DNA from: Eledone cirrhosa
Taxonomy: Eukaryota
Assembly: GCA_964016885.1 (NCBI GenBank)
Contig: OZ024764.1
Span: forward strand, 4,216,001 to 4,280,000
DNA length: 64,000 nucleotides
Direction of reading: 5' to 3'
Below, one piece after another: positions 1-64,000 of this stretch. The notes under the pieces were generated by a model. The model was not told the origin of the DNA and did no database searches. It was given only the letters and a program-made list of their open reading frames with translations. The stretch's first letter is position 1; every line of letters starts with the position of its first letter. A program made the translations under genes and the position numbers.

Positions 1-3000
1 TATCTCTCTCTTTAGATGTTTCTAGACTTTAAGCTGCTTCTAGACTTTCGTGAGATGTCACTCTCCCTCTCTGAATATCTAACACTTTAGTATCTCTCTC
101 TGTATAACTGCCTATCTCTCTCTTTAGATGTTTCTAGACTTTAAGCTGCTTCTAGACTTTCGTGGGACGTAACTCTCTCTCTCTCTGAAAATCTAACACT
201 TTAGTATCTCTCTCTGTATAACTGCCTATCTCTCTCTTTAGATGTTTCTAGACTTTAAGCTGTTTCTAGACTTTCGTGAGACATCACTCTCTCTCTCTGA
301 ATATCTAACACTTTAGTATCTCTCTCTGTATAACTGCCTATCTCTCTCTTTAGATGTTTCTAGACTTTAAGCTGCTTCTAGACTTTCGTGGGACGTAACT
401 CTCTCTCTGTATAACTGCCTATCTCTCTCTTTAAATGTTTCTAGACTTTAAGCTGCTTCTAGACTTTCGTGGGACATAACTCTCTCTCTGTATAACTGCC
501 TATCTCTCTCTTTAGATGTTTCTAGACTTTAAGCTGCTTCTAGACTTTCGTGAGATGTCACTCTCTCTCTCTGAATATCTAACACTTTAGTATCTCTCTC
601 TGTATAATTGCCTATCTGTCTCTTTAGATGTTTCTAGACTTTAAGCTGCTTCTAGACTTTCGTGGCATATCACTCTCTCTCTCTGAAAATCTAACACTTT
701 AGTATCTCTCTCTGTATAACTGCCTATCTCTCTCTTTAGATGTTTCTAGACTTTAAGCTGTTTCTAGACTTTCTTGAGACATCACTCTCTCTCTATGAAT
801 ATCTAACACTTTAGTATCTCTCTCTGTATAACTGCCTATCTCTCTCTTTAAATGTTTCTAGATTTTAAGCTGCTTCTAGACTTTCGTGGGACTTAACTCT
901 CTCTCTCTGAATATCTAACACTTTAGTATCTCTCTCTGTATAACTGCCTATCTCTCTCTTTAGATGTTTCTAGACTTTAAGCTGTTTCTAGACTTTCGTG
1001 GGACATCACTCTCTCTCTCCGAATATCTAACACTTTAGTATCTCTCTCTGTATAACTGCCTATCTCTCTCTTTAGATGTTTCTAGACTTTAAGCTGCTTC
1101 TAGACTTTCGTGGGATGTCACTCTCTCTCTCTGAATATCTAACACTTTAGTATCTCTCTCTGTATAACTACCTATCTCTCTCTTTAGATGTTTCTAGACT
1201 TTAAGCTGCTTCTAGACTTTCGTGGGACGTAACTCTCTCTCTCTCTCTGAAAATCTAACACTTTAGTATCTCTCTCTGTATAACTGCCTATCTCTCTCTT
1301 TAGATGTTTCTAGACTTTAAGCTGCTTCTAGACTTTCGTGGGACATCACTCTCTCTCTCTGAATATCTAACACTTTAGTATCTCTCTCTGTATAACTGCC
1401 TATCTCTCTCTTTAGATGTTTCTAGACTTTAAGCTGCTTCTAGACTTTCGTGGGACGTAACTCTCTCTCTGTATAACTGCCTATCTCTCTCTTTAGATGT
1501 TTCTAGACTTTAAGCTGCTTCTAGACTTTCGTGGGACATCACTCTCTCTCTCTGAATATCTAACACTTTAGTATCTCTCTCTGTATAACTGCCTATCTCT
1601 CTCTTTAGATGTTTCTAGACTTTAAGCTGCTTCTAGACTTTCGTGGGACATCACTCTCTCTCCCTGAATATCTAACACTTTAGTATCTCTCTCTGTAAAA
1701 CTGCCTATCTCTCTCTTTAGATGTTTCTAGACTTTAAGCTGCTTCTAGACTTTCGTGAGATGTCACTCTCTCTCTCTGAATATCTAACACTTTAGTATCT
1801 CTCTCTGTATAATTGCCTATCTCTCTCTTTAGATGTTTCTAGACTTTAAGCTGCTTCTAGACTTTCGTGGGATGTCACTCTCTCTCTCTGAATATCTAAC
1901 ACTTTAGTATCTCTCTCTGTATAACTGCCTATCTCTCTCTTTAGATGTTTCTAGACTTTAAGCTGCTTCTAGACTTTCGTGGGACGTAACTCTCTCTCTC
2001 TCTGAAAATCTAACACTTTAGTATCTCTCTCTGTATAACTGCCTATCTCTCTCTTTAGATGTTTCTAGACGTTAAGCTGTTTCTAGACTTTCGTGAGACA
2101 TCACTCTCTCTCTCTGAATATCTAACACTTTAGTATCTCTCTCTGTATAACTGCCTATCTCTCTCTTTAGATGTTTCTAGACTTTAAGCTGCTTCTAGAC
2201 GTTCGTGGGACATAACTCTCTCTCTGTATAACTGCCTATCTCTCTCTTTAGATGTTTCTAGACTTTAAGCTGCTTCTAGACTTTCGTGAGATGTCACTCT
2301 CCCTCTCTGAATATCTAACACTTTAGTATCTCTCTCTGTATAACTGCCTATCTCTCTCTTTAGATGTTTCTAGACTTTAAGCTGCTTCTAGACTTTCGTG
2401 GGACGTAACTCTCTCTCTCTCTGAAAATCTAACACTTTAGTATCTCTCTCTGTATAACTGCCTATCTCTCTCTTTAGATGTTTCTAGACTTTAAGCTGTT
2501 TCTAGACTTTCGTGAGACATCACTCTCTCTCTCTGAATATCTAACACTTTAGTATCTCTCTCTGTATAACTGCCTATCTCTCTCTTTAGATGTTTCTAGA
2601 CTTTAAGCTGCTTCTAGACTTTCGTGGGACGTAACTCTCTCTCTGTATAACTGCCTATCTCTCTCTTTAAATGTTTTTAGACTTTAAGCTGCTTCTAGAC
2701 TTTCGTGGGACATAACTCTCTCTCTGTATAACTGCCTATCTCTCTCTTTAGATGTTTCTAGACTTTAAGCTGCTTCTAGACTTTCGTGAGATGTCACTCT
2801 CTCTCTCTGAATATCTAACACTTTAGTATCTCTCTCTGTATAATTGCCTATCTCTCTCTTTAGATGTTTCTAGACTTTAAGCTGCTTCTAGACTTTCGTG
2901 GCATATCACTCTCTCTCTCTGAAAATCTAACACTTTAGTATCTCTCTCTGTATAACTGCCTATCTCTCTCTTTAGATGTTTCTAGACTTTAAGCTGTTTC

Positions 3001-6000
3001 TAGACTTTCTTGAGACATCACTCTCTCTCTATGAATATCTAACACTTTAGTATCTCTCTCTGTATAACTGCCTATCTCTCTCTTTAAATGTTTCTAGACT
3101 TTAAGCTGCTTCTAGACTTTCGTGGGACGTAACTCTCTCTCTCTGAATATCTAACACTTTAGTATCTCTCTCTGTATAACTGCCTATCTCTCTCTTTAGA
3201 TGTTTCTAGACTTTAAGCTGTTTCTAGACTTTCGTGGGACATCACTCACTCTCTCCGAATATCTAACACTTTAGTATCTCTCTCTGTATAACTGCCTATC
3301 CCTCTCATTAGATGTTTCTAGACTTTAAGCTGTTTCTAGACTTTCGTGGGATGTCACTCTCTCTCTCTGAATATCTAACACTTTAGTATCTCTCTCTGTA
3401 TAACTGCCTATCTCTCTCTTTAGATGTTTCTAGACTTTAAGCTGTTTCTAGACTTTCGTGGGACATCACTCTGTCTCTCTGAATATCTAACACTTTAGTA
3501 TCTCTCTCTGTATAACTGCCTATCCCTCTCTTTAGATGTTTCTAGACTTTAAGCTGTTTCTAGACTTTCGTGGGACATCACTCTCTCTCTCTGAATATCT
3601 AACATTTAGTATCTCTCTTTGTATAACTGCCTATCTCTCTCTTTAGATGTTTCTAGACTTTAAGCTGCTTCTAGGCTTTCGTGGGACGTAACTCTCTCTC
3701 TGTATAACTGCCTATCTCTCTCTTTAGATGTTTCTAGAATTTAAGCTGCTTCTAGACTTTCGTGGGACATCACTCTCTCTCTCTGAATATCTAACACTTT
3801 AGTATCTCTCTCCGTATAACTGCCTATCTCTCTCTTTCGATGTTTCTAGACTTTAAGCTGCTTCTAGACTTTCGTGGGACGTAACTCTCTCTCTATATAA
3901 CTGCCTATCTCTCTCTTTAAATGTTTCTAGACTTTAAGCTGCTTCTAGACTTTCGTGGGACGTAACTCTCTCTCTGTATAACTGCCTATCTCTCTCTTTA
4001 GATGTTTCTAGACTTTAAGCTGTTTCTAGACTTTCGTGGCATATCACTCTCTCTCTCTGAATATCTAACATTTAGTATCTCTCTCTGTATAACTGCCTAT
4101 CCCTCTCTTTAGATGTTTCTAGACTTAAAGCTGTTTCTAGACTTTCGTGGGACATCACTCTCTCTCTCTGAATATCTAACACTTTAGTATCTCTCTCTGC
4201 ATAACTGCCTATCCCTCTCTTTAGATGTTTCTAGACTTTAAGCTGCTTCTAGACTTTCGTGGGACATCACTCTCTCTCTCTGAATATCTAACACTTTAGT
4301 ATCTCTCTTTGTATAACTGCCTATCTCTCTCTTTAGATGTTTCTAGACTTTAAGCTGCTTCTAGACTTTCGTGGGACATCACTCTCTCTCTCTGAATATC
4401 TAACACTTTAGTATCTCTCTCTGTATAACTGCCTATCTCTCTCTTTAGATGTTTCTAGACTTTAAGCTGCTTCTAGACTTTCGTGGGACATCACTCTCTC
4501 TCTCTGAATATCTAACACTTTAGTATTTCTCTCTGTATAACTGCCTATCTCTCTCTTTAGATGTTTCTAGACTTTAAGCTGTTTCTAGACTTTCGTGGGA
4601 CGTAACTCTCTCTCTGTATAACTGCCTATCTCTCTCTTTAGATGTTTCTAGACTTTAAGCTGTTTCTAGACTTTCGTGGGACATCACTCTCTCTCTCTGA
4701 ATATCTAACACTTTAGTATCTCTCTCTGTATAACTGCCTATCCCTCTCTTTAGATGTTTCTAGACTTTCGTGGGACGTAACTCTCTCTCTGTATAACTGC
4801 CTATCTCTCTCTTTAGATGTTTCTAGACTTTAAGCTGTTTCTAGACTTTCGTGGGACATCACTCTCTCTCTCTGAAAATCTAACACTTTAGTATCTCTCT
4901 CTGTATAACTGCCTATCTCTCTCTTTAGATGTTTCTAGACTTTAAGCTGCTTCTAGACTTTCGTGGGACATCACTCTCTCTCTCTGAATATCTAACACTT
5001 TAGTATCTCTCTCTGTATAACTGCCTATCTCTCTCTTTAGATGTTTCTAGACTTTAAGCTGCTTCTAGACTTTCGTGGGACGTAACTCTCTCTCTGTATA
5101 ACTGCCTATCTCTCTCTTTAGATGTTTCTAGACTTTAAGCTGCTTCTAGACTTTCGTGGGACATCACTCTCTCTCTCTGAATATCTAACACTTTAGTATC
5201 TCTCTCTGTATAACTGCCTATCTCTCTCTTTAGATGTTTCTAGACTTTAAGCTGCTTCTAGACTTTCGTGGGACATCACTCTCTCTCCCTGAATATCTAA
5301 CACTTTAGTATCTCTCTCTGTAAAACTGCCTATCTCTCTCTTTAGATGTTTCTAGACTTTAAGCTGCTTCTAGACTTTCGTGAGATGTCACTCTCTCTCT
5401 CTGAATATCTAACACTTTAGTATCTCTCTCTGTATAATTGCCTATCTCTCTCTTTAGATGTTTCTAGACTTTAAGCTGCTTCTAGACTTTCGTGGGATGT
5501 CACTCTCTCTCTCTGAATATCTAACACTTTAGTATCTCTCTCTGTATAACTGCCTATCTCTCTCTTTAGATGTTTCTAGACTTTAAGCTGCTTCTAGACT
5601 TTCGTGGGACGTAAATCTCTCTCTCTCTGAAAATCTAACACTTTAGTATCTCTCTCTGTATAACTGCCTATCTCTCTCTTTAGATGTTTCTAGACGTTAA
5701 GCTGTTTCTAGACTTTCGTGAGACATCACTCTCTCTCTCTGAATATCTAACACTTTAGTATCTCTCTCTGTATAACTGCCTATCTCTCTCTTTAGATGTT
5801 TCTAGACTTTAAGCTGCTTCTAGACGTTCGTGGGACATAACTCTCTCTCTGTATAACTGCCTATCTCTCTCTTTAGATGTTTCTAGACTTTAAGCTGCTT
5901 CTAGACTTTCGTGAGATGTCACTCTCCCTCTCTGAATATCTAACACTTTAGTATCTCTCTCTGTATAACTGCCTATCTCTCTCTTTAGATGTTTCTAGAC

Positions 6001-9000
6001 TTTAAGCTGCTTCTAGACTTTCGTGGGACGTAACTCTCTCTCTCTCTGAAAATCTAACACTTTAGTATCTCTCTCTGTATAACTGCCTATCTCTCTCTTT
6101 AGATGTTTCTAGACTTTAAGCTGTTTCTAGACTTTCGTGAGACATCACTCTCTCTCTCTGAATATCTAACACTTTAGTATCTCTCTCTGTATAACTGCCT
6201 ATCTCTCTCTTTAGATGTTTCTAGACTTTAAGCTGCTTCTAGACTTTCGTGGGACGTAACTCTCTCTCTGTATAACTGCCTATCTCTCTCTTTAAATGTT
6301 TCTAGACTTTAAGCTGCTTCTAGACTTTCGTGGGACATAACTCTCTCTCTGTATAACTGCCTATCTCTCTCTTTAGATGTTTCTAGACTTTAAGCTGCTT
6401 CTAGACTTTCGTGAGATGTCACTCTCTCTCTCTGAATATCTAACACTTTAGTATCTCTCTCTGTATAATTGCCTATCTGTCTCTTTAGATGTTTCTAGAC
6501 TTTAAGCTGCTTCTAGACTTTCGTGGCATATCACTCTCTCTCTCTGAAAATCTAACACTTTAGTATCTCTCTCTGTATAACTGCCTATCTCTCTCTTTAG
6601 ATGTTTCTAGACTTTAAGCTGTTTCTAGACTTTCTTGAGACATCACTCTCTCTCTATGAATATCTAACACTTTAGTATCTCTCTCTGTATAACTGCCTAT
6701 CTCTCTCTTTAAATGTTTCTAGATTTTAAGCTGCTTCTAGACTTTCGTGGGACTTAACTCTCTCTCTCTGAATATCTAACACTTTAGTATCTCTCTCTGT
6801 ATAACTGCCTATCTCTCTCTTTAGATGTTTCTAGACTTTAAGCTGTTTCTAGACTTTCGTGGGACATCACTCTCTCTCTCCGAATATCTAACACTTTAGT
6901 ATCTCTCTCTGTATAACTGCCTATCTCTCTCTTTAGATGTTTCTAGACTTTAAGCTGCTTCTAGACTTTCGTGGGATGTCACTCTCTCTCTCTGAATATC
7001 TAACACTTTAGTATCTCTCTCTGTATAACTACCTATCTCTCTCTTTAGATGTTTCTAGACTTTAAGCTGCTTCTAGACTTTCGTGGGACGTAACTCTCTC
7101 TCTCTCTCTGAAAATCTAACACTTTAGTATCTCTCTCTGTATAACTGCCTATCTCTCTCTTTAGATGTTTCTAGACTTTAAGCTGCTTCTAGACTTTCGT
7201 GGGACATCACTCTCTCTCTCTGAATATCTAACACTTTAGTATCTCTCTCTGTATAACTGCCTATCTCTCTCTTTAGATGTTTCTAGACTTTAAGCTGCTT
7301 CTAGACTTTCGTGGGACGTAACTCTCTCTCTGTATAACTGCCTATCTCTCTCTTTAGATGTTTCTAGACTTTAAGCTGCTTCTAGACTTTCGTGGGACAT
7401 CACTCTCTCTCTCTGAATATCTAACACTTTAGTATCTCTCTCTGTATAACTGCCTATCTCTCTCTTTAGATGTTTCTAGACTTTAAGCTGCTTCTAGACT
7501 TTCGTGGGACATCACTCTCTCTCCCTGAATATCTAACACTTTAGTATCTCTCTCTGTAAAACTGCCTATCTCTCTCTTTAGATGTTTCTAGACTTTAAGC
7601 TGCTTCTAGACTTTCGTGAGATGTCACTCTCTCTCTCTGAATATCTAACACTTTAGTATCTCTCTCTGTATAATTGCCTATCTCTCTCTTTAGATGTTTC
7701 TAGACTTTAAGCTGCTTCTAGACTTTCGTGGGATGTCACTCTCTCTCTCTGAATATCTAACACTTTAGTATCTCTCTCTGTATAACTGCCTATCTCTCTC
7801 TTTAGATGTTTCTAGACTTTAAGCTGCTTCTAGACTTTCGTGGGACGTAACTCTCTCTCTCTCTGAAAATCTAACACTTTAGTATCTCTCTCTGTATAAC
7901 TGCCTATCTCTCTCTTTAGATGTTTCTAGACGTTAAGCTGTTTCTAGACTTTCGTGAGACATCACTCTCTCTCTCTGAATATCTAACACTTTAGTATCTC
8001 TCTCTGTATAACTGCCTATCTCTCTCTTTAGATGTTTCTAGACTTTAAGCTGCTTCTAGACGTTCGTGGGACATAACTCTCTCTCTGTATAACTGCCTAT
8101 CTCTCTCTTTAGATGTTTCTAGACTTTAAGCTGCTTCTAGACTTTCGTGAGATGTCACTCTCCCTCTCTGAATATCTAACACTTTAGTATCTCTCTCTGT
8201 ATAACTGCCTATCTCTCTCTTTAGATGTTTCTAGACTTTAAGCTGCTTCTAGACTTTCGTGGGACGTAACTCTCTCTCTCTCTGAAAATCTAACACTTTA
8301 GTATCTCTCTCTGTATAACTGCCTATCTCTCTCTTTAGATGTTTCTAGACTTTAAGCTGTTTCTAGACTTTCGTGAGACATCACTCTCTCTCTCTGAATA
8401 TCTAACACTTTAGTATCTCTCTCTGTATAACTGCCTATCTCTCTCTTTAGATGTTTCTAGACTTTAAGCTGCTTCTAGACTTTCGTGGGACGTAACTCTC
8501 TCTCTGTATAACTGCCTATCTCTCTCTTTAAATGTTTTTAGACTTTAAGCTGCTTCTAGACTTTCGTGGGACATAACTCTCTCTCTGTATAACTGCCTAT
8601 CTCTCTCTTTAGATGTTTCTAGACTTTAAGCTGCTTCTAGACTTTCGTGAGATGTCACTCTCTCTCTCTGAATATCTAACACTTTAGTATCTCTCTCTGT
8701 ATAATTGCCTATCTCTCTCTTTAGATGTTTCTAGACTTTAAGCTGCTTCTAGACTTTCGTGGCATATCACTCTCTCTCTCTGAAAATCTAACACTTTAGT
8801 ATCTCTCTCTGTATAACTGCCTATCTCTCTCTTTAGATGTTTCTAGACTTTAAGCTGTTTCTAGACTTTCTTGAGACATCACTCTCTCTCTATGAATATC
8901 TAACACTTTAGTATCTCTCTCTGTATAACTGCCTATCTCTCTCTTTAAATGTTTCTAGACTTTAAGCTGCTTCTAGACTTTCGTGGGACGTAACTCTCTC

Positions 9001-11130
9001 TCTCTGAATATCTAACACTTTAGTATCTCTCTCTGTATAACTGCCTATCTCTCTCTTTAGATGTTTCTAGACTTTAAGCTGTTTCTAGACTTTCGTGGGA
9101 CATCACTCACTCTCTCCGAATATCTAACACTTTAGTATCTCTCTCTGTATAACTGCCTATCCCTCTCATTAGATGTTTCTAGACTTTAAGCTGTTTCTAG
9201 ACTTTCGTGGGATGTCACTCTCTCTCTCTGAATATCTAACACTTTAGTATCTCTCTCTGTATAACTGCCTATCTCTCTCTTTAGATGTTTCTAGACTTTA
9301 AGCTGTTTCTAGACTTTCGTGGGACATCACTCTGTCTCTCTGAATATCTAACACTTTAGTATCTCTCTCTGTATAACTGCCTATCCCTCTCTTTAGATGT
9401 TTCTAGACTTTAAGCTGTTTCTAGACTTTCGTGGGACATCACTCTCTCTCTCTGAATATCTAACATTTAGTATCTCTCTTTGTATAACTGCCTATCTCTC
9501 TCTTTAGATGTTTCTAGACTTTAAGCTGCTTCTAGGCTTTCGTGGGACGTAACTCTCTCTCTGTATAACTGCCTATCTCTCTCTTTAGATGTTTCTAGAA
9601 TTTAAGCTGCTTCTAGACTTTCGTGGGACATCACTCTCTCTCTCTGAATATCTAACACTTTAGTATCTCTCTCCGTATAACTGCCTATCTCTCTCTTTCG
9701 ATGTTTCTAGACTTTAAGCTGCTTCTAGACTTTCGTGGGACGTAACTCTCTCTCTATATAACTGCCTATCTCTCTCTTTAAATGTTTCTAGACTTTAAGC
9801 TGCTTCTAGACTTTCGTGGGACGTAACTCTCTCTCTGTATAACTGCCTATCTCTCTCTTTAGATGTTTCTAGACTTTAAGCTGTTTCTAGACTTTCGTGG
9901 CATATCACTCTCTCTCTCTGAATATCTAACATTTAGTATCTCTCTCTGTATAACTGCCTATCCCTCTCTTTAGATGTTTCTAGACTTAAAGCTGTTTCTA
10001 GACTTTCGTGGGACATCACTCTCTCTCTCTGAATATCTAACACTTTAGTATCTCTCTCTGCATAACTGCCTATCCCTCTCTTTAGATGTTTCTAGACTTT
10101 AAGCTGCTTCTAGACTTTCGTGGGACATCACTCTCTCTCTCTGAATATCTAACACTTTAGTATCTCTCTTTGTATAACTGCCTATCTCTCTCTTTAGATG
10201 TTTCTAGACTTTAAGCTGCTTCTAGACTTTCGTGGGACATCACTCTCTCTCTCTGAATATCTAACACTTTAGTATCTCTCTCTGTATAACTGCCTATCTC
10301 TCTCTTTAGATGTTTCTAGACTTTAAGCTGCTTCTAGACTTTCGTGGGACATCACTCTCTCTCTCTGAATATCTAACACTTTAGTATTTCTCTCTGTATA
10401 ACTGCCTATCTCTCTCTTTAGATGTTTCTAGACTTTAAGCTGTTTCTAGACTTTCGTGGGACGTAACTCTCTCTCTGTATAACTGCCTATCTCTCTCTTT
10501 AGATGTTTCTAGACTTTAAGCTGTTTCTAGACTTTCGTGGGACATCACTCTCTCTCTCTGAATATCTAACACTTTAGTATCTCTCTCTGTATAACTGCCT
10601 ATCCCTCTCTTTAGATGTTTCTAGACTTTCGTGGGACGTAACTCTCTCTCTGTATAACTGCCTATCTCTCTCTTTAGATGTTTCTAGACTTTAAGCTGTT
10701 TCTAGACTTTCGTGGGACATCACTCTCTCTCTCTGAAAATCTAACACTTTAGTATCTCTCTCTGTATAACTGCCTATCTCTCTCTTTAGATGTTTCTAGA
10801 CTTTAAGCTGTTTCTAGACTTTCGTGGGACGTCACTCTCTCTCTCTCTGAATATCTAACATTTAGTATCTCTCTCTGTATAACTGCCTATCCCTCTCTTT
10901 AGATGTTTCTAGACTTTAAGCTGCTTCTAGACTTTCGTGGGACGTAACTCTCTCTCTCTCTGAAAATCTAACATTTAGTATCTCTCTCTGTATAACTGCC
11001 TATCCCTCTCTTTAGATGTTTCTAGACTTTAAGCTGCTTCTAGACTTTCGTGGGACATCACTCTCTCTCTCTGAATATCTAACACTTTAGTATCTCTCTC
11101 TGTATAACTGCCTATCCCTCTCTTTAGATG
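1..11130. repeat. Satellite array, 112-bp monomer with an 81-bp deletion variant; truncated by window start
   Basis: Unit TATCTCTCTCTTTAGATGTTTCTAGACTTTAAGCTGCTTCTAGACTTTCGTGGGAC...GTATAACTGCC recurs at 1, 113 and onward. Two TCTAGA sites per unit. Short units lack the GAATATCTAACACTTTAG block. Confidence 0.97.
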
Positions 11131-11358
11131 TGTGTGTGTAATTTTCATCTGATTCAACCAACAAACCAGCCAATAAACATCTTTCTTTTATATTATATAT
11201 ATATATATAATTCATAATGGGTATAACTGGTCGTTCAGGTTGGTAAATGATGATCTTATGCCAAAATCTTCATTGGTAAGAATGCAACTTAGACAAACTA
11301 AACTTTCTCATCTTAGTTGTCAAGCTTCTGTTGCCCCCAATGGAGATTTTGGCAGACG

Positions 11359-11440
11359 TTAAACTATGTATAAACGGTTTTGTGGTTTCATATTCACCGT
11401 TCCATTGAGATCTCGAAGTATATTAGTGGAAAATAACTGT
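11359..11440 (-). CDS. Candidate terminal exon (QLFSTNILRDLNGTVNMKPQNRLYIV*) of an unidentified gene
   Basis: Non-repetitive island, CAG acceptor, phase compatible with the candidate exon at 15322-15520. No homology recognised and no polypyrimidine tract. Confidence 0.18.
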
Positions 11441-11487
11441 CTGTTTTATATATATATATATCTATCTATCTATTTATCTATCTATAT

Positions 11488-11832
11488 ATCATCATTTTTT
11501 TCATTTCATTTTACGTCCACTTTTCCCTGCTTGCAAGGGTGGGACGGGAACTGATTCTGGCTTGATTTCAACAGCTGGATGCCCTTCCTAACACCAACCT
11601 CATTTACAGTGAGTGCTGGATGCTTTTTTGCCGTGGCACCTCCACGACCACTTTACAGTGGAATGATAGGGACCCCAGTCCTATCATCTCATTTCTACAG
11701 CTGAGTAAACTGGAGCAATGTGAAATAAAGTGTCTTGCTCAAGGAAACAACACATCACCCTGGTCTGAAAATTGAACTCACAACCTTTCGATTGCAAGGC
11801 CAATGCTCTAACCACTAAGCTATGTGCTTTCA
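11488..11832 (-). mobile_element. tRNA-derived SINE (family B here), near full length, with RTE-derived 3' end
   Basis: Minus strand has A-box-like TAGCTTAGTGG, B-box-like GAGTTCAATT and a CTTGAGCAAGACACTTT core. The 3' end CCCACCCTTGCAAGCAGGGAAAAGTGGACGTAAAATGA matches the RTE LINE end at 12990-13040. Confidence 0.85.
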
Positions 11833-11880
11833 TTATATATGTATATATATATATACACACACATATATATATATATATAT

Positions 11881-11941
<61 letters not shown>

Positions 11942-12370
11942 TGTAGTGACCTACATTCCGTGGGCCTGGCACAATGGCACATTCCCTTTTGTAACCTCTC
12001 CTTTGTTCTGTCCTATGCCATTTTGTTTCTGTCCGCTTTTTCCCTGCTTGCAAGGGTGGGATAGGAACTGATGCTGGCTTGATTTCTACAGCTGGATGCC
12101 CTTCCTAACACCAACCAGAAACAAAATGGCGTAGGACAGAACAAAGGAGAGGCACAAAAACAAAGAAAAGAATCCCCAGTCACTGAAGAGGTCACAGAAT
12201 GTGTGACGAAAGAACTTTGACAATATATAAACAACCGTCTGGTTGTGGAGCCAACCAACCACCGGAAATTTATAAATTCCTAAATTTATAAATTTATTAT
12301 AATAAATTGAAGTGAAAGCAACTGGTGCGTGTGTTTCTTATTGGCAACATGACCCTCCCAAAGTATAACA
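11942..12370 (+). mobile_element. Possible solo LTR (TGT...ACA) inside an (AT)n tract, containing a SINE fragment
   Basis: Starts TGTAGTG, ends ATAACA, has AATAAA at 12301, and is flanked on both sides by (AT)n. No internal domains. Confidence 0.35.
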
Positions 12371-12460
12371 ATATATATATATATATATATATAAATTTAT
12401 ATATATATAAATATATATATATATAAATTTATATATATATAAATATATATATATATAAAT

Positions 12461-13040
12461 AAACTTCTTCCAACCCGTCCTAGTATCTAGAATAAGGACG
12501 GGTTGGAAGAAGTTTAGGGAGCTGCTTCCTCTGTTGACGAAGAAGGGTTTCTCCCTGCGTATGAAAGGCCGGTTGTATGATGCCTGTGTGAGGAGCGCGA
12601 TGCTGCATGGTAGTGAGACATGGGCAGCAACCGCAGAGGATATGCGATGGCTGGAGAGAAATGAGGCAAGCATGCTCCGTTGGATGTGCAGTGTAAATGT
12701 GCGTGAACGACCCAGCATAAATGTGTTGAGAGAGAAACTGTGTCTGAGAGGGATAGAATGTAGTGTACGGGAGAGGAGACTGAGGTGGTATGGACATGTG
12801 ATGCGCATGGAGGATGACCGATGGATGAAGAAGTGCCAGGAAATGCCAGTTGAAGGAAGACGTGGTAGAGGTAGACCACGAAAAACATGGGCGGAGGTGG
12901 TGAGAACAGACCTCAGATCATTGAAGCTCACGGTGGAGATGACGAGGGACCGTGACGAGTGGAGAGATGCTGTGCTGAATAAGACCCGTCCCACCCTTGC
13001 AAGCAGGGAAAAGCGGACGTAAAATGATGATGATGATGAT
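12461..13040 (+). mobile_element. 5'-truncated RTE-clade LINE (RT C-terminal region plus (ATG)n tail)
   Basis: ORF 12534-13022 has [19 protein letters not shown]...[12 protein letters not shown]...GRGRPRKTW, typical of RTE ORF ends, followed by an ATGATGATG tail. Confidence 0.92.
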
Positions 13041-13134
13041 ATATATATATATAAATTTATATATATATATAAATATTTATATATATATATATATATATAA
13101 ATATATAAATATATATATATATAAATATATAAAT

Positions 13135-13167
<33 letters not shown>

Positions 13168-13186
13168 AATATATATATATATAAAT

Positions 13187-13410
13187 ATCATCATCATTAT
13201 CATCCATTTTACGTCCGTTCTTCCACGCTAGCATGGGTTAGACGGGTTGTCCTGTTGTGGGCAGTGTCTGGTCGGCTGACCATGCCTTGCTCATACAGGA
13301 ACTGATTTTGGCTTGATTTCTACAGCTGGATGCCCTTCCTAACAACCAACCTCATTTACAGTGAGTGCTGGGTGCTTTTTTTCTGTGGCACCTCCACGTC
13401 CACTTTGCAG
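13187..13410 (-). mobile_element. SINE family B-related 3' portion
   Basis: CTGGATGCCCTTCCTAACAACCAACCTCATTTACAGTG motif and (CAT)n tail shared with 11488-11832. Confidence 0.75.
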
Positions 13411-13627
13411 TGGGAGGGGGGTGGGGGCATACTGTCTATATACTTCTGTATTACTGTGTAATGCCAGAGATCATGGTCGTGTGTCATCGCCCTTGAGAGG
13501 TGCAATTGGGTAAGGTCAGCTTTTATCACCTCATCACACACATGATGGCTGCCCCCTCGTTATCGAGTCTGGTCATTGCTCGAAAAAAAACATAATAATG
13601 ACAATAATAATAACAATAATAATAATA

Positions 13628-13812
13628 ATGGTTTCTACTTTTGGCACAAGGCCAGCAATTACCCAATACATTACTGGTACTTAATTTTATCGACCTTGTA
13701 AGGATGAAAGGCAAAGTTAACCTCGGCGGGATTTGAACTCAGACCATAAAGGGCCGTAACTCTTTGTTGCAAAGCATGGCGTCCGACCCTCTACCAATAC
13801 TGCCAATCCAGT
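13628..13812 (-). mobile_element. tRNA-derived SINE (family A here)
   Basis: Minus strand: TGGCAGTATTGG A-box, GAGTTCAAATCC B-box, GCCTTTCATCCTTAC..GGTCGATAAAAT..AGTACCAG core and (ATT)n tail. About 10 copies in the window. Confidence 0.88.
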
Positions 13813-14368
13813 GAACAGTGTATGAGTCATGATATACATGTGTGTGTGTGTGTGTGTATGGAGGGGGAATATCAGGTGTAGTGTTGGCGAATTTCAGGAG
13901 GCATGGAGGTTTTAAAGGATGCAGTGTCTCGACAGCTAATAACTGATGCATGTAGTTTGGTCCATGGAGGTTTTAAAGGATGCAGTGTCTCGACAGCTAA
14001 CAACTGATGCTGGTAGTTTGTTCCATGGAGGTTTTAAAGGATGCAGTGTCTCGACAGCTAACAACTGATGCAGGTAGTTTGTTCCATGGAGGTTTTAAAG
14101 GATGCAGTGTCTCGACAGCTAACAACTGATGCAGGTAGTTTGTTCCATGGAGGTTTTAAAGGATGCAGTGTCTCGACAGCTAACAACTAATGCATGTAGT
14201 TTGGTCCATGGAGGTTTTAAAGGATGCAGTGTCTCGACAGCTAACAACTGATGCAGGTAGTTTGTTCCATGGAGGTTTTAAAGGATGCAGTGTCTCGACA
14301 GCTAACAACTGATGCAGGTAGTTTGTTCCATGGAGGTTTTAAAGGAAGCAGTGTCTCGACAGCTAACA
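13813..14368 (-). repeat. CR1-type LINE 3' end with a 61-bp internal segment amplified about 7.5x
   Basis: Unit CATGGAGGTTTTAAAGGATGCAGTGTCTCGACAGCTAACAACTGATGCAGGTAGTTTGTTC (13902, 13963 and onward) is the reverse complement of the WNKLPASVVSCRDTASFKT segment of the CR1 copy at about 28355-28420. Confidence 0.92.
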
Positions 14369-14780
14369 ATAGCTCTGACCTCGTGGTTTTTGACAAGGAA
14401 AAAAGATCGTGCCTGATTGTAGATGTGGCCTGCCCCTTTGACACGAGAGGGGAAGAAAAGAAGGGGGAGAAAATTAACCGATACCAGGATTTAAAGTGGG
14501 AATTAAAAAGGATTTGGGACTGCCATGAAATCAAGGCTGTCTCAATTGTCATAGGAGCACTAGGTACTATCTCAAGGAGTTTCCAAGGATGGTTAAAGAA
14601 GATTAGTCCAGCCCCGCTTTTTAGAACACTTCAAAAGGCATGCTTGCTGGGAACAGCAACAACCCTCTGATACGTCCTGAATGTCTGAGGCTGCAGGTAG
14701 GGGCTTGATGTTCACTTGAACAAACTTTCCAGTTAAATAACATCAATGACTGAGACTCAAAGAACAATAATAATAATAAT
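14365..14780 (+). mobile_element. 3' fragment of an R4/Dong-clade non-LTR retrotransposon (restriction-like endonuclease domain)
   Basis: DLVVFDKEKRSCLIVDVACPFD...EKINRYQDLKWELKRIW...IVIGALG...LQKACLLGTA matches the PD-(D/E)xK C-terminal domain of R4-clade elements. Ends in (AAT)n. Confidence 0.85.
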
Positions 14781-15177
14781 TGTTTCTACGTTAGGCACAA
14801 GGCCAGCAATTACCCCAGTACATTACTGGTACTTTATTTTATCGACCCCCGTAAGGATGAAAGGCAAAGTCAACCTCGGCGGGATTTGAACTCAGAATGG
14901 CAAGGGCCGTAACTCTATGCTTCAAAGCAAGGCATCCGACCCTCCACTGATATTGCCAAGTCACCGCCGTTACAACAATAATAATAATAATAATTGTTTC
15001 TACTTTAGGCACAAGGCCAGCAATTACCCAGTACATTACTGGTACTTTTATTTTATCGACCCCGTAAGGATGAAAGGCAAAGTCAACCTCGGCGGGATTT
15101 GAACTCAGACCGTAAAGGGACGTAACTCTATGCTGGAAAGCATGGCGTCCGACCCTCTACCGATACTGACAATCCAC
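14780..15177 (-). mobile_element. Two head-to-tail SINE family A copies
   Basis: Same A/B boxes and core as 13628-13812, separated by (AAT)n at about 14977-14993. Confidence 0.88.
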
Positions 15178-15188
15178 ATAATAATAAA

Positions 15189-15221
<33 letters not shown>

Positions 15222-15321
15222 TATACAGATCTTATATATACATACATATATATATATATACATATATAATGAGAGAAAGAGAGAGAAAAAGAGAAAAGAG
15301 AGAGAGATATTATAAGATCAC

Positions 15322-15520
15322 GCTATGTCGTGGAAAATAGTTTCAAGATGTCTGCCACTATTGAAAGACAGTAAAATGTGTTTATGGTAATTGATGCTCT
15401 CTTCATTGAGAGATGGTAATACGTTTAGAAGATTGTTAAACTTCTTAACATCATGAAATGTCACCATGTTCAACATAGCATGCAACTGAGAACTGAGATT
15501 TACGGCCATTGTACAGGCAA
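15322..15520 (-). CDS. Candidate exon (ACTMAVNLSSQLHAMLNMVTFHDVKKFNNLLNVLPSLNEESINYHKHILLSFNSGRHLETIFHDI)
   Basis: 199-nt stop-free frame in a unique-sequence island, TAG acceptor, weak GTGATC donor (or in-frame TGA). No homolog recognised. Confidence 0.3.
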
Positions 15521-15734
15521 CTATATACATTTTAAATACCATATATATATGTGTTTGTATGGATATATATATATATATATATATATATGTAGGAGGTGAG
15601 TTTTATTGTAGTACAATAAAGCAATGCAGATATCGGATAAGAAGCACTCTACAGTTTGTAGGACTGGAGTATACATAATATATAAGATCAAAAGATGGTT
15701 AAATACATGGAACTCATTTAACCATCTTTTGATC

Positions 15735-15883
15735 TTATATATATATATATGTATGTATGGATATGTCTATATATATGTATATATATGTATGTGTGAGTGT
15801 GTGTGTCATCATCATCATATATATATATGTATGGATATATATGTGTGTATGTATGTATGGATATGTATATATGTATGTATATA

Positions 15884-15962
<79 letters not shown>

Positions 15963-16057
15963 GATATGTATATATGTGTGTATATAATATATATATATAT
16001 CTATGTATGTAGATGGATGTGTGTGTATATATATATATGTATGTAAAAGGTAAACAG

Positions 16058-16088
<31 letters not shown>

Positions 16089-16255
16089 CATACATATTTA
16101 TATACACACATGTGTGTGTGTGCATATATATATGTGTGTATATATATATAAATATATACACATATATACATACAATATATATATATATATACATATATAT
16201 TATACACACACACATAAATATATGTCTGTTATATACACACACACATATATATATA
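15735..16255. repeat. Compound (AT)n/(GT)n/(AC)n microsatellite; similar tracts at 11835-11941, 26700-27150, 28880-29680 and 31265-31650
   Basis: Direct inspection. Confidence 0.95.
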
Positions 16256-17230
16256 TCATCATCATCATTTAACATCCATCCTCCACGCTAGCATGGGTTA
16301 GACAAGTTTGTCCCACTTGAGGCAAGGTTGGGTCGGGTGACCGTGTCTTGCTCGTATAGGACTGTGTCTGGCAGGTTTTCTACAGCTGGATACCCTTCCT
16401 AAAACCAACCTCATTTACAGTGTGGACTGGGAGCCTTTTTACTGTGTCTCCTACATGACCACTTTACAGCGTGGACTGGGTACTTTTTGTCGTGACACCT
16501 ACATGACCACTTTACAGTGTGGACTGGGTACTTTTGTTGTGACACCTACATGACCACTTTACAGTGTGGACTGGGTGCTTTTTGTTGTGACACCTACATG
16601 ACCACTTTACAGCGTGGACTGGGTACTTTTTGTCGTGACACCTACATGACCACTTTACAGTGTGGACTGGGTGCTTTTTGTTGTGACACATACATGACTA
16701 CTTTACAGTGTGGACTGGGTACTTTTTGTTGTGACACATACATGACCTCTTTACAGTGTGGACTGGGTGCTTTTTGTTCTGACACGTACATGACCACTTT
16801 ACAGTGTGGACTGGGTACGTTTTGTTGTGACACCTACATGACCACTTTACAGTGTGGACTGGGTGCTTTTTGTTGTGACACCTACATGACCACTTTACAG
16901 TGTGGACTGGGTACTATTTGTTGTGACACCTACATGACCACTTTACAGTGTGGACTGGGTACTTTTTGTTGTGACACCTACATGACCACTTTACAGTGTG
17001 GACTGGGTACTTTTTGTTGTGACACATACATGACCTCTTTACAGTGTGGACTGGGTGCTTTTTGTTGTGACACGTACATGACCACTTTACAGTGTGGACT
17101 GGGTACGTTTTGTTGTGACACATACATGACCACTTTACAGTGTGGACTGGGTGCTTTTTGTTGTGACACCTACATGACCACTTTACAGTGTAGACTGGGT
17201 ACTTTTTGTCATGACACCTACACATCCTCT
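16256..17230 (-). repeat. SINE family B-related copy with an internal 48-bp segment amplified about 17x
   Basis: SINE motif CCCTTCCTAA.ACCAACCTCATTTACAGTG runs directly into unit TTTACAGTGTGGACTGGGTACTTTTTGTTGTGACACCTACATGACCAC. Confidence 0.9.
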
Positions 17231-17289
17231 TTTGTGTGGGCTGGAATTTCTGTGGTACCACATGCACAACACACACACACATATATCAT

Positions 17290-17910
17290 GATCATCATTA
17301 TCATTTAAAGTCCATCTTCTTTGCTAGCATGGGTAGGACAGGCTGTCTCTTTGTGAGGGATCAGGGGACTGATTCGCTCATGCAGAAATGATTTTGGCTT
17401 GGTTTCTACGGCTGGATGCCCTTCCTAACACCAACCTCATTTACAGTGTGGACTGGGTACTTTTTGTTGTGACACCTACATGACCACTTTACAGTGTGGA
17501 CTGGGTGTTGTTTGTCATGACACCTACATGACCACTTTACAGTGTGGACTGGGTGTTGTTTGTCATGACACCTACATGACCACTATACAGTGTGGACTGG
17601 GTACCTTTTGTTGTGACACCTACATGACCACTTTACAGTGTGGACTGGGTACTTTTTGTTGTGACACCTACATGACCACATTACAGTGTGGACTGGGTAC
17701 TTTTTGTTGTGACACCTACATGACCACTATACAGTGTGGACTGGGTACTTTTTGTTGTGACACCTACATGACCACTTTACAGTGTGGACTGGGTACTTTT
17801 TGTTGTGACACCTACATGACCACTTTACAGTGTGGACTGGGTACTTTTTGTTGTGACACATACATGACCACATTACAGAGTGGACTGGGCGCTTGCTTTT
17901 GTCATGATAC
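17290..17910 (-). repeat. Second SINE family B-related copy with the same 48-bp segment amplified about 9x
   Basis: Different SINE body sequence (17310-17400) but the same array unit from 17440. Confidence 0.9.
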
Positions 17911-18199
17911 CTACAAGACTATTATTGTGGGCTGTGTTCTTTTGTCGTGGCTCCAGGCGGGGTTCACTTTACAGAGGAGGCTGGGAACTTGGGAGGGGTG
18001 GGGTAGATGCTTTGGGAAATTGGTGTAAGGTAGGTTTATGAGAGGGGAGATGGTAGGGAACGGTGTTGCCTACTAGGTATATGACTCAGCCCGAGAATAA
18101 GAGAGGGCGAGTCTCCTGTAATACTTCATAGCGCCAGAGGTCATCGTCCTGTATCATCACCTTAGTGAGGTGTAATTGAGCAGGTGAAAAGTCAGCTTT

Positions 18200-18345
18200 T
18201 ATTACCTCATCCCAAGTCTTCCTAGGATGCCTACTCCATAGCTACCATCGACTTTGAGTACTCTGCACCTTTTTATACAGCTGTCATCCTTCATACACAT
18301 CACATCTCCATACCAACACAATCCCCTCTCCTGCACACAACACCA
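18200..18345 (-). mobile_element. Degenerate RTE LINE fragment
   Basis: Reverse complement resembles the VQERGLCWYGDVMCMKDDSCIKKC segment homologous to 12770-12840. Confidence 0.6.
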
Positions 18346-19580
18346 ACAGTGTCTTCCATTAGAAATATGGCAATGAAAGGGTTAAAGTGTTTATATTTAT
18401 CTAAAAACGTTCCATCATAAGTTTATGTAAGAACCTTTGTTAAGTTATGTTCCAAACACCAACAGTGTCTTTCATTAGAAATATGGTAATGAAAGGGTTA
18501 AAGTGTTTATATTTATCTAAAAACGTTCCATCATAATTGTATGTAAGAACTTTTGTTAAGTTATGTTCCAAACACCAACAGTGTCTTCCATTAGAAATAT
18601 GGTAATGAAAGGGTTAAAGTGTTTATATTTATCTAAAAACGTTCCATCATAAGTTTATGTAAGAACCTTTGTTAAGTTATGTTCCAAACACCAACAGTGT
18701 CTTTCATTAGAAATATGGTAATGAAAGGGTTAAAGTGTTTATATTTATCTAAAAACGTTCCATCATAATTGTATGTAAGAACTTTTGTTAAGTTATGTTC
18801 CAAACACCAACAGTGTCTTCCATTAGAAATATGGTAATGAAAGGGTTAAAGTGTTTATATTTATCTAAAAACGTTCCATCATAAGTTTATGTAAGAACCT
18901 TTGTTAAGTTATGTTCCAAACACCAACAGTGTCTTTCATTAGAAATATGGTAATGAAAGGGTTAAAGTGTTTATATTTATCTAAAAACGTTCCATCATAA
19001 TTGTATGTAAGAACCTTTGTTAAGTTATGTTCCAAACACCAACAGTGTCTTTCATTAGAAATATGGTAATGAAAGGCTTAAAGTGTTTATATTTATCTAA
19101 AAACGTTCCATCATAATTTTATGTAAGAACCTTTGTTAAGTTATGTTCCAAACACCAACAGTGTCTTTCATTAGAAATATGGTAATGAAAGGGTTAAAGT
19201 GTTTATATTTATCTAAAAACGTTCCATCATAATTTTATGTAAGAACCTTTGTTAAGTTAGGTTCCAAACACCAACAGTGTCTTCCATTAGAAATATGGTA
19301 ATGAAAGGGTTAAAGTGTTTATATTTATCTAAAAACGTTCCATCATAATTTTATGTAAGAACCTTTGTTATGTTATGTTCCAAACACCAACAGTGTCTTT
19401 CATTAGAAATATGGTAATGAAAGGGTTAAAGTGTTTATATTTATCTAAAAACGTTCCATCATAATTTTATGAAGGAACCTTTGTTAAGTTATGTTCCAAA
19501 CACCAACAGTGTCTTCCATTAGAAATATGGTAATGAAAGGGTTAAAGTGTTTATATTTATCTCAAAACAAAAGGGTTAAG
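18339..19580. repeat. 116-bp tandem array (about 10.5 copies) containing an AAAGGGTTAA MITE-end motif
   Basis: AACACCAACAGTGTC recurs at 18339, 18455, 18571 and onward. Confidence 0.95.
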
Positions 19581-19939
19581 CTATTTATCATCTTAACATC
19601 GAATGATTTTTGTAACTCCTTTCAAATTCTTCATTGATTAACTGAAGTGAGATTGTATTGTGTCAGAAAATGTAGTCATTGAAAGTGTTAAAGATATTAA
19701 AATGGCTATAGTGTAATTTATAACAGGACTGTGGTGAAGGATGTGGAGAGGAGGAACTTTATATATTGAAAAATGTCATGGGGTTGTTAACATGCAACCC
19801 AATTGATATAACTTATTTGGAGCTGACAGATAATCAGGAGATTAAATGGATACAAAGATTTTTGGTGAAGAATATTTTGTATAAAACTAGGGAAGGAGAA
19901 TGAGAGAACTGACTGATAAAACATGTTTAACGCTTTAAA

Positions 19940-21290
19940 ATTTACATTACTCTATATATATATACTATAGTATTTTCACAGTAAAGGCTTTACCTCACAT
20001 AATACCTCACATAACATTTACATTACTCTATATATACTATTGTATTTTCACAGTAAAGTCTTTACCTCACATAATATCTGACATAACATTTACATTACTC
20101 TATATATACTATTGTATTTTCACAGTAAAGGCTTTACCTCACTAAATATCTTACATAACATTTACATTACTCTATATAGACTATTGTATTTTCACAGTAA
20201 AGTCTTTACCTCACATAACATTTACATTACTCTATATATACTGTTGTATTTTCACAGTAAAGTCTTTACTTCACATAATATCTCACATAACATTTACATT
20301 ACTCTATATATACTATTGTATTTTCACAGTAAAGGCTTTACCTCACATAATATCTCACATAACATTTACATTACTCTATATATACTATTGTATTTTCACA
20401 GTAAAGACTTTACCTCACATAATATCTCGCATAACATTTACATTACTCTATATATACTATTGTATGTTCACAGTAAAGTCTTTACCTCACATAATATCTC
20501 ACATAACATTTACATTACTCTATATATACTATTGTATTTTCACAGTAAAGGTTTTACCTCACATAATATCTCACATAACATTTACATTACTCTATATATA
20601 CTATTGTATTTTCACAGTAAAGGCTTTACCGCACATAATATCTCACATAACATTTACATTACTCTATATATACTATTGTATCTTCACAGTAAAGTCTTTA
20701 CCTCACATAATATCACACATAACATTTACATTACTCTATATATACTATTGTATTGTCACAGAAAAGGCTTTACCTCACATAATATCACACATAACATTTA
20801 CATTACTCTATATATACTATTGTATTGTCACAGTAAAGGCTTTACCTCACATAATATCCCACATAACATTTACATTACTCTGTATATACTATTGTATCTT
20901 CACAGTAAAGTCTTTACCTCACATAATATCTCACATAATATTTACATTACTCTATATATACTATTGTATTGTCACAGTAAAGGCTTTACCTCACATAATA
21001 TCTCACATAACATTTACATTACTCTATATATACTATTGTATTGTCACAGTAAAGGCTTTACCTCACATAATATCTCACATAACATTTACATTACTCTGTA
21101 TATACTATAGTATCTTCACAGTAAAGTCTTTACCTCACATAATATCTCACATAATATCGAGATATTGATGTTCTTTATTTTGAGAACAATACCTTAACGT
21201 AAGTATGAGCAGCTGGTTATGACCGGTTTGAACAGAGAGAGGTGATAGAATTTTGGATGAATATGGCCGGTTTAAATGCTAAAGGGTTAA
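19940..21290 (+). repeat. 72-bp tandem array (about 17 copies) attached to a piggyBac-like MITE end (…AATGCTAAAGGGTTAA)
   Basis: 24-codon periodicity in the ORF track. 21160-21290 is a non-repeated body ending in GGGTTAA (CCC terminus plus TTAA site). Confidence 0.85.
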
Positions 21291-21507
21291 CTGAAGGGAA
21301 TCAATGGTTAGTAAATGTGGTTAGAGTTGAAAAACACAAAATAGATGGTTCCGTTTTGATTTAAAATTTACATCACTTCAGTTAATAAATGAACAAAGAA
21401 TAATTACTACAAGTTATAAAGGTTGATGATGTTTTTGTTGTTATGGTGAAATAGTCTGTGGCCAGAGAAGGTGAGAGCCTGTAAAACCAGGAGAGAGAGA
21501 GAGAGAG

Positions 21508-23710
21508 AGTAAGGGTCTGTAGAAGTCTGTAGAGAGAGTAAGGGTCTGTAGAAGTCTGTAGACCCCTGTAGAAAGAGTAAGGGTCTGTAGCAGTCTGTAG
21601 ACCCCTGTAGAGAGATTAAGTGTCTGTAGAAGTCTGTAGAGAGAGTAAGGGTCTGTAGAAGCCGGTTGACCTCTGTAGAGATAGTAAGGGTCTGTAGAAA
21701 GAGTTAGGGTCTGTAGCAGTCTGTAGACCCCTGTAGAGAGTTTAAGGGTCTGTAGAAGTCTGTAGAGAGAGTAAGGATCTGTAGAAGCTGGTTGACCCCT
21801 ATAGAGATAGTAAGGGTCTGTAGAAGTCTGTAGACCCCTGTAGAAAGAGTAAGGGTCTGTAGACCCCTGTAGAGAGATTAAGGGTCTGTAGAAGTCTGTA
21901 GAGAGAGTAAGGGTCTGTAGAAGCTGGTTGACCCCTGTAGAGATAGTAAGGGTCTGTAGGAGTCTGTAGACCCCTGTAGAAAGAGTAAGGGTCTGTAGAC
22001 CCCTGTAGAGAGATTAAGTGTCTGTAGAAGTCTGTAGAGAGAGTAAGGGTCTGTAGAAGCCGGTTGACCCCTGTAGAGATAGTAAGGGTCTGTAGAAGTC
22101 TGTAGACCCCTGTAGAAAGAGTTAGGGTCTGTAGCAGTCTGTAGACCCCTGTAGAGAGATTAAGGGTCTGTAGAAGTCTGTAGAGAGAGTAAGGGTCTGT
22201 AGAAGCTGGTTGACCCCTGTAGAGATAGTAAGGGTCTGTAGGAGTCTGTAGACCCCTGTAGAAAGAGTAAGGGTCTGTAGCAGTCTGTAGACCCCTGTAG
22301 AGAGATTAAGGGTCTGTAGAGAGAGTAAGGGTCTGTAGAAGCTGGTTGATCCCTGTAGAGATAGTAAGGGTCTGTAGACCCCTGTAGAGAGAGTAAGGGT
22401 CTGTAGCAGTCTGTAGACCCCTGTAGAGAGAGTAAGGGTCTGTAGCAGTCTGTAGACTCCTGTAGAGAGATTAAGGGTCTGTAGAAGTCTGTAGAGAGAG
22501 TAAGGGTCTGTAGAAGCCGGTTGACCCCTGTAGAGATAGTAAGGGTCTGTAGAAGTCTGTAGACCCCTGTAGAGATAGTAAGGGTCTGTAGCAGTCTGTA
22601 GACCCCTGTAGAAAGAGTAAGGGTTTGTAGAAGTCTGTAGAGAGAGTAAGGGTCTGTAGAAGCTGGTTGACCCCTGTAAAGATAGTAAGGGTCTGTAGAG
22701 AGAGTAAGGGTCTGTAGCAGTCTGTAGACCCCTGTAGAGAGAGTAAGGGTCTGTAGAAGCTGGTTGACCCCTGTAGAGATAGTAAGGGTCTGTAGGTAGG
22801 AGTCTGTAGACCCCTGTAGAAAGAGTAAGGGTCTGTAGCAGTCTGTAGACCCCTGTAGAGAGAGTAAGGGTCTGTAGAGAGAGTAAGGGTCTGTAGAAGC
22901 TGGTTGATCCCTGTAGAGATAGTAAGGGTCTGTAGACCCCTGTAGAGAGAGTAAGGGTCTGTAGCAGTCTGTAGACCCCTGTAGAGAGAGTAAGGGTCTG
23001 TAGCAGTCTGTAGACTCCTGTAGAGAGATTAAGGGTCTGTAGAAGTCTGTAGAGAGAGTAAGGGTCTGTAGAAGCCGGTTGACCCCTGTAGAGATAGTAA
23101 GGGTCTGTAGGAGTCTGTAGACCCCTGTAGAAAGAGTAAGGGTCTGTAGCAGTCTGTAGACCCCTGTAGAGAGATTAAGGGTCTGTAGAGAGAGTAAGGG
23201 TCTGTAGAAGCTGGTTGATCCCTGTAGAGATAGTAAGGGTCTGTAGACCCCTGTAGAGAGAGTAAGGGTCTGTAGCAGTCTGTAGACCCCTGTAGAGAGA
23301 GTAAGGGTCTGTAGCAGTCTGTAGACTCCTGTAGAGAGATTAAGGGTCTGTAGAAGTCTGTAGAGAGAGTAAGGGTCTGTAGAAGCCGGTTGACCCCTGT
23401 AGAGATAGTAAGGGTCTGTAGAAGTCTGTAGACCCCTGTAGAGAGATTAAGGGTCTGTAGAAGTCTGTAGAAGCTGGTTGACCCCTGTAGAGATAGTAAG
23501 GGTCTGTAGAAGTCTGTAGACCCCTGTAGAGATAGTAAGGGTCTGTAGAAAGAGTAAGGGTCTGTAGAAGTCTGTAGAGAGAGTAAGGGTCTGTAGAAGC
23601 TGGTTGAGCCCTGTAAAGATAGTAAGGGTCTGTAGAGAGAGTAAGGGTCTGTAGCAGTCTGTAGACCCCTGTAGAGAGAGCAAGGGTCTGTAGCAGTCTG
23701 TAGACCCCAC
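21508..23710. repeat. Modular minisatellite of 10-19-nt blocks all ending in CTGTAG
   Basis: Blocks AGAGAGTAAGGGTCTGTAG, AAGTCTGTAG, ACCCCTGTAG and AAGCTGGTTGACCCCTGTAG in varying order. Confidence 0.93.
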
Positions 23711-24165
23711 GGAGCCTGTAGTTAAAGGTGAATGTTTTACATAGTTATTCTCTCGTGTACTGCTTCGAACTGCCTCTTGCTTGGTCTGATACAGACTGTT
23801 TATGGCTGTCACTTCCTCTGTTTCCTGCCTTGAGGGATCGCCCATGCATAGACTTGTTTACGCCAAAAAGGAGGTGACCCAGAATTTGACCTTTCTGTGT
23901 CACCCAGGGGGGTCAAGGTGTGGACAGATTTCGCTACATAACCTCTTCAGTTCCGTAGACGAGATAACTTGCCCGAACATGTTTGAACTCCTTCCCAACA
24001 ATTGATAACTTCAAAGCTAGATGGCGTTACTAGTTTATTGATGTGACGTTTGTCAATCAACAGTTTACTGGAAAAAACCCCAGCAGAGCAACTGTAGCTG
24101 TGTAAAATATACACAGCGGTCAAGAGGTTAAATAGAAGGAATTTTTGGTGAAGAAGATTTTTAAA
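23710..24165. mobile_element. Unclassified dispersed repeat (probable DNA-transposon remnant); second diverged copy at 26215-26390
   Basis: Shared CATAGTTATTCTCTC...GATCGCCCA..CATAGACTTGTTT...AAAAGGAGGTGACCCA...GGGGTCAAGGTGTGGACA. Confidence 0.55.
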
Positions 24166-24171
24166 ATAATA

Positions 24172-24385
24172 ATTGCTTCTTATATAGGCACAAGGCCAGC
24201 AATTTTGGGGGAGGGGAAAGTCGATTAAATTGACCCCAGTACATGACTGGTACTTTATTTTATCGACCCCCGTAAGGATGAAAGGCAAAGTTAACCTTGG
24301 CGGGATTTGAACTCAGATCATAAAGGGCCGTAACTCTTTGTTGCAAAGCATGGCGTCCGACCCTCTACCAATACTGTCAATCCAG
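24172..24385 (-). mobile_element. SINE family A
   Basis: Same boxes and core; head nearly identical to 13690-13812. Confidence 0.88.
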
Positions 24386-26212
24386 TGAACAGTGTATGAG
24401 TCATGATATACATGTGTGTGTGTGTGTGTATGGAGGGGGAATATCAGGTGTAGTGTTGGCGAATTTCAGGAGGCATGGAGGTTTTAAAGGATGCAGTGTC
24501 TCGACAGCTAACAACTGATGCTGGTAGTTTATTCCATGAAGGTTTTAAAGGATGCAGTGTCTCGACAGCTAACAACTGATGCTGGTAGTTTGTTCCATGG
24601 AGGTTTTAAAGGATGCAGTGTCTCGACAGCTAACAACTGATGCAGGTAGTTTGTTCTATGGAGGTTTAAAAGGATGCAGTGTCTTGACAGCTAACGACTG
24701 ATGCAGGTAGTTTGTTCCATGGAGGTTTTAAAGGATGCAGTGTCTCGACAGCTAACAACTGATGCAGGTAGTTTGTTCTATGGAGGTTTAAAAGAATGCA
24801 GTGTCTCGACAGCTAACGACTGATGCAGGTAGTTTGTTCCATGGAGGTTTTAAAGGATGCAGTGTCTCGACAGCTAACAACTGATGCTGGTAGTTTATTC
24901 CATGAAGGTTTTAAAGGATGCAGTGTCTCGACAGCTAACAACTGATGCAGGTAGTTTGTTCCATGTAGGTTTTAAAGGATGCAGTGTCTCGACAGCTAAC
25001 GACTGATGCAGGTAGTTTGTTCCATGGAGGTTTTAAAGGATGCAGTGTCTCAACAGCTAACAACTGATGCAGGTAGTTTGTTCCATGTAGGTTTTAAAGG
25101 ATGCAGTGTCTCGACAGCTAACGACTGATGCAGGTAGTTTGTTCCATGGAGGTTTTAAAGGATGCAGTGTCTCGACAGCTAACAACTGATGCTGGTAGTT
25201 TGTTCCATGGAGGTTTTAAAGGATGCAGTGTCTCGATAGCTACCAACTGATGCAGGTAGTTTGTTCCATGGAGGTTTTAAAGGATGCAGTGTCTCGACAG
25301 CTAACAACTGATGCTGGTAGTTTATTCCATGAAGGTTTTAAAGGATGCAGTGTCTCGACAGCTAACAACTGATGCAGGTAGTTTGTTCCATGTAGGTTTT
25401 AAAGGATGCAGTGTCTCGACAGCTAACGACTGATGCAGGTAGTTTGTTCCATGGAGGTTTTAAAGGATGCAGTGTCTCAACAGCTAACAACTGATGCAGG
25501 TAGTTTGTTCCATGTAGGTTTTAAAGGATGCAGTGTCTCGACAGCTAACGACTGATGCAGGTAGTTTGTTCCATGGAGGTTTTAAAGGATGCAGTGTCTC
25601 GACAGCTAACAACTGATGCTGGTAGTTTGTTCCATGGAGGTTTTAAAGGATGCAGTGTCTCGATAGCTAACAACTGATGCAGGTAGTTTGTTCCATGGAG
25701 GTTTTAAAGGATGCAGTGTCTCGACAGCTAACAACTGATGCAGGTAGTTTGTTCCATGGAGGTTTTGAAGGATGCAGTGTCTCGACAGCTAACAACTGAT
25801 GCAGGTAGTTTGTTCCATGGAGGTTTTGAAGGATGCAGTGTCTCGACAGCTAACAACTGATGCAGGTAGTTTGTTCCATGGAGGTTTTGAAGGATGCAGT
25901 GTCTCGACAGCTAACAACTGATGCAGGTAGTTTGTTCCATGGAGGTTTTGAAGGATGCAGTGTCTCGACAGCTAACAACTGATGCAGTTAGTTTGTTCCA
26001 TGGATGTTTTAAAGGATTCAGTGTCTCGACATCTGACAACTGATGCAGGTAGTTTGTTCCATGGAGGTTTTGAAGGATGCAGTGTCTCGACAGCTAACAA
26101 CTGATGCAGTTAGTTTGTTCCATGGATGTTTTAAAGGATTCAGTGTCTCGACATCTGACAACTGATGCAGGTAGTTTGTTCCATGCTTCAGCAATTCTGA
26201 GCGTGAAAAAAA
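24386..26212 (-). repeat. CR1-type LINE 3' end with the 61-bp segment amplified about 28x
   Basis: Array about 24474-26185. LINE sequence resumes on both sides (FFTLRIAEAWNK at about 26180-26212; 3' end at 24386-24474). Confidence 0.93.
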
Positions 26213-26439
26213 CGTTTTGCATAGTTATTCTCTCATGCACTGCTCCGAAGTGGTTTTTGCTTGGCTGTTTATATCTGTCGTTTCCTGTTACCCGCTTTGA
26301 GTGATCGCCCACTCATAGACTTGTTTTCTCCGAAAAGGAGGTGACCCATAATTTGTCAATAAGTGTCACGCAGGGGTCAAGGTGTGGACATATATATCGT
26401 ATAAAAAAGTGTATTTAAAGACACACAATTATCCCTTAC

Positions 26440-26594
26440 AATTCAATGAGCTAAAGGAACAGATACTGGGCTCTTTATAAATCAATATATACAGATTACA
26501 ACACAAAGATATGTGTTCAATCTCAGGAGATTTAAAACCACCAGAATGATGAACAGGTGGGATCAAAATAGTATCATGTTTATACACAAATAAA
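26440..26594 (-). CDS. Candidate exon (LFVYKHDTILIPPVHHSGGFKSPEIEHISLCCNLYILIYKEPSICSFSSLN)
   Basis: 155-nt open frame with TAG acceptor and canonical GTAAGG donor. Its phase-1 end fits the 15520 acceptor. Confidence 0.33.
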
Positions 26595-26719
26595 CTATAT
26601 TTGTGTGTGTGTGTGTGTGTTTGTATGAGTGCGTGTGTGCCTGAGTGTGTGTGTGTAGAACTATGAACTAAATTCACCAGAACAATATTCTGTTAAATAT
26701 GTATGCATATATGTGTGTG

Positions 26720-26796
<77 letters not shown>

Positions 26797-26809
26797 CAGT
26801 ATGTGTATA

Positions 26810-26931
<122 letters not shown>

Positions 26932-27152
26932 TGCAGGTTCAACCAAAACTGTGTGAATGTATATATAAATATATACACATGTAAACATTTCTTCTTATCT
27001 ATATATTACCTTGTAGATTCTAAACATGGGTGAACAGACTCCTCTTATATATACATATATATATATATATATACACCCATACATATACATATATATATAC
27101 ATGTACATATATATATGTATATGTATATGTGTGTGTGTATTTATGTGTGTGT

Positions 27153-27432
27153 ATCATCATCATCATCATCATTTCATTTTACGTCCGCTTTTCCCTGCCT
27201 GCAAGAGTGGGACGGGAACTGATTCTGGCTTGATTTCTACAGCTGGATGCCCTTCCTAACACCAACCTCATTTACAGTGAGTGCTGGGTGCTTTTTTGCA
27301 GTGGCACCTCCACAACCACTTTGCAGTGGAATGATAGGGACCCCAGTCCCTATCATCTCATTTCTACAGTTGAGTAAACTGGAGCAATGTGAAATAAAGT
27401 GTCTTGTTCAAGGAAACAACACATCACCCGGT
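27153..27432 (-). mobile_element. SINE family B, 5'-truncated
   Basis: Close match to 11488-11765. Confidence 0.85.
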
Positions 27433-27444
27433 CTGTGTATATAT

Positions 27445-27725
27445 CATCATTTCATTTTATGTCCGCTCTTCCCTGCTGGCAAGGGTGGGACGGGTCTTAT
27501 TCAGCACAGCATCTTTCCACTTGTCACGGTCATTCATCACCTCCTCCGTGAGCTTCAGCGATCTCAAGTCTGCTCTCCTCAGCTCCGCCCATGTTTTTCG
27601 TGGCCTTCCTCGACTACATCTTCCTTCTACTTAGATTTCTTGGCATTTCTTCACCCAGCGGTCTCCCTCCATGTGCATCACATGTCCATACCATCGCAGT
27701 CTTCTCTCCTGTACACTACAACTTA
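27445..27725 (-). mobile_element. RTE LINE 3' fragment
   Basis: Reverse complement of the 12760-13040 type sequence. Confidence 0.85.
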
Positions 27726-27736
27726 TCCCTCTTATA

Positions 27737-28875
27737 CATCATCACCATCATCATCATCATCATCAGTTTACGTCCGCTTTTCCTTGCTTGCAAGGGTGGG
27801 ACGGGAACTGATTCTGGCTTGATTTCTACAGCTGGATGCCCTTCCTAACACCAACCTCATTTACAGTGAGTGCTGGGTGCTTTTCTGCCGTGGCACCTCC
27901 ACGACCACTTTGCAGTGTGGGCTGGGTTCTTTTTTGCCGTGCCACCTACACGACCACTTTACAGTGGAATGTCATCTCATCTATTTAAAACTGTATACAG
28001 CTATGGTACGACCACACTTGGAATTCGCATCATCAGTCTGGAACCCCTATCTTGCTCAGAACATTGACCTCCTGGAAACTGTTCAGAGACGTGCAACCAA
28101 GCGCATACCCTCCATCAGACACCTACCATACTCTGAACGCCTTGCTTCCCTGGGCATGGATTCATTGAAGCTCCGACGTCTGGCAATGGACTTGGTGAAT
28201 ACCCACAAAGTTTTTAACCATCTCGCCAATTGCAACCCTGAGCGCCTCTTTGATCTCCATGTGTCTAACACACGTGGACATGCCTACAAGATCAGAAAAC
28301 AGCACAGCTCCCATGACTTTCGTAGACATTTTTTCACGCTCAGAGTTGCTGAAGCATGGAACAAACTGCCTGCGTCAGTTGTTAGCTGCCGAGACACTGC
28401 ATCCTTTAAGACACTCATGCTTCCCGAAATACGCCAAAACTACACCTGATGTACCCCTTCCATACACATGCACACATGTGTGTATCATGACTCGTGCACT
28501 GTTCATTTTACTGATGTTTGTGCATTGCCCTATGTACTGTACATGCACTTTTTTTATGAATTGTGGTGCACCTGGGCACTGTACACAATATTTCATTATT
28601 GTTATCATTATTATATCATGACTCATACACTGTTCATTTTCCTGACATTTGTACATTATTCTATGTACTATACAAGCACCTTTGATGAGTTGTAGTGCAC
28701 CTGAGCACTGTACACAATAATTTCATTAGTATTATTATTATTATTTCTACAGCTGAGAAAACTGGAGCAATGTGAAATAAAGTGTCTTGCTCAAGAAAAC
28801 AACACATCACCCGGTCTGAGAATTGAACTCACAACCTTTCGATTGCAAGGCCAATGCTCTAACCACTAAGCCATG
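27737..28875 (-). mobile_element. SINE family B split in two (27737-27979 and 28742-28875) by a CR1 insertion
   Basis: The intact SINE reads TCATCTCATTTCTACAGCTGAG. Here TCATCTCAT ends at about 27980 and ATTTCTACAGCTGAG resumes at about 28743. Confidence 0.82.
27980..28742 (+). mobile_element. 5'-truncated CR1-type LINE (ORF2 C-terminus, 3' UTR with internal duplication, (ATT)n tail)
   Basis: LYTAMVRPHLEFASSVWNPY...LETVQRRATKRIP...YSERL...TRGHAYKI...FFTLRVAEAWNKLP is the typical CR1 ORF2 end. Confidence 0.92.
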
Positions 28876-28881
28876 TGCCTC

Positions 28882-28965
<84 letters not shown>

Positions 28966-29235
28966 TATATATATGTATGTGTATATATATCTATATATAT
29001 ATGTGTGTATATATATATGACTATATATTTATTATAAGTACGGATTCATCATCATCATCATCATCATCATCATTAAAAGTTTAAGCTAAGAATTTCTGCT
29101 TCCCCCCTCAAAGTTATTATTAGCTTATATTACACACACGTGTGTATATGTGCATATATATATACATATAACACACACACAAACATATATATATATCATT
29201 TGTACTGCCTCTCTGTTTTTTGTTCTCTGTTCATT

Positions 29236-29296
<61 letters not shown>

Positions 29297-29424
29297 TGTA
29301 TGTCACTGTGTGTATATATGTATATATACATATATATGTGAAATTAAAAAAAGAAGACTAGAGATTTTAAACATTATATATATATACACACACACATTTC
29401 TATATATATATACATACACACATG

Positions 29425-29456
<32 letters not shown>

Positions 29457-29630
29457 GGTTGTAACATAGGACATAATATTCACTTGGTGATTTCAGAAGA
29501 ATATAATAATTACTCTAATTGCATTAAAGCAAACAAGGAGTTAATGCACTAAATATATATTTATGTAAACTGCTTATAAATATATATATATATAAATATA
29601 TATAAATATATATGTGTGTGTATATATATG

Positions 29631-29680
<50 letters not shown>

Positions 29681-29979
29681 GTTCAAAAGTAACCAATCTT
29701 AAAGAGAGAGATGGAGATAGTAGAGGAGACAGGAGAGGAGAGATTGGTGAATTAGTTAGAAGCCAAAGCGTAAAGGCATGTGCTCAATGTGCGATATGCA
29801 GTAGAAAGCAGCTAGGTGGCTGGGTTCATGCAGAAGTTAGGTGCGCAGAGCTGGAAATATTCATTAGTTAAGCAAAACAAGACCACAAACTTCACAAGGA
29901 AGACATTATTAAAAGATTGTCAACATATTTTAGTTTGATGTAAGGAATGTAGAGAATAATAATAATATTAATAATAATA

Positions 29980-30388
29980 ATTGTTTCTACTTTAGGCACA
30001 AGGCCAGCAATTACCCAGTGCATTACTGGTACTTTATTTTATCGACCCCGTAAGGATGAAAGGCAAAGTTGACCTCGGCGGGATTTGAACTCAGACTGTA
30101 AAGGGACGTAACTATGCTAGGAAACATGGCGTCCAACTCTCTACCAATACTGCCGATTCACCGCCCCTTAAAATATATATATATAATTGTTTCTAATTTA
30201 GGCACAAGGCCAGCAATTACCCAGTGCATTACTGGTACTTTATTTTATCGACCTCGTAAAGATGAAAGGCAAAGTCAACCTCGGCGGGATTTGAACTCAG
30301 ATATATATATATAATTGTTTCTACTATTGGCACAAGGCCAGCAATTACCCAGTACATTACTGGTACTTTATTTTATCGACCCCGTAAG
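29980..30388 (-). mobile_element. Three tandem SINE family A copies of decreasing length
   Basis: 29980-30168 full, 30187-30300 and 30313-30388 truncated, separated by short (AT)n. Confidence 0.88.
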
Positions 30389-30529
30389 ATATATATATAT
30401 AATGATCAAATGTCAGGTCTTCTGGATGATGGCTGACTCAGGGCTAAACAACATCTTTATTACTGTCCAAACTCCTGAGTAATAAGTCAACTCATTGACA
30501 CACTACTGACAAATTATTGGCCAAGTGGT

Positions 30530-31235
30530 GGGGGTGGGGTGGGGGGTAGTGTGGTGGTGGTGGTGTAGTGGTGGTGGTGTGGTGGTGTGAATGTGGAGGT
30601 GGTGGTGTAGTGGTGGTGGTGTGGTGGCGGTGGTGGTGTGGTGGTGGTGGTGTTGTGGTGTGGTGGTGATGGTGTGGTGTGGTGGTGGTGGTGGTGTGGT
30701 GGTGGTGGTGTGGTGGTGTAGTGGTGGTGGTGGTGTAGTGGTGGTGGTGGTGGTGGTGTGAATGTGGAGGTGGTGGTGTAGTGGTTGTGGTGCGGTGGTG
30801 GTGTGGCGGTGTAGTGGTGGTGGTGGTGTGGTGGTGGTGGTGTGGAGGTGGTGGTGTAGTGGTGGTGGTGGTGGTGTGGAGGTGGTGGTGTGGTGGTGGT
30901 GGTGGTGGTGGTGTGAATGTGGAGGTGGTGGTGTAGTGGTTGTGGTGCGGTGGTGGTGTGAATGTGGAGGTGGTGGTGTAGTGGTTGTGGTGCGGTGGTG
31001 GTGGTGTGGTGGTAGTGTGGAGGTGGTGGTGTGGTGGTGTAGTGGTGGTGGTGGTGTGGTGGTGTGGTGGTGGTGGTGTGGAGGTGGTGGTGTGGTGGTG
31101 TAGTGGTGGTGGTGGTGGTGTGGAGGTGGTGGTGTAGTGGTGGTGTAGTGGTGGTGGTGTGGTGGTGGTGATGTGGTGGTGTGGAGGTGGTGGTGTGGTG
31201 GTGTGGTGGTGGTGGTGTTGTGGCGGTGGTGATGT
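30530..31235. repeat. Degenerate (GGT)n/GTG low-complexity tract
   Basis: Direct inspection. Confidence 0.95.
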
Positions 31236-31408
31236 CAGTGGTGCTGGTAAGTTTCCTCTGCACTATATATATATATATAGCAAAACTAAGTGACCTTGTG
31301 CGTGTAAGTGCACACTTGCTTGTTTATGCGTATGTGTGTGTGTATATATACACACATATATATAGTCATATATACATACACGTGTGTATGTATATATATA
31401 CATACATA

Positions 31409-31440
<32 letters not shown>

Positions 31441-31464
31441 CATACACGTGTCTGTGTGTGTGTA

Positions 31465-31518
<54 letters not shown>

Positions 31519-31523
31519 CATAC

Positions 31524-31554
<31 letters not shown>

Positions 31555-31649
31555 CATATACATACACGTGTGTGTATATATACATATATATATATACATA
31601 TACATACACGTGTGTGTGTTTATATATATATATATATATATACACACAC

Positions 31650-31857
31650 ATGAGATGATAGGGACTGGGGTCTCTATCATTCCACTGCAAAGTGGTCATG
31701 TAGGTGCCACAGCAAAAAAGCACCCAGCACTCACTGTAAATGAGGTTGGTGTTAGGAAGGGCATCCAGCTGTAGAAATCAAGCTAGAATCAGTTCCCGTC
31801 CCACCCTTGCAAGCAGGGAAAAAGCGGACGTAAAATGATGATAATAATGATGATGAT
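31650..31857 (+). mobile_element. SINE family B 3' half
   Basis: GGTGTTAGGAAGGGCATCCAGCTGTAGAAATC...GCGGACGTAAAATGATGAT. Confidence 0.85.
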
Positions 31858-31881
31858 ATATATATATATATATACATACAC

Positions 31882-31914
<33 letters not shown>

Positions 31915-32734
31915 AGTTACAAACACTACTGTGAGCCTTTCAGAAGAAACATTGTGTAAGGAATAAAATTTATTGATAAGTCTTGTTTACTCCATCGTAA
32001 ATTTCTGTTTATATCTATCTATATATATATATACTTTGATCTTAACTCTGTAGCGGAGATTCATTCGGTCTCCTAGTTAAAATTTTAGTCTACGACTTCA
32101 GTTATACCATTTACGTGGTTTTGTCTTTGCGTGCAATTGTTCTCCACGCTCCACATATGACGTATTATCTTCGTTTTTTCCGTTCATTGCCAAAGAACGT
32201 CTCTATGAACCACCTAAGAGAACATTAGTCTACGACCTCTTTTATACCATAAACGTGGTCCTGTCTTTCCGCGTAATTGTTTTTCACCGCTCCTATTAAT
32301 GACGTATTATATTCGTTTTTTCCCGTTCTTTGCCAGGGAACCTTTCCACGAACCAAAGTATCGTCTTCCTGTCTTCCTCCGGTTGCAACGTTTTTTGAAA
32401 TATCCACTTCTGCGTTTACAGATTGCCTTTGTTAGTTTCAGAAGATCCCATTAAGGGTGAAAGCAGCGATTCTTTGCTTAAACTTTAATCTGTTATTTTA
32501 ATAAATATTTTCTCTACGGTTCTTATATATTTGATATATATTTATCCTTATCGATCCCTCTTTGGATTTTAGTCTTCAAATTTATTATTATTACTATATA
32601 TATATATATATGATGGACGAGGTTAAAAGGACTGAGGGCAAACACCTTTCTCTCCGGACAACAACTCATCCCCTTCTTTAAATCCCCATTAGGTGTGTGT
32701 GTGGGAGAACGCTACTGCGGTGTTGTTTTACACC

Positions 32735-33490
32735 CCAAGAAGACTTCTTGATATCAGTGTTGTGGAGGGAGTATGTGGACGCTGGATTTTTCCTCCCAAA
32801 ATGCATGGTGGTACACTTGTCCACAACTAGCTTGAGTTGCCAGTCTGTGATCCATTGCTGCATTGTGTCCAGGTCAGATTGCAGGCAAGATCTATAGTGT
32901 TCAGGATCTGTCCTTTTTATCTCAAGGTACAGCTTGATGTCATCTGTATACTGTGGCATTCTTTAGGTTGTCATCTATGTCATTAATATATGCCACAAAC
33001 AGAAGGGGGCCAAGAACAGATCTCTGTGGTACACCAGATGACATCTCATACGGTGAGGAATGCTGTCCTACAACCATGACTACCTCTCTTTGACTGAGAA
33101 TGAAGGACTTCAACCAGTCGAAAAGATCATCCTTCACACCCATTGCAGAGAGTTTTGCCATAAGTCTTTTGTGTGGCACAGAATTGAAGGCTTTAGCAAA
33201 GTCAAGGTAAACAACATCCACCCATGAGCCGCCATCAGTGATCCAGGTGATGTCCTCAAGAAACTCTATAAGTTGATCACAGCAGCTGGAGTTGGGGATA
33301 AATCCAAATTGCGAGGGCCGGATAAGACTGTGAGAGCTCCAGAAGTTCCAAAGTGTTTCTCTGACACAGGATTCCATCAGTTTGGCAATGCAACTAGTAA
33401 GACTGACTGGACGATAGTTCACAGGTGATGTGCGGTCACCCTTTTTGAACAGAGGAATGACACTGGCAGTTTTCCACTGTTCTGGAGTAG
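32735..33490 (-). pseudogene. CR1-type LINE reverse-transcriptase fragment (frameshifted)
   Basis: WKTASVIPLFKKGD...NYRPVSLTS...QFGF...YLDFAKAF..VPH...GVPQRSVLGPLLF..YIND, then a frameshift to YTDDIKLY...KCTTMHFG. Confidence 0.93.
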
Positions 33491-33499
33491 CACCATTGC

Positions 33500-34180
33500 T
33501 TGCATGAGTGGGACGGGTCCTATTCAGCACAGCATCTCTCCACTTGTCACGTTCCTTCGTCATCTCCTCTGTGAGTTTCAGCAATCTGAGGTCTGCTCTT
33601 ACCACCTCTGCCCATGTCTTCTGTGGTCTTCCTTCCACTGCGATTTCTTGGCACTTCTTTAACCTGCAGTCATCGTTCATGCACATCACATGTCCATACC
33701 ATCTCAGTCTTCTCTCCCGCACACTACAGATTATCCCTATTATACACAGTTTCTCTCTCAACTCATCCAAGCTTGGTCGTACACACACATTGACATTGCA
33801 CATCCATCAGATGTAAGGGATCACAAGCAGGTTATCAAAGAACATAGGTTTTATATGTGGCTGATGCTCAGGTGCAATAAGTAGCAAGTGCCCACAGGAT
33901 ACTAGCTCCTTCTACTGTCCAGATGGTTCTATAGAAATAGTGTAGTGGAGACTTTCTATTACCTGGGTGACAAAATCAGCAGTGGTGGAGGGTGCTCTGA
34001 AAGTACAGTAGCCAGAGTTAGAACGGGACGGAAAAAGTTCAGAGAGCTAGTACCGTCCATGCTTGGTCATTCGTCATTGCTCAACTCGTCCATGCTTGGT
34101 CGTTCACGTACATTGCCATTGCACATCCAATGGAGCATGCTTGCTTCATTTCTCTCCAGCCGTCGCATATCGTCTGCAGT
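33500..34180. mobile_element. Rearranged RTE LINE: 3' part on minus (33500-33810), upstream part on plus (33810-34055), further minus piece (34055-34180)
   Basis: Minus: MCNVNVCVRPSLDELREKL...RRLRWYGHV. Plus: ETFYYLGDKISSGGGCSESTVARVRTGRKKFRELVP. Minus: [19 protein letters not shown]. Confidence 0.82.
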
Positions 34181-34720
34181 TATATATATAACAAACGAAA
34201 ACTATTCTTTGTAATTAAAAAAAAATTTGTTTCTCTAGAATTTTTTTCAAAATGCTGACACTTATGTGTGTATATCTATGCCTGTATATGTGTATATATG
34301 TGTGTGTGTGTATATATGTGTATGTGCATATGCATACATTTATATGTATAAGTATTTAAATATAAACGTGCAAACTCAGACACACTTACAAAAATACACA
34401 CTGTACCACACTACAGTACACCACACACTACTACACACCTCGACATCACACCACTCCACACTACACCGCACCGCACTGCACAGCACAACACTGCACCGAA
34501 CCACACCACCACACTACACTACCACACTACACTACATTACACCACACCACACCACATATCACACCACACCACACATCACATACAGCCAGAAGCAACATAA
34601 CAAACCATTTAATATGTTTCTAACAGTTCCAAATAAAAACACGAAAAACCAATTAGTTTTATAACAAATTCATTATTAATCATTTCTTATAACATCAGGT
34701 TGACTTAAGAAGTCACTTCC

Positions 34721-35008
34721 AAATTGAGAGATCACAGCTCTGATACAACAGACATGTGGTTAGAATGTCTCAGGAAAGAATCTCTAAATTGAGAGATCAC
34801 AGCTCTGATACTACAGACATGTGGTTAGAATGTCTCAGGAAAGAATCTCTGATTTGAGAGATCACAGCTCTGATACAACAGACATGTGGTTAGAATGTCT
34901 CAGGAAAGAATCTCTGAATTGAGAGATCACAGCTCTGATACTACAGACATGTGGTTAGAATGTCTCAGGAAAGAATCTCCTAATTGAGAGATCACAGCTC
35001 TGATACTA
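34721..35008. repeat. 65-bp tandem repeat, about 4.4 copies
   Basis: GAGAGATCACAGCTCTGATAC at 34726, 34791, 34856, 34921 and 34986. Confidence 0.95.
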
Positions 35009-35096
35009 TAAATAATATCAAAATCTCATAGATTCGATATTATATGAGATAATTGTGTGAGATAAAGCCTTTTCTGTGAAAATATAATAGTATCTA

Positions 35097-35960
35097 TCAA
35101 TCTAGGGCGGGTAAAATTCCCGAGATCCATGGACAAGTTCTCTCCAGCGGTCTCTGTCTCTCATCATTACTGCCATGTCCTGCGTCTCCAAGAGGCCAGT
35201 GTCTGTCCTTAGGGCATCGACATATATCAATACGGGTCTCTATCTTTGAGTGTGTCCATGTAGGGGCTCCCACAGGAACACTGAGTGCAATGTCAACTCT
35301 GGTTGTCAGTGAACATGTCCAGCTAACCTCAGTCTCCCTCTTCCAGTGTGTCCATGTAGAGGTTCCCACAGGAACACTGAGTGCAATGTCAACTCTGGAT
35401 GTTGGTGAGCATGTCCAGTTAACCTCAGTCTCCTCTGTGTCACTTTTGAGCTGACTTTTGGGAGGCTCCCGTACAGCTCTGAGTCCTTCATCCCCAGTGT
35501 ATACTGATTAATGTTCAGAGCCATCCTCAGCATTCTCGTGTAGCACCCATCCACCATCTGAGTGAGTTTCTTGGTCAGTGTCCAAGTCTCAGACCCGTAC
35601 AGCAGCACAGACTCCACTACAGCAACGAAGTGATGGATCTTCAGGTCTTTACGAAGGTCTGACTTCCACACCGATCTCAAGCTGTGGCACGCCGCCCAGG
35701 CTTTGCTCTTCTTCTCAACCACATCATCTTCTGTATTCCCAATCTTCGCTCCCAGATACAAGAAGTCCTCAACCAATTCTAGCGGCTCCCCGCCTCCATT
35801 AGTAATCTTCTCTGGCTTCTTAATATTCTCTACCAGATACTTTGTCTTAATCTCATTCATTCTCAGCCCCACACTCATCGACACAGTCTCAACCTCCTGC
35901 ATCAAATCCTCTGACGTCTTCATTGTATTTGTCACCAAAACTATGTCATCGGCTAATTCA
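35097..35960 (-). pseudogene. RTE-clade LINE RT C-terminal fragment (second subfamily) with a 96-bp internal tandem duplication
   Basis: ADDIV...GLRMNEIKTK...FLYLGA...AWAACHSLRSVWKS...LLYGSETWTL...YTRMLRMALNI...RRLRLTGH. Duplicated block starts at 35250 and 35346. Confidence 0.9.
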
Positions 35961-35987
35961 GCATCCGATATTGTTTAATATAGAATA

Positions 35988-36170
35988 ATTGTTTCTGCTT
36001 GTGCCACAAAGCCAGCAATTACCCCAGTGCATAACTGGTGCTTTATTTTATTGACCTCATAAAGATGAAAGGCAAAGTTAACCTCAGTGGGATTTGAAAT
36101 CAGAACACAAAGGGCCATAACTCTATGCTGGAAAACATGGCGTCTGACACTCCACTTATACTGCCAATTT
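35988..36170 (-). mobile_element. Diverged SINE family A
   Basis: GATGAAAGGCAAAGTTAACCTC..GGGATTTGAA motif. Confidence 0.8.
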
Positions 36171-36249
36171 TCCCCCCATTGTATAAATACTAAAGGGTTA
36201 AGCCTTTCTAAATGTCATCACACACAGAACATTGTGGATGGCCAGAGTT

Positions 36250-38130
36250 CTCTCACATCTTTCTGTTCAAACCGGCTGTAACTGACTGCTCATACTGATG
36301 TTAAGGTATTGTTCTCAAAATATACAACATCAAAATCTCATAGATTCGATATTATGTGAGGTAAAGCTTTTACTGTGAAAATATAATAGTATATATAGAG
36401 TAATGTAAATGTTATGTGAGGTATTATGTGAGGTAAAGCCTTTACTGTGAAAATACAATAGTATATATAGAGTAGTGTAAATGTTATGTGAGGTATTATG
36501 TGAGGTAAAGCCTTTACTGTGAAAATACAATAGTATATATAGAGTAATGTAAATGTTATGTGAGATATTATGTGAGGTAAAGCTTTTACTGTGAAAATAC
36601 AATAGTATATATAGAGTAATGTAAATGTTATGTGAGATATTATGTGAGGTAAAGCCTTTACTGTGAAAATACAATAGTATATATAGAGTAATGTAAATGT
36701 TATGTGAGATATTATGTGAGGTAAAGCCTTTACTGTGAAAATACAATAGTATATATAGTGTAATGTAAATGTTATGTGAGATATTATGTGAGGTAAAGCC
36801 TTTACTGTGAAAATACAATAGTATATATAGAGTAGTGTAAATGTTATGTGAGGTATTATGTGAGGTAAAGCCTTTACTGTGAAAATACAATAGTATATAT
36901 AGAGTAATGTAAATGTTATGTGAGATATTATGTGAGGTAAAGCTTTTACTGTGAAAATACAATAGTATATATAGAGTAATGTAAATGTTATGTGAGATAT
37001 TATGTGAGGTAAAGCCTTTACTGTGAAAATACAATAGTATATATAGAGTAATGTAAATGTTATGTGAGATATTATGTGCGGTAAAGCCTTTACTGTGAAA
37101 ATACAATAGTATATATAGTGTAATGTAAATGTTATGTGAGATATTATGTGAGGTAAAGCCTTTACTGTGAAAATACAATAGTATATATAGAGTAATGTAA
37201 ATGTTATGTGAGATATTATGTGAGGTAAAGACTTTACTGTGACAATACAATAGTATATATAGAGTAATGTAGATGTTATGTGAGATATTATGTGAGGTAA
37301 AGACTTTACTGTGAAAATACAATAGTATATATAGAGTAATGTAGATGTTATGTGAGATATTATGTGAGGTAAAGCCTTTACTGTGAAAATACAATAGTAT
37401 ATATAGAGTAATGTAAATGTTATGTGAGATATTATGTGAGGTAAAGGCTTTACTGTGAAAATACAATAGTATATATAGAGTAATGTAGATGTTATGTGAG
37501 GTAAAGACTTTACTGTGACAATACAATAGTATATATAGAGTAATGTAAATGTTATGTGAGATATTATGTGAGGTAAAGCCTTTACTGTGAAAATACAATA
37601 GTATATATAGAGTAATGTAAATATTATGTGAGGTAAAGCCTTTACTGTGACAATACAATAGTATATATAGAGTAATGTAGATGTTATGTGAGATATTATG
37701 TGAGGTAAAGCCTTTACTGTGACAATACAATAGTATATATAGAGTAATGTAGATGTTATGTGAGATATTATGTGAGGTAAAGACTTTACTGTGACAATAC
37801 AATAGTATATATAGAGTAATGTAAATGTTATGTGAGATATTATGTGAGGTAAAGCCTTTACTGTGACAATACAATAGTATATATAGAGTAATGTAGATGT
37901 TATGTGAGATATTATGTGAGGTAAAGCCTTTACTGTGACAATACAATAGTATATATAGAGTAATGTAGATTTTATGTGAGATATTATGTGAGGTAAAGCC
38001 TTTACTGTGACAATACAATAGTATATATAGAGTAATGTAAATGTTATGTGAGGTATTATGTGAGGTTAAGCCTTTACTGTGACAATACAATAGTATATAT
38101 AGAGTAATGTAAATGTTATGTGAGGTAAAG
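36250..38130 (-). repeat. 72-bp tandem array (about 25 copies) with MITE body flank; inverted relative to 19940-21290
   Basis: Same unit on the opposite strand. 36250-36345 is the reverse-complement homolog of 21160-21245. Confidence 0.92.
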
Positions 38131-38233
38131 TCTCAGCTGAAATTGACTCAACAATTGATCTCCACGTGGGTCTGTCGTTCATTGCCGTTGCCAAGTCCTG
38201 GATTTCAATACCAGAATCTCTGGAGATGACATC

Positions 38234-39303
38234 GGGATAGGAGAGCTTGTGGCCCCTGTTATTAGTGACTGTTTGTGTTTTCTATAGCATTAATGGGGAC
38301 ACAGCCTCAGAGGTGGCACGATGGCAGTGACCAGCAAATTGGGATAGGAGAGCTTGTGGCCCCTGTTATTAGTGACTACTTGTGGAATCCAAAGTACTAA
38401 TGGGGACACAGCCTCAGAGGTGGCACGATGGCAGTGGCCAGCAAATCAGGATAGGAGAGCTTGTGGCCCCTGTTATTAGTGACTGCTTGTGGTTTCTAGA
38501 GCACTAATGGGGACACAGCCTCAGAGGTGGCACGATGGCAGTGGCCAGCAAATTGGGATAGGAGAGCTTGTGGCCCCTGTTATTAGTGACTGTTTGTGGT
38601 TTCTGAAGCCCTAATGGGGACACAGCCCTAGAGGTGGCACGATGGCAGTGGCCAGCAAATTGGGATAGGAGAGCTTGTGGCCCCTGTTATTAGTGACTGC
38701 TTGTGGTTTCTGAAGCCCTAATGGGGACACAGCCCTAGAGGTGGCACGATGGCAGTGGCCAGCAAATTGGGATAGGAGAGCTTGTGGCCCCTGTTATTAG
38801 TGACTGCTTGTGGTTTCTGAAGCCCTAATGGGGACACAGCCCTAGAGGTGGCACGATGGCAGTGGCCAGCAAATTGGGATAGGAGAGCTTGTGGCCCCTG
38901 TTATTAGTGACTACTTGTGGAATCCAAAGTACTAATGGGGACACAGCCTCAGAGGTGGCACGATGGCAGTGGCCAGCAAATCAGGATAGGAGAGCTTGTG
39001 GCCCCTGTTATTAGTGACTGCTTGTGGTTTCTAGAGCACTAATGGGGACACAGCCTCAGAGGTGGCACGATGGCAGTGGCCAGCAAATTGGGATAGGAGA
39101 GCTTGTGGCCCCTGTTATTAGTGACTACTTGTGGAATCCAAAGTACTAATGGGGACACAGCCTCAGAGGTGGCACGATGGCAGTGGCCAGCAAATCAGGA
39201 TAGGAGAGCTTGTGGCCCCTGTTATTAGTGACTGCTTGTCGAATCCAAAGCACTAATGGGGACACAGCCTCAGAGGTGGCACGATGGCAGGGGCCAGCAA
39301 ATC
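38234..39303. repeat. 107-bp tandem array (about 10 copies) of LINE coding sequence
   Basis: GGATAGGAGAGCTTGTGGCCCC at about 38235, 38342, 38449 and onward. Confidence 0.95.
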
Positions 39304-39403
39304 TTACTCTCCTCTTACGACAGATATGTGTGGGAGGCCGGCATATATCTCTCTCAAAGTCTGATGTCACCAGCTTTTGTTCTGAATGTGCTGAAGCAGG
39401 CGA

Positions 39404-42400
39404 GTGTAGGTGTCATCAAGGTAGTAGTAGTAATAGTGGTAGCAGTAGTAGTAGTAGTGTAGGTGCCATGAAGGTAGTAGTAGTAGTGTAGGTGCCATCA
39501 AGGTGGTAGCAGTAGTAGTAGTAGTGTAGGTGGCATCAAGGTGGTAGCAGTAGTAGTAGTAGTGTAGGTGCCATCAAGGTGGTAGCAGTAGTAGTAGTAG
39601 TAGTAGTGTAGGTGACATCAAGGTAGTAGTAGTAATAGTGGTAGCAGTAGTAGTAGTAGTGTAGGTGCCATGAAGGTAGTAGTAGTAGTGTAGGTGCCAT
39701 CAAGGTAGTAGTGGTAGTAGTAGTAGTAGTAGTGTAGGTGACATCAAGGTGGTAGTGGTAGTAGTAGTAGTAGTAGTAGTGTAGGTGACATCAAGGTAGT
39801 AGTGGTAGTAGTAGTAGTGTAGGTGTCATCAAGGTAGTAGTAGTAGTAGTAGTAGTGTAGGTGCCATCAAGGTAGTAGTGGTAGTAGTAGTAGTAGTGTA
39901 GGTGCCATCAAGGTAGTAGTAGTAGCAGTAGTAGTAGTGTAGGTGCCATCAAGGTAGTAGTAGTAGCAGTAGTAGTAGTGTAAGTGCCATCAAGGTAGTA
40001 GTAGTAGTAGTAGTAGTGTAGGTGCCATCAAGGTAGTAGTGGTAGTAGTAGTAGTAGTGTAGGTGCCATCAAGGTGGTAGTAGTAGTAGTAGTAGTGTAG
40101 GTGCCATCAAGGTAGTAGTAGTAGTAGTAGTAGTGTAGGTGACATCAAGGTAGTAGTAGTAGTAGTAGTAGTGTAGGTGCCATCAAGGTAGTAGTAGCAG
40201 TAGTAGTAGTGTAGGTGCCATCAAGGTAGTAGTAGTAGCAGTAGTAGTAGTGTAGGTGCCATCAAGGTAGTAGTAGTAGTAGTAGTAGCAGTAGTGTAGG
40301 TGCCATCAAGGTAGTAGTAGTAGTAGTAGTAGTAGTGTAAGTGCCATCAAGGTAGTAGTAGTAGTAGTAGTAGTGTAGGTGCCATCAAGGTAGTAGTGGT
40401 AGTAGTAGTAGTAGTGTAGGTGCCATCAAGGTGGTAGTAGTAGTAGTAGTAGTGTAGGTGCCATCAAGGTAGTAGTAGTAGTAGTAGTAGTGTAGGTGAC
40501 ATCAAGGTAGTAGTAGTAGTAGTAGTAGTGTAGGTGCCATCAAGGTAGTAGTAGTAGTAGTAGTAGTAGTGTAAGTGCCATCAAGGTAGTAGTAGTAGTA
40601 GTAGTAGTGTAGGTGCCATCAAGGTAGTAGTGGTAGTAGTAGTAGTAGTGTAGGTGCCATCAAGGTGGTAGTAGTAGTAGTAGTAGTGTAGGTGCCATCA
40701 AGGTAGTAGTAGTAGTAGTAGCAGTAGTGTAGGTGCCATCAAGGTAGTAGTAGTAGTAGTAGTAGTGTAGGTGCCATCAAGGTAGTAGTAGTAGTAGTAG
40801 TGTAAGTGCCATCAAGGTAGTAGTAGTAGTAGTAGTAGTGTAGGTGCCATCAAGGTAGTAGTGGTAGTAGTAGTAGTAGTGTAGGTGCCATCAAGGTAGT
40901 AGTGGTAGTAGTAGTAGTGTAGGTGCCATCAAGGTAGTAGTAGTAGTAGCAGTAGTGTAGGTGCCATCAAGGTAGTAGTAGTAGTAGTAGTGTAGGTGCC
41001 ATCAAGGTAGTAGTAGTAGTAGCAGTAGTGTAGGTGCCATCAAGGTAGTAGTAGTAGTAGTAGTAGTGTAGGTGCCATCAAGGTAGTAGTAGTAGTAGTA
41101 GTGTAAGTGCCATCAAGGTAGTAGTAGTAGTAGTAGTAGTGTAGGTGCCATCAAGGTAGTAGTGGTAGTAGTAGTAGTAGTGTAGGTGCCATCAAGGTAG
41201 TAGTAGTAGTAGTAGTAGTGTAGGTGCCATCAAGGTAGTAGTAGTAGTAGTAGTAGTGTAGGTGCCATCAAGGTAGTAGTAGTAGTAGTAGTAGTGTAGG
41301 TGCCATCAAGGTAGTAGTAGTAGTAGTAGTAGTGTAGGTGCCATCAAGGTAGTAGTAGTGTAGGTGCCATCAAGGTAGTAGTAGTAGTAGTAGTAGTGTA
41401 GGTGCCATCAAGGTAGTAGTAGTAGTAGTAGTGTAGGTGCCATCAAGGTAGTAGTAGTAGTAGTAGTAGTGTAGGTGCCATCAAGGTAGTAGTAGTAGTA
41501 GTAGTAGTAGTGTAGGTGCCATCAAGGTAGTAGTAGTAGTAGTAGTAGTGTAGGTGCCATCAAGGTAGTAGTAGTAGTAGTAGTAGTAGTGTAGGTGCCA
41601 TCAAGGTAGTAGTAGTGTAGGTGCCATCAAGGTAGTAGTAGTAGTAGTAGTAGTGTAGGTGCCATCAAGGTAGTAGTAGTAGTAGTAGTGTAGGTGCCAT
41701 CAAGGTAGTAGTAGTAGTAGTAGTAGTGTAGGTGCCATCAAGGTAGTAGTAGTAGTAGTAGTAGTAGTGTAGGTGCCATCAAGGTAGTAGTAGTAGTAGT
41801 AGCAGTAGTGTAGGTGCCATCAAGGTAGTAGTAGTAGTAGCAGTAGTGTAGGTGCCATCAAGGTAGTAGTAGTAGTAGTAGTAGTGTAGGTGCCATCAAG
41901 GTAGTAGTAGTAGTAGTAGTGTAAGTGCCATCAAGGTAGTAGTAGTAGTAGTAGTAGTGTAGGTGCCATCAAGGTAGTAGTGGTAGTAGTAGTAGTAGTG
42001 TAGGTGCCATCAAGGTAGTAGTGGTAGTAGTAGTAGTAGTGTAGGTGCCATCAAGGTAGTAGTAGTAGTAGTAGTAGTGTAGGTGCCATCAAGGTAGTAG
42101 TAGTAGTAGTAGTAGTAGTGTAGGTGCCATCAAGGTAGTAGTAGTAGTAGTAGTAGTGTAGGTGCCATCAAGGTAGTAGTAGTGTAGGTGCCATCAAGGT
42201 AGTAGTAGTAGTAGTAGTGTAGGTGCCATCAAGGTAGTAGTAGTAGTAGTAGTAGTGTAGGTGCCATCAAGGTAGTAGTAGTAGTAGTAGTAGTAGTGTA
42301 GGTGCCATCAAGGTAGTAGTAGTAGTAGTAGTAGTGTAGGTGCCATCAAGGTAGTAGTAGTAGTAGTAGTAGTAGTGTAGGTGCCATCAAGGTAGTAGTA

Positions 42401-45400
42401 GTAGTAGTAGTAGTGTAGGTGCCATCAAGGTAGTAGTAGTGGTAGTAGTAGTAGTGTAGGTGCCATCAAGGTAGTAGTAGTAGTAGTAGTGTAGGTGCCA
42501 TCAAGGTAGTAGTAGTAGTAGTAGTAGTGTAGGTGCCATCAAGGTAGTAGTAGTAGTAGTAGTAGTAGTGTAGGTGCCATCAAGGTAGTAGTAGTAGTAG
42601 TAGTAGTGTAGGTGCCATCAAGGTAGTAGTAGTGGTAGTAGTAGTAGTGTAGGTGCCATCAAGGTAGTAGTAGTAGTAGTAGTGTAGGTGCCATCAAGGT
42701 AGTAGTAGTAGTAGTAGTAGTGTAGGTGCCATCAAGGTAGTAGTAGTAGTAGTAGTGTAGGTGCCATCAAGGTAGTAGTAGTAGTAGTAGTAGTGTAGGT
42801 GCCATCAAGGTAGTAGTAGTAGTAGTAGTAGTGTAGGTGCCATCAAGGTAGTAGTAGTAGTAGTAGTGTAGGTGCCATCAAGGTAGTAGTAGTAGTAGTA
42901 GTAGTGTAGGTGCCATCAAGGTAGTAGTAGTAGTAGTAGTAGTAGTGTAGGTGCCATCAAGGTAGTAGTAGTAGTAGTAGTAGTGTAGGTGCCATCAAGG
43001 TAGTAGTAGTAGTAGTAGTAGTAGTGTAGGTGCCATCAAGGTAGTAGTAGTAGTAGTAGTAGTAGTGTAGGTGCCATCAAGGTAGTAGTAGTAGTAGTAG
43101 TAGTGTAGGTGCCATCAAGGTAGTAGTAGTAGTAGTAGTAGTAGTGTAGGTGCCATCAAGGTAGTAGTAGTAGTAGTAGTGTAGGTGCCATCAAGGTAGT
43201 AGTAGTGGTAGTAGTAGTAGTGTAGGTGCCATCAAGGTAGTAGTAGTAGTAGTAGTAGTGTAGGTGCCATCAAGGTAGTAGTAGTAGTAGTAGTAGTGTA
43301 GGTGCCATCAAGGTAGTAGTAGTAGTAGTAGTAGTGTAGGTGCCATCAAGGTAGTAGTAGTAGTAGTAGTAGTGTAGGTGCCATCAAGGTAGTAGTAGTA
43401 GTAGTAGTGTAGGTGCCATCAAGGTAGTAGTAGTAGTAGTAGTAGTGTAGGTGCCATCAAGGTAGTAGTAGTAGTAGTAGTAGTAGTGTAGGTGCCATCA
43501 AGGTAGTAGTAGTAGTAGTAGTAGTGTAGGTGCCATCAAGGTAGTAGTAGTGGTAGTAGTAGTAGTGTAGGTGCCATCAAGGTAGTAGTAGTAGTAGTAG
43601 TAGTGTAGGTGCCATCAAGGTAGTAGTAGTAGTAGTAGTAGTAGTGTAGGTGCCATCAAGGTAGTAGTAGTAGTAGTAGTAGTGTAGGTGCCATCAAGGT
43701 AGTAGTAGTGGTAGTAGTAGTAGTGTAGGTGCCATCAAGGTAGTAGTAGTAGTAGTAGTAGTGTAGGTGCCATCAAGGTAGTAGTAGTAGTAGTGTAGGT
43801 GCCATCAAGGTAGTAGTAGTAGTAGTAGTAGTAGTGTAGGTGCCATCAAGGTAGTAGTAGTAGTAGTAGTAGTGTAGGTGCCATCAAGGTAGTAGTAGTG
43901 GTAGTAGTAGTAGTGTAGGTGCCATCAAGGTAGTAGTAGTAGTAGTAGTAGTGTAGGTGCCATCAAGGTAGTAGTAGTAGTAGTAGTAGTGTAGGTGCCA
44001 TCAAGGTAGTAGTAGTAGTAGTAGTAGTGTAGGTGCCATCAAGGTAGTAGTAGTAGTAGTAGTAGTGTAGGTGCCATCAAGGTAGTAGTAGTAGTAGTAG
44101 TGTAGGTGCCATCAAGGTAGTAGTAGTAGTAGTAGTAGTGTAGGTGCCATCAAGGTAGTAGTAGTAGTAGTAGTAGTAGTGTAGGTGCCATCAAGGTAGT
44201 AGTAGTAGTAGTAGTAGTGTAGGTGCCATCAAGGTAGTAGTAGTAGTAGTAGTAGTGTAGGTGCCATCAAGGTAGTAGTAGTAGTAGTAGTAGTGTAGGT
44301 GCCATCAAGGTAGTAGTAGTAGTAGTAGTGTAGGTGCCATCAAGGTAGTAGTAGTAGTAGTAGTAGTGTAGGTGCCATCAAGGTAGTAGTAGTAGTAGTA
44401 GTAGTAGTGTAGGTGCCATCAAGGTAGTAGTAGTAGTAGTAGTAGTGTAGGTGCCATCAAGGTAGTAGTAGTAGTAGTAGTAGTGTAGGTGCCATCAAGG
44501 TAGTAGTAGTAGTAGTAGTAGTAGTGTAGGTGCCATCAAGGTAGTAGTAGTAGTAGTAGTAGTGTAGGTGCCATCAAGGTAGTAGTAGTAGTAGTAGTAG
44601 TAGTGTAGGTGCCATCAAGGTAGTAGTAGTAGTAGTAGTAGTGTAGGTGCCATCAAGGTAGTAGTAGTGGTAGTAGTAGTAGTGTAGGTGCCATCAAGGT
44701 AGTAGTAGTAGTAGTAGTGTAGGTGCCATCAAGGTAGTAGTAGTAGTAGTAGTAGTAGTGTAGGTGCCATCAAGGTAGTAGTAGTAGTAGTAGTAGTGTA
44801 GGTGCCATCAAGGTAGTAGTAGTAGTAGTAGTAGTAGTGTAGGTGCCATCAAGGTAGTAGTGGTAGTAGTAGTAGTGTAGGTGCCATCAAGGTAGTAGTA
44901 GTAGTGTAGGTGCCATCAAGGTAGTAGTAGTAGTAGTAGTAGTGTAGGTGCCATCAAGGTAGTAGTAGTAGTAGTAGTAGTGTAGGTGCCATCAAGGTAG
45001 TAGTAGTAGTAGTAGTAGTGTAGGTGCCATCAAGGTAGTAGTAGTAGTAGTAGTGTAGGTGCCATCAAGGTAGTAGTAGTAGTAGTAGTAGTGTAGGTGC
45101 CATCAAGGTAGTAGTAGTAGTAGTAGCAGTAGTGTAGGTGCCATCAAGGTAGTAGTGGTAGTAGTAGTAGTAGTAGTGTAGGTGCCATCAAGGTAGTAGT
45201 AGTAGTAGTAGTAGTGTAGGTGCCATCAAGGTAGTAGTAGTAGTAGTAGCAGTAGTGTAGGTGCCATCAAGGTAGTAGTAGTAGTAGTAGTAGTGTAGGT
45301 GCCATCAAGGTAGTAGTGGTAGTAGTAGTAGTAGTAGTGTAGGTGCCATCAAGGTAGTAGTAGTAGTAGTAGTAGTGTAGGTGCCATCAAGGTAGTAGTA

Positions 45401-47886
45401 GTAGTAGTAGCAGTAGTGTAGGTGCCATCAAGGTAGTAGTAGTAGTAGCAGTAGTGTAGGTGCCATCAAGGTAGTAGTGGTAGTAGTAGTAGTAGTAGTG
45501 TAGGTGCCATCAAGGTAGTAGTAGTAGTAGTAGTAGTAGTAGTGTAGGTGCCATCAAGGTAGTAGTGGTAGTAGTAGTAGTAGTAGTGTAGGTGCCATCA
45601 AGGTAGTAGTAGTAGTAGTAGTAGTGTAGGTGCCATCAAGGTAGTAGTAGTAGTAGTAGCAGTAGTGTAGGTGCCATCAAGGTAGTAGTAGTAGTAGTAG
45701 TGTAGGTGCCATCAAGGTAGTAGTAGTAGTAGTAGTAGTGTAGGGTGCCATCAAGGTAGTAGTAGTAGTAGTAGTAGTGTAGGTGCCATCAAGGTAGTAG
45801 TAGTAGTAGTAGTAGTAGTGTAGGTGCCATCAAGGTAGTAGTAGTAGTAGTGTAGGTGCCATCAAGGTAGTAGTAGTAGTAGTAGTAGTGTAGGTGCCAT
45901 CAAGGTAGTACTAGTAGTAGTAGTAGTAGTGTAGGTGCCATCAAGGTAGTAGTAGTAGTAGTAGTAGTGTAGGTGCCATCAAGGTAGTAGTAGTAGTAGT
46001 AGTAGTGTAGGTGCCATCAAGGTAGTAGTGGTAGTAGTAGCAGTAGTGTAGGTGCCATCAAGGTAGTAGTAGTAGTAGTAGTGTAGGTGCCATCAAGGTA
46101 GTAGTAGCAGTAGTAGTAGTGTAGGTGCCATCAAGGTAGTAGTAGTAGTAGTGTAGGTGCCATCAAGGTAGTAGTAGTAGTGTAGGTGCCATCAAGGTAG
46201 TAGTAGTAGTAGTAGCAGTAGTGTAGGTGCCTTCAAGGTAGTAGTGGTAGTAGTAGTAGTGTAGGTGCCATCAAGGTAGTAGTAGTAGTAGTAGCAGTAG
46301 TGTAGGTGCCATCAAGGTAGTAGTAGTAGTAGTAGTAGTGTAGGTGCCATCATGGTAGTAGTAGTAGTAGTAGTAGTGTAGGGTGCCATCAAGGTAGTAG
46401 TAGTAGTAGTAGTAGTGTAGGTGCCATCAAGGTAGTAGTAGTAGTAGTAGTAGTAGTGTAGGTGCCATCAAGGTAGTAGTAGTAGTAGTAGTAGTGTAGG
46501 TGCCATCATGGTAGTAGTAGTAGTAGTAGTAGTGTAGGGTGCCATCAAGGTAGTAGTAGTAGTAGTAGTAGTGTAGGTGCCATCAAGGTAGTAGTAGTAG
46601 TAGTAGTAGTAGTGTAGGTGCCATCAAGGTAGTAGTAGTAGTAGTAGTAGTGTAGGTGCCATCAAGGTAGTAGTAGTAGTAGTAGTAGTAGTGTAGGTGC
46701 CATCAAGGTAGTAGTAGTAGTAGTAGCAGTAGTGTAGGTGACATCAAGGTAGTAGTGGTAGTAGTGTAGGTGCCATCAAGGTAGTAGTAGTACTAGTAGC
46801 AGTAGTGTAGGTGCCATCAAGGTAGTAGTAGTAGTAGCAGTAGTGTAGGTGCCATCAAGGTAGTAGTAGTAGTAGTGTAGGTGCCATCAAGGTAGTAGTA
46901 GTACTAGTAGCAGTAGTGTAGGTGCCATCAAGGTAGTAGTAGTAGTAGTAGTAGTGTAGGTGCCATCAAGGTAGTAGTAGTAGTAGTAGCAGTAGTGTAG
47001 GTGCCTTCAAGGTAGTAGTGGTAGTAGTAGCAGTAGTGTAGGTGCCATCAAGGTAGTAGGGGTAGTAGCAGTAGTAGTAGTGTAGGTGCCATCAAGGTAG
47101 TAGTAGTAGTAGTAGTAGTGTAGGTGCCTTCAAGGTAGTAGTGGTAGTAGTAGTAGTAGTGTAGGTGCCATCAAGGTAGTAGTAGTAGTAGTAGCAGTAG
47201 TGTAGGTGCCTTCAAGGTAGTAGTGGTAGTAGTAGCAGTAGTGTAGGTGCCATCAAGGTAGTAGTAGTAGTAGTAGTAGTAGTGTAGGTGCCATCAAGGT
47301 AGTAGTGGTAGTAGTAGCAGTAGTGTAGGTGCCATCAAGGTAGTAGTAGTAGTAGTAGTAGTAGTGTAGGTGCCATCAAGGTAGTAGTAGTAGTAGTAGT
47401 ATAGGTGCCATCAAGGTAGTAGTAGTAGTAGCAGTAGTAGTGTAGGTGCCATCAAGGTAGTAGTAGTAGTAGCAGTAGTGTAGGTGCCATCAAGGTAGTA
47501 GTAGTAGTAGTAGTAGTAGTGTAGGTGCCATCAAGGTAGTAGTAGTAGTAGCAGTAGTGTAGGTGCCATCAAGGTAGTAGTAGTAGTAGCAGTAGTGTAG
47601 GTGCCATCAAGGTAGTAGTAGTAGTAGTAGTAGTGTAGGTGCCATCAAGGTAGTAGTGGTAGTAGTAGTAGTAGTGTAGGTGCCATCAAGGTAGTAGTAG
47701 TAGTAGTAGTAGTGTAGGTGCCATCAAGGTAGTAGTAGTAGTAGTAGTAGTAGTGTAGGTGCCATCAAGGTAGTAGTAGTAGTAGTAGTAGTAGTGTAGG
47801 TGCCATCAAGGTAGTAGTAGTAGTAGTAGTAGTGTAGGTGCCATCAAGGTGGTAGTAGTAGTAGCAGTAGTGTAGTTGCCATCAAG

Positions 47887-47931
<45 letters not shown>

Positions 47932-50576
47932 TAGGTGCCATCAAGGTAGTAGTAGTAGTAGTAGTAGTAGTGTAGGTGCCATCAAGGTAGTAGTAGTAGT
48001 AGTAGTAGTAGTGTAGGTGCCATCAAGGTAGTAGTAGTAGTAGTAGTAGTGTAGGTGCCATCAAGGTAGTAGTAGTAGTAGTAGCAGTAGTGTAGGTGCC
48101 ATCAAGGTAGTAGTAGTAGTAGTAGTAGTGTAGGTGCCATCAAGGTAGTAGTGGTAGTAGTAGTAGTGTAGGTGCCATCAAGGTAGTAGTGGTAGTAGTA
48201 GTAGTAGTAGTGTAGGTGCCATCAAGGTAGTAGTAGTAGTAGCAGTAGTGTAGGTGCCATCAAGGTAGTAGTAGTAGTAGTAGTAGTGTAGGTGCCATCA
48301 AGGTAGTAGTAGTAGTAGTAGTAGTGTAGGTGCCATCAAGGTAGTAGTGGTAGTAGTAGTAGCAGTAGTGTAGGTGCCATCAAGGTAGTAGTAGTAGTAG
48401 TAGTAGTGTAGGTGCCATCAAGGTAGTAGTAGTAGTAGTAGTAGTGTAGGTGCCATCAAGGTAGTAGTAGTAGTAGTAGCAGTAGTGTAGGTGCCATCAA
48501 GGTAGTAGTAGTAGTAGTAGTAGTGTAGGTGCCATCAAGGTAGTAGTAGTAGTAGTAGCAGCAGTAGTGTAGGTGCCATCAAGGTAGTAGTAGTAGTAGC
48601 AGTAGTGTAGGTGCCATCAAGGTAGTAGTAGTAGTAGTAGTAGTGTAGGTGACATCAAGGTAGTAGTAGTAGTAGTAGCAGCAGTAGTGTAGGTGCCATC
48701 AAGGTAGTAGTAGTAGTAGCAGTAGTGTAGGTGCCATCAAGGTAGTAGTAGTAGTAGTAGCAGTAGTGTAGGTGCCATCAAGGTAGTAGTAGTAGTAGTA
48801 GTAGTGTAGGTGCCATCAAGGTAGTAGTAGTAGTAGTAGCAGCAGTAGTGTAGGTGCCATCAAGGTAGTAGTAGTAGTAGCAGTAGTGTAGGTGCCATCA
48901 AGGTAGTAGTAGTAGTAGTAGCAGTAGTGTAGGTGCCATCAAGGTAGTAGTAGTAGTAGTAGTAGTGTAGGTGCCATCAAGGTAGTAGTAGTAGTAGTAG
49001 CAGTAGTGTAGGTGCCATCAAGGTAGTAGTAGTAGTAGCAGTAGTGTAGGTGCCATCAAGGTAGTAGTAGTAGTAGTAGTAGTGTAGGTGACATCAAGGT
49101 AGTAGTAGTAGTAGTAGCAGCAGTAGTGTAGGTGCCATCAAGGTAGTAGTAGTAGTAGCAGTAGTGTAGGTGCCATCAAGGTAGTAGTAGTAGTAGTAGC
49201 AGTAGTGTAGGTGCCATCAAGGTAGTAGTAGTAGTAGTAGTAGCAGTAGTGTAGGTGCCATCAAGGTAGTAGTAGTAGTAGTAGTAGCAGTAGTGTAGGT
49301 GCCATCAAGGTAGTAGTAGTAGTAGTAGCAGTAGTGTAGGTGCCATCAAGGTAGTAGTAGTAGTAGTAGTAGTAGTGTAGGTGCCATCAAGGAAGTAGTA
49401 GTAGTAGTGTAGGTGCCATCAAGGTAGTAGTAGTAGTAGTAGCAGCAGTAGTGTAGGTGCCATCAAGGTGGTAGTAGTAGTAGTAGTAGTAGTGTAGGTG
49501 CCATCAAGGAAGTAGTAGTAGTAGTGTAGGTGCCATCAAGGTAGTAGTAGTAGTAGTAGTAGTAGTGTAGGTGCCATCAAGGAAGTAGTAGTAGTAGTGT
49601 AGGTGCCATCAAGGTAGTAGTAGTAGTAGTAGTAGTAGTGTAGGTGCCATCAAGGTAGTAGTAGTAGTAGTAGTAGCAGTAGTGTAGGTGCCATCAAGGA
49701 AGTAGTAGTAGTAGTAGTAGTAGTAGTGTAGGTGCCATCAAGGTAGTAGTAGTAGTAGTAGTAGCAGTAGTGTAGGTGCCATCAAGGTAGTAGTAGTAGT
49801 AGCAGTAGTGTAGGTGCCATCAAGGTAGTAGTAGTAGTAGTAGTAGCAGCAGTAGTGTAGGTGCCATCAAGGTAGTAGTAGTAGTAGTGTAGGTGCCATC
49901 AAGGTAGTAGTAGTAGCAGTAGTAGTAGTGTAGGTGCCATCAAGGTGGTAGTAGTAGTAGTAGCAGTAGTGTAGGTGCCATCAAGGTAGTAGTAGTAGTA
50001 GTAGTAGTGTAGGTGCCATCAAGGTAGTAGTAGTAGTAGTAGTAGTGTAGGTGCCATCAAGGTGGTAGTAGTAGTAGTAGTAGTGTAGGTGCCATCAAGG
50101 TGGTAGTAGTAGTAGTAGTAGTGTAGGTGCCATCAAGGTGGTAGTAGTAGTAGTAGTAGTGTAGGTGACATCAAGGTAGTAGTAGTAGCAGTAGTAGTAG
50201 TGTAGGTGCCATCAAGGTAGTAGTAGTAGTAGTAGTAGTGTAGGTGCCATCAAGGTAGTAGTAGTAGTAGCAGTAGTGTAGGTGCCATCAAGGTAGTAGT
50301 AGTAGTAGCAGTAGTAGTGTAGGTGCCATCAAGGTAGTAGTAGTAGTAGTAGTAGTAGTGTAGGTGCCATCAAGGTGGTAGTAGTGGTAGTAGTAGTAGT
50401 GTAGGTGCCATCAAGGTAGTAGTAGTAGTAGTAGTAGTGTAGGTGCCATCAAGGTAGTAGTAGTAGTAGTAGTAGTAGTGTAGGTGCCATCAAGGTAGTA
50501 GTAGTAGTAGTAGTAGTAGTGTAGGTGCCATCAAGGTAGTAGTAGTAGTAGTAGTAGTAGTGTAGGTGCCATCAAG

Positions 50577-50621
<45 letters not shown>

Positions 50622-51921
50622 TAGGTGCCATCAAGGTAGTAGTAGTAGTAGTAGTAGTAGTGTAGGTGCCATCAAGGTAGTAGTAGTAGTAGTAGTAGTA
50701 GTGTAGGTGCCATCAAGGTAGTAGTAGTAGTAGTAGTAGTAGTGTAGGTGCCATCAAGGTAGTAGTAGTAGTAGTAGTAGTAGTGTAGGTGCCATCAAGG
50801 TAGTAGTAGTAGTAGTAGTAGTAGTGTAGGTGCCATCAAGGTGGTAGTAGTAGTAGTAGTAGTAGTGTAGGTGCCATCAAGGTAGTAGTAGTAGTAGTAG
50901 TAGTGTAGGTGCCATCAAGGTAGTAGTAGTAGTAGTAGTAGTAGTGTAGGTGCCATCAAGGTAGTAGTAGTAGTAGTAGTAGTGTAGGTGCCATCAAGGT
51001 AGTAGTAGTAGTAGTAGTGTAGGTGCCATCAAGGTAGTAGTAGTAGTAGTGTAGGTGCCATCAAGGTAGTAGTAGTAGTAGTGTAGGTGCCATCAAGGTG
51101 GTAGTAGTAGTAGTAGTAGCAGTAGTGTAGGTGCCATCAAGGTAGTAGTAGTAGTAGTGTAGGTGCCATCAAGGTAGTAGTAGTAGTAGTAGCAGTAGTG
51201 TAGGTGCCATCAAGGTAGTAGTAGTAGTAGCAGTAGTGTAGGTGCCATCAAGGTAGTAGTAGTAGTAGCAGTAGTGTAGGTGCCATCAAGGTAGTAGTAG
51301 TAGTAGTAGCAGTAGTGTAGGTGCCATCAAGGTAGTAGTAGTAGTAGCAGTAGTGTAGGTGCCATCAAGGTAGTAGTAGTAGTAGTAGCAGTAGTGTAGG
51401 TGCCATCAAGGTAGTAGTAGTAGTAGTAGTAGTGTAGGTGCCATCAAGGTAGTAGTAGTAGTAGTGTAGGTGCCATCAAGGTAGTAGTAGTAGTAGTAGT
51501 AGTAGTGTAGGTGCCATCAAGGTGGTAGTAGTAGTAGTAGTAGCAGTAGTGTAGGTGCCATCAAGGTAGTAGTAGTAGTAGTAGCAGTAGTGTAGGTGCC
51601 ATCAAGGTAGTAGTAGTAGTAGTAGTAGCAGTAGTGTAGGTGCCATCAAGGTAGTAGTAGTAGTAGTAGTAGTAGTGTAGGTGCCATCAAGGTGTAGTAG
51701 TAGTAGTAGCAGTAGTGTAGGTGCCATCAAGGTGGTAGTAGTAGTAGTAGTAGTGTAGGTGCCATCAAGGTAGTAGTAGTAGTAGTAGTAGTAGTGTAGG
51801 TGCCATCAAGGTGGTAGTAGTAGTAGCAGTAGTGTAGGTGCCATCAAGGTAGTAGTAGTAGTAGTAGTAGTGTAGGTGCCATCAAGGTGGTAGTAGTAGT
51901 AGCAGTAGTGTAGTTGCCATC

Positions 51922-51965
<44 letters not shown>

Positions 51966-54689
51966 TAGGTGCCATCAAGGTAGTAGTAGTAGTAGTAGTA
52001 GTAGTGTAGGTGCCATCAAGGTAGTAGTAGTAGTAGTAGTAGTAGTGTAGGTGCCATCAAGGTAGTAGTAGTAGTAGTAGTAGTGTAGGTGCCATCAAGG
52101 TAGTAGTAGTAGTAGTAGCAGTAGTGTAGGTGCCATCAAGGTAGTAGTAGTAGTAGTAGTAGTGTAGGTGCCATCAAGGTAGTAGTGGTAGTAGTAGTAG
52201 TGTAGGTGCCATCAAGGTAGTAGTGGTAGTAGTAGTAGTAGTAGTGTAGGTGCCATCAAGGTAGTAGTAGTAGTAGCAGTAGTGTAGGTGCCATCAAGGT
52301 AGTAGTAGTAGTAGTAGTAGTGTAGGTGCCATCAAGGTAGTAGTAGTAGTAGTAGTAGTGTAGGTGCCATCAAGGTAGTAGTGGTAGTAGTAGTAGCAGT
52401 AGTGTAGGTGCCATCAAGGTAGTAGTAGTAGTAGTAGTAGTGTAGGTGCCATCAAGGTAGTAGTAGTAGTAGTAGTAGTGTAGGTGCCATCAAGGTAGTA
52501 GTAGTAGTAGTAGCAGTAGTGTAGGTGCCATCAAGGTAGTAGTAGTAGTAGTAGTAGTGTAGGTGCCATCAAGGTAGTAGTAGTAGTAGTAGCAGCAGTA
52601 GTGTAGGTGCCATCAAGGTAGTAGTAGTAGTAGCAGTAGTGTAGGTGCCATCAAGGTAGTAGTAGTAGTAGTAGTAGTGTAGGTGACATCAAGGTAGTAG
52701 TAGTAGTAGTAGCAGCAGTAGTGTAGGTGCCATCAAGGTAGTAGTAGTAGTAGCAGTAGTGTAGGTGCCATCAAGGTAGTAGTAGTAGTAGTAGCAGTAG
52801 TGTAGGTGCCATCAAGGTAGTAGTAGTAGTAGTAGTAGTGTAGGTGCCATCAAGGTAGTAGTAGTAGTAGTAGCAGTAGTGTAGGTGCCATCAAGGTAGT
52901 AGTAGTAGTAGTAGTAGTGTAGGTGCCATCAAGGTAGTAGTAGTAGTAGTAGCAGCAGTAGTGTAGGTGCCATCAAGGTAGTAGTAGTAGTAGCAGTAGT
53001 GTAGGTGCCATCAAGGTAGTAGTAGTAGTAGTAGCAGTAGTGTAGGTGCCATCAAGGTAGTAGTAGTAGTAGTAGTAGTGTAGGTGCCATCAAGGTAGTA
53101 GTAGTAGTAGTAGCAGTAGTGTAGGTGCCATCAAGGTAGTAGTAGTAGTAGCAGTAGTGTAGGTGCCATCAAGGTAGTAGTAGTAGTAGTAGTAGTGTAG
53201 GTGACATCAAGGTAGTAGTAGTAGTAGTAGCAGCAGTAGTGTAGGTGCCATCAAGGTAGTAGTAGTAGTAGCAGTAGTGTAGGTGCCATCAAGGTAGTAG
53301 TAGTAGTAGTAGCAGTAGTGTAGGTGCCATCAAGGTAGTAGTAGTAGTAGTAGTAGCAGTAGTGTAGGTGCCATCAAGGTAGTAGTAGTAGTAGTAGTAG
53401 CAGTAGTGTAGGTGCCATCAAGGTAGTAGTAGTAGTAGTAGCAGTAGTGTAGGTGCCATCAAGGTAGTAGTAGTAGTAGTAGTAGTAGTGTAGGTGCCAT
53501 CAAGGAAGTAGTAGTAGTAGTGTAGGTGCCATCAAGGTAGTAGTAGTAGTAGTAGCAGCAGTAGTGTAGGTGCCATCAAGGTGGTAGTAGTAGTAGTAGT
53601 AGTAGTGTAGGTGCCATCAAGGAAGTAGTAGTAGTAGTGTAGGTGCCATCAAGGTAGTAGTAGTAGTAGTAGTAGTAGTGTAGGTGCCATCAAGGAAGTA
53701 GTAGTAGTAGTGTAGGTGCCATCAAGGTAGTAGTAGTAGTAGTAGTAGTAGTGTAGGTGCCATCAAGGTAGTAGTAGTAGTAGTAGTAGCAGTAGTGTAG
53801 GTGCCATCAAGGAAGTAGTAGTAGTAGTAGTAGTAGTAGTGTAGGTGCCATCAAGGTAGTAGTAGTAGTAGTAGTAGCAGTAGTGTAGGTGCCATCAAGG
53901 TAGTAGTAGTAGTAGCAGTAGTGTAGGTGCCATCAAGGTAGTAGTAGTAGTAGTAGTAGCAGCAGTAGTGTAGGTGCCATCAAGGTAGTAGTAGTAGTAG
54001 TGTAGGTGCCATCAAGGTAGTAGTAGTAGCAGTAGTAGTAGTGTAGGTGCCATCAAGGTGGTAGTAGTAGTAGTAGCAGTAGTGTAGGTGCCATCAAGGT
54101 AGTAGTAGTAGTAGTAGTAGTGTAGGTGCCATCAAGGTAGTAGTAGTAGTAGTAGTAGTGTAGGTGCCATCAAGGTGGTAGTAGTAGTAGTAGTAGTGTA
54201 GGTGCCATCAAGGTGGTAGTAGTAGTAGTAGTAGTGTAGGTGCCATCAAGGTGGTAGTAGTAGTAGTAGTAGTGTAGGTGACATCAAGGTAGTAGTAGTA
54301 GCAGTAGTAGTAGTGTAGGTGCCATCAAGGTAGTAGTAGTAGTAGTAGTAGTGTAGGTGCCATCAAGGTAGTAGTAGTAGTAGCAGTAGTGTAGGTGCCA
54401 TCAAGGTAGTAGTAGTAGTAGCAGTAGTAGTGTAGGTGCCATCAAGGTAGTAGTAGTAGTAGTAGTAGTAGTGTAGGTGCCATCAAGGTGGTAGTAGTGG
54501 TAGTAGTAGTAGTGTAGGTGCCATCAAGGTAGTAGTAGTAGTAGTAGTAGTGTAGGTGCCATCAAGGTAGTAGTAGTAGTAGTAGTAGTAGTGTAGGTGC
54601 CATCAAGGTAGTAGTAGTAGTAGTAGTAGTAGTGTAGGTGCCATCAAGGTAGTAGTAGTAGTAGTAGTAGTAGTGTAGGTGCCATCAAG

Positions 54690-54734
<45 letters not shown>

Positions 54735-57700
54735 TAGGTGCCATCAAGGTAGTAGTAGTAGTAGTAGTAGTAGTGTAGGTGCCATCAAGGTAGTAGTAGT
54801 AGTAGTAGTAGTAGTGTAGGTGCCATCAAGGTAGTAGTAGTAGTAGTAGTAGTAGTGTAGGTGCCATCAAGGTAGTAGTAGTAGTAGTAGTAGTAGTGTA
54901 GGTGCCATCAAGGTAGTAGTAGTAGTAGTAGTAGTAGTGTAGGTGCCATCAAGGTGGTAGTAGTAGTAGTAGTAGTAGTGTAGGTGCCATCAAGGTAGTA
55001 GTAGTAGTAGTAGTAGTGTAGGTGCCATCAAGGTAGTAGTAGTAGTAGTAGTAGTAGTGTAGGTGCCATCAAGGTAGTAGTAGTAGTAGTAGTAGTGTAG
55101 GTGCCATCAAGGTAGTAGTAGTAGTAGTAGTGTAGGTGCCATCAAGGTAGTAGTAGTAGTAGTGTAGGTGCCATCAAGGTAGTAGTAGTAGTAGTGTAGG
55201 TGCCATCAAGGTGGTAGTAGTAGTAGTAGTAGCAGTAGTGTAGGTGCCATCAAGGTAGTAGTAGTAGTAGTGTAGGTGCCATCAAGGTAGTAGTAGTAGT
55301 AGTAGCAGTAGTGTAGGTGCCATCAAGGTAGTAGTAGTAGTAGCAGTAGTGTAGGTGCCATCAAGGTAGTAGTAGTAGTAGCAGTAGTGTAGGTGCCATC
55401 AAGGTAGTAGTAGTAGTAGTAGCAGTAGTGTAGGTGCCATCAAGGTAGTAGTAGTAGTAGCAGTAGTGTAGGTGCCATCAAGGTAGTAGTAGTAGTAGTA
55501 GCAGTAGTGTAGGTGCCATCAAGGTAGTAGTAGTAGTAGTAGTAGTGTAGGTGCCATCAAGGTAGTAGTAGTAGTAGTGTAGGTGCCATCAAGGTAGTAG
55601 TAGTAGTAGTAGTAGTAGTGTAGGTGCCATCAAGGTGGTAGTAGTAGTAGTAGTAGCAGTAGTGTAGGTGCCATCAAGGTAGTAGTAGTAGTAGTAGCAG
55701 TAGTGTAGGTGCCATCAAGGTAGTAGTAGTAGTAGTAGTAGCAGTAGTGTAGGTGCCATCAAGGTAGTAGTAGTAGTAGTAGTAGTAGTGTAGGTGCCAT
55801 CAAGGTGGTAGTAGTAGTAGTAGCAGTAGTGTAGGTGCCATCAAGGTGGTAGTAGTAGTAGTAGTAGTGTAGGTGCCATCAAGGTAGTAGTAGTAGTAGT
55901 AGTAGTAGTGTAGGTGCCATCAAGGTGGTAGTAGTAGTAGTAGCAGTAGTGTAGGTGCCATCAAGGTGGTAGTAGCAGTAGTAGTAGTGTAGGTGCCATC
56001 AAGGTAGTAGTAGTAGTAGTAGTAGTAGTGTAGGTGCCATCAAGGTGGTAGTAGTAGTAGCAGTAGTGTAGGTGCCATCAAGGTAGTAGTAGTAGTAGTA
56101 GTAGTAGTGTAGGTGCCATCAAGGTGGTAGTAGTAGTAGTAGTAGTGTAGGTGCCATCAAGGTAGTAGTAGTAGTAGTAGTAGCAGTAGTGTAGGTGCCA
56201 TCAAGGTAGTAGTAGTAGTAGTAGCAGTAGTGTAGGTGCCATCAAGGTAGTAGTAGTAGTAGTAGTAGCAGTAGTGTAGGTGCCATCAAGGTAGTAGTAG
56301 TAGTAGTAGTAGTAGTGTAGGTGCCATCAAGGTGGTAGTAGTAGTAGTAGCAGTAGTGTAGGTGCCATCAAGGTAGTAGTAGTAGTAGTAGTAGTAGTGT
56401 AGGTGCCATCAAGGTAGTAGTAGTAGTAGCAGTAGTGTAGGTGCCATCAAGGTAGTAGTAGTAGTAGTAGTAGTGTAGGTGCCATCAAGGTAGTAGTAGT
56501 AGTAGTAGTAGCAGTAGTGTAGGTGCCATCAAGGTAGTAGTAGTAGTAGTAGCAGTAGTGTAGGTGCCATCAAGGTAGTAGTAGTAGTAGTAGCAGTAGT
56601 GTAGGTGCCATCAAGGTAGTAGTAGTAGTAGCAGTAGTGTAGGTGCCATCAAGGTAGTAGTAGTAGCAGTAGTAGTAGTGTAGGTGCCATCAAGGTAGTA
56701 GTAGTAGTAGTAGTAGTAGTGTAGGTGCCATCAAGGTGGTAGTAGTAGTAGTAGTAGTGTAGGTGCCATCAAGGTAGTAGTAGTAGTAGTAGTAGTAGTG
56801 TAGGTGCCATCAAGGTGGTAGTAGTAGTAGTAGTAGTGTAGGTGCCATCAAGGTAGTAGTAGTAGTAGTAGTAGCAGTGTAGGTGCCATCAAGGTAGTAG
56901 TAGTAGTAGTAGCAGTAGTGTAGGTGCCATCAAGGTAGTAGTAGTAGTAGTAGCAGTAGTGTAGGTGCCATCAAGGTAGTAGTAGTAGTAGTAGCAGTAG
57001 TGTAGGTGCCATCAAGGTAGTAGTAGTAGTAGTAGTAGCAGTAGTGTAGGTGCCATCAAGGTAGTAGTAGTAGTAGTAGTAGTAGTGTAGGTGCCATCAA
57101 GGTAGTAGTAGTAGTAGTAGTAGCAGTAGTGTAGGTGCCATCAAGGTAGTAGTAGTAGTAGTAGTAGTAGTGTAGGTGCCATCAAGGTAGTAGTAGTAGT
57201 AGTGTAGGTGCCATCAAGGTAGTAGTAGTAGTAGCAGTAGTGTAGGTGCCATCAAGGTAGTAGTAGTAGTAGTAGCAGTAGTGTAGGTGCCATCAAGGTA
57301 GTAGTAGTAGTAGTAGTAGCAGTAGTGTAGGTGCCATCAAGGTAGTAGTAGTAGTAGTAGTAGTAGTGTAGGTGCCATCAAGGTAGTAGTAGTAGTGTAG
57401 GTGCCATCAAGGTGGTAGTAGTAGTAGTAGTAGTGTAGGTGCCATCAAGGTAGTAGTAGTAGTAGTAGTGGTAGTGTAGGGTGCCATCAAGGTAGTAGTA
57501 GTAGTAGCAGTAGTGTAGGTGCCATCAAGGTAGTAGTAGTAGTAGTAGTAGTAGTGTAGGTGCCATCAAGGTAGTAGTAGTAGTAGTAGCAGCAGTAGTG
57601 TAGGTGCCATCAAGGTGGTAGTGGTAGTAGCAGTAGTGTAGGTGCCATCAAGGTAGTAGTGGTAGTAGTAGTAGTGTAGGTGCCATCAAGGTAGTAGTAG

Positions 57701-58470
57701 TAGTAGCAGTAGTGTAGGTGCCATCAAGGTAGTAGTAGTAGTAGTGTAGGTGCCATCAAGGTAGTAGTAGCAGTAGTGTAGGTGCCATCAAGGTAGTAGT
57801 AGTAGTAGTAGTAGTGTAGGGTGCCATCAAGGTAGTAGTAGTAGTAGTAGTAGTAGTGTAGGTGCCATCAAGGTGGTAGTAGTAGTAGTAGTAGTAGTGT
57901 AGGTGCCATCAAGGTAGTAGTAGTAGTAGTAGTAGTGTAGGTGCCATCAAGGTAGTAGTAGTAGTAGTAGTAGTGTAGGTGCCATCAAGGTAGTAGTAGT
58001 AGTAGTAGTAGTAGTGTAAGTGCCATCAAGGTAGTAGTAGTAGTAGTAGTGGTAGTGTAGTGTGCCATCAAGGTAGTAGTAGTAGTAGTAGTGGTAGTGT
58101 AGGTGCCATCAAGGTAGTAGTAGTAGCAGTAGTGTAGGTGCCATCAAGGTGGTAGTAGTAGTAGCAGTAGTGTAGGTGCCATCAAGGTAGTAGTAGTAGT
58201 AGCAGTAGTGTAGGTGCCATCAAGGTAGTAGTAGTAGTAGTTGTGGTAGTAGTAGTAGTGTAAGTGCCATCAAGGTAGTAGTAGTAGTAGTAGTAGTGTA
58301 AGTGCCATCAAGGTAGTAGTAGTAGTAGTAGTGGTAGTGTAGGGTGCCATCAAGGTAGTAGTAGTAGTAGTAGTGGTAGTGTAGGGTGCCATCAAGGTAG
58401 TAGTAGTAGCAGTAGTGTAGGTGCCATCAAGGTGGTAGTAGTAGTAGCAGTAGTGTAGGTGCCATCAAGG
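39404..58470. repeat. 19-kb minisatellite: GTGTAGGTGCCATCAAG + (GTA)n, roughly 500 units
   Basis: Near-invariant 17-mer separated by about 3-14 GTA triplets (mode about 7) with GCA/GTG variants. Unit number estimated from length. Confidence 0.97.
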
Positions 58471-58656
58471 TGCTTTTGTTGTCTGGATGAAAGCGTCCAT
58501 GTTTCACTTCCATATAGCAAGATAGGTTGAATTGTGACTTGGAAGAGTCTGATCTTGGTGTGGTTGGAAAGCAATCAACGGCAGTGATTTCAAGCAAGTC
58601 GAGGATTTCAAGTATCTTGGGGTCTGAGAAGGATTTTGCCACCAGAAAGGTCCAAG

Positions 58657-59283
58657 CATGGTCAGCTTGCAACAAGATGGATCGAGTTTTGTGCCCTGTA
58701 CTTCAGTACAATAGTTAATCTGACACAGAGTTGTGATGACATTACTAACTGACACTTCTAACTTTCTATCTAGGTCTCCCTCTAGTTTATTGCTACAGCT
58801 TTACTAAACCTTATCAATTCTGCTCTAACAGCCCTGATGAATCAGGGCAAACCCATGGTCAGCTTGCAACAAGATGGATCGAGTTTGGCGCCCTGTACTT
58901 CAGTACAATAGTTAATCTGACACAGAGTTGTGATGACATTACTAACTGACACTTCTAACTTTCTATCTAGGTCTCCCTCTAGTTTATTGATACAGCTTTA
59001 CTAAACCTTATCAATTCTGCTCTAACAGCCCTGACGAATCAGGGCAAACCCATGGTCAGCTTGCAACAAGATGCATCGAGTTTGGCGCCCTGTACTTCAG
59101 TACAATAGTTAATCTGACACAGAGTTGTGATGACATTACTAACTGACACTTCTAACTTTCTATCTAGGTCTCCCTCTAGTTTATTGCTACAGCTTTACTA
59201 AACCTTATCAATTCTGCTCTAACAGCCCTGATGAATCAGGGCAAACCCATGGTCAGCTTGCAACAAGATGGATCGAGTTTGGC
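58657..59283. repeat. 197-bp tandem repeat, 3 copies plus a terminal partial
   Basis: CATGGTCAGCTTGCAACAAGATG at 58657, 58854, 59051 and 59248. Confidence 0.95.
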
Positions 59284-59372
59284 TATCTATAATGGAACTT
59301 TTAACTTGCTGTGCCATGCCATGCTGTGCAGTGTTGTACTACCTAAACTAGACATCGTTATTTCTGCATTGA

Positions 59373-59517
59373 CGCATAGAGTTACGGCCCTTGCCATTCT
59401 GAGTTCAAATCCCGCCGAGGTTAACTTTGCCTTTCGTCCTTACGGGGTCGATAAAATAAAGTACCAGTAATACACTGGGGTAATGGCTGGTCCCTTGTGC
59501 CTAATGTAGAAACAATT
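59373..59517 (+). mobile_element. SINE family A, 5'-truncated
   Basis: GAGTTCAAATCCCGCCGAGGTTAACTTTGCCTTTC...GTCGATAAAATAAAGTACCAG. Confidence 0.88.
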
Positions 59518-59813
59518 ACCACCACCACCATCTCCACCACCACCACCACCATCTCCACCACCACCACCACCACCACCACCACCACCATCTCCACCACCAC
59601 TACCACCACCACCACCACTACCACCACCACCACCACCACCATCTCCACTACCACCACCACCACCATCACCACCACCACCACCACCATCTCCACTACCACC
59701 ACCACCACCACCACCATCTCCACCACCACCACCACCACCACTACCACCACTACCACCACCACTACCACCACCACCACCACCACCACCACTACCACCACCA
59801 CCACCACCACCAT

Positions 59814-59844
<31 letters not shown>

Positions 59845-59993
59845 ACCATCTCCACCACTACCACCATCTCCACCACCACCACCACCACCACCACCATCTC
59901 CACCACCACCACCACCACCACTACCACCACTACCACCACCACTACCACCACCACCACCACCACCACCACTACCACCACCACCACCACCACCAT

Positions 59994-60024
<31 letters not shown>

Positions 60025-60447
60025 ACCATCTCCACCACTACCACCATCTCCACCACCACCACCACCACCACCACCATCTCCACTACCATCATTATCCTCC
60101 TCATTAACAACAAAGAGTAAACGAAGAAAACAAAAACTATCTGACTAAGCCAAGTTCACTGTCATCCCTACCACCACCGCCATCTCCACTACCACCACCA
60201 CCACCACCACCGCCGCCATCTCCACTACCACCACCATCCCCACCACCACCACCATGCCTACCTCCACCACCATCTCCACTACCAGCACCGCCACCGCCAT
60301 CCCCACCACCACCACCTCCATCTCCACTCCCACCGCCACCCCCCGTCTCCACTATCCCCCGTCTCCACCCCCACCCTCATCTCCACTACCACCCCCACCA
60401 CCACCACCGCCACCGCCGTCTCCACCACCATTACCACCACCGCCGCC
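59518..60447. repeat. (ACC)n tracts with ATCTCC interruptions (59518-60090 and 60168-60447)
   Basis: Direct inspection. Confidence 0.95.
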
Positions 60448-60570
60448 TGAGTCCAAATCCCGCCGAGGTTAACTTTGCCTTTCATCCTTACGGGGGGGTC
60501 AATAAAATAAAGTACCAGTAATACACTGGGGCTAATGGCTGGCCCCTTGTGCCAAAAAGTAGAAACAGTT
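60448..60570 (+). mobile_element. SINE family A 3' half
   Basis: Same core and end (GTAGAAACA). Confidence 0.85.
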
Positions 60571-60648
60571 ATTTCTGTCAACCCTCATCTCCAGGAGCGC
60601 CAAGAGTGAGAACTCCCTTCCTCTCTTCCTCTTTTTCCTCAACCTACA

Positions 60649-63600
60649 GGCTTATATAGAGAGAAGGCCCAACCACTCAGGCCATCTTTGCCACATTCAC
60701 CCACCTTTTATAACATTTGCTGGGCTACAGATAAACAGATAGATAGAAAAGTACCAGTAATACACTGGGGTAATGGCTTATATAGAGAGAAGGCCCAACC
60801 ACTCAGGCCATCTTTGTCACATTCACCCACCTTTTATAACATTTGCTGGGCTACAGATAAACAGATAGATAGAAAAGTACCAGTAATACACTGGGGTAAT
60901 GGCTTATATAGAGAGAAGGCCCAACCACTCAGGCCATCTTTGCCACATTCACCCACCTTTTATAACATTTGCTGGGCTACAGATAAACAGATAGATAGAA
61001 AAGTACCAGTAATACACTGAGGTAATGGCTTATATAGAGAGAAGGCCCAACCACTCAGGCCATCTTTGCCACATTCACCCACCTTTTATAACATTTGCTG
61101 GGCTACAGATAAACAGATAGATAGAAAAGTACCAGTAATACACTGGGGTAATGGCTTATATAGAGAGAAGGCCCAACCACTCAGGCCATCTTTGCCACAT
61201 TCACCCACCTTTTATAACATTTGCTGGGCTACAGATAAACAGATAGATAGAAAAGTACCAGTAATACACTGGGGTAATGGCTTATATAGAGAGAAGGCCC
61301 AACCACTCAGGCCATCTTTGCCACATTCACCCACCTTTTATAACATTTGCTGGGCTACAGATAAACAGATAGATAGAAAAGTACCAGTAATACACTGGGG
61401 TAATGGCTTATATAGAGAGAAGGCCCAACCACTCAGGCCATCTTTGCCACATTCACCCACCTTTTATAACATTTGCTGGGCTACAGATAAACAGATAGAT
61501 AGAAAAGTACCAGTAATACACTGGGGTAATGGCTTATATAGAGAGAAGGCCCAACCACTCAGGCCATCTTTGCCACATTCACCCACCTTTTATAACATTT
61601 GCTGGGCTAGAGATAAACAGATAGATAGAAAAGTACCAGTAATACACTGGGGTAATGGCTTATATAGAGAGAAGGCCCAACCACTCAGGCCATCTTTGCC
61701 ACATTCACCCACCTTTTATAACATTTGCTGGGCTACAGATAAACAGATAGATAGAAAAGTACCAGTAATACACTGGGGTAATGGCTTATATAGAGAGAAG
61801 GCCCAACCACTCAGGCCATCTTTGCCACATTCACCCACCTTTTATAACATTTGCTGGGCTACAGATAAACAGATAGATAGAAAAGTACCAGTAATACACT
61901 GGGGTAATGGCTTATATAGAGAGAAGGCCCAACCACTCAGGCCATCTTTGCCACATTCACCCACCTTTTATAACATTTGCTGGGCTACAGATAAACAGAT
62001 AGATAGAAAAGTACCAGTAATACACTGGGGTAATGGCTTATATAGAGAGAAGGCCCAACCACTCAGGCCATCTTTGCCACATTCACCCACCTTTTATAAC
62101 ATTTGCTGGGCTACAGATAAACAGATAGATAGAAAAGTACCAGTAATACACTGGGGTAATGGCTTATATAGAGAGAAGGCCCAACCACTCAGGCCATCTT
62201 TGCCACATTCACCCACCTTTTATAACATTTGCTGGGCTACAGATAAACAGATAGATAGAAAAGTACCAGTAATACACTGGGGTAATTGGCTTATATAGAG
62301 AGAAGGCCCAACCACTCAGGCCATCTTTGCCACATTCACCCACCTTTTATAACATTTGCTGGGCTACAGATAAACAGATAGATAGAAAAGTACCAGTAAT
62401 ACACTGGGGTAATGGCTTATATAGAGAGAAGGCCCAACCACTCAGGCCATCTTTGCCACATTCACCCACCTTTTATAACATTTGCTGGGCTACAGATAAA
62501 CAGATAGATAGAAAAGTACCAGTAATACACTGGGGTAATGGCTTATATAGAGAGAAGGCCCAACCACTCAGGCCATCTTTGCCACATTCACCCACCTTTT
62601 ATAACATTTGCTGGGCTACAGATAAACAGATAGATAGAAAAGTACCAGTAATACACTGGGGTAATGGCTTATATAGAGAGAAGGCCCAACCACTCAGGCC
62701 ATCTTTGCCACATTCACCCACCTTTTATAACATTTGCTGGGCTACAGATAAACAGATAGATAGAAAAGTACCAGTAATACACTGGGGTAATGGCTTATAT
62801 AGAGAGAAGGCCCAACCACTCAGGCCATCTTTGCCACATTCACCCACCTTTTATAACATTTGCTGGGCTACAGATAAATAGATAGATAGAAAAGTACCAG
62901 TAATACACTGGGGTAATGGCTTATATAGAGAGAAGGCCCAACCACTTAGGCCATCTTTGCCACATTCACCCACCTTTTATAACATTTGCTGGGCTACAAA
63001 CAAACAGATAGATAGAAAAGTACCAGTAATACACTGGGGTAATGGCTTATATAGAGAGAAGGCCCAACCACTCAGGCCATCTTTGCCACATTCACCCACC
63101 TTTTATAACATTTGCTGGGCTACAGATAAACAGATAGATAGAAAAGTACCAGTAATACACTGGGGTAATGGCTTATATAGAGAGAAGGCCCAACCACTCA
63201 GGCCATCTTTGCCACATTCACCCACCTTTTATAACATTTGCTGGGCTACAGATAAATAGATAGATAGAAAAGTACCAGTAATACACTGGGGTAATGGCTG
63301 GCCTTGTGCCAAAAAGTAGAAACAGTTATTTCTGTCAACCCTCATCTCCAGGAGCGCCAAGAGTGAGAACTCCCTTCCTCTCTTCCTCTTTTTCCTCAAC
63401 CTACAGGCTTATATAGAGAGAAGGCCCAACCACTCAGGCCATCTTTGCCACATTCACCCACCTTTTATAACATTTGCTGGGCTACAGATAAACAGATAGA
63501 TAGAAAAGTACCAGTAATACACTGGGGTAATGGCTTATATAGAGAGAAGGCCCAACCACTCAGGCCATCTTTGCCACATTCACCCTCCTTTTATAACATT

Positions 63601-64000
63601 TGCTGGGCTACAGATAAACAGATAGATAGAAAAGTACCAGTAATACACTGGGGTAATGGCTTATATAGAGAGAAGGCCCAACCACTCAGGCCATCTTTGC
63701 CACATTCACCCACCTTTTATAACATTTGCTGGGCTACAGATAAACAGATAGATAGAAAAGTACCAGTAATACACTGAGGTAATGGCTTATATAGAGAGAA
63801 GGCCCAACCACTCAGGCCATCTTTGCCACATTCACCCACCTTTTATAACATTTGCTGGGCTACAGATAAACAGATAGATAGAAAAGTACCAGTAATACAC
63901 TGGGGTAATGGCTTATATAGAGAGAAGGCCCAACCACTCAGGCCATCTTTGCCACATTCACCCACCTTTTATAACATTTGCTGGGCTACAGATAAACAGA
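60649..64000. repeat. 126-bp satellite, highly homogeneous (about 21 copies, a 140-bp interruption, then at least 4.7 copies); truncated by window end
   Basis: 42-codon periodicity. The unit includes the SINE A piece AAAGTACCAGTAATACACTGGGGTAATGGCT. Confidence 0.96.

Follow-up and report, generated by a model that had tools for sequence, protein, structure and literature searches.

The window, the whole 64,000-nucleotide stretch of Eledone cirrhosa DNA analysed here (contig OZ024764.1), carries a minisatellite at 39403-58472 whose units, read in the LINE sense on the minus strand, consist of CCTTGATGGCACCTACA followed by (CTA)n. An exact-match count recovered 442 copies of GTGTAGGTGCCATCAAG on the plus strand of the window and none on the minus strand. 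TRF returned the same coordinates (period 38, 484.5 copies), and parsing the array gave 485 units of 67 types, most of them 38 or 41 bp in length, with variant types grouped in regional blocks along the array. The array measures 19.07 kb in the assembly and one core stands at either end, as the preliminary description had noticed; the duplicated core is 17-19 bp, a slight revision of the 17-18 bp given before. A block of ~4 kb occurs twice, almost exactly (within 47889-55807, where 51923-55807 repeats 47889-51694 with 2,974 and 954 bp identical), so the array may owe some of its length to duplication in the very recent past or to a duplicate made in assembly.

On the minus strand, a LINE reading frame (...QQKHLDGTYT) runs into the array at 58471 and leaves it at 39402 (...TYTRLLQHIQ). 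Translation and protein alignment place LINE coding sequence directly upstream of the array (58471-58571, LSNHTK...QQKH, minus strand) and again immediately after it (39303-39402, TRLLQHIQ..., minus strand); residues 806-842 of the homolog P0001 align at 58571-58461 and residues 847-875 at 39399-39316. The reading frame is thus split by the array and colinear on both sides. The suggestion that the 17-mer derives from the LDGTY codons of a LINE was borne out, the unit being LINE coding sequence, and the flanks proved colinear with one LINE family, a homologous protein aligning over the gap. The span originally proposed (38131-58574) does contain the 19-kb array; it also takes in the LINE sequence on either side and another array, of 107 bp.

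The host element was characterized from its other copies. An RVT_1 domain (E 4.9e-12) was detected in copy L084, close homologs of the ORF are 1,017-1,061 aa long with PF03372/PF14529 and PF00078, and residues 9-1004 of the homolog P0007 cover 2.9 kb of copy L146. This agrees with the layout expected of RTE-clade LINEs, a single ORF of ~1,000-1,100 aa (AP endonuclease and RT) in an element of ~3.2-4 kb, and the 3' tail of the family is a short (GAT)n tandem repeat. The reverse transcriptase, the single-ORF homologs bearing an AP endonuclease and the (GAT)n tail fit an RTE-like LINE, which we provisionally place in the RTE clade by its architecture; the homologs themselves bear no clade names.

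A single 0.6-kb LINE fragment in the window gave rise not only to the 38-bp array but also to a 107-bp array and part of a 197-bp array. The 107-bp minisatellite (38234-39302, minus strand, x10; TRF, junction search) is LINE-derived and has the same breakpoint in many other copies. Beyond it, the LINE 3' end (38131-38233, minus strand) lacks the (GAT)n tail and joins a 72-bp minisatellite. On the other side, an inverted piece of the same LINE (58568-58688, plus strand) lies at the truncated 5' end and is common to the paralog L002, as judged by comparison and protein alignment, and the 197-bp repeat (58657-59283, x3.2; TRF, comparison) is made up of the inverted LINE end and the paralog flank.

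The window copy and L002, 0.97 Mb apart, have ~1.9 kb in common. Their homology ends within the 197-bp repeat and stops short of the tail, which suggests that the fragment was probably copied as DNA from one of these loci, at C25:3.31 and C25:4.25 Mb, to the other; the window copy is probably the derived member of the pair since it is without tail and native flank. L002 has three cores, matching the last block of the window array. The first-unit variant of that array recurs on C27 and in six further arrays of C25 but is absent from L002, which is therefore likely a contracted allele. We also considered L002 as the ancestral short allele and rejected this as less parsimonious, given the missing variant.

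The assembly searched comprises 3.0 Gb. A flank search revealed the same insert in other copies of the LINE, and pattern searches recovered 26 filled 3' junctions, 34 filled 5' junctions and 2,028 internal units, together with 62 empty copies by strict pattern (274 with one mismatch allowed). After merging, the set comprised 68 empties and 51 filled loci, the latter spread over 16 chromosomes and grouped in 25 regional clusters; three filled 5' junctions and three strict empties lie outside the merged set, and L010 and L017, broken at the site, were left out. The copies come from pattern matches and the empties are incompletely sampled; by strict patterns, the filled share is roughly one quarter or less (34 versus more than 100), so that most copies are empty. 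The breakpoints of the insert are fixed at the same LINE base across the 51 filled copies, and the arrays form a series in which the shortest has two cores and the longest, on C28, has 1,789 in 69 kb. Five loci (L120, L121, L126, L025 and L029) have a shorter 3' duplication or an altered 5' junction. Filled loci have distinct tails, 3' flanks and 5' ends, as separate insertions do. With a unit homologous to the element, colinear embedding and a short-to-long series at many loci, the sequence is a satellite derived from a transposable element, and the window array belongs to a minisatellite family located at the same base in 51 RTE-like LINE copies.

In public contigs, whose species may differ, the 107-bp junction was present in both runs. 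Depth in run X2 was 22,000-38,000 over the insert compared with at most ~15,600 in the flanks. Run X1 gave low cover over the ACT junction, with loose ends of the empty type only among the matches listed; since contigs cannot show absence, we give this no weight.

Filled copies are largely confined to small chromosomes and to the regions close to chromosome ends. On C1-C7, at more than 30 Mb from an end, we found 1 of 11 filled copies as against 38 of 50 empty copies (p=6e-5; p=0.005 after collapsing clusters), the 30-Mb limit having been picked after the data were seen. The second, 107-bp minisatellite of the same LINE also avoids the interiors of large chromosomes: among distal copies, its duplication was present in 16 of 46 filled and 5 of 43 empty ones, and it was found in none of 19 interior copies. 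The 107-bp junction gave 362 matches, and among the first 100 listed, in contig order, the series started at distal C6 with none on C1-C5. In two octopus species, recombination is reported to be higher toward the chromosome tips (PMC13669787, in part).

To place the insert in time, we compared the first and last cores of each array. None of 36 mutations was shared between them and all 36 were private (35 of 43 loci scorable), which makes the duplication as old as the LINE copies; this count omits one C/T dimorphic position, and loci within clusters are non-independent. The dimorphic position read CC at 21 loci, CT at 6, TT at 6 and TC at 2, and was thus discordant at 8 of the 35 loci. Divergence does not separate filled from empty copies (non-CpG, 4.5% in distal filled and 4.8-4.9% in empty copies). 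A unit search and a validated gap search found no units with zero or one ACT; the six hits at two ACT all sit within longer arrays. Plain duplications of 17-22 bp were likewise searched for and not found.

The terminal spacer ended in ACC(ACT)2 at 15 of 50 loci on 10 chromosomes, all other offsets of the mark accounting for 5 loci, and 30 of 50 terminal spacers were without it. A synonymous variant 64 bp upstream of the array was found in 7 of 20 filled clusters and in none of 43 empties (p=1.4e-4, the best of 37 tests, with one carrier near the alignment edge). Its carriers were slightly less diverged (4.0% versus 4.9%, p=0.04), as would be expected of a younger source element more than of conversion. 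A quick flank tree was a star in which filled/empty state changed 24 times, compared with 29.9 in shuffled data, and a site-by-site test found no fixed flank marker of the filled or empty state. Both states were found on one two-site haplotype. Filled copies of different chromosomes showed no excess of rare-allele sharing (1.3%, versus 1.7% in empties). The star tree decides neither for nor against a single origin, and it counts against one together with the lack of a fixed marker and of excess sharing between chromosomes; on balance, we favour one old origin of the insert without regarding it as proven.

Sharing between copies fell with distance. Rare alleles were shared at 10.7% below 1 Mb (18 pairs), 9.4% at 1-3 Mb (40), 3.4% at 3-10 Mb (102), 1.5% at 10-30 Mb (111), 2.3% beyond 30 Mb (62) and 1.5% between chromosomes (5,770), so that copies at most 3 Mb apart share rare mutations at about six-fold the background. 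Six empties on C15 had been hand-picked for a common variant, and the decay still held when recomputed without them. Runs of shared alleles occurred in 12 of 94 near pairs, compared with 10 of 3,688 pairs farther apart. Only four of the near pairs were significantly mosaic (p<=0.002), and a cluster of empties on C15 was mosaic too. For the most part, neighbouring copies differ in 5' end, tail and flanking sequence, and within the 3-kb loci no colinear flank homology was found in 15 of the 16 neighbour pairs compared. Unit variants are chromosome-specific: a 1-bp insertion occurs only in three C25 arrays, and another variant in three C6 arrays and in three units of the large C28 array. No peak of conversion or sharing was detected at the array site itself. 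Nearest neighbours agreed in state in 63 of 74 cases (p=0.001), a result that we do not rely on because the empties are incompletely sampled. Mosaic identity that links separate insertions and declines with distance is what non-allelic gene conversion typically leaves behind, and the data support local transfer by conversion. Local retrotransposition could explain near-identical pairs, L109/L111 for example.

The preliminary description regarded the array as born once at the window locus and amplified 500-fold in place, leaving a complete local record of satellite birth. The cores at both ends and the colinear flanks agree with this, and coding sequence was indeed duplicated around an (ACT)n run, but one local event does not account for it: the insert, its breakpoints unchanged, lies in 51 LINE copies on 16 chromosomes, 50 of them outside the window. 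In addition, a larger array of 69 kb exists on C28, the cores are as old as the LINE copies, and the window copy is the tail-less, likely DNA-level duplicate of ~1.9 kb described above, common to a three-core paralog. We give birth at the window locus almost no credence; the census refutes it unless all other loci descend from this one. The same description offered the insertion of a short trinucleotide tail with target-site duplication. In that form, an (AGT)n-tailed element of another kind would have inserted its tail only, at a preferred site, duplicating ~19 bp of the target. The geometry fits and the target end has 3 nt in common with the run, but no body of a second element was seen beside the run at the filled loci whose junctions were read, the tail of the LINE family itself is (GAT)n, and the cores match the copies in age. 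Moreover, among the fetched loci (best 15 rows per class), no like ACT run with a unique flanking duplication was found elsewhere; other triplet runs with flanking duplications in those rows were only compound microsatellites. Tail-only insertion is thus disfavoured, and we consider it highly improbable.

Two further explanations deserve more weight, and we judge both unlikely, the second slightly more so. A seed-bearing, frameshifted source element might have been retrotransposed in trans during the same burst, with conversion playing a minor part; deletion between the cores would have returned interior copies to the empty state, and local clusters would be local retrotranspositions or duplications. 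The filled copies do have their own tails and flanks, with target-site-like repeats in 7 of 23 filled and 19 of 47 empty copies (a loose match, with no chance control), the cores are old, and the upstream variant is confined to filled, slightly younger copies. However, interior copies on C1-C7 are mostly empty (1/11 filled versus 38/50 empty copies lie there), revertants should carry the upstream variant, yet 0 of 43 empties do, and mosaic tracts and sharing are also seen among empty neighbours. Alternatively, a hotspot encoded in the sequence might have yielded core + (ACT)n + core independently in ~25 lineages, mainly in distal chromatin, by reiterative slippage of reverse transcriptase or a repair polymerase. 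The star tree, the background level of cross-chromosome sharing, the occurrence of filled and empty copies on one two-site haplotype, and the five loci with a shorter 3' duplication or altered 5' junction are what recurrent birth would give. Against it stand the absence of intermediates with 0-1 ACT in our searches, the finding that 0 of 36 mutations predate the duplication, and the spacer mark and upstream variant common to several chromosomes.

We favour, with a probability of about 0.55, one old seed duplication, which non-allelic gene conversion likely carried from one settled copy to another and which then grew in place. Counting against this are the star tree, the background level of sharing between chromosomes, the lack of a fixed marker, the 30 spacers without the ACC mark, the lower divergence of the upstream-variant carriers, the missing peak at the array site, the small number of significantly mosaic pairs and the discordant C/T position. 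The seed would have arisen as core + (ACT)n + core at about the time the LINE family amplified, at a site between 5-bp direct repeats CGCCT (an ancestral CpG) and ending in a TAC-ACT proto-microsatellite. Other chromosomes may have been seeded by short conversion tracts and/or a seed-bearing source element. In distal regions and on small chromosomes, conversion would have handed the seed between settled LINE copies, producing the local sharing, and slippage and unequal exchange, as established for minisatellites, would account for local growth. More tentatively, megabase-range conversion in high-recombination regions may write the array into empty copies without transposition, in a homing-like manner, and the 107-bp seed likewise.

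Tandem repeats that stem from transposable elements, Ogre/Gmr9 arrays, satellites from LINE ORFs and conversion between element copies are already known, as the consulted parts of the respective reports set out (PMC3389668, PMC7004042, PMC3305785, PMC9659126, PMC6598467). As here, the Ogre-derived satellites of Lathyrus sativus include short arrays inside a dispersed retrotransposon and a graded series to long arrays, with expansion tied to chromosome region; Ogre is an LTR element whose 3'UTR arrays are carried by the element and expand in primary constrictions, according to the sections seen (PMC7004042). In contrast, our array lies in a LINE coding region and the presence of the seed is biased to distal regions and small chromosomes; most copies are empty and the filled ones are distributed unlike the empties, so the array is not a fixed component of the family spread by transposition. 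Soybean Gmr9/GmOgre similarly has minisatellites of variable copy number in a retrotransposon family, with conversion suggested, although in a non-coding, pericentromeric LTR setting (PMC3305785, in part). Human AluS/LTR12 hotspots are also repeats made from element sequence; they may reflect a repeat in the source element, and short flanking direct repeats are one route, while the part of that report consulted describes no inserted microsatellite spacer or conversion-borne spread (PMC3389668). The satellites PROsat, Pvc 20 and HinfI likewise have monomers from LINE ORF2, and the sections consulted describe no series that runs from empty sites to 69-kb arrays at one fixed base (PMC9659126). 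RTE-linked microsatellites were reported at the RTE 3' end (Tay et al. 2010, as cited in part of PMC9115989); here (ACT)n is internal and differs from the (GAT)n tail of the family.

Conversion among Alu and Drosophila ISX/ISY copies resembles our observations in its mosaic diagnostic mutations, its distance dependence and the spread of a motif across settled copies (PMC6598467, in part). Alu conversion is reported there within <10 kb, whereas sharing here spans 1-10 Mb between copies that differ by ~9%, with a satellite seed as the presumed cargo. The literature searched, with subscription journals, Repbase/Dfam and supplements (e.g. the repeat library of PMC13282606) outside its scope, held no description of this LINE-linked minisatellite family or of conversion-borne satellite seeds. 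Within that literature, we found no precedent for a frameshifting seed inside a minority of LINE copies combined with regional bias, exchange over megabases and two seeds in one element.

Satellites born from retrotransposons are known, but the passage from seed to dispersed family is rarely visible. In this genome, among several hundred equally old LINE copies, one and the same base is empty, holds two cores or carries an array of up to 69 kb, and two independent seeds of the same LINE show the same regional bias. If the homing-like reading is true, a single 17-bp duplication would have seeded dozens of arrays of up to 69 kb. The family makes it testable whether chromosome region governs the birth or the survival of satellites, and whether gene conversion carries satellite seeds between fixed elements over megabases.

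The largest array of the 17-bp core and (ACT)n spacer unit was located on chromosome C28 of the assembly (G000:C28:119383554-119452769; loci L140, L148-L150 and L159-L161), where it extends over 69 kb and holds 1,789 cores separated by gaps that are all 300 bp or shorter. The 5' end of this array adjoins other sequence instead of the usual LINE flank. Further structures were recorded at two filled copies, the LINE copies that carry the array. At L022 (C1:433.35 Mb), the array is interrupted by a SINE-like element with duplicated array sequence on either side of it, and at L110 (C6:98.86 Mb) more than 1 kb of (ACT)n, with AAC interruptions at periodic intervals, is the expanded spacer itself.

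Across all loci, positions 9 and 13 of the core stand out. One of the two is a non-CpG site that is divided about 50:50 between C and T among empty copies (those without the array) and is variable inside local clusters; at the other, mutations were counted in 14 of the 35 last cores but in just 1 of the 35 first cores.

The 107-bp repeat, a second minisatellite derived from the same LINE, is strongly amplified in the organisms of both public sequencing runs, X1 and X2, as read over L103:1634-1736. L051 (C4:101.46 Mb) and L072 (C27:1.0 Mb), which lie on different chromosomes, share a duplicated segment, flank included, that is 2.1 kb or longer and 95% identical. Other LINE families have left fragments in the window at 35138-35974, 32982-33491 and 12540-12806.

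TRF placed arrays of a 112-bp repeat in two stretches of the window (481-3701 and 6342-9562), which lie 5,861 bp apart and have TRF rows with identical scores; the pair is a near-exact duplicate, either real or made by the assembly. Minisatellites of 72 bp (36348-38124 and 19957-21154), 61 bp (13902-14369 and 24474-26185), 48 bp (16414-17990) and 116 bp (18339-19568) occur more than once in the window or again at other C25 sites (L039, L043, L136), and these recurring repeats are a patchwork of locally copied pieces.
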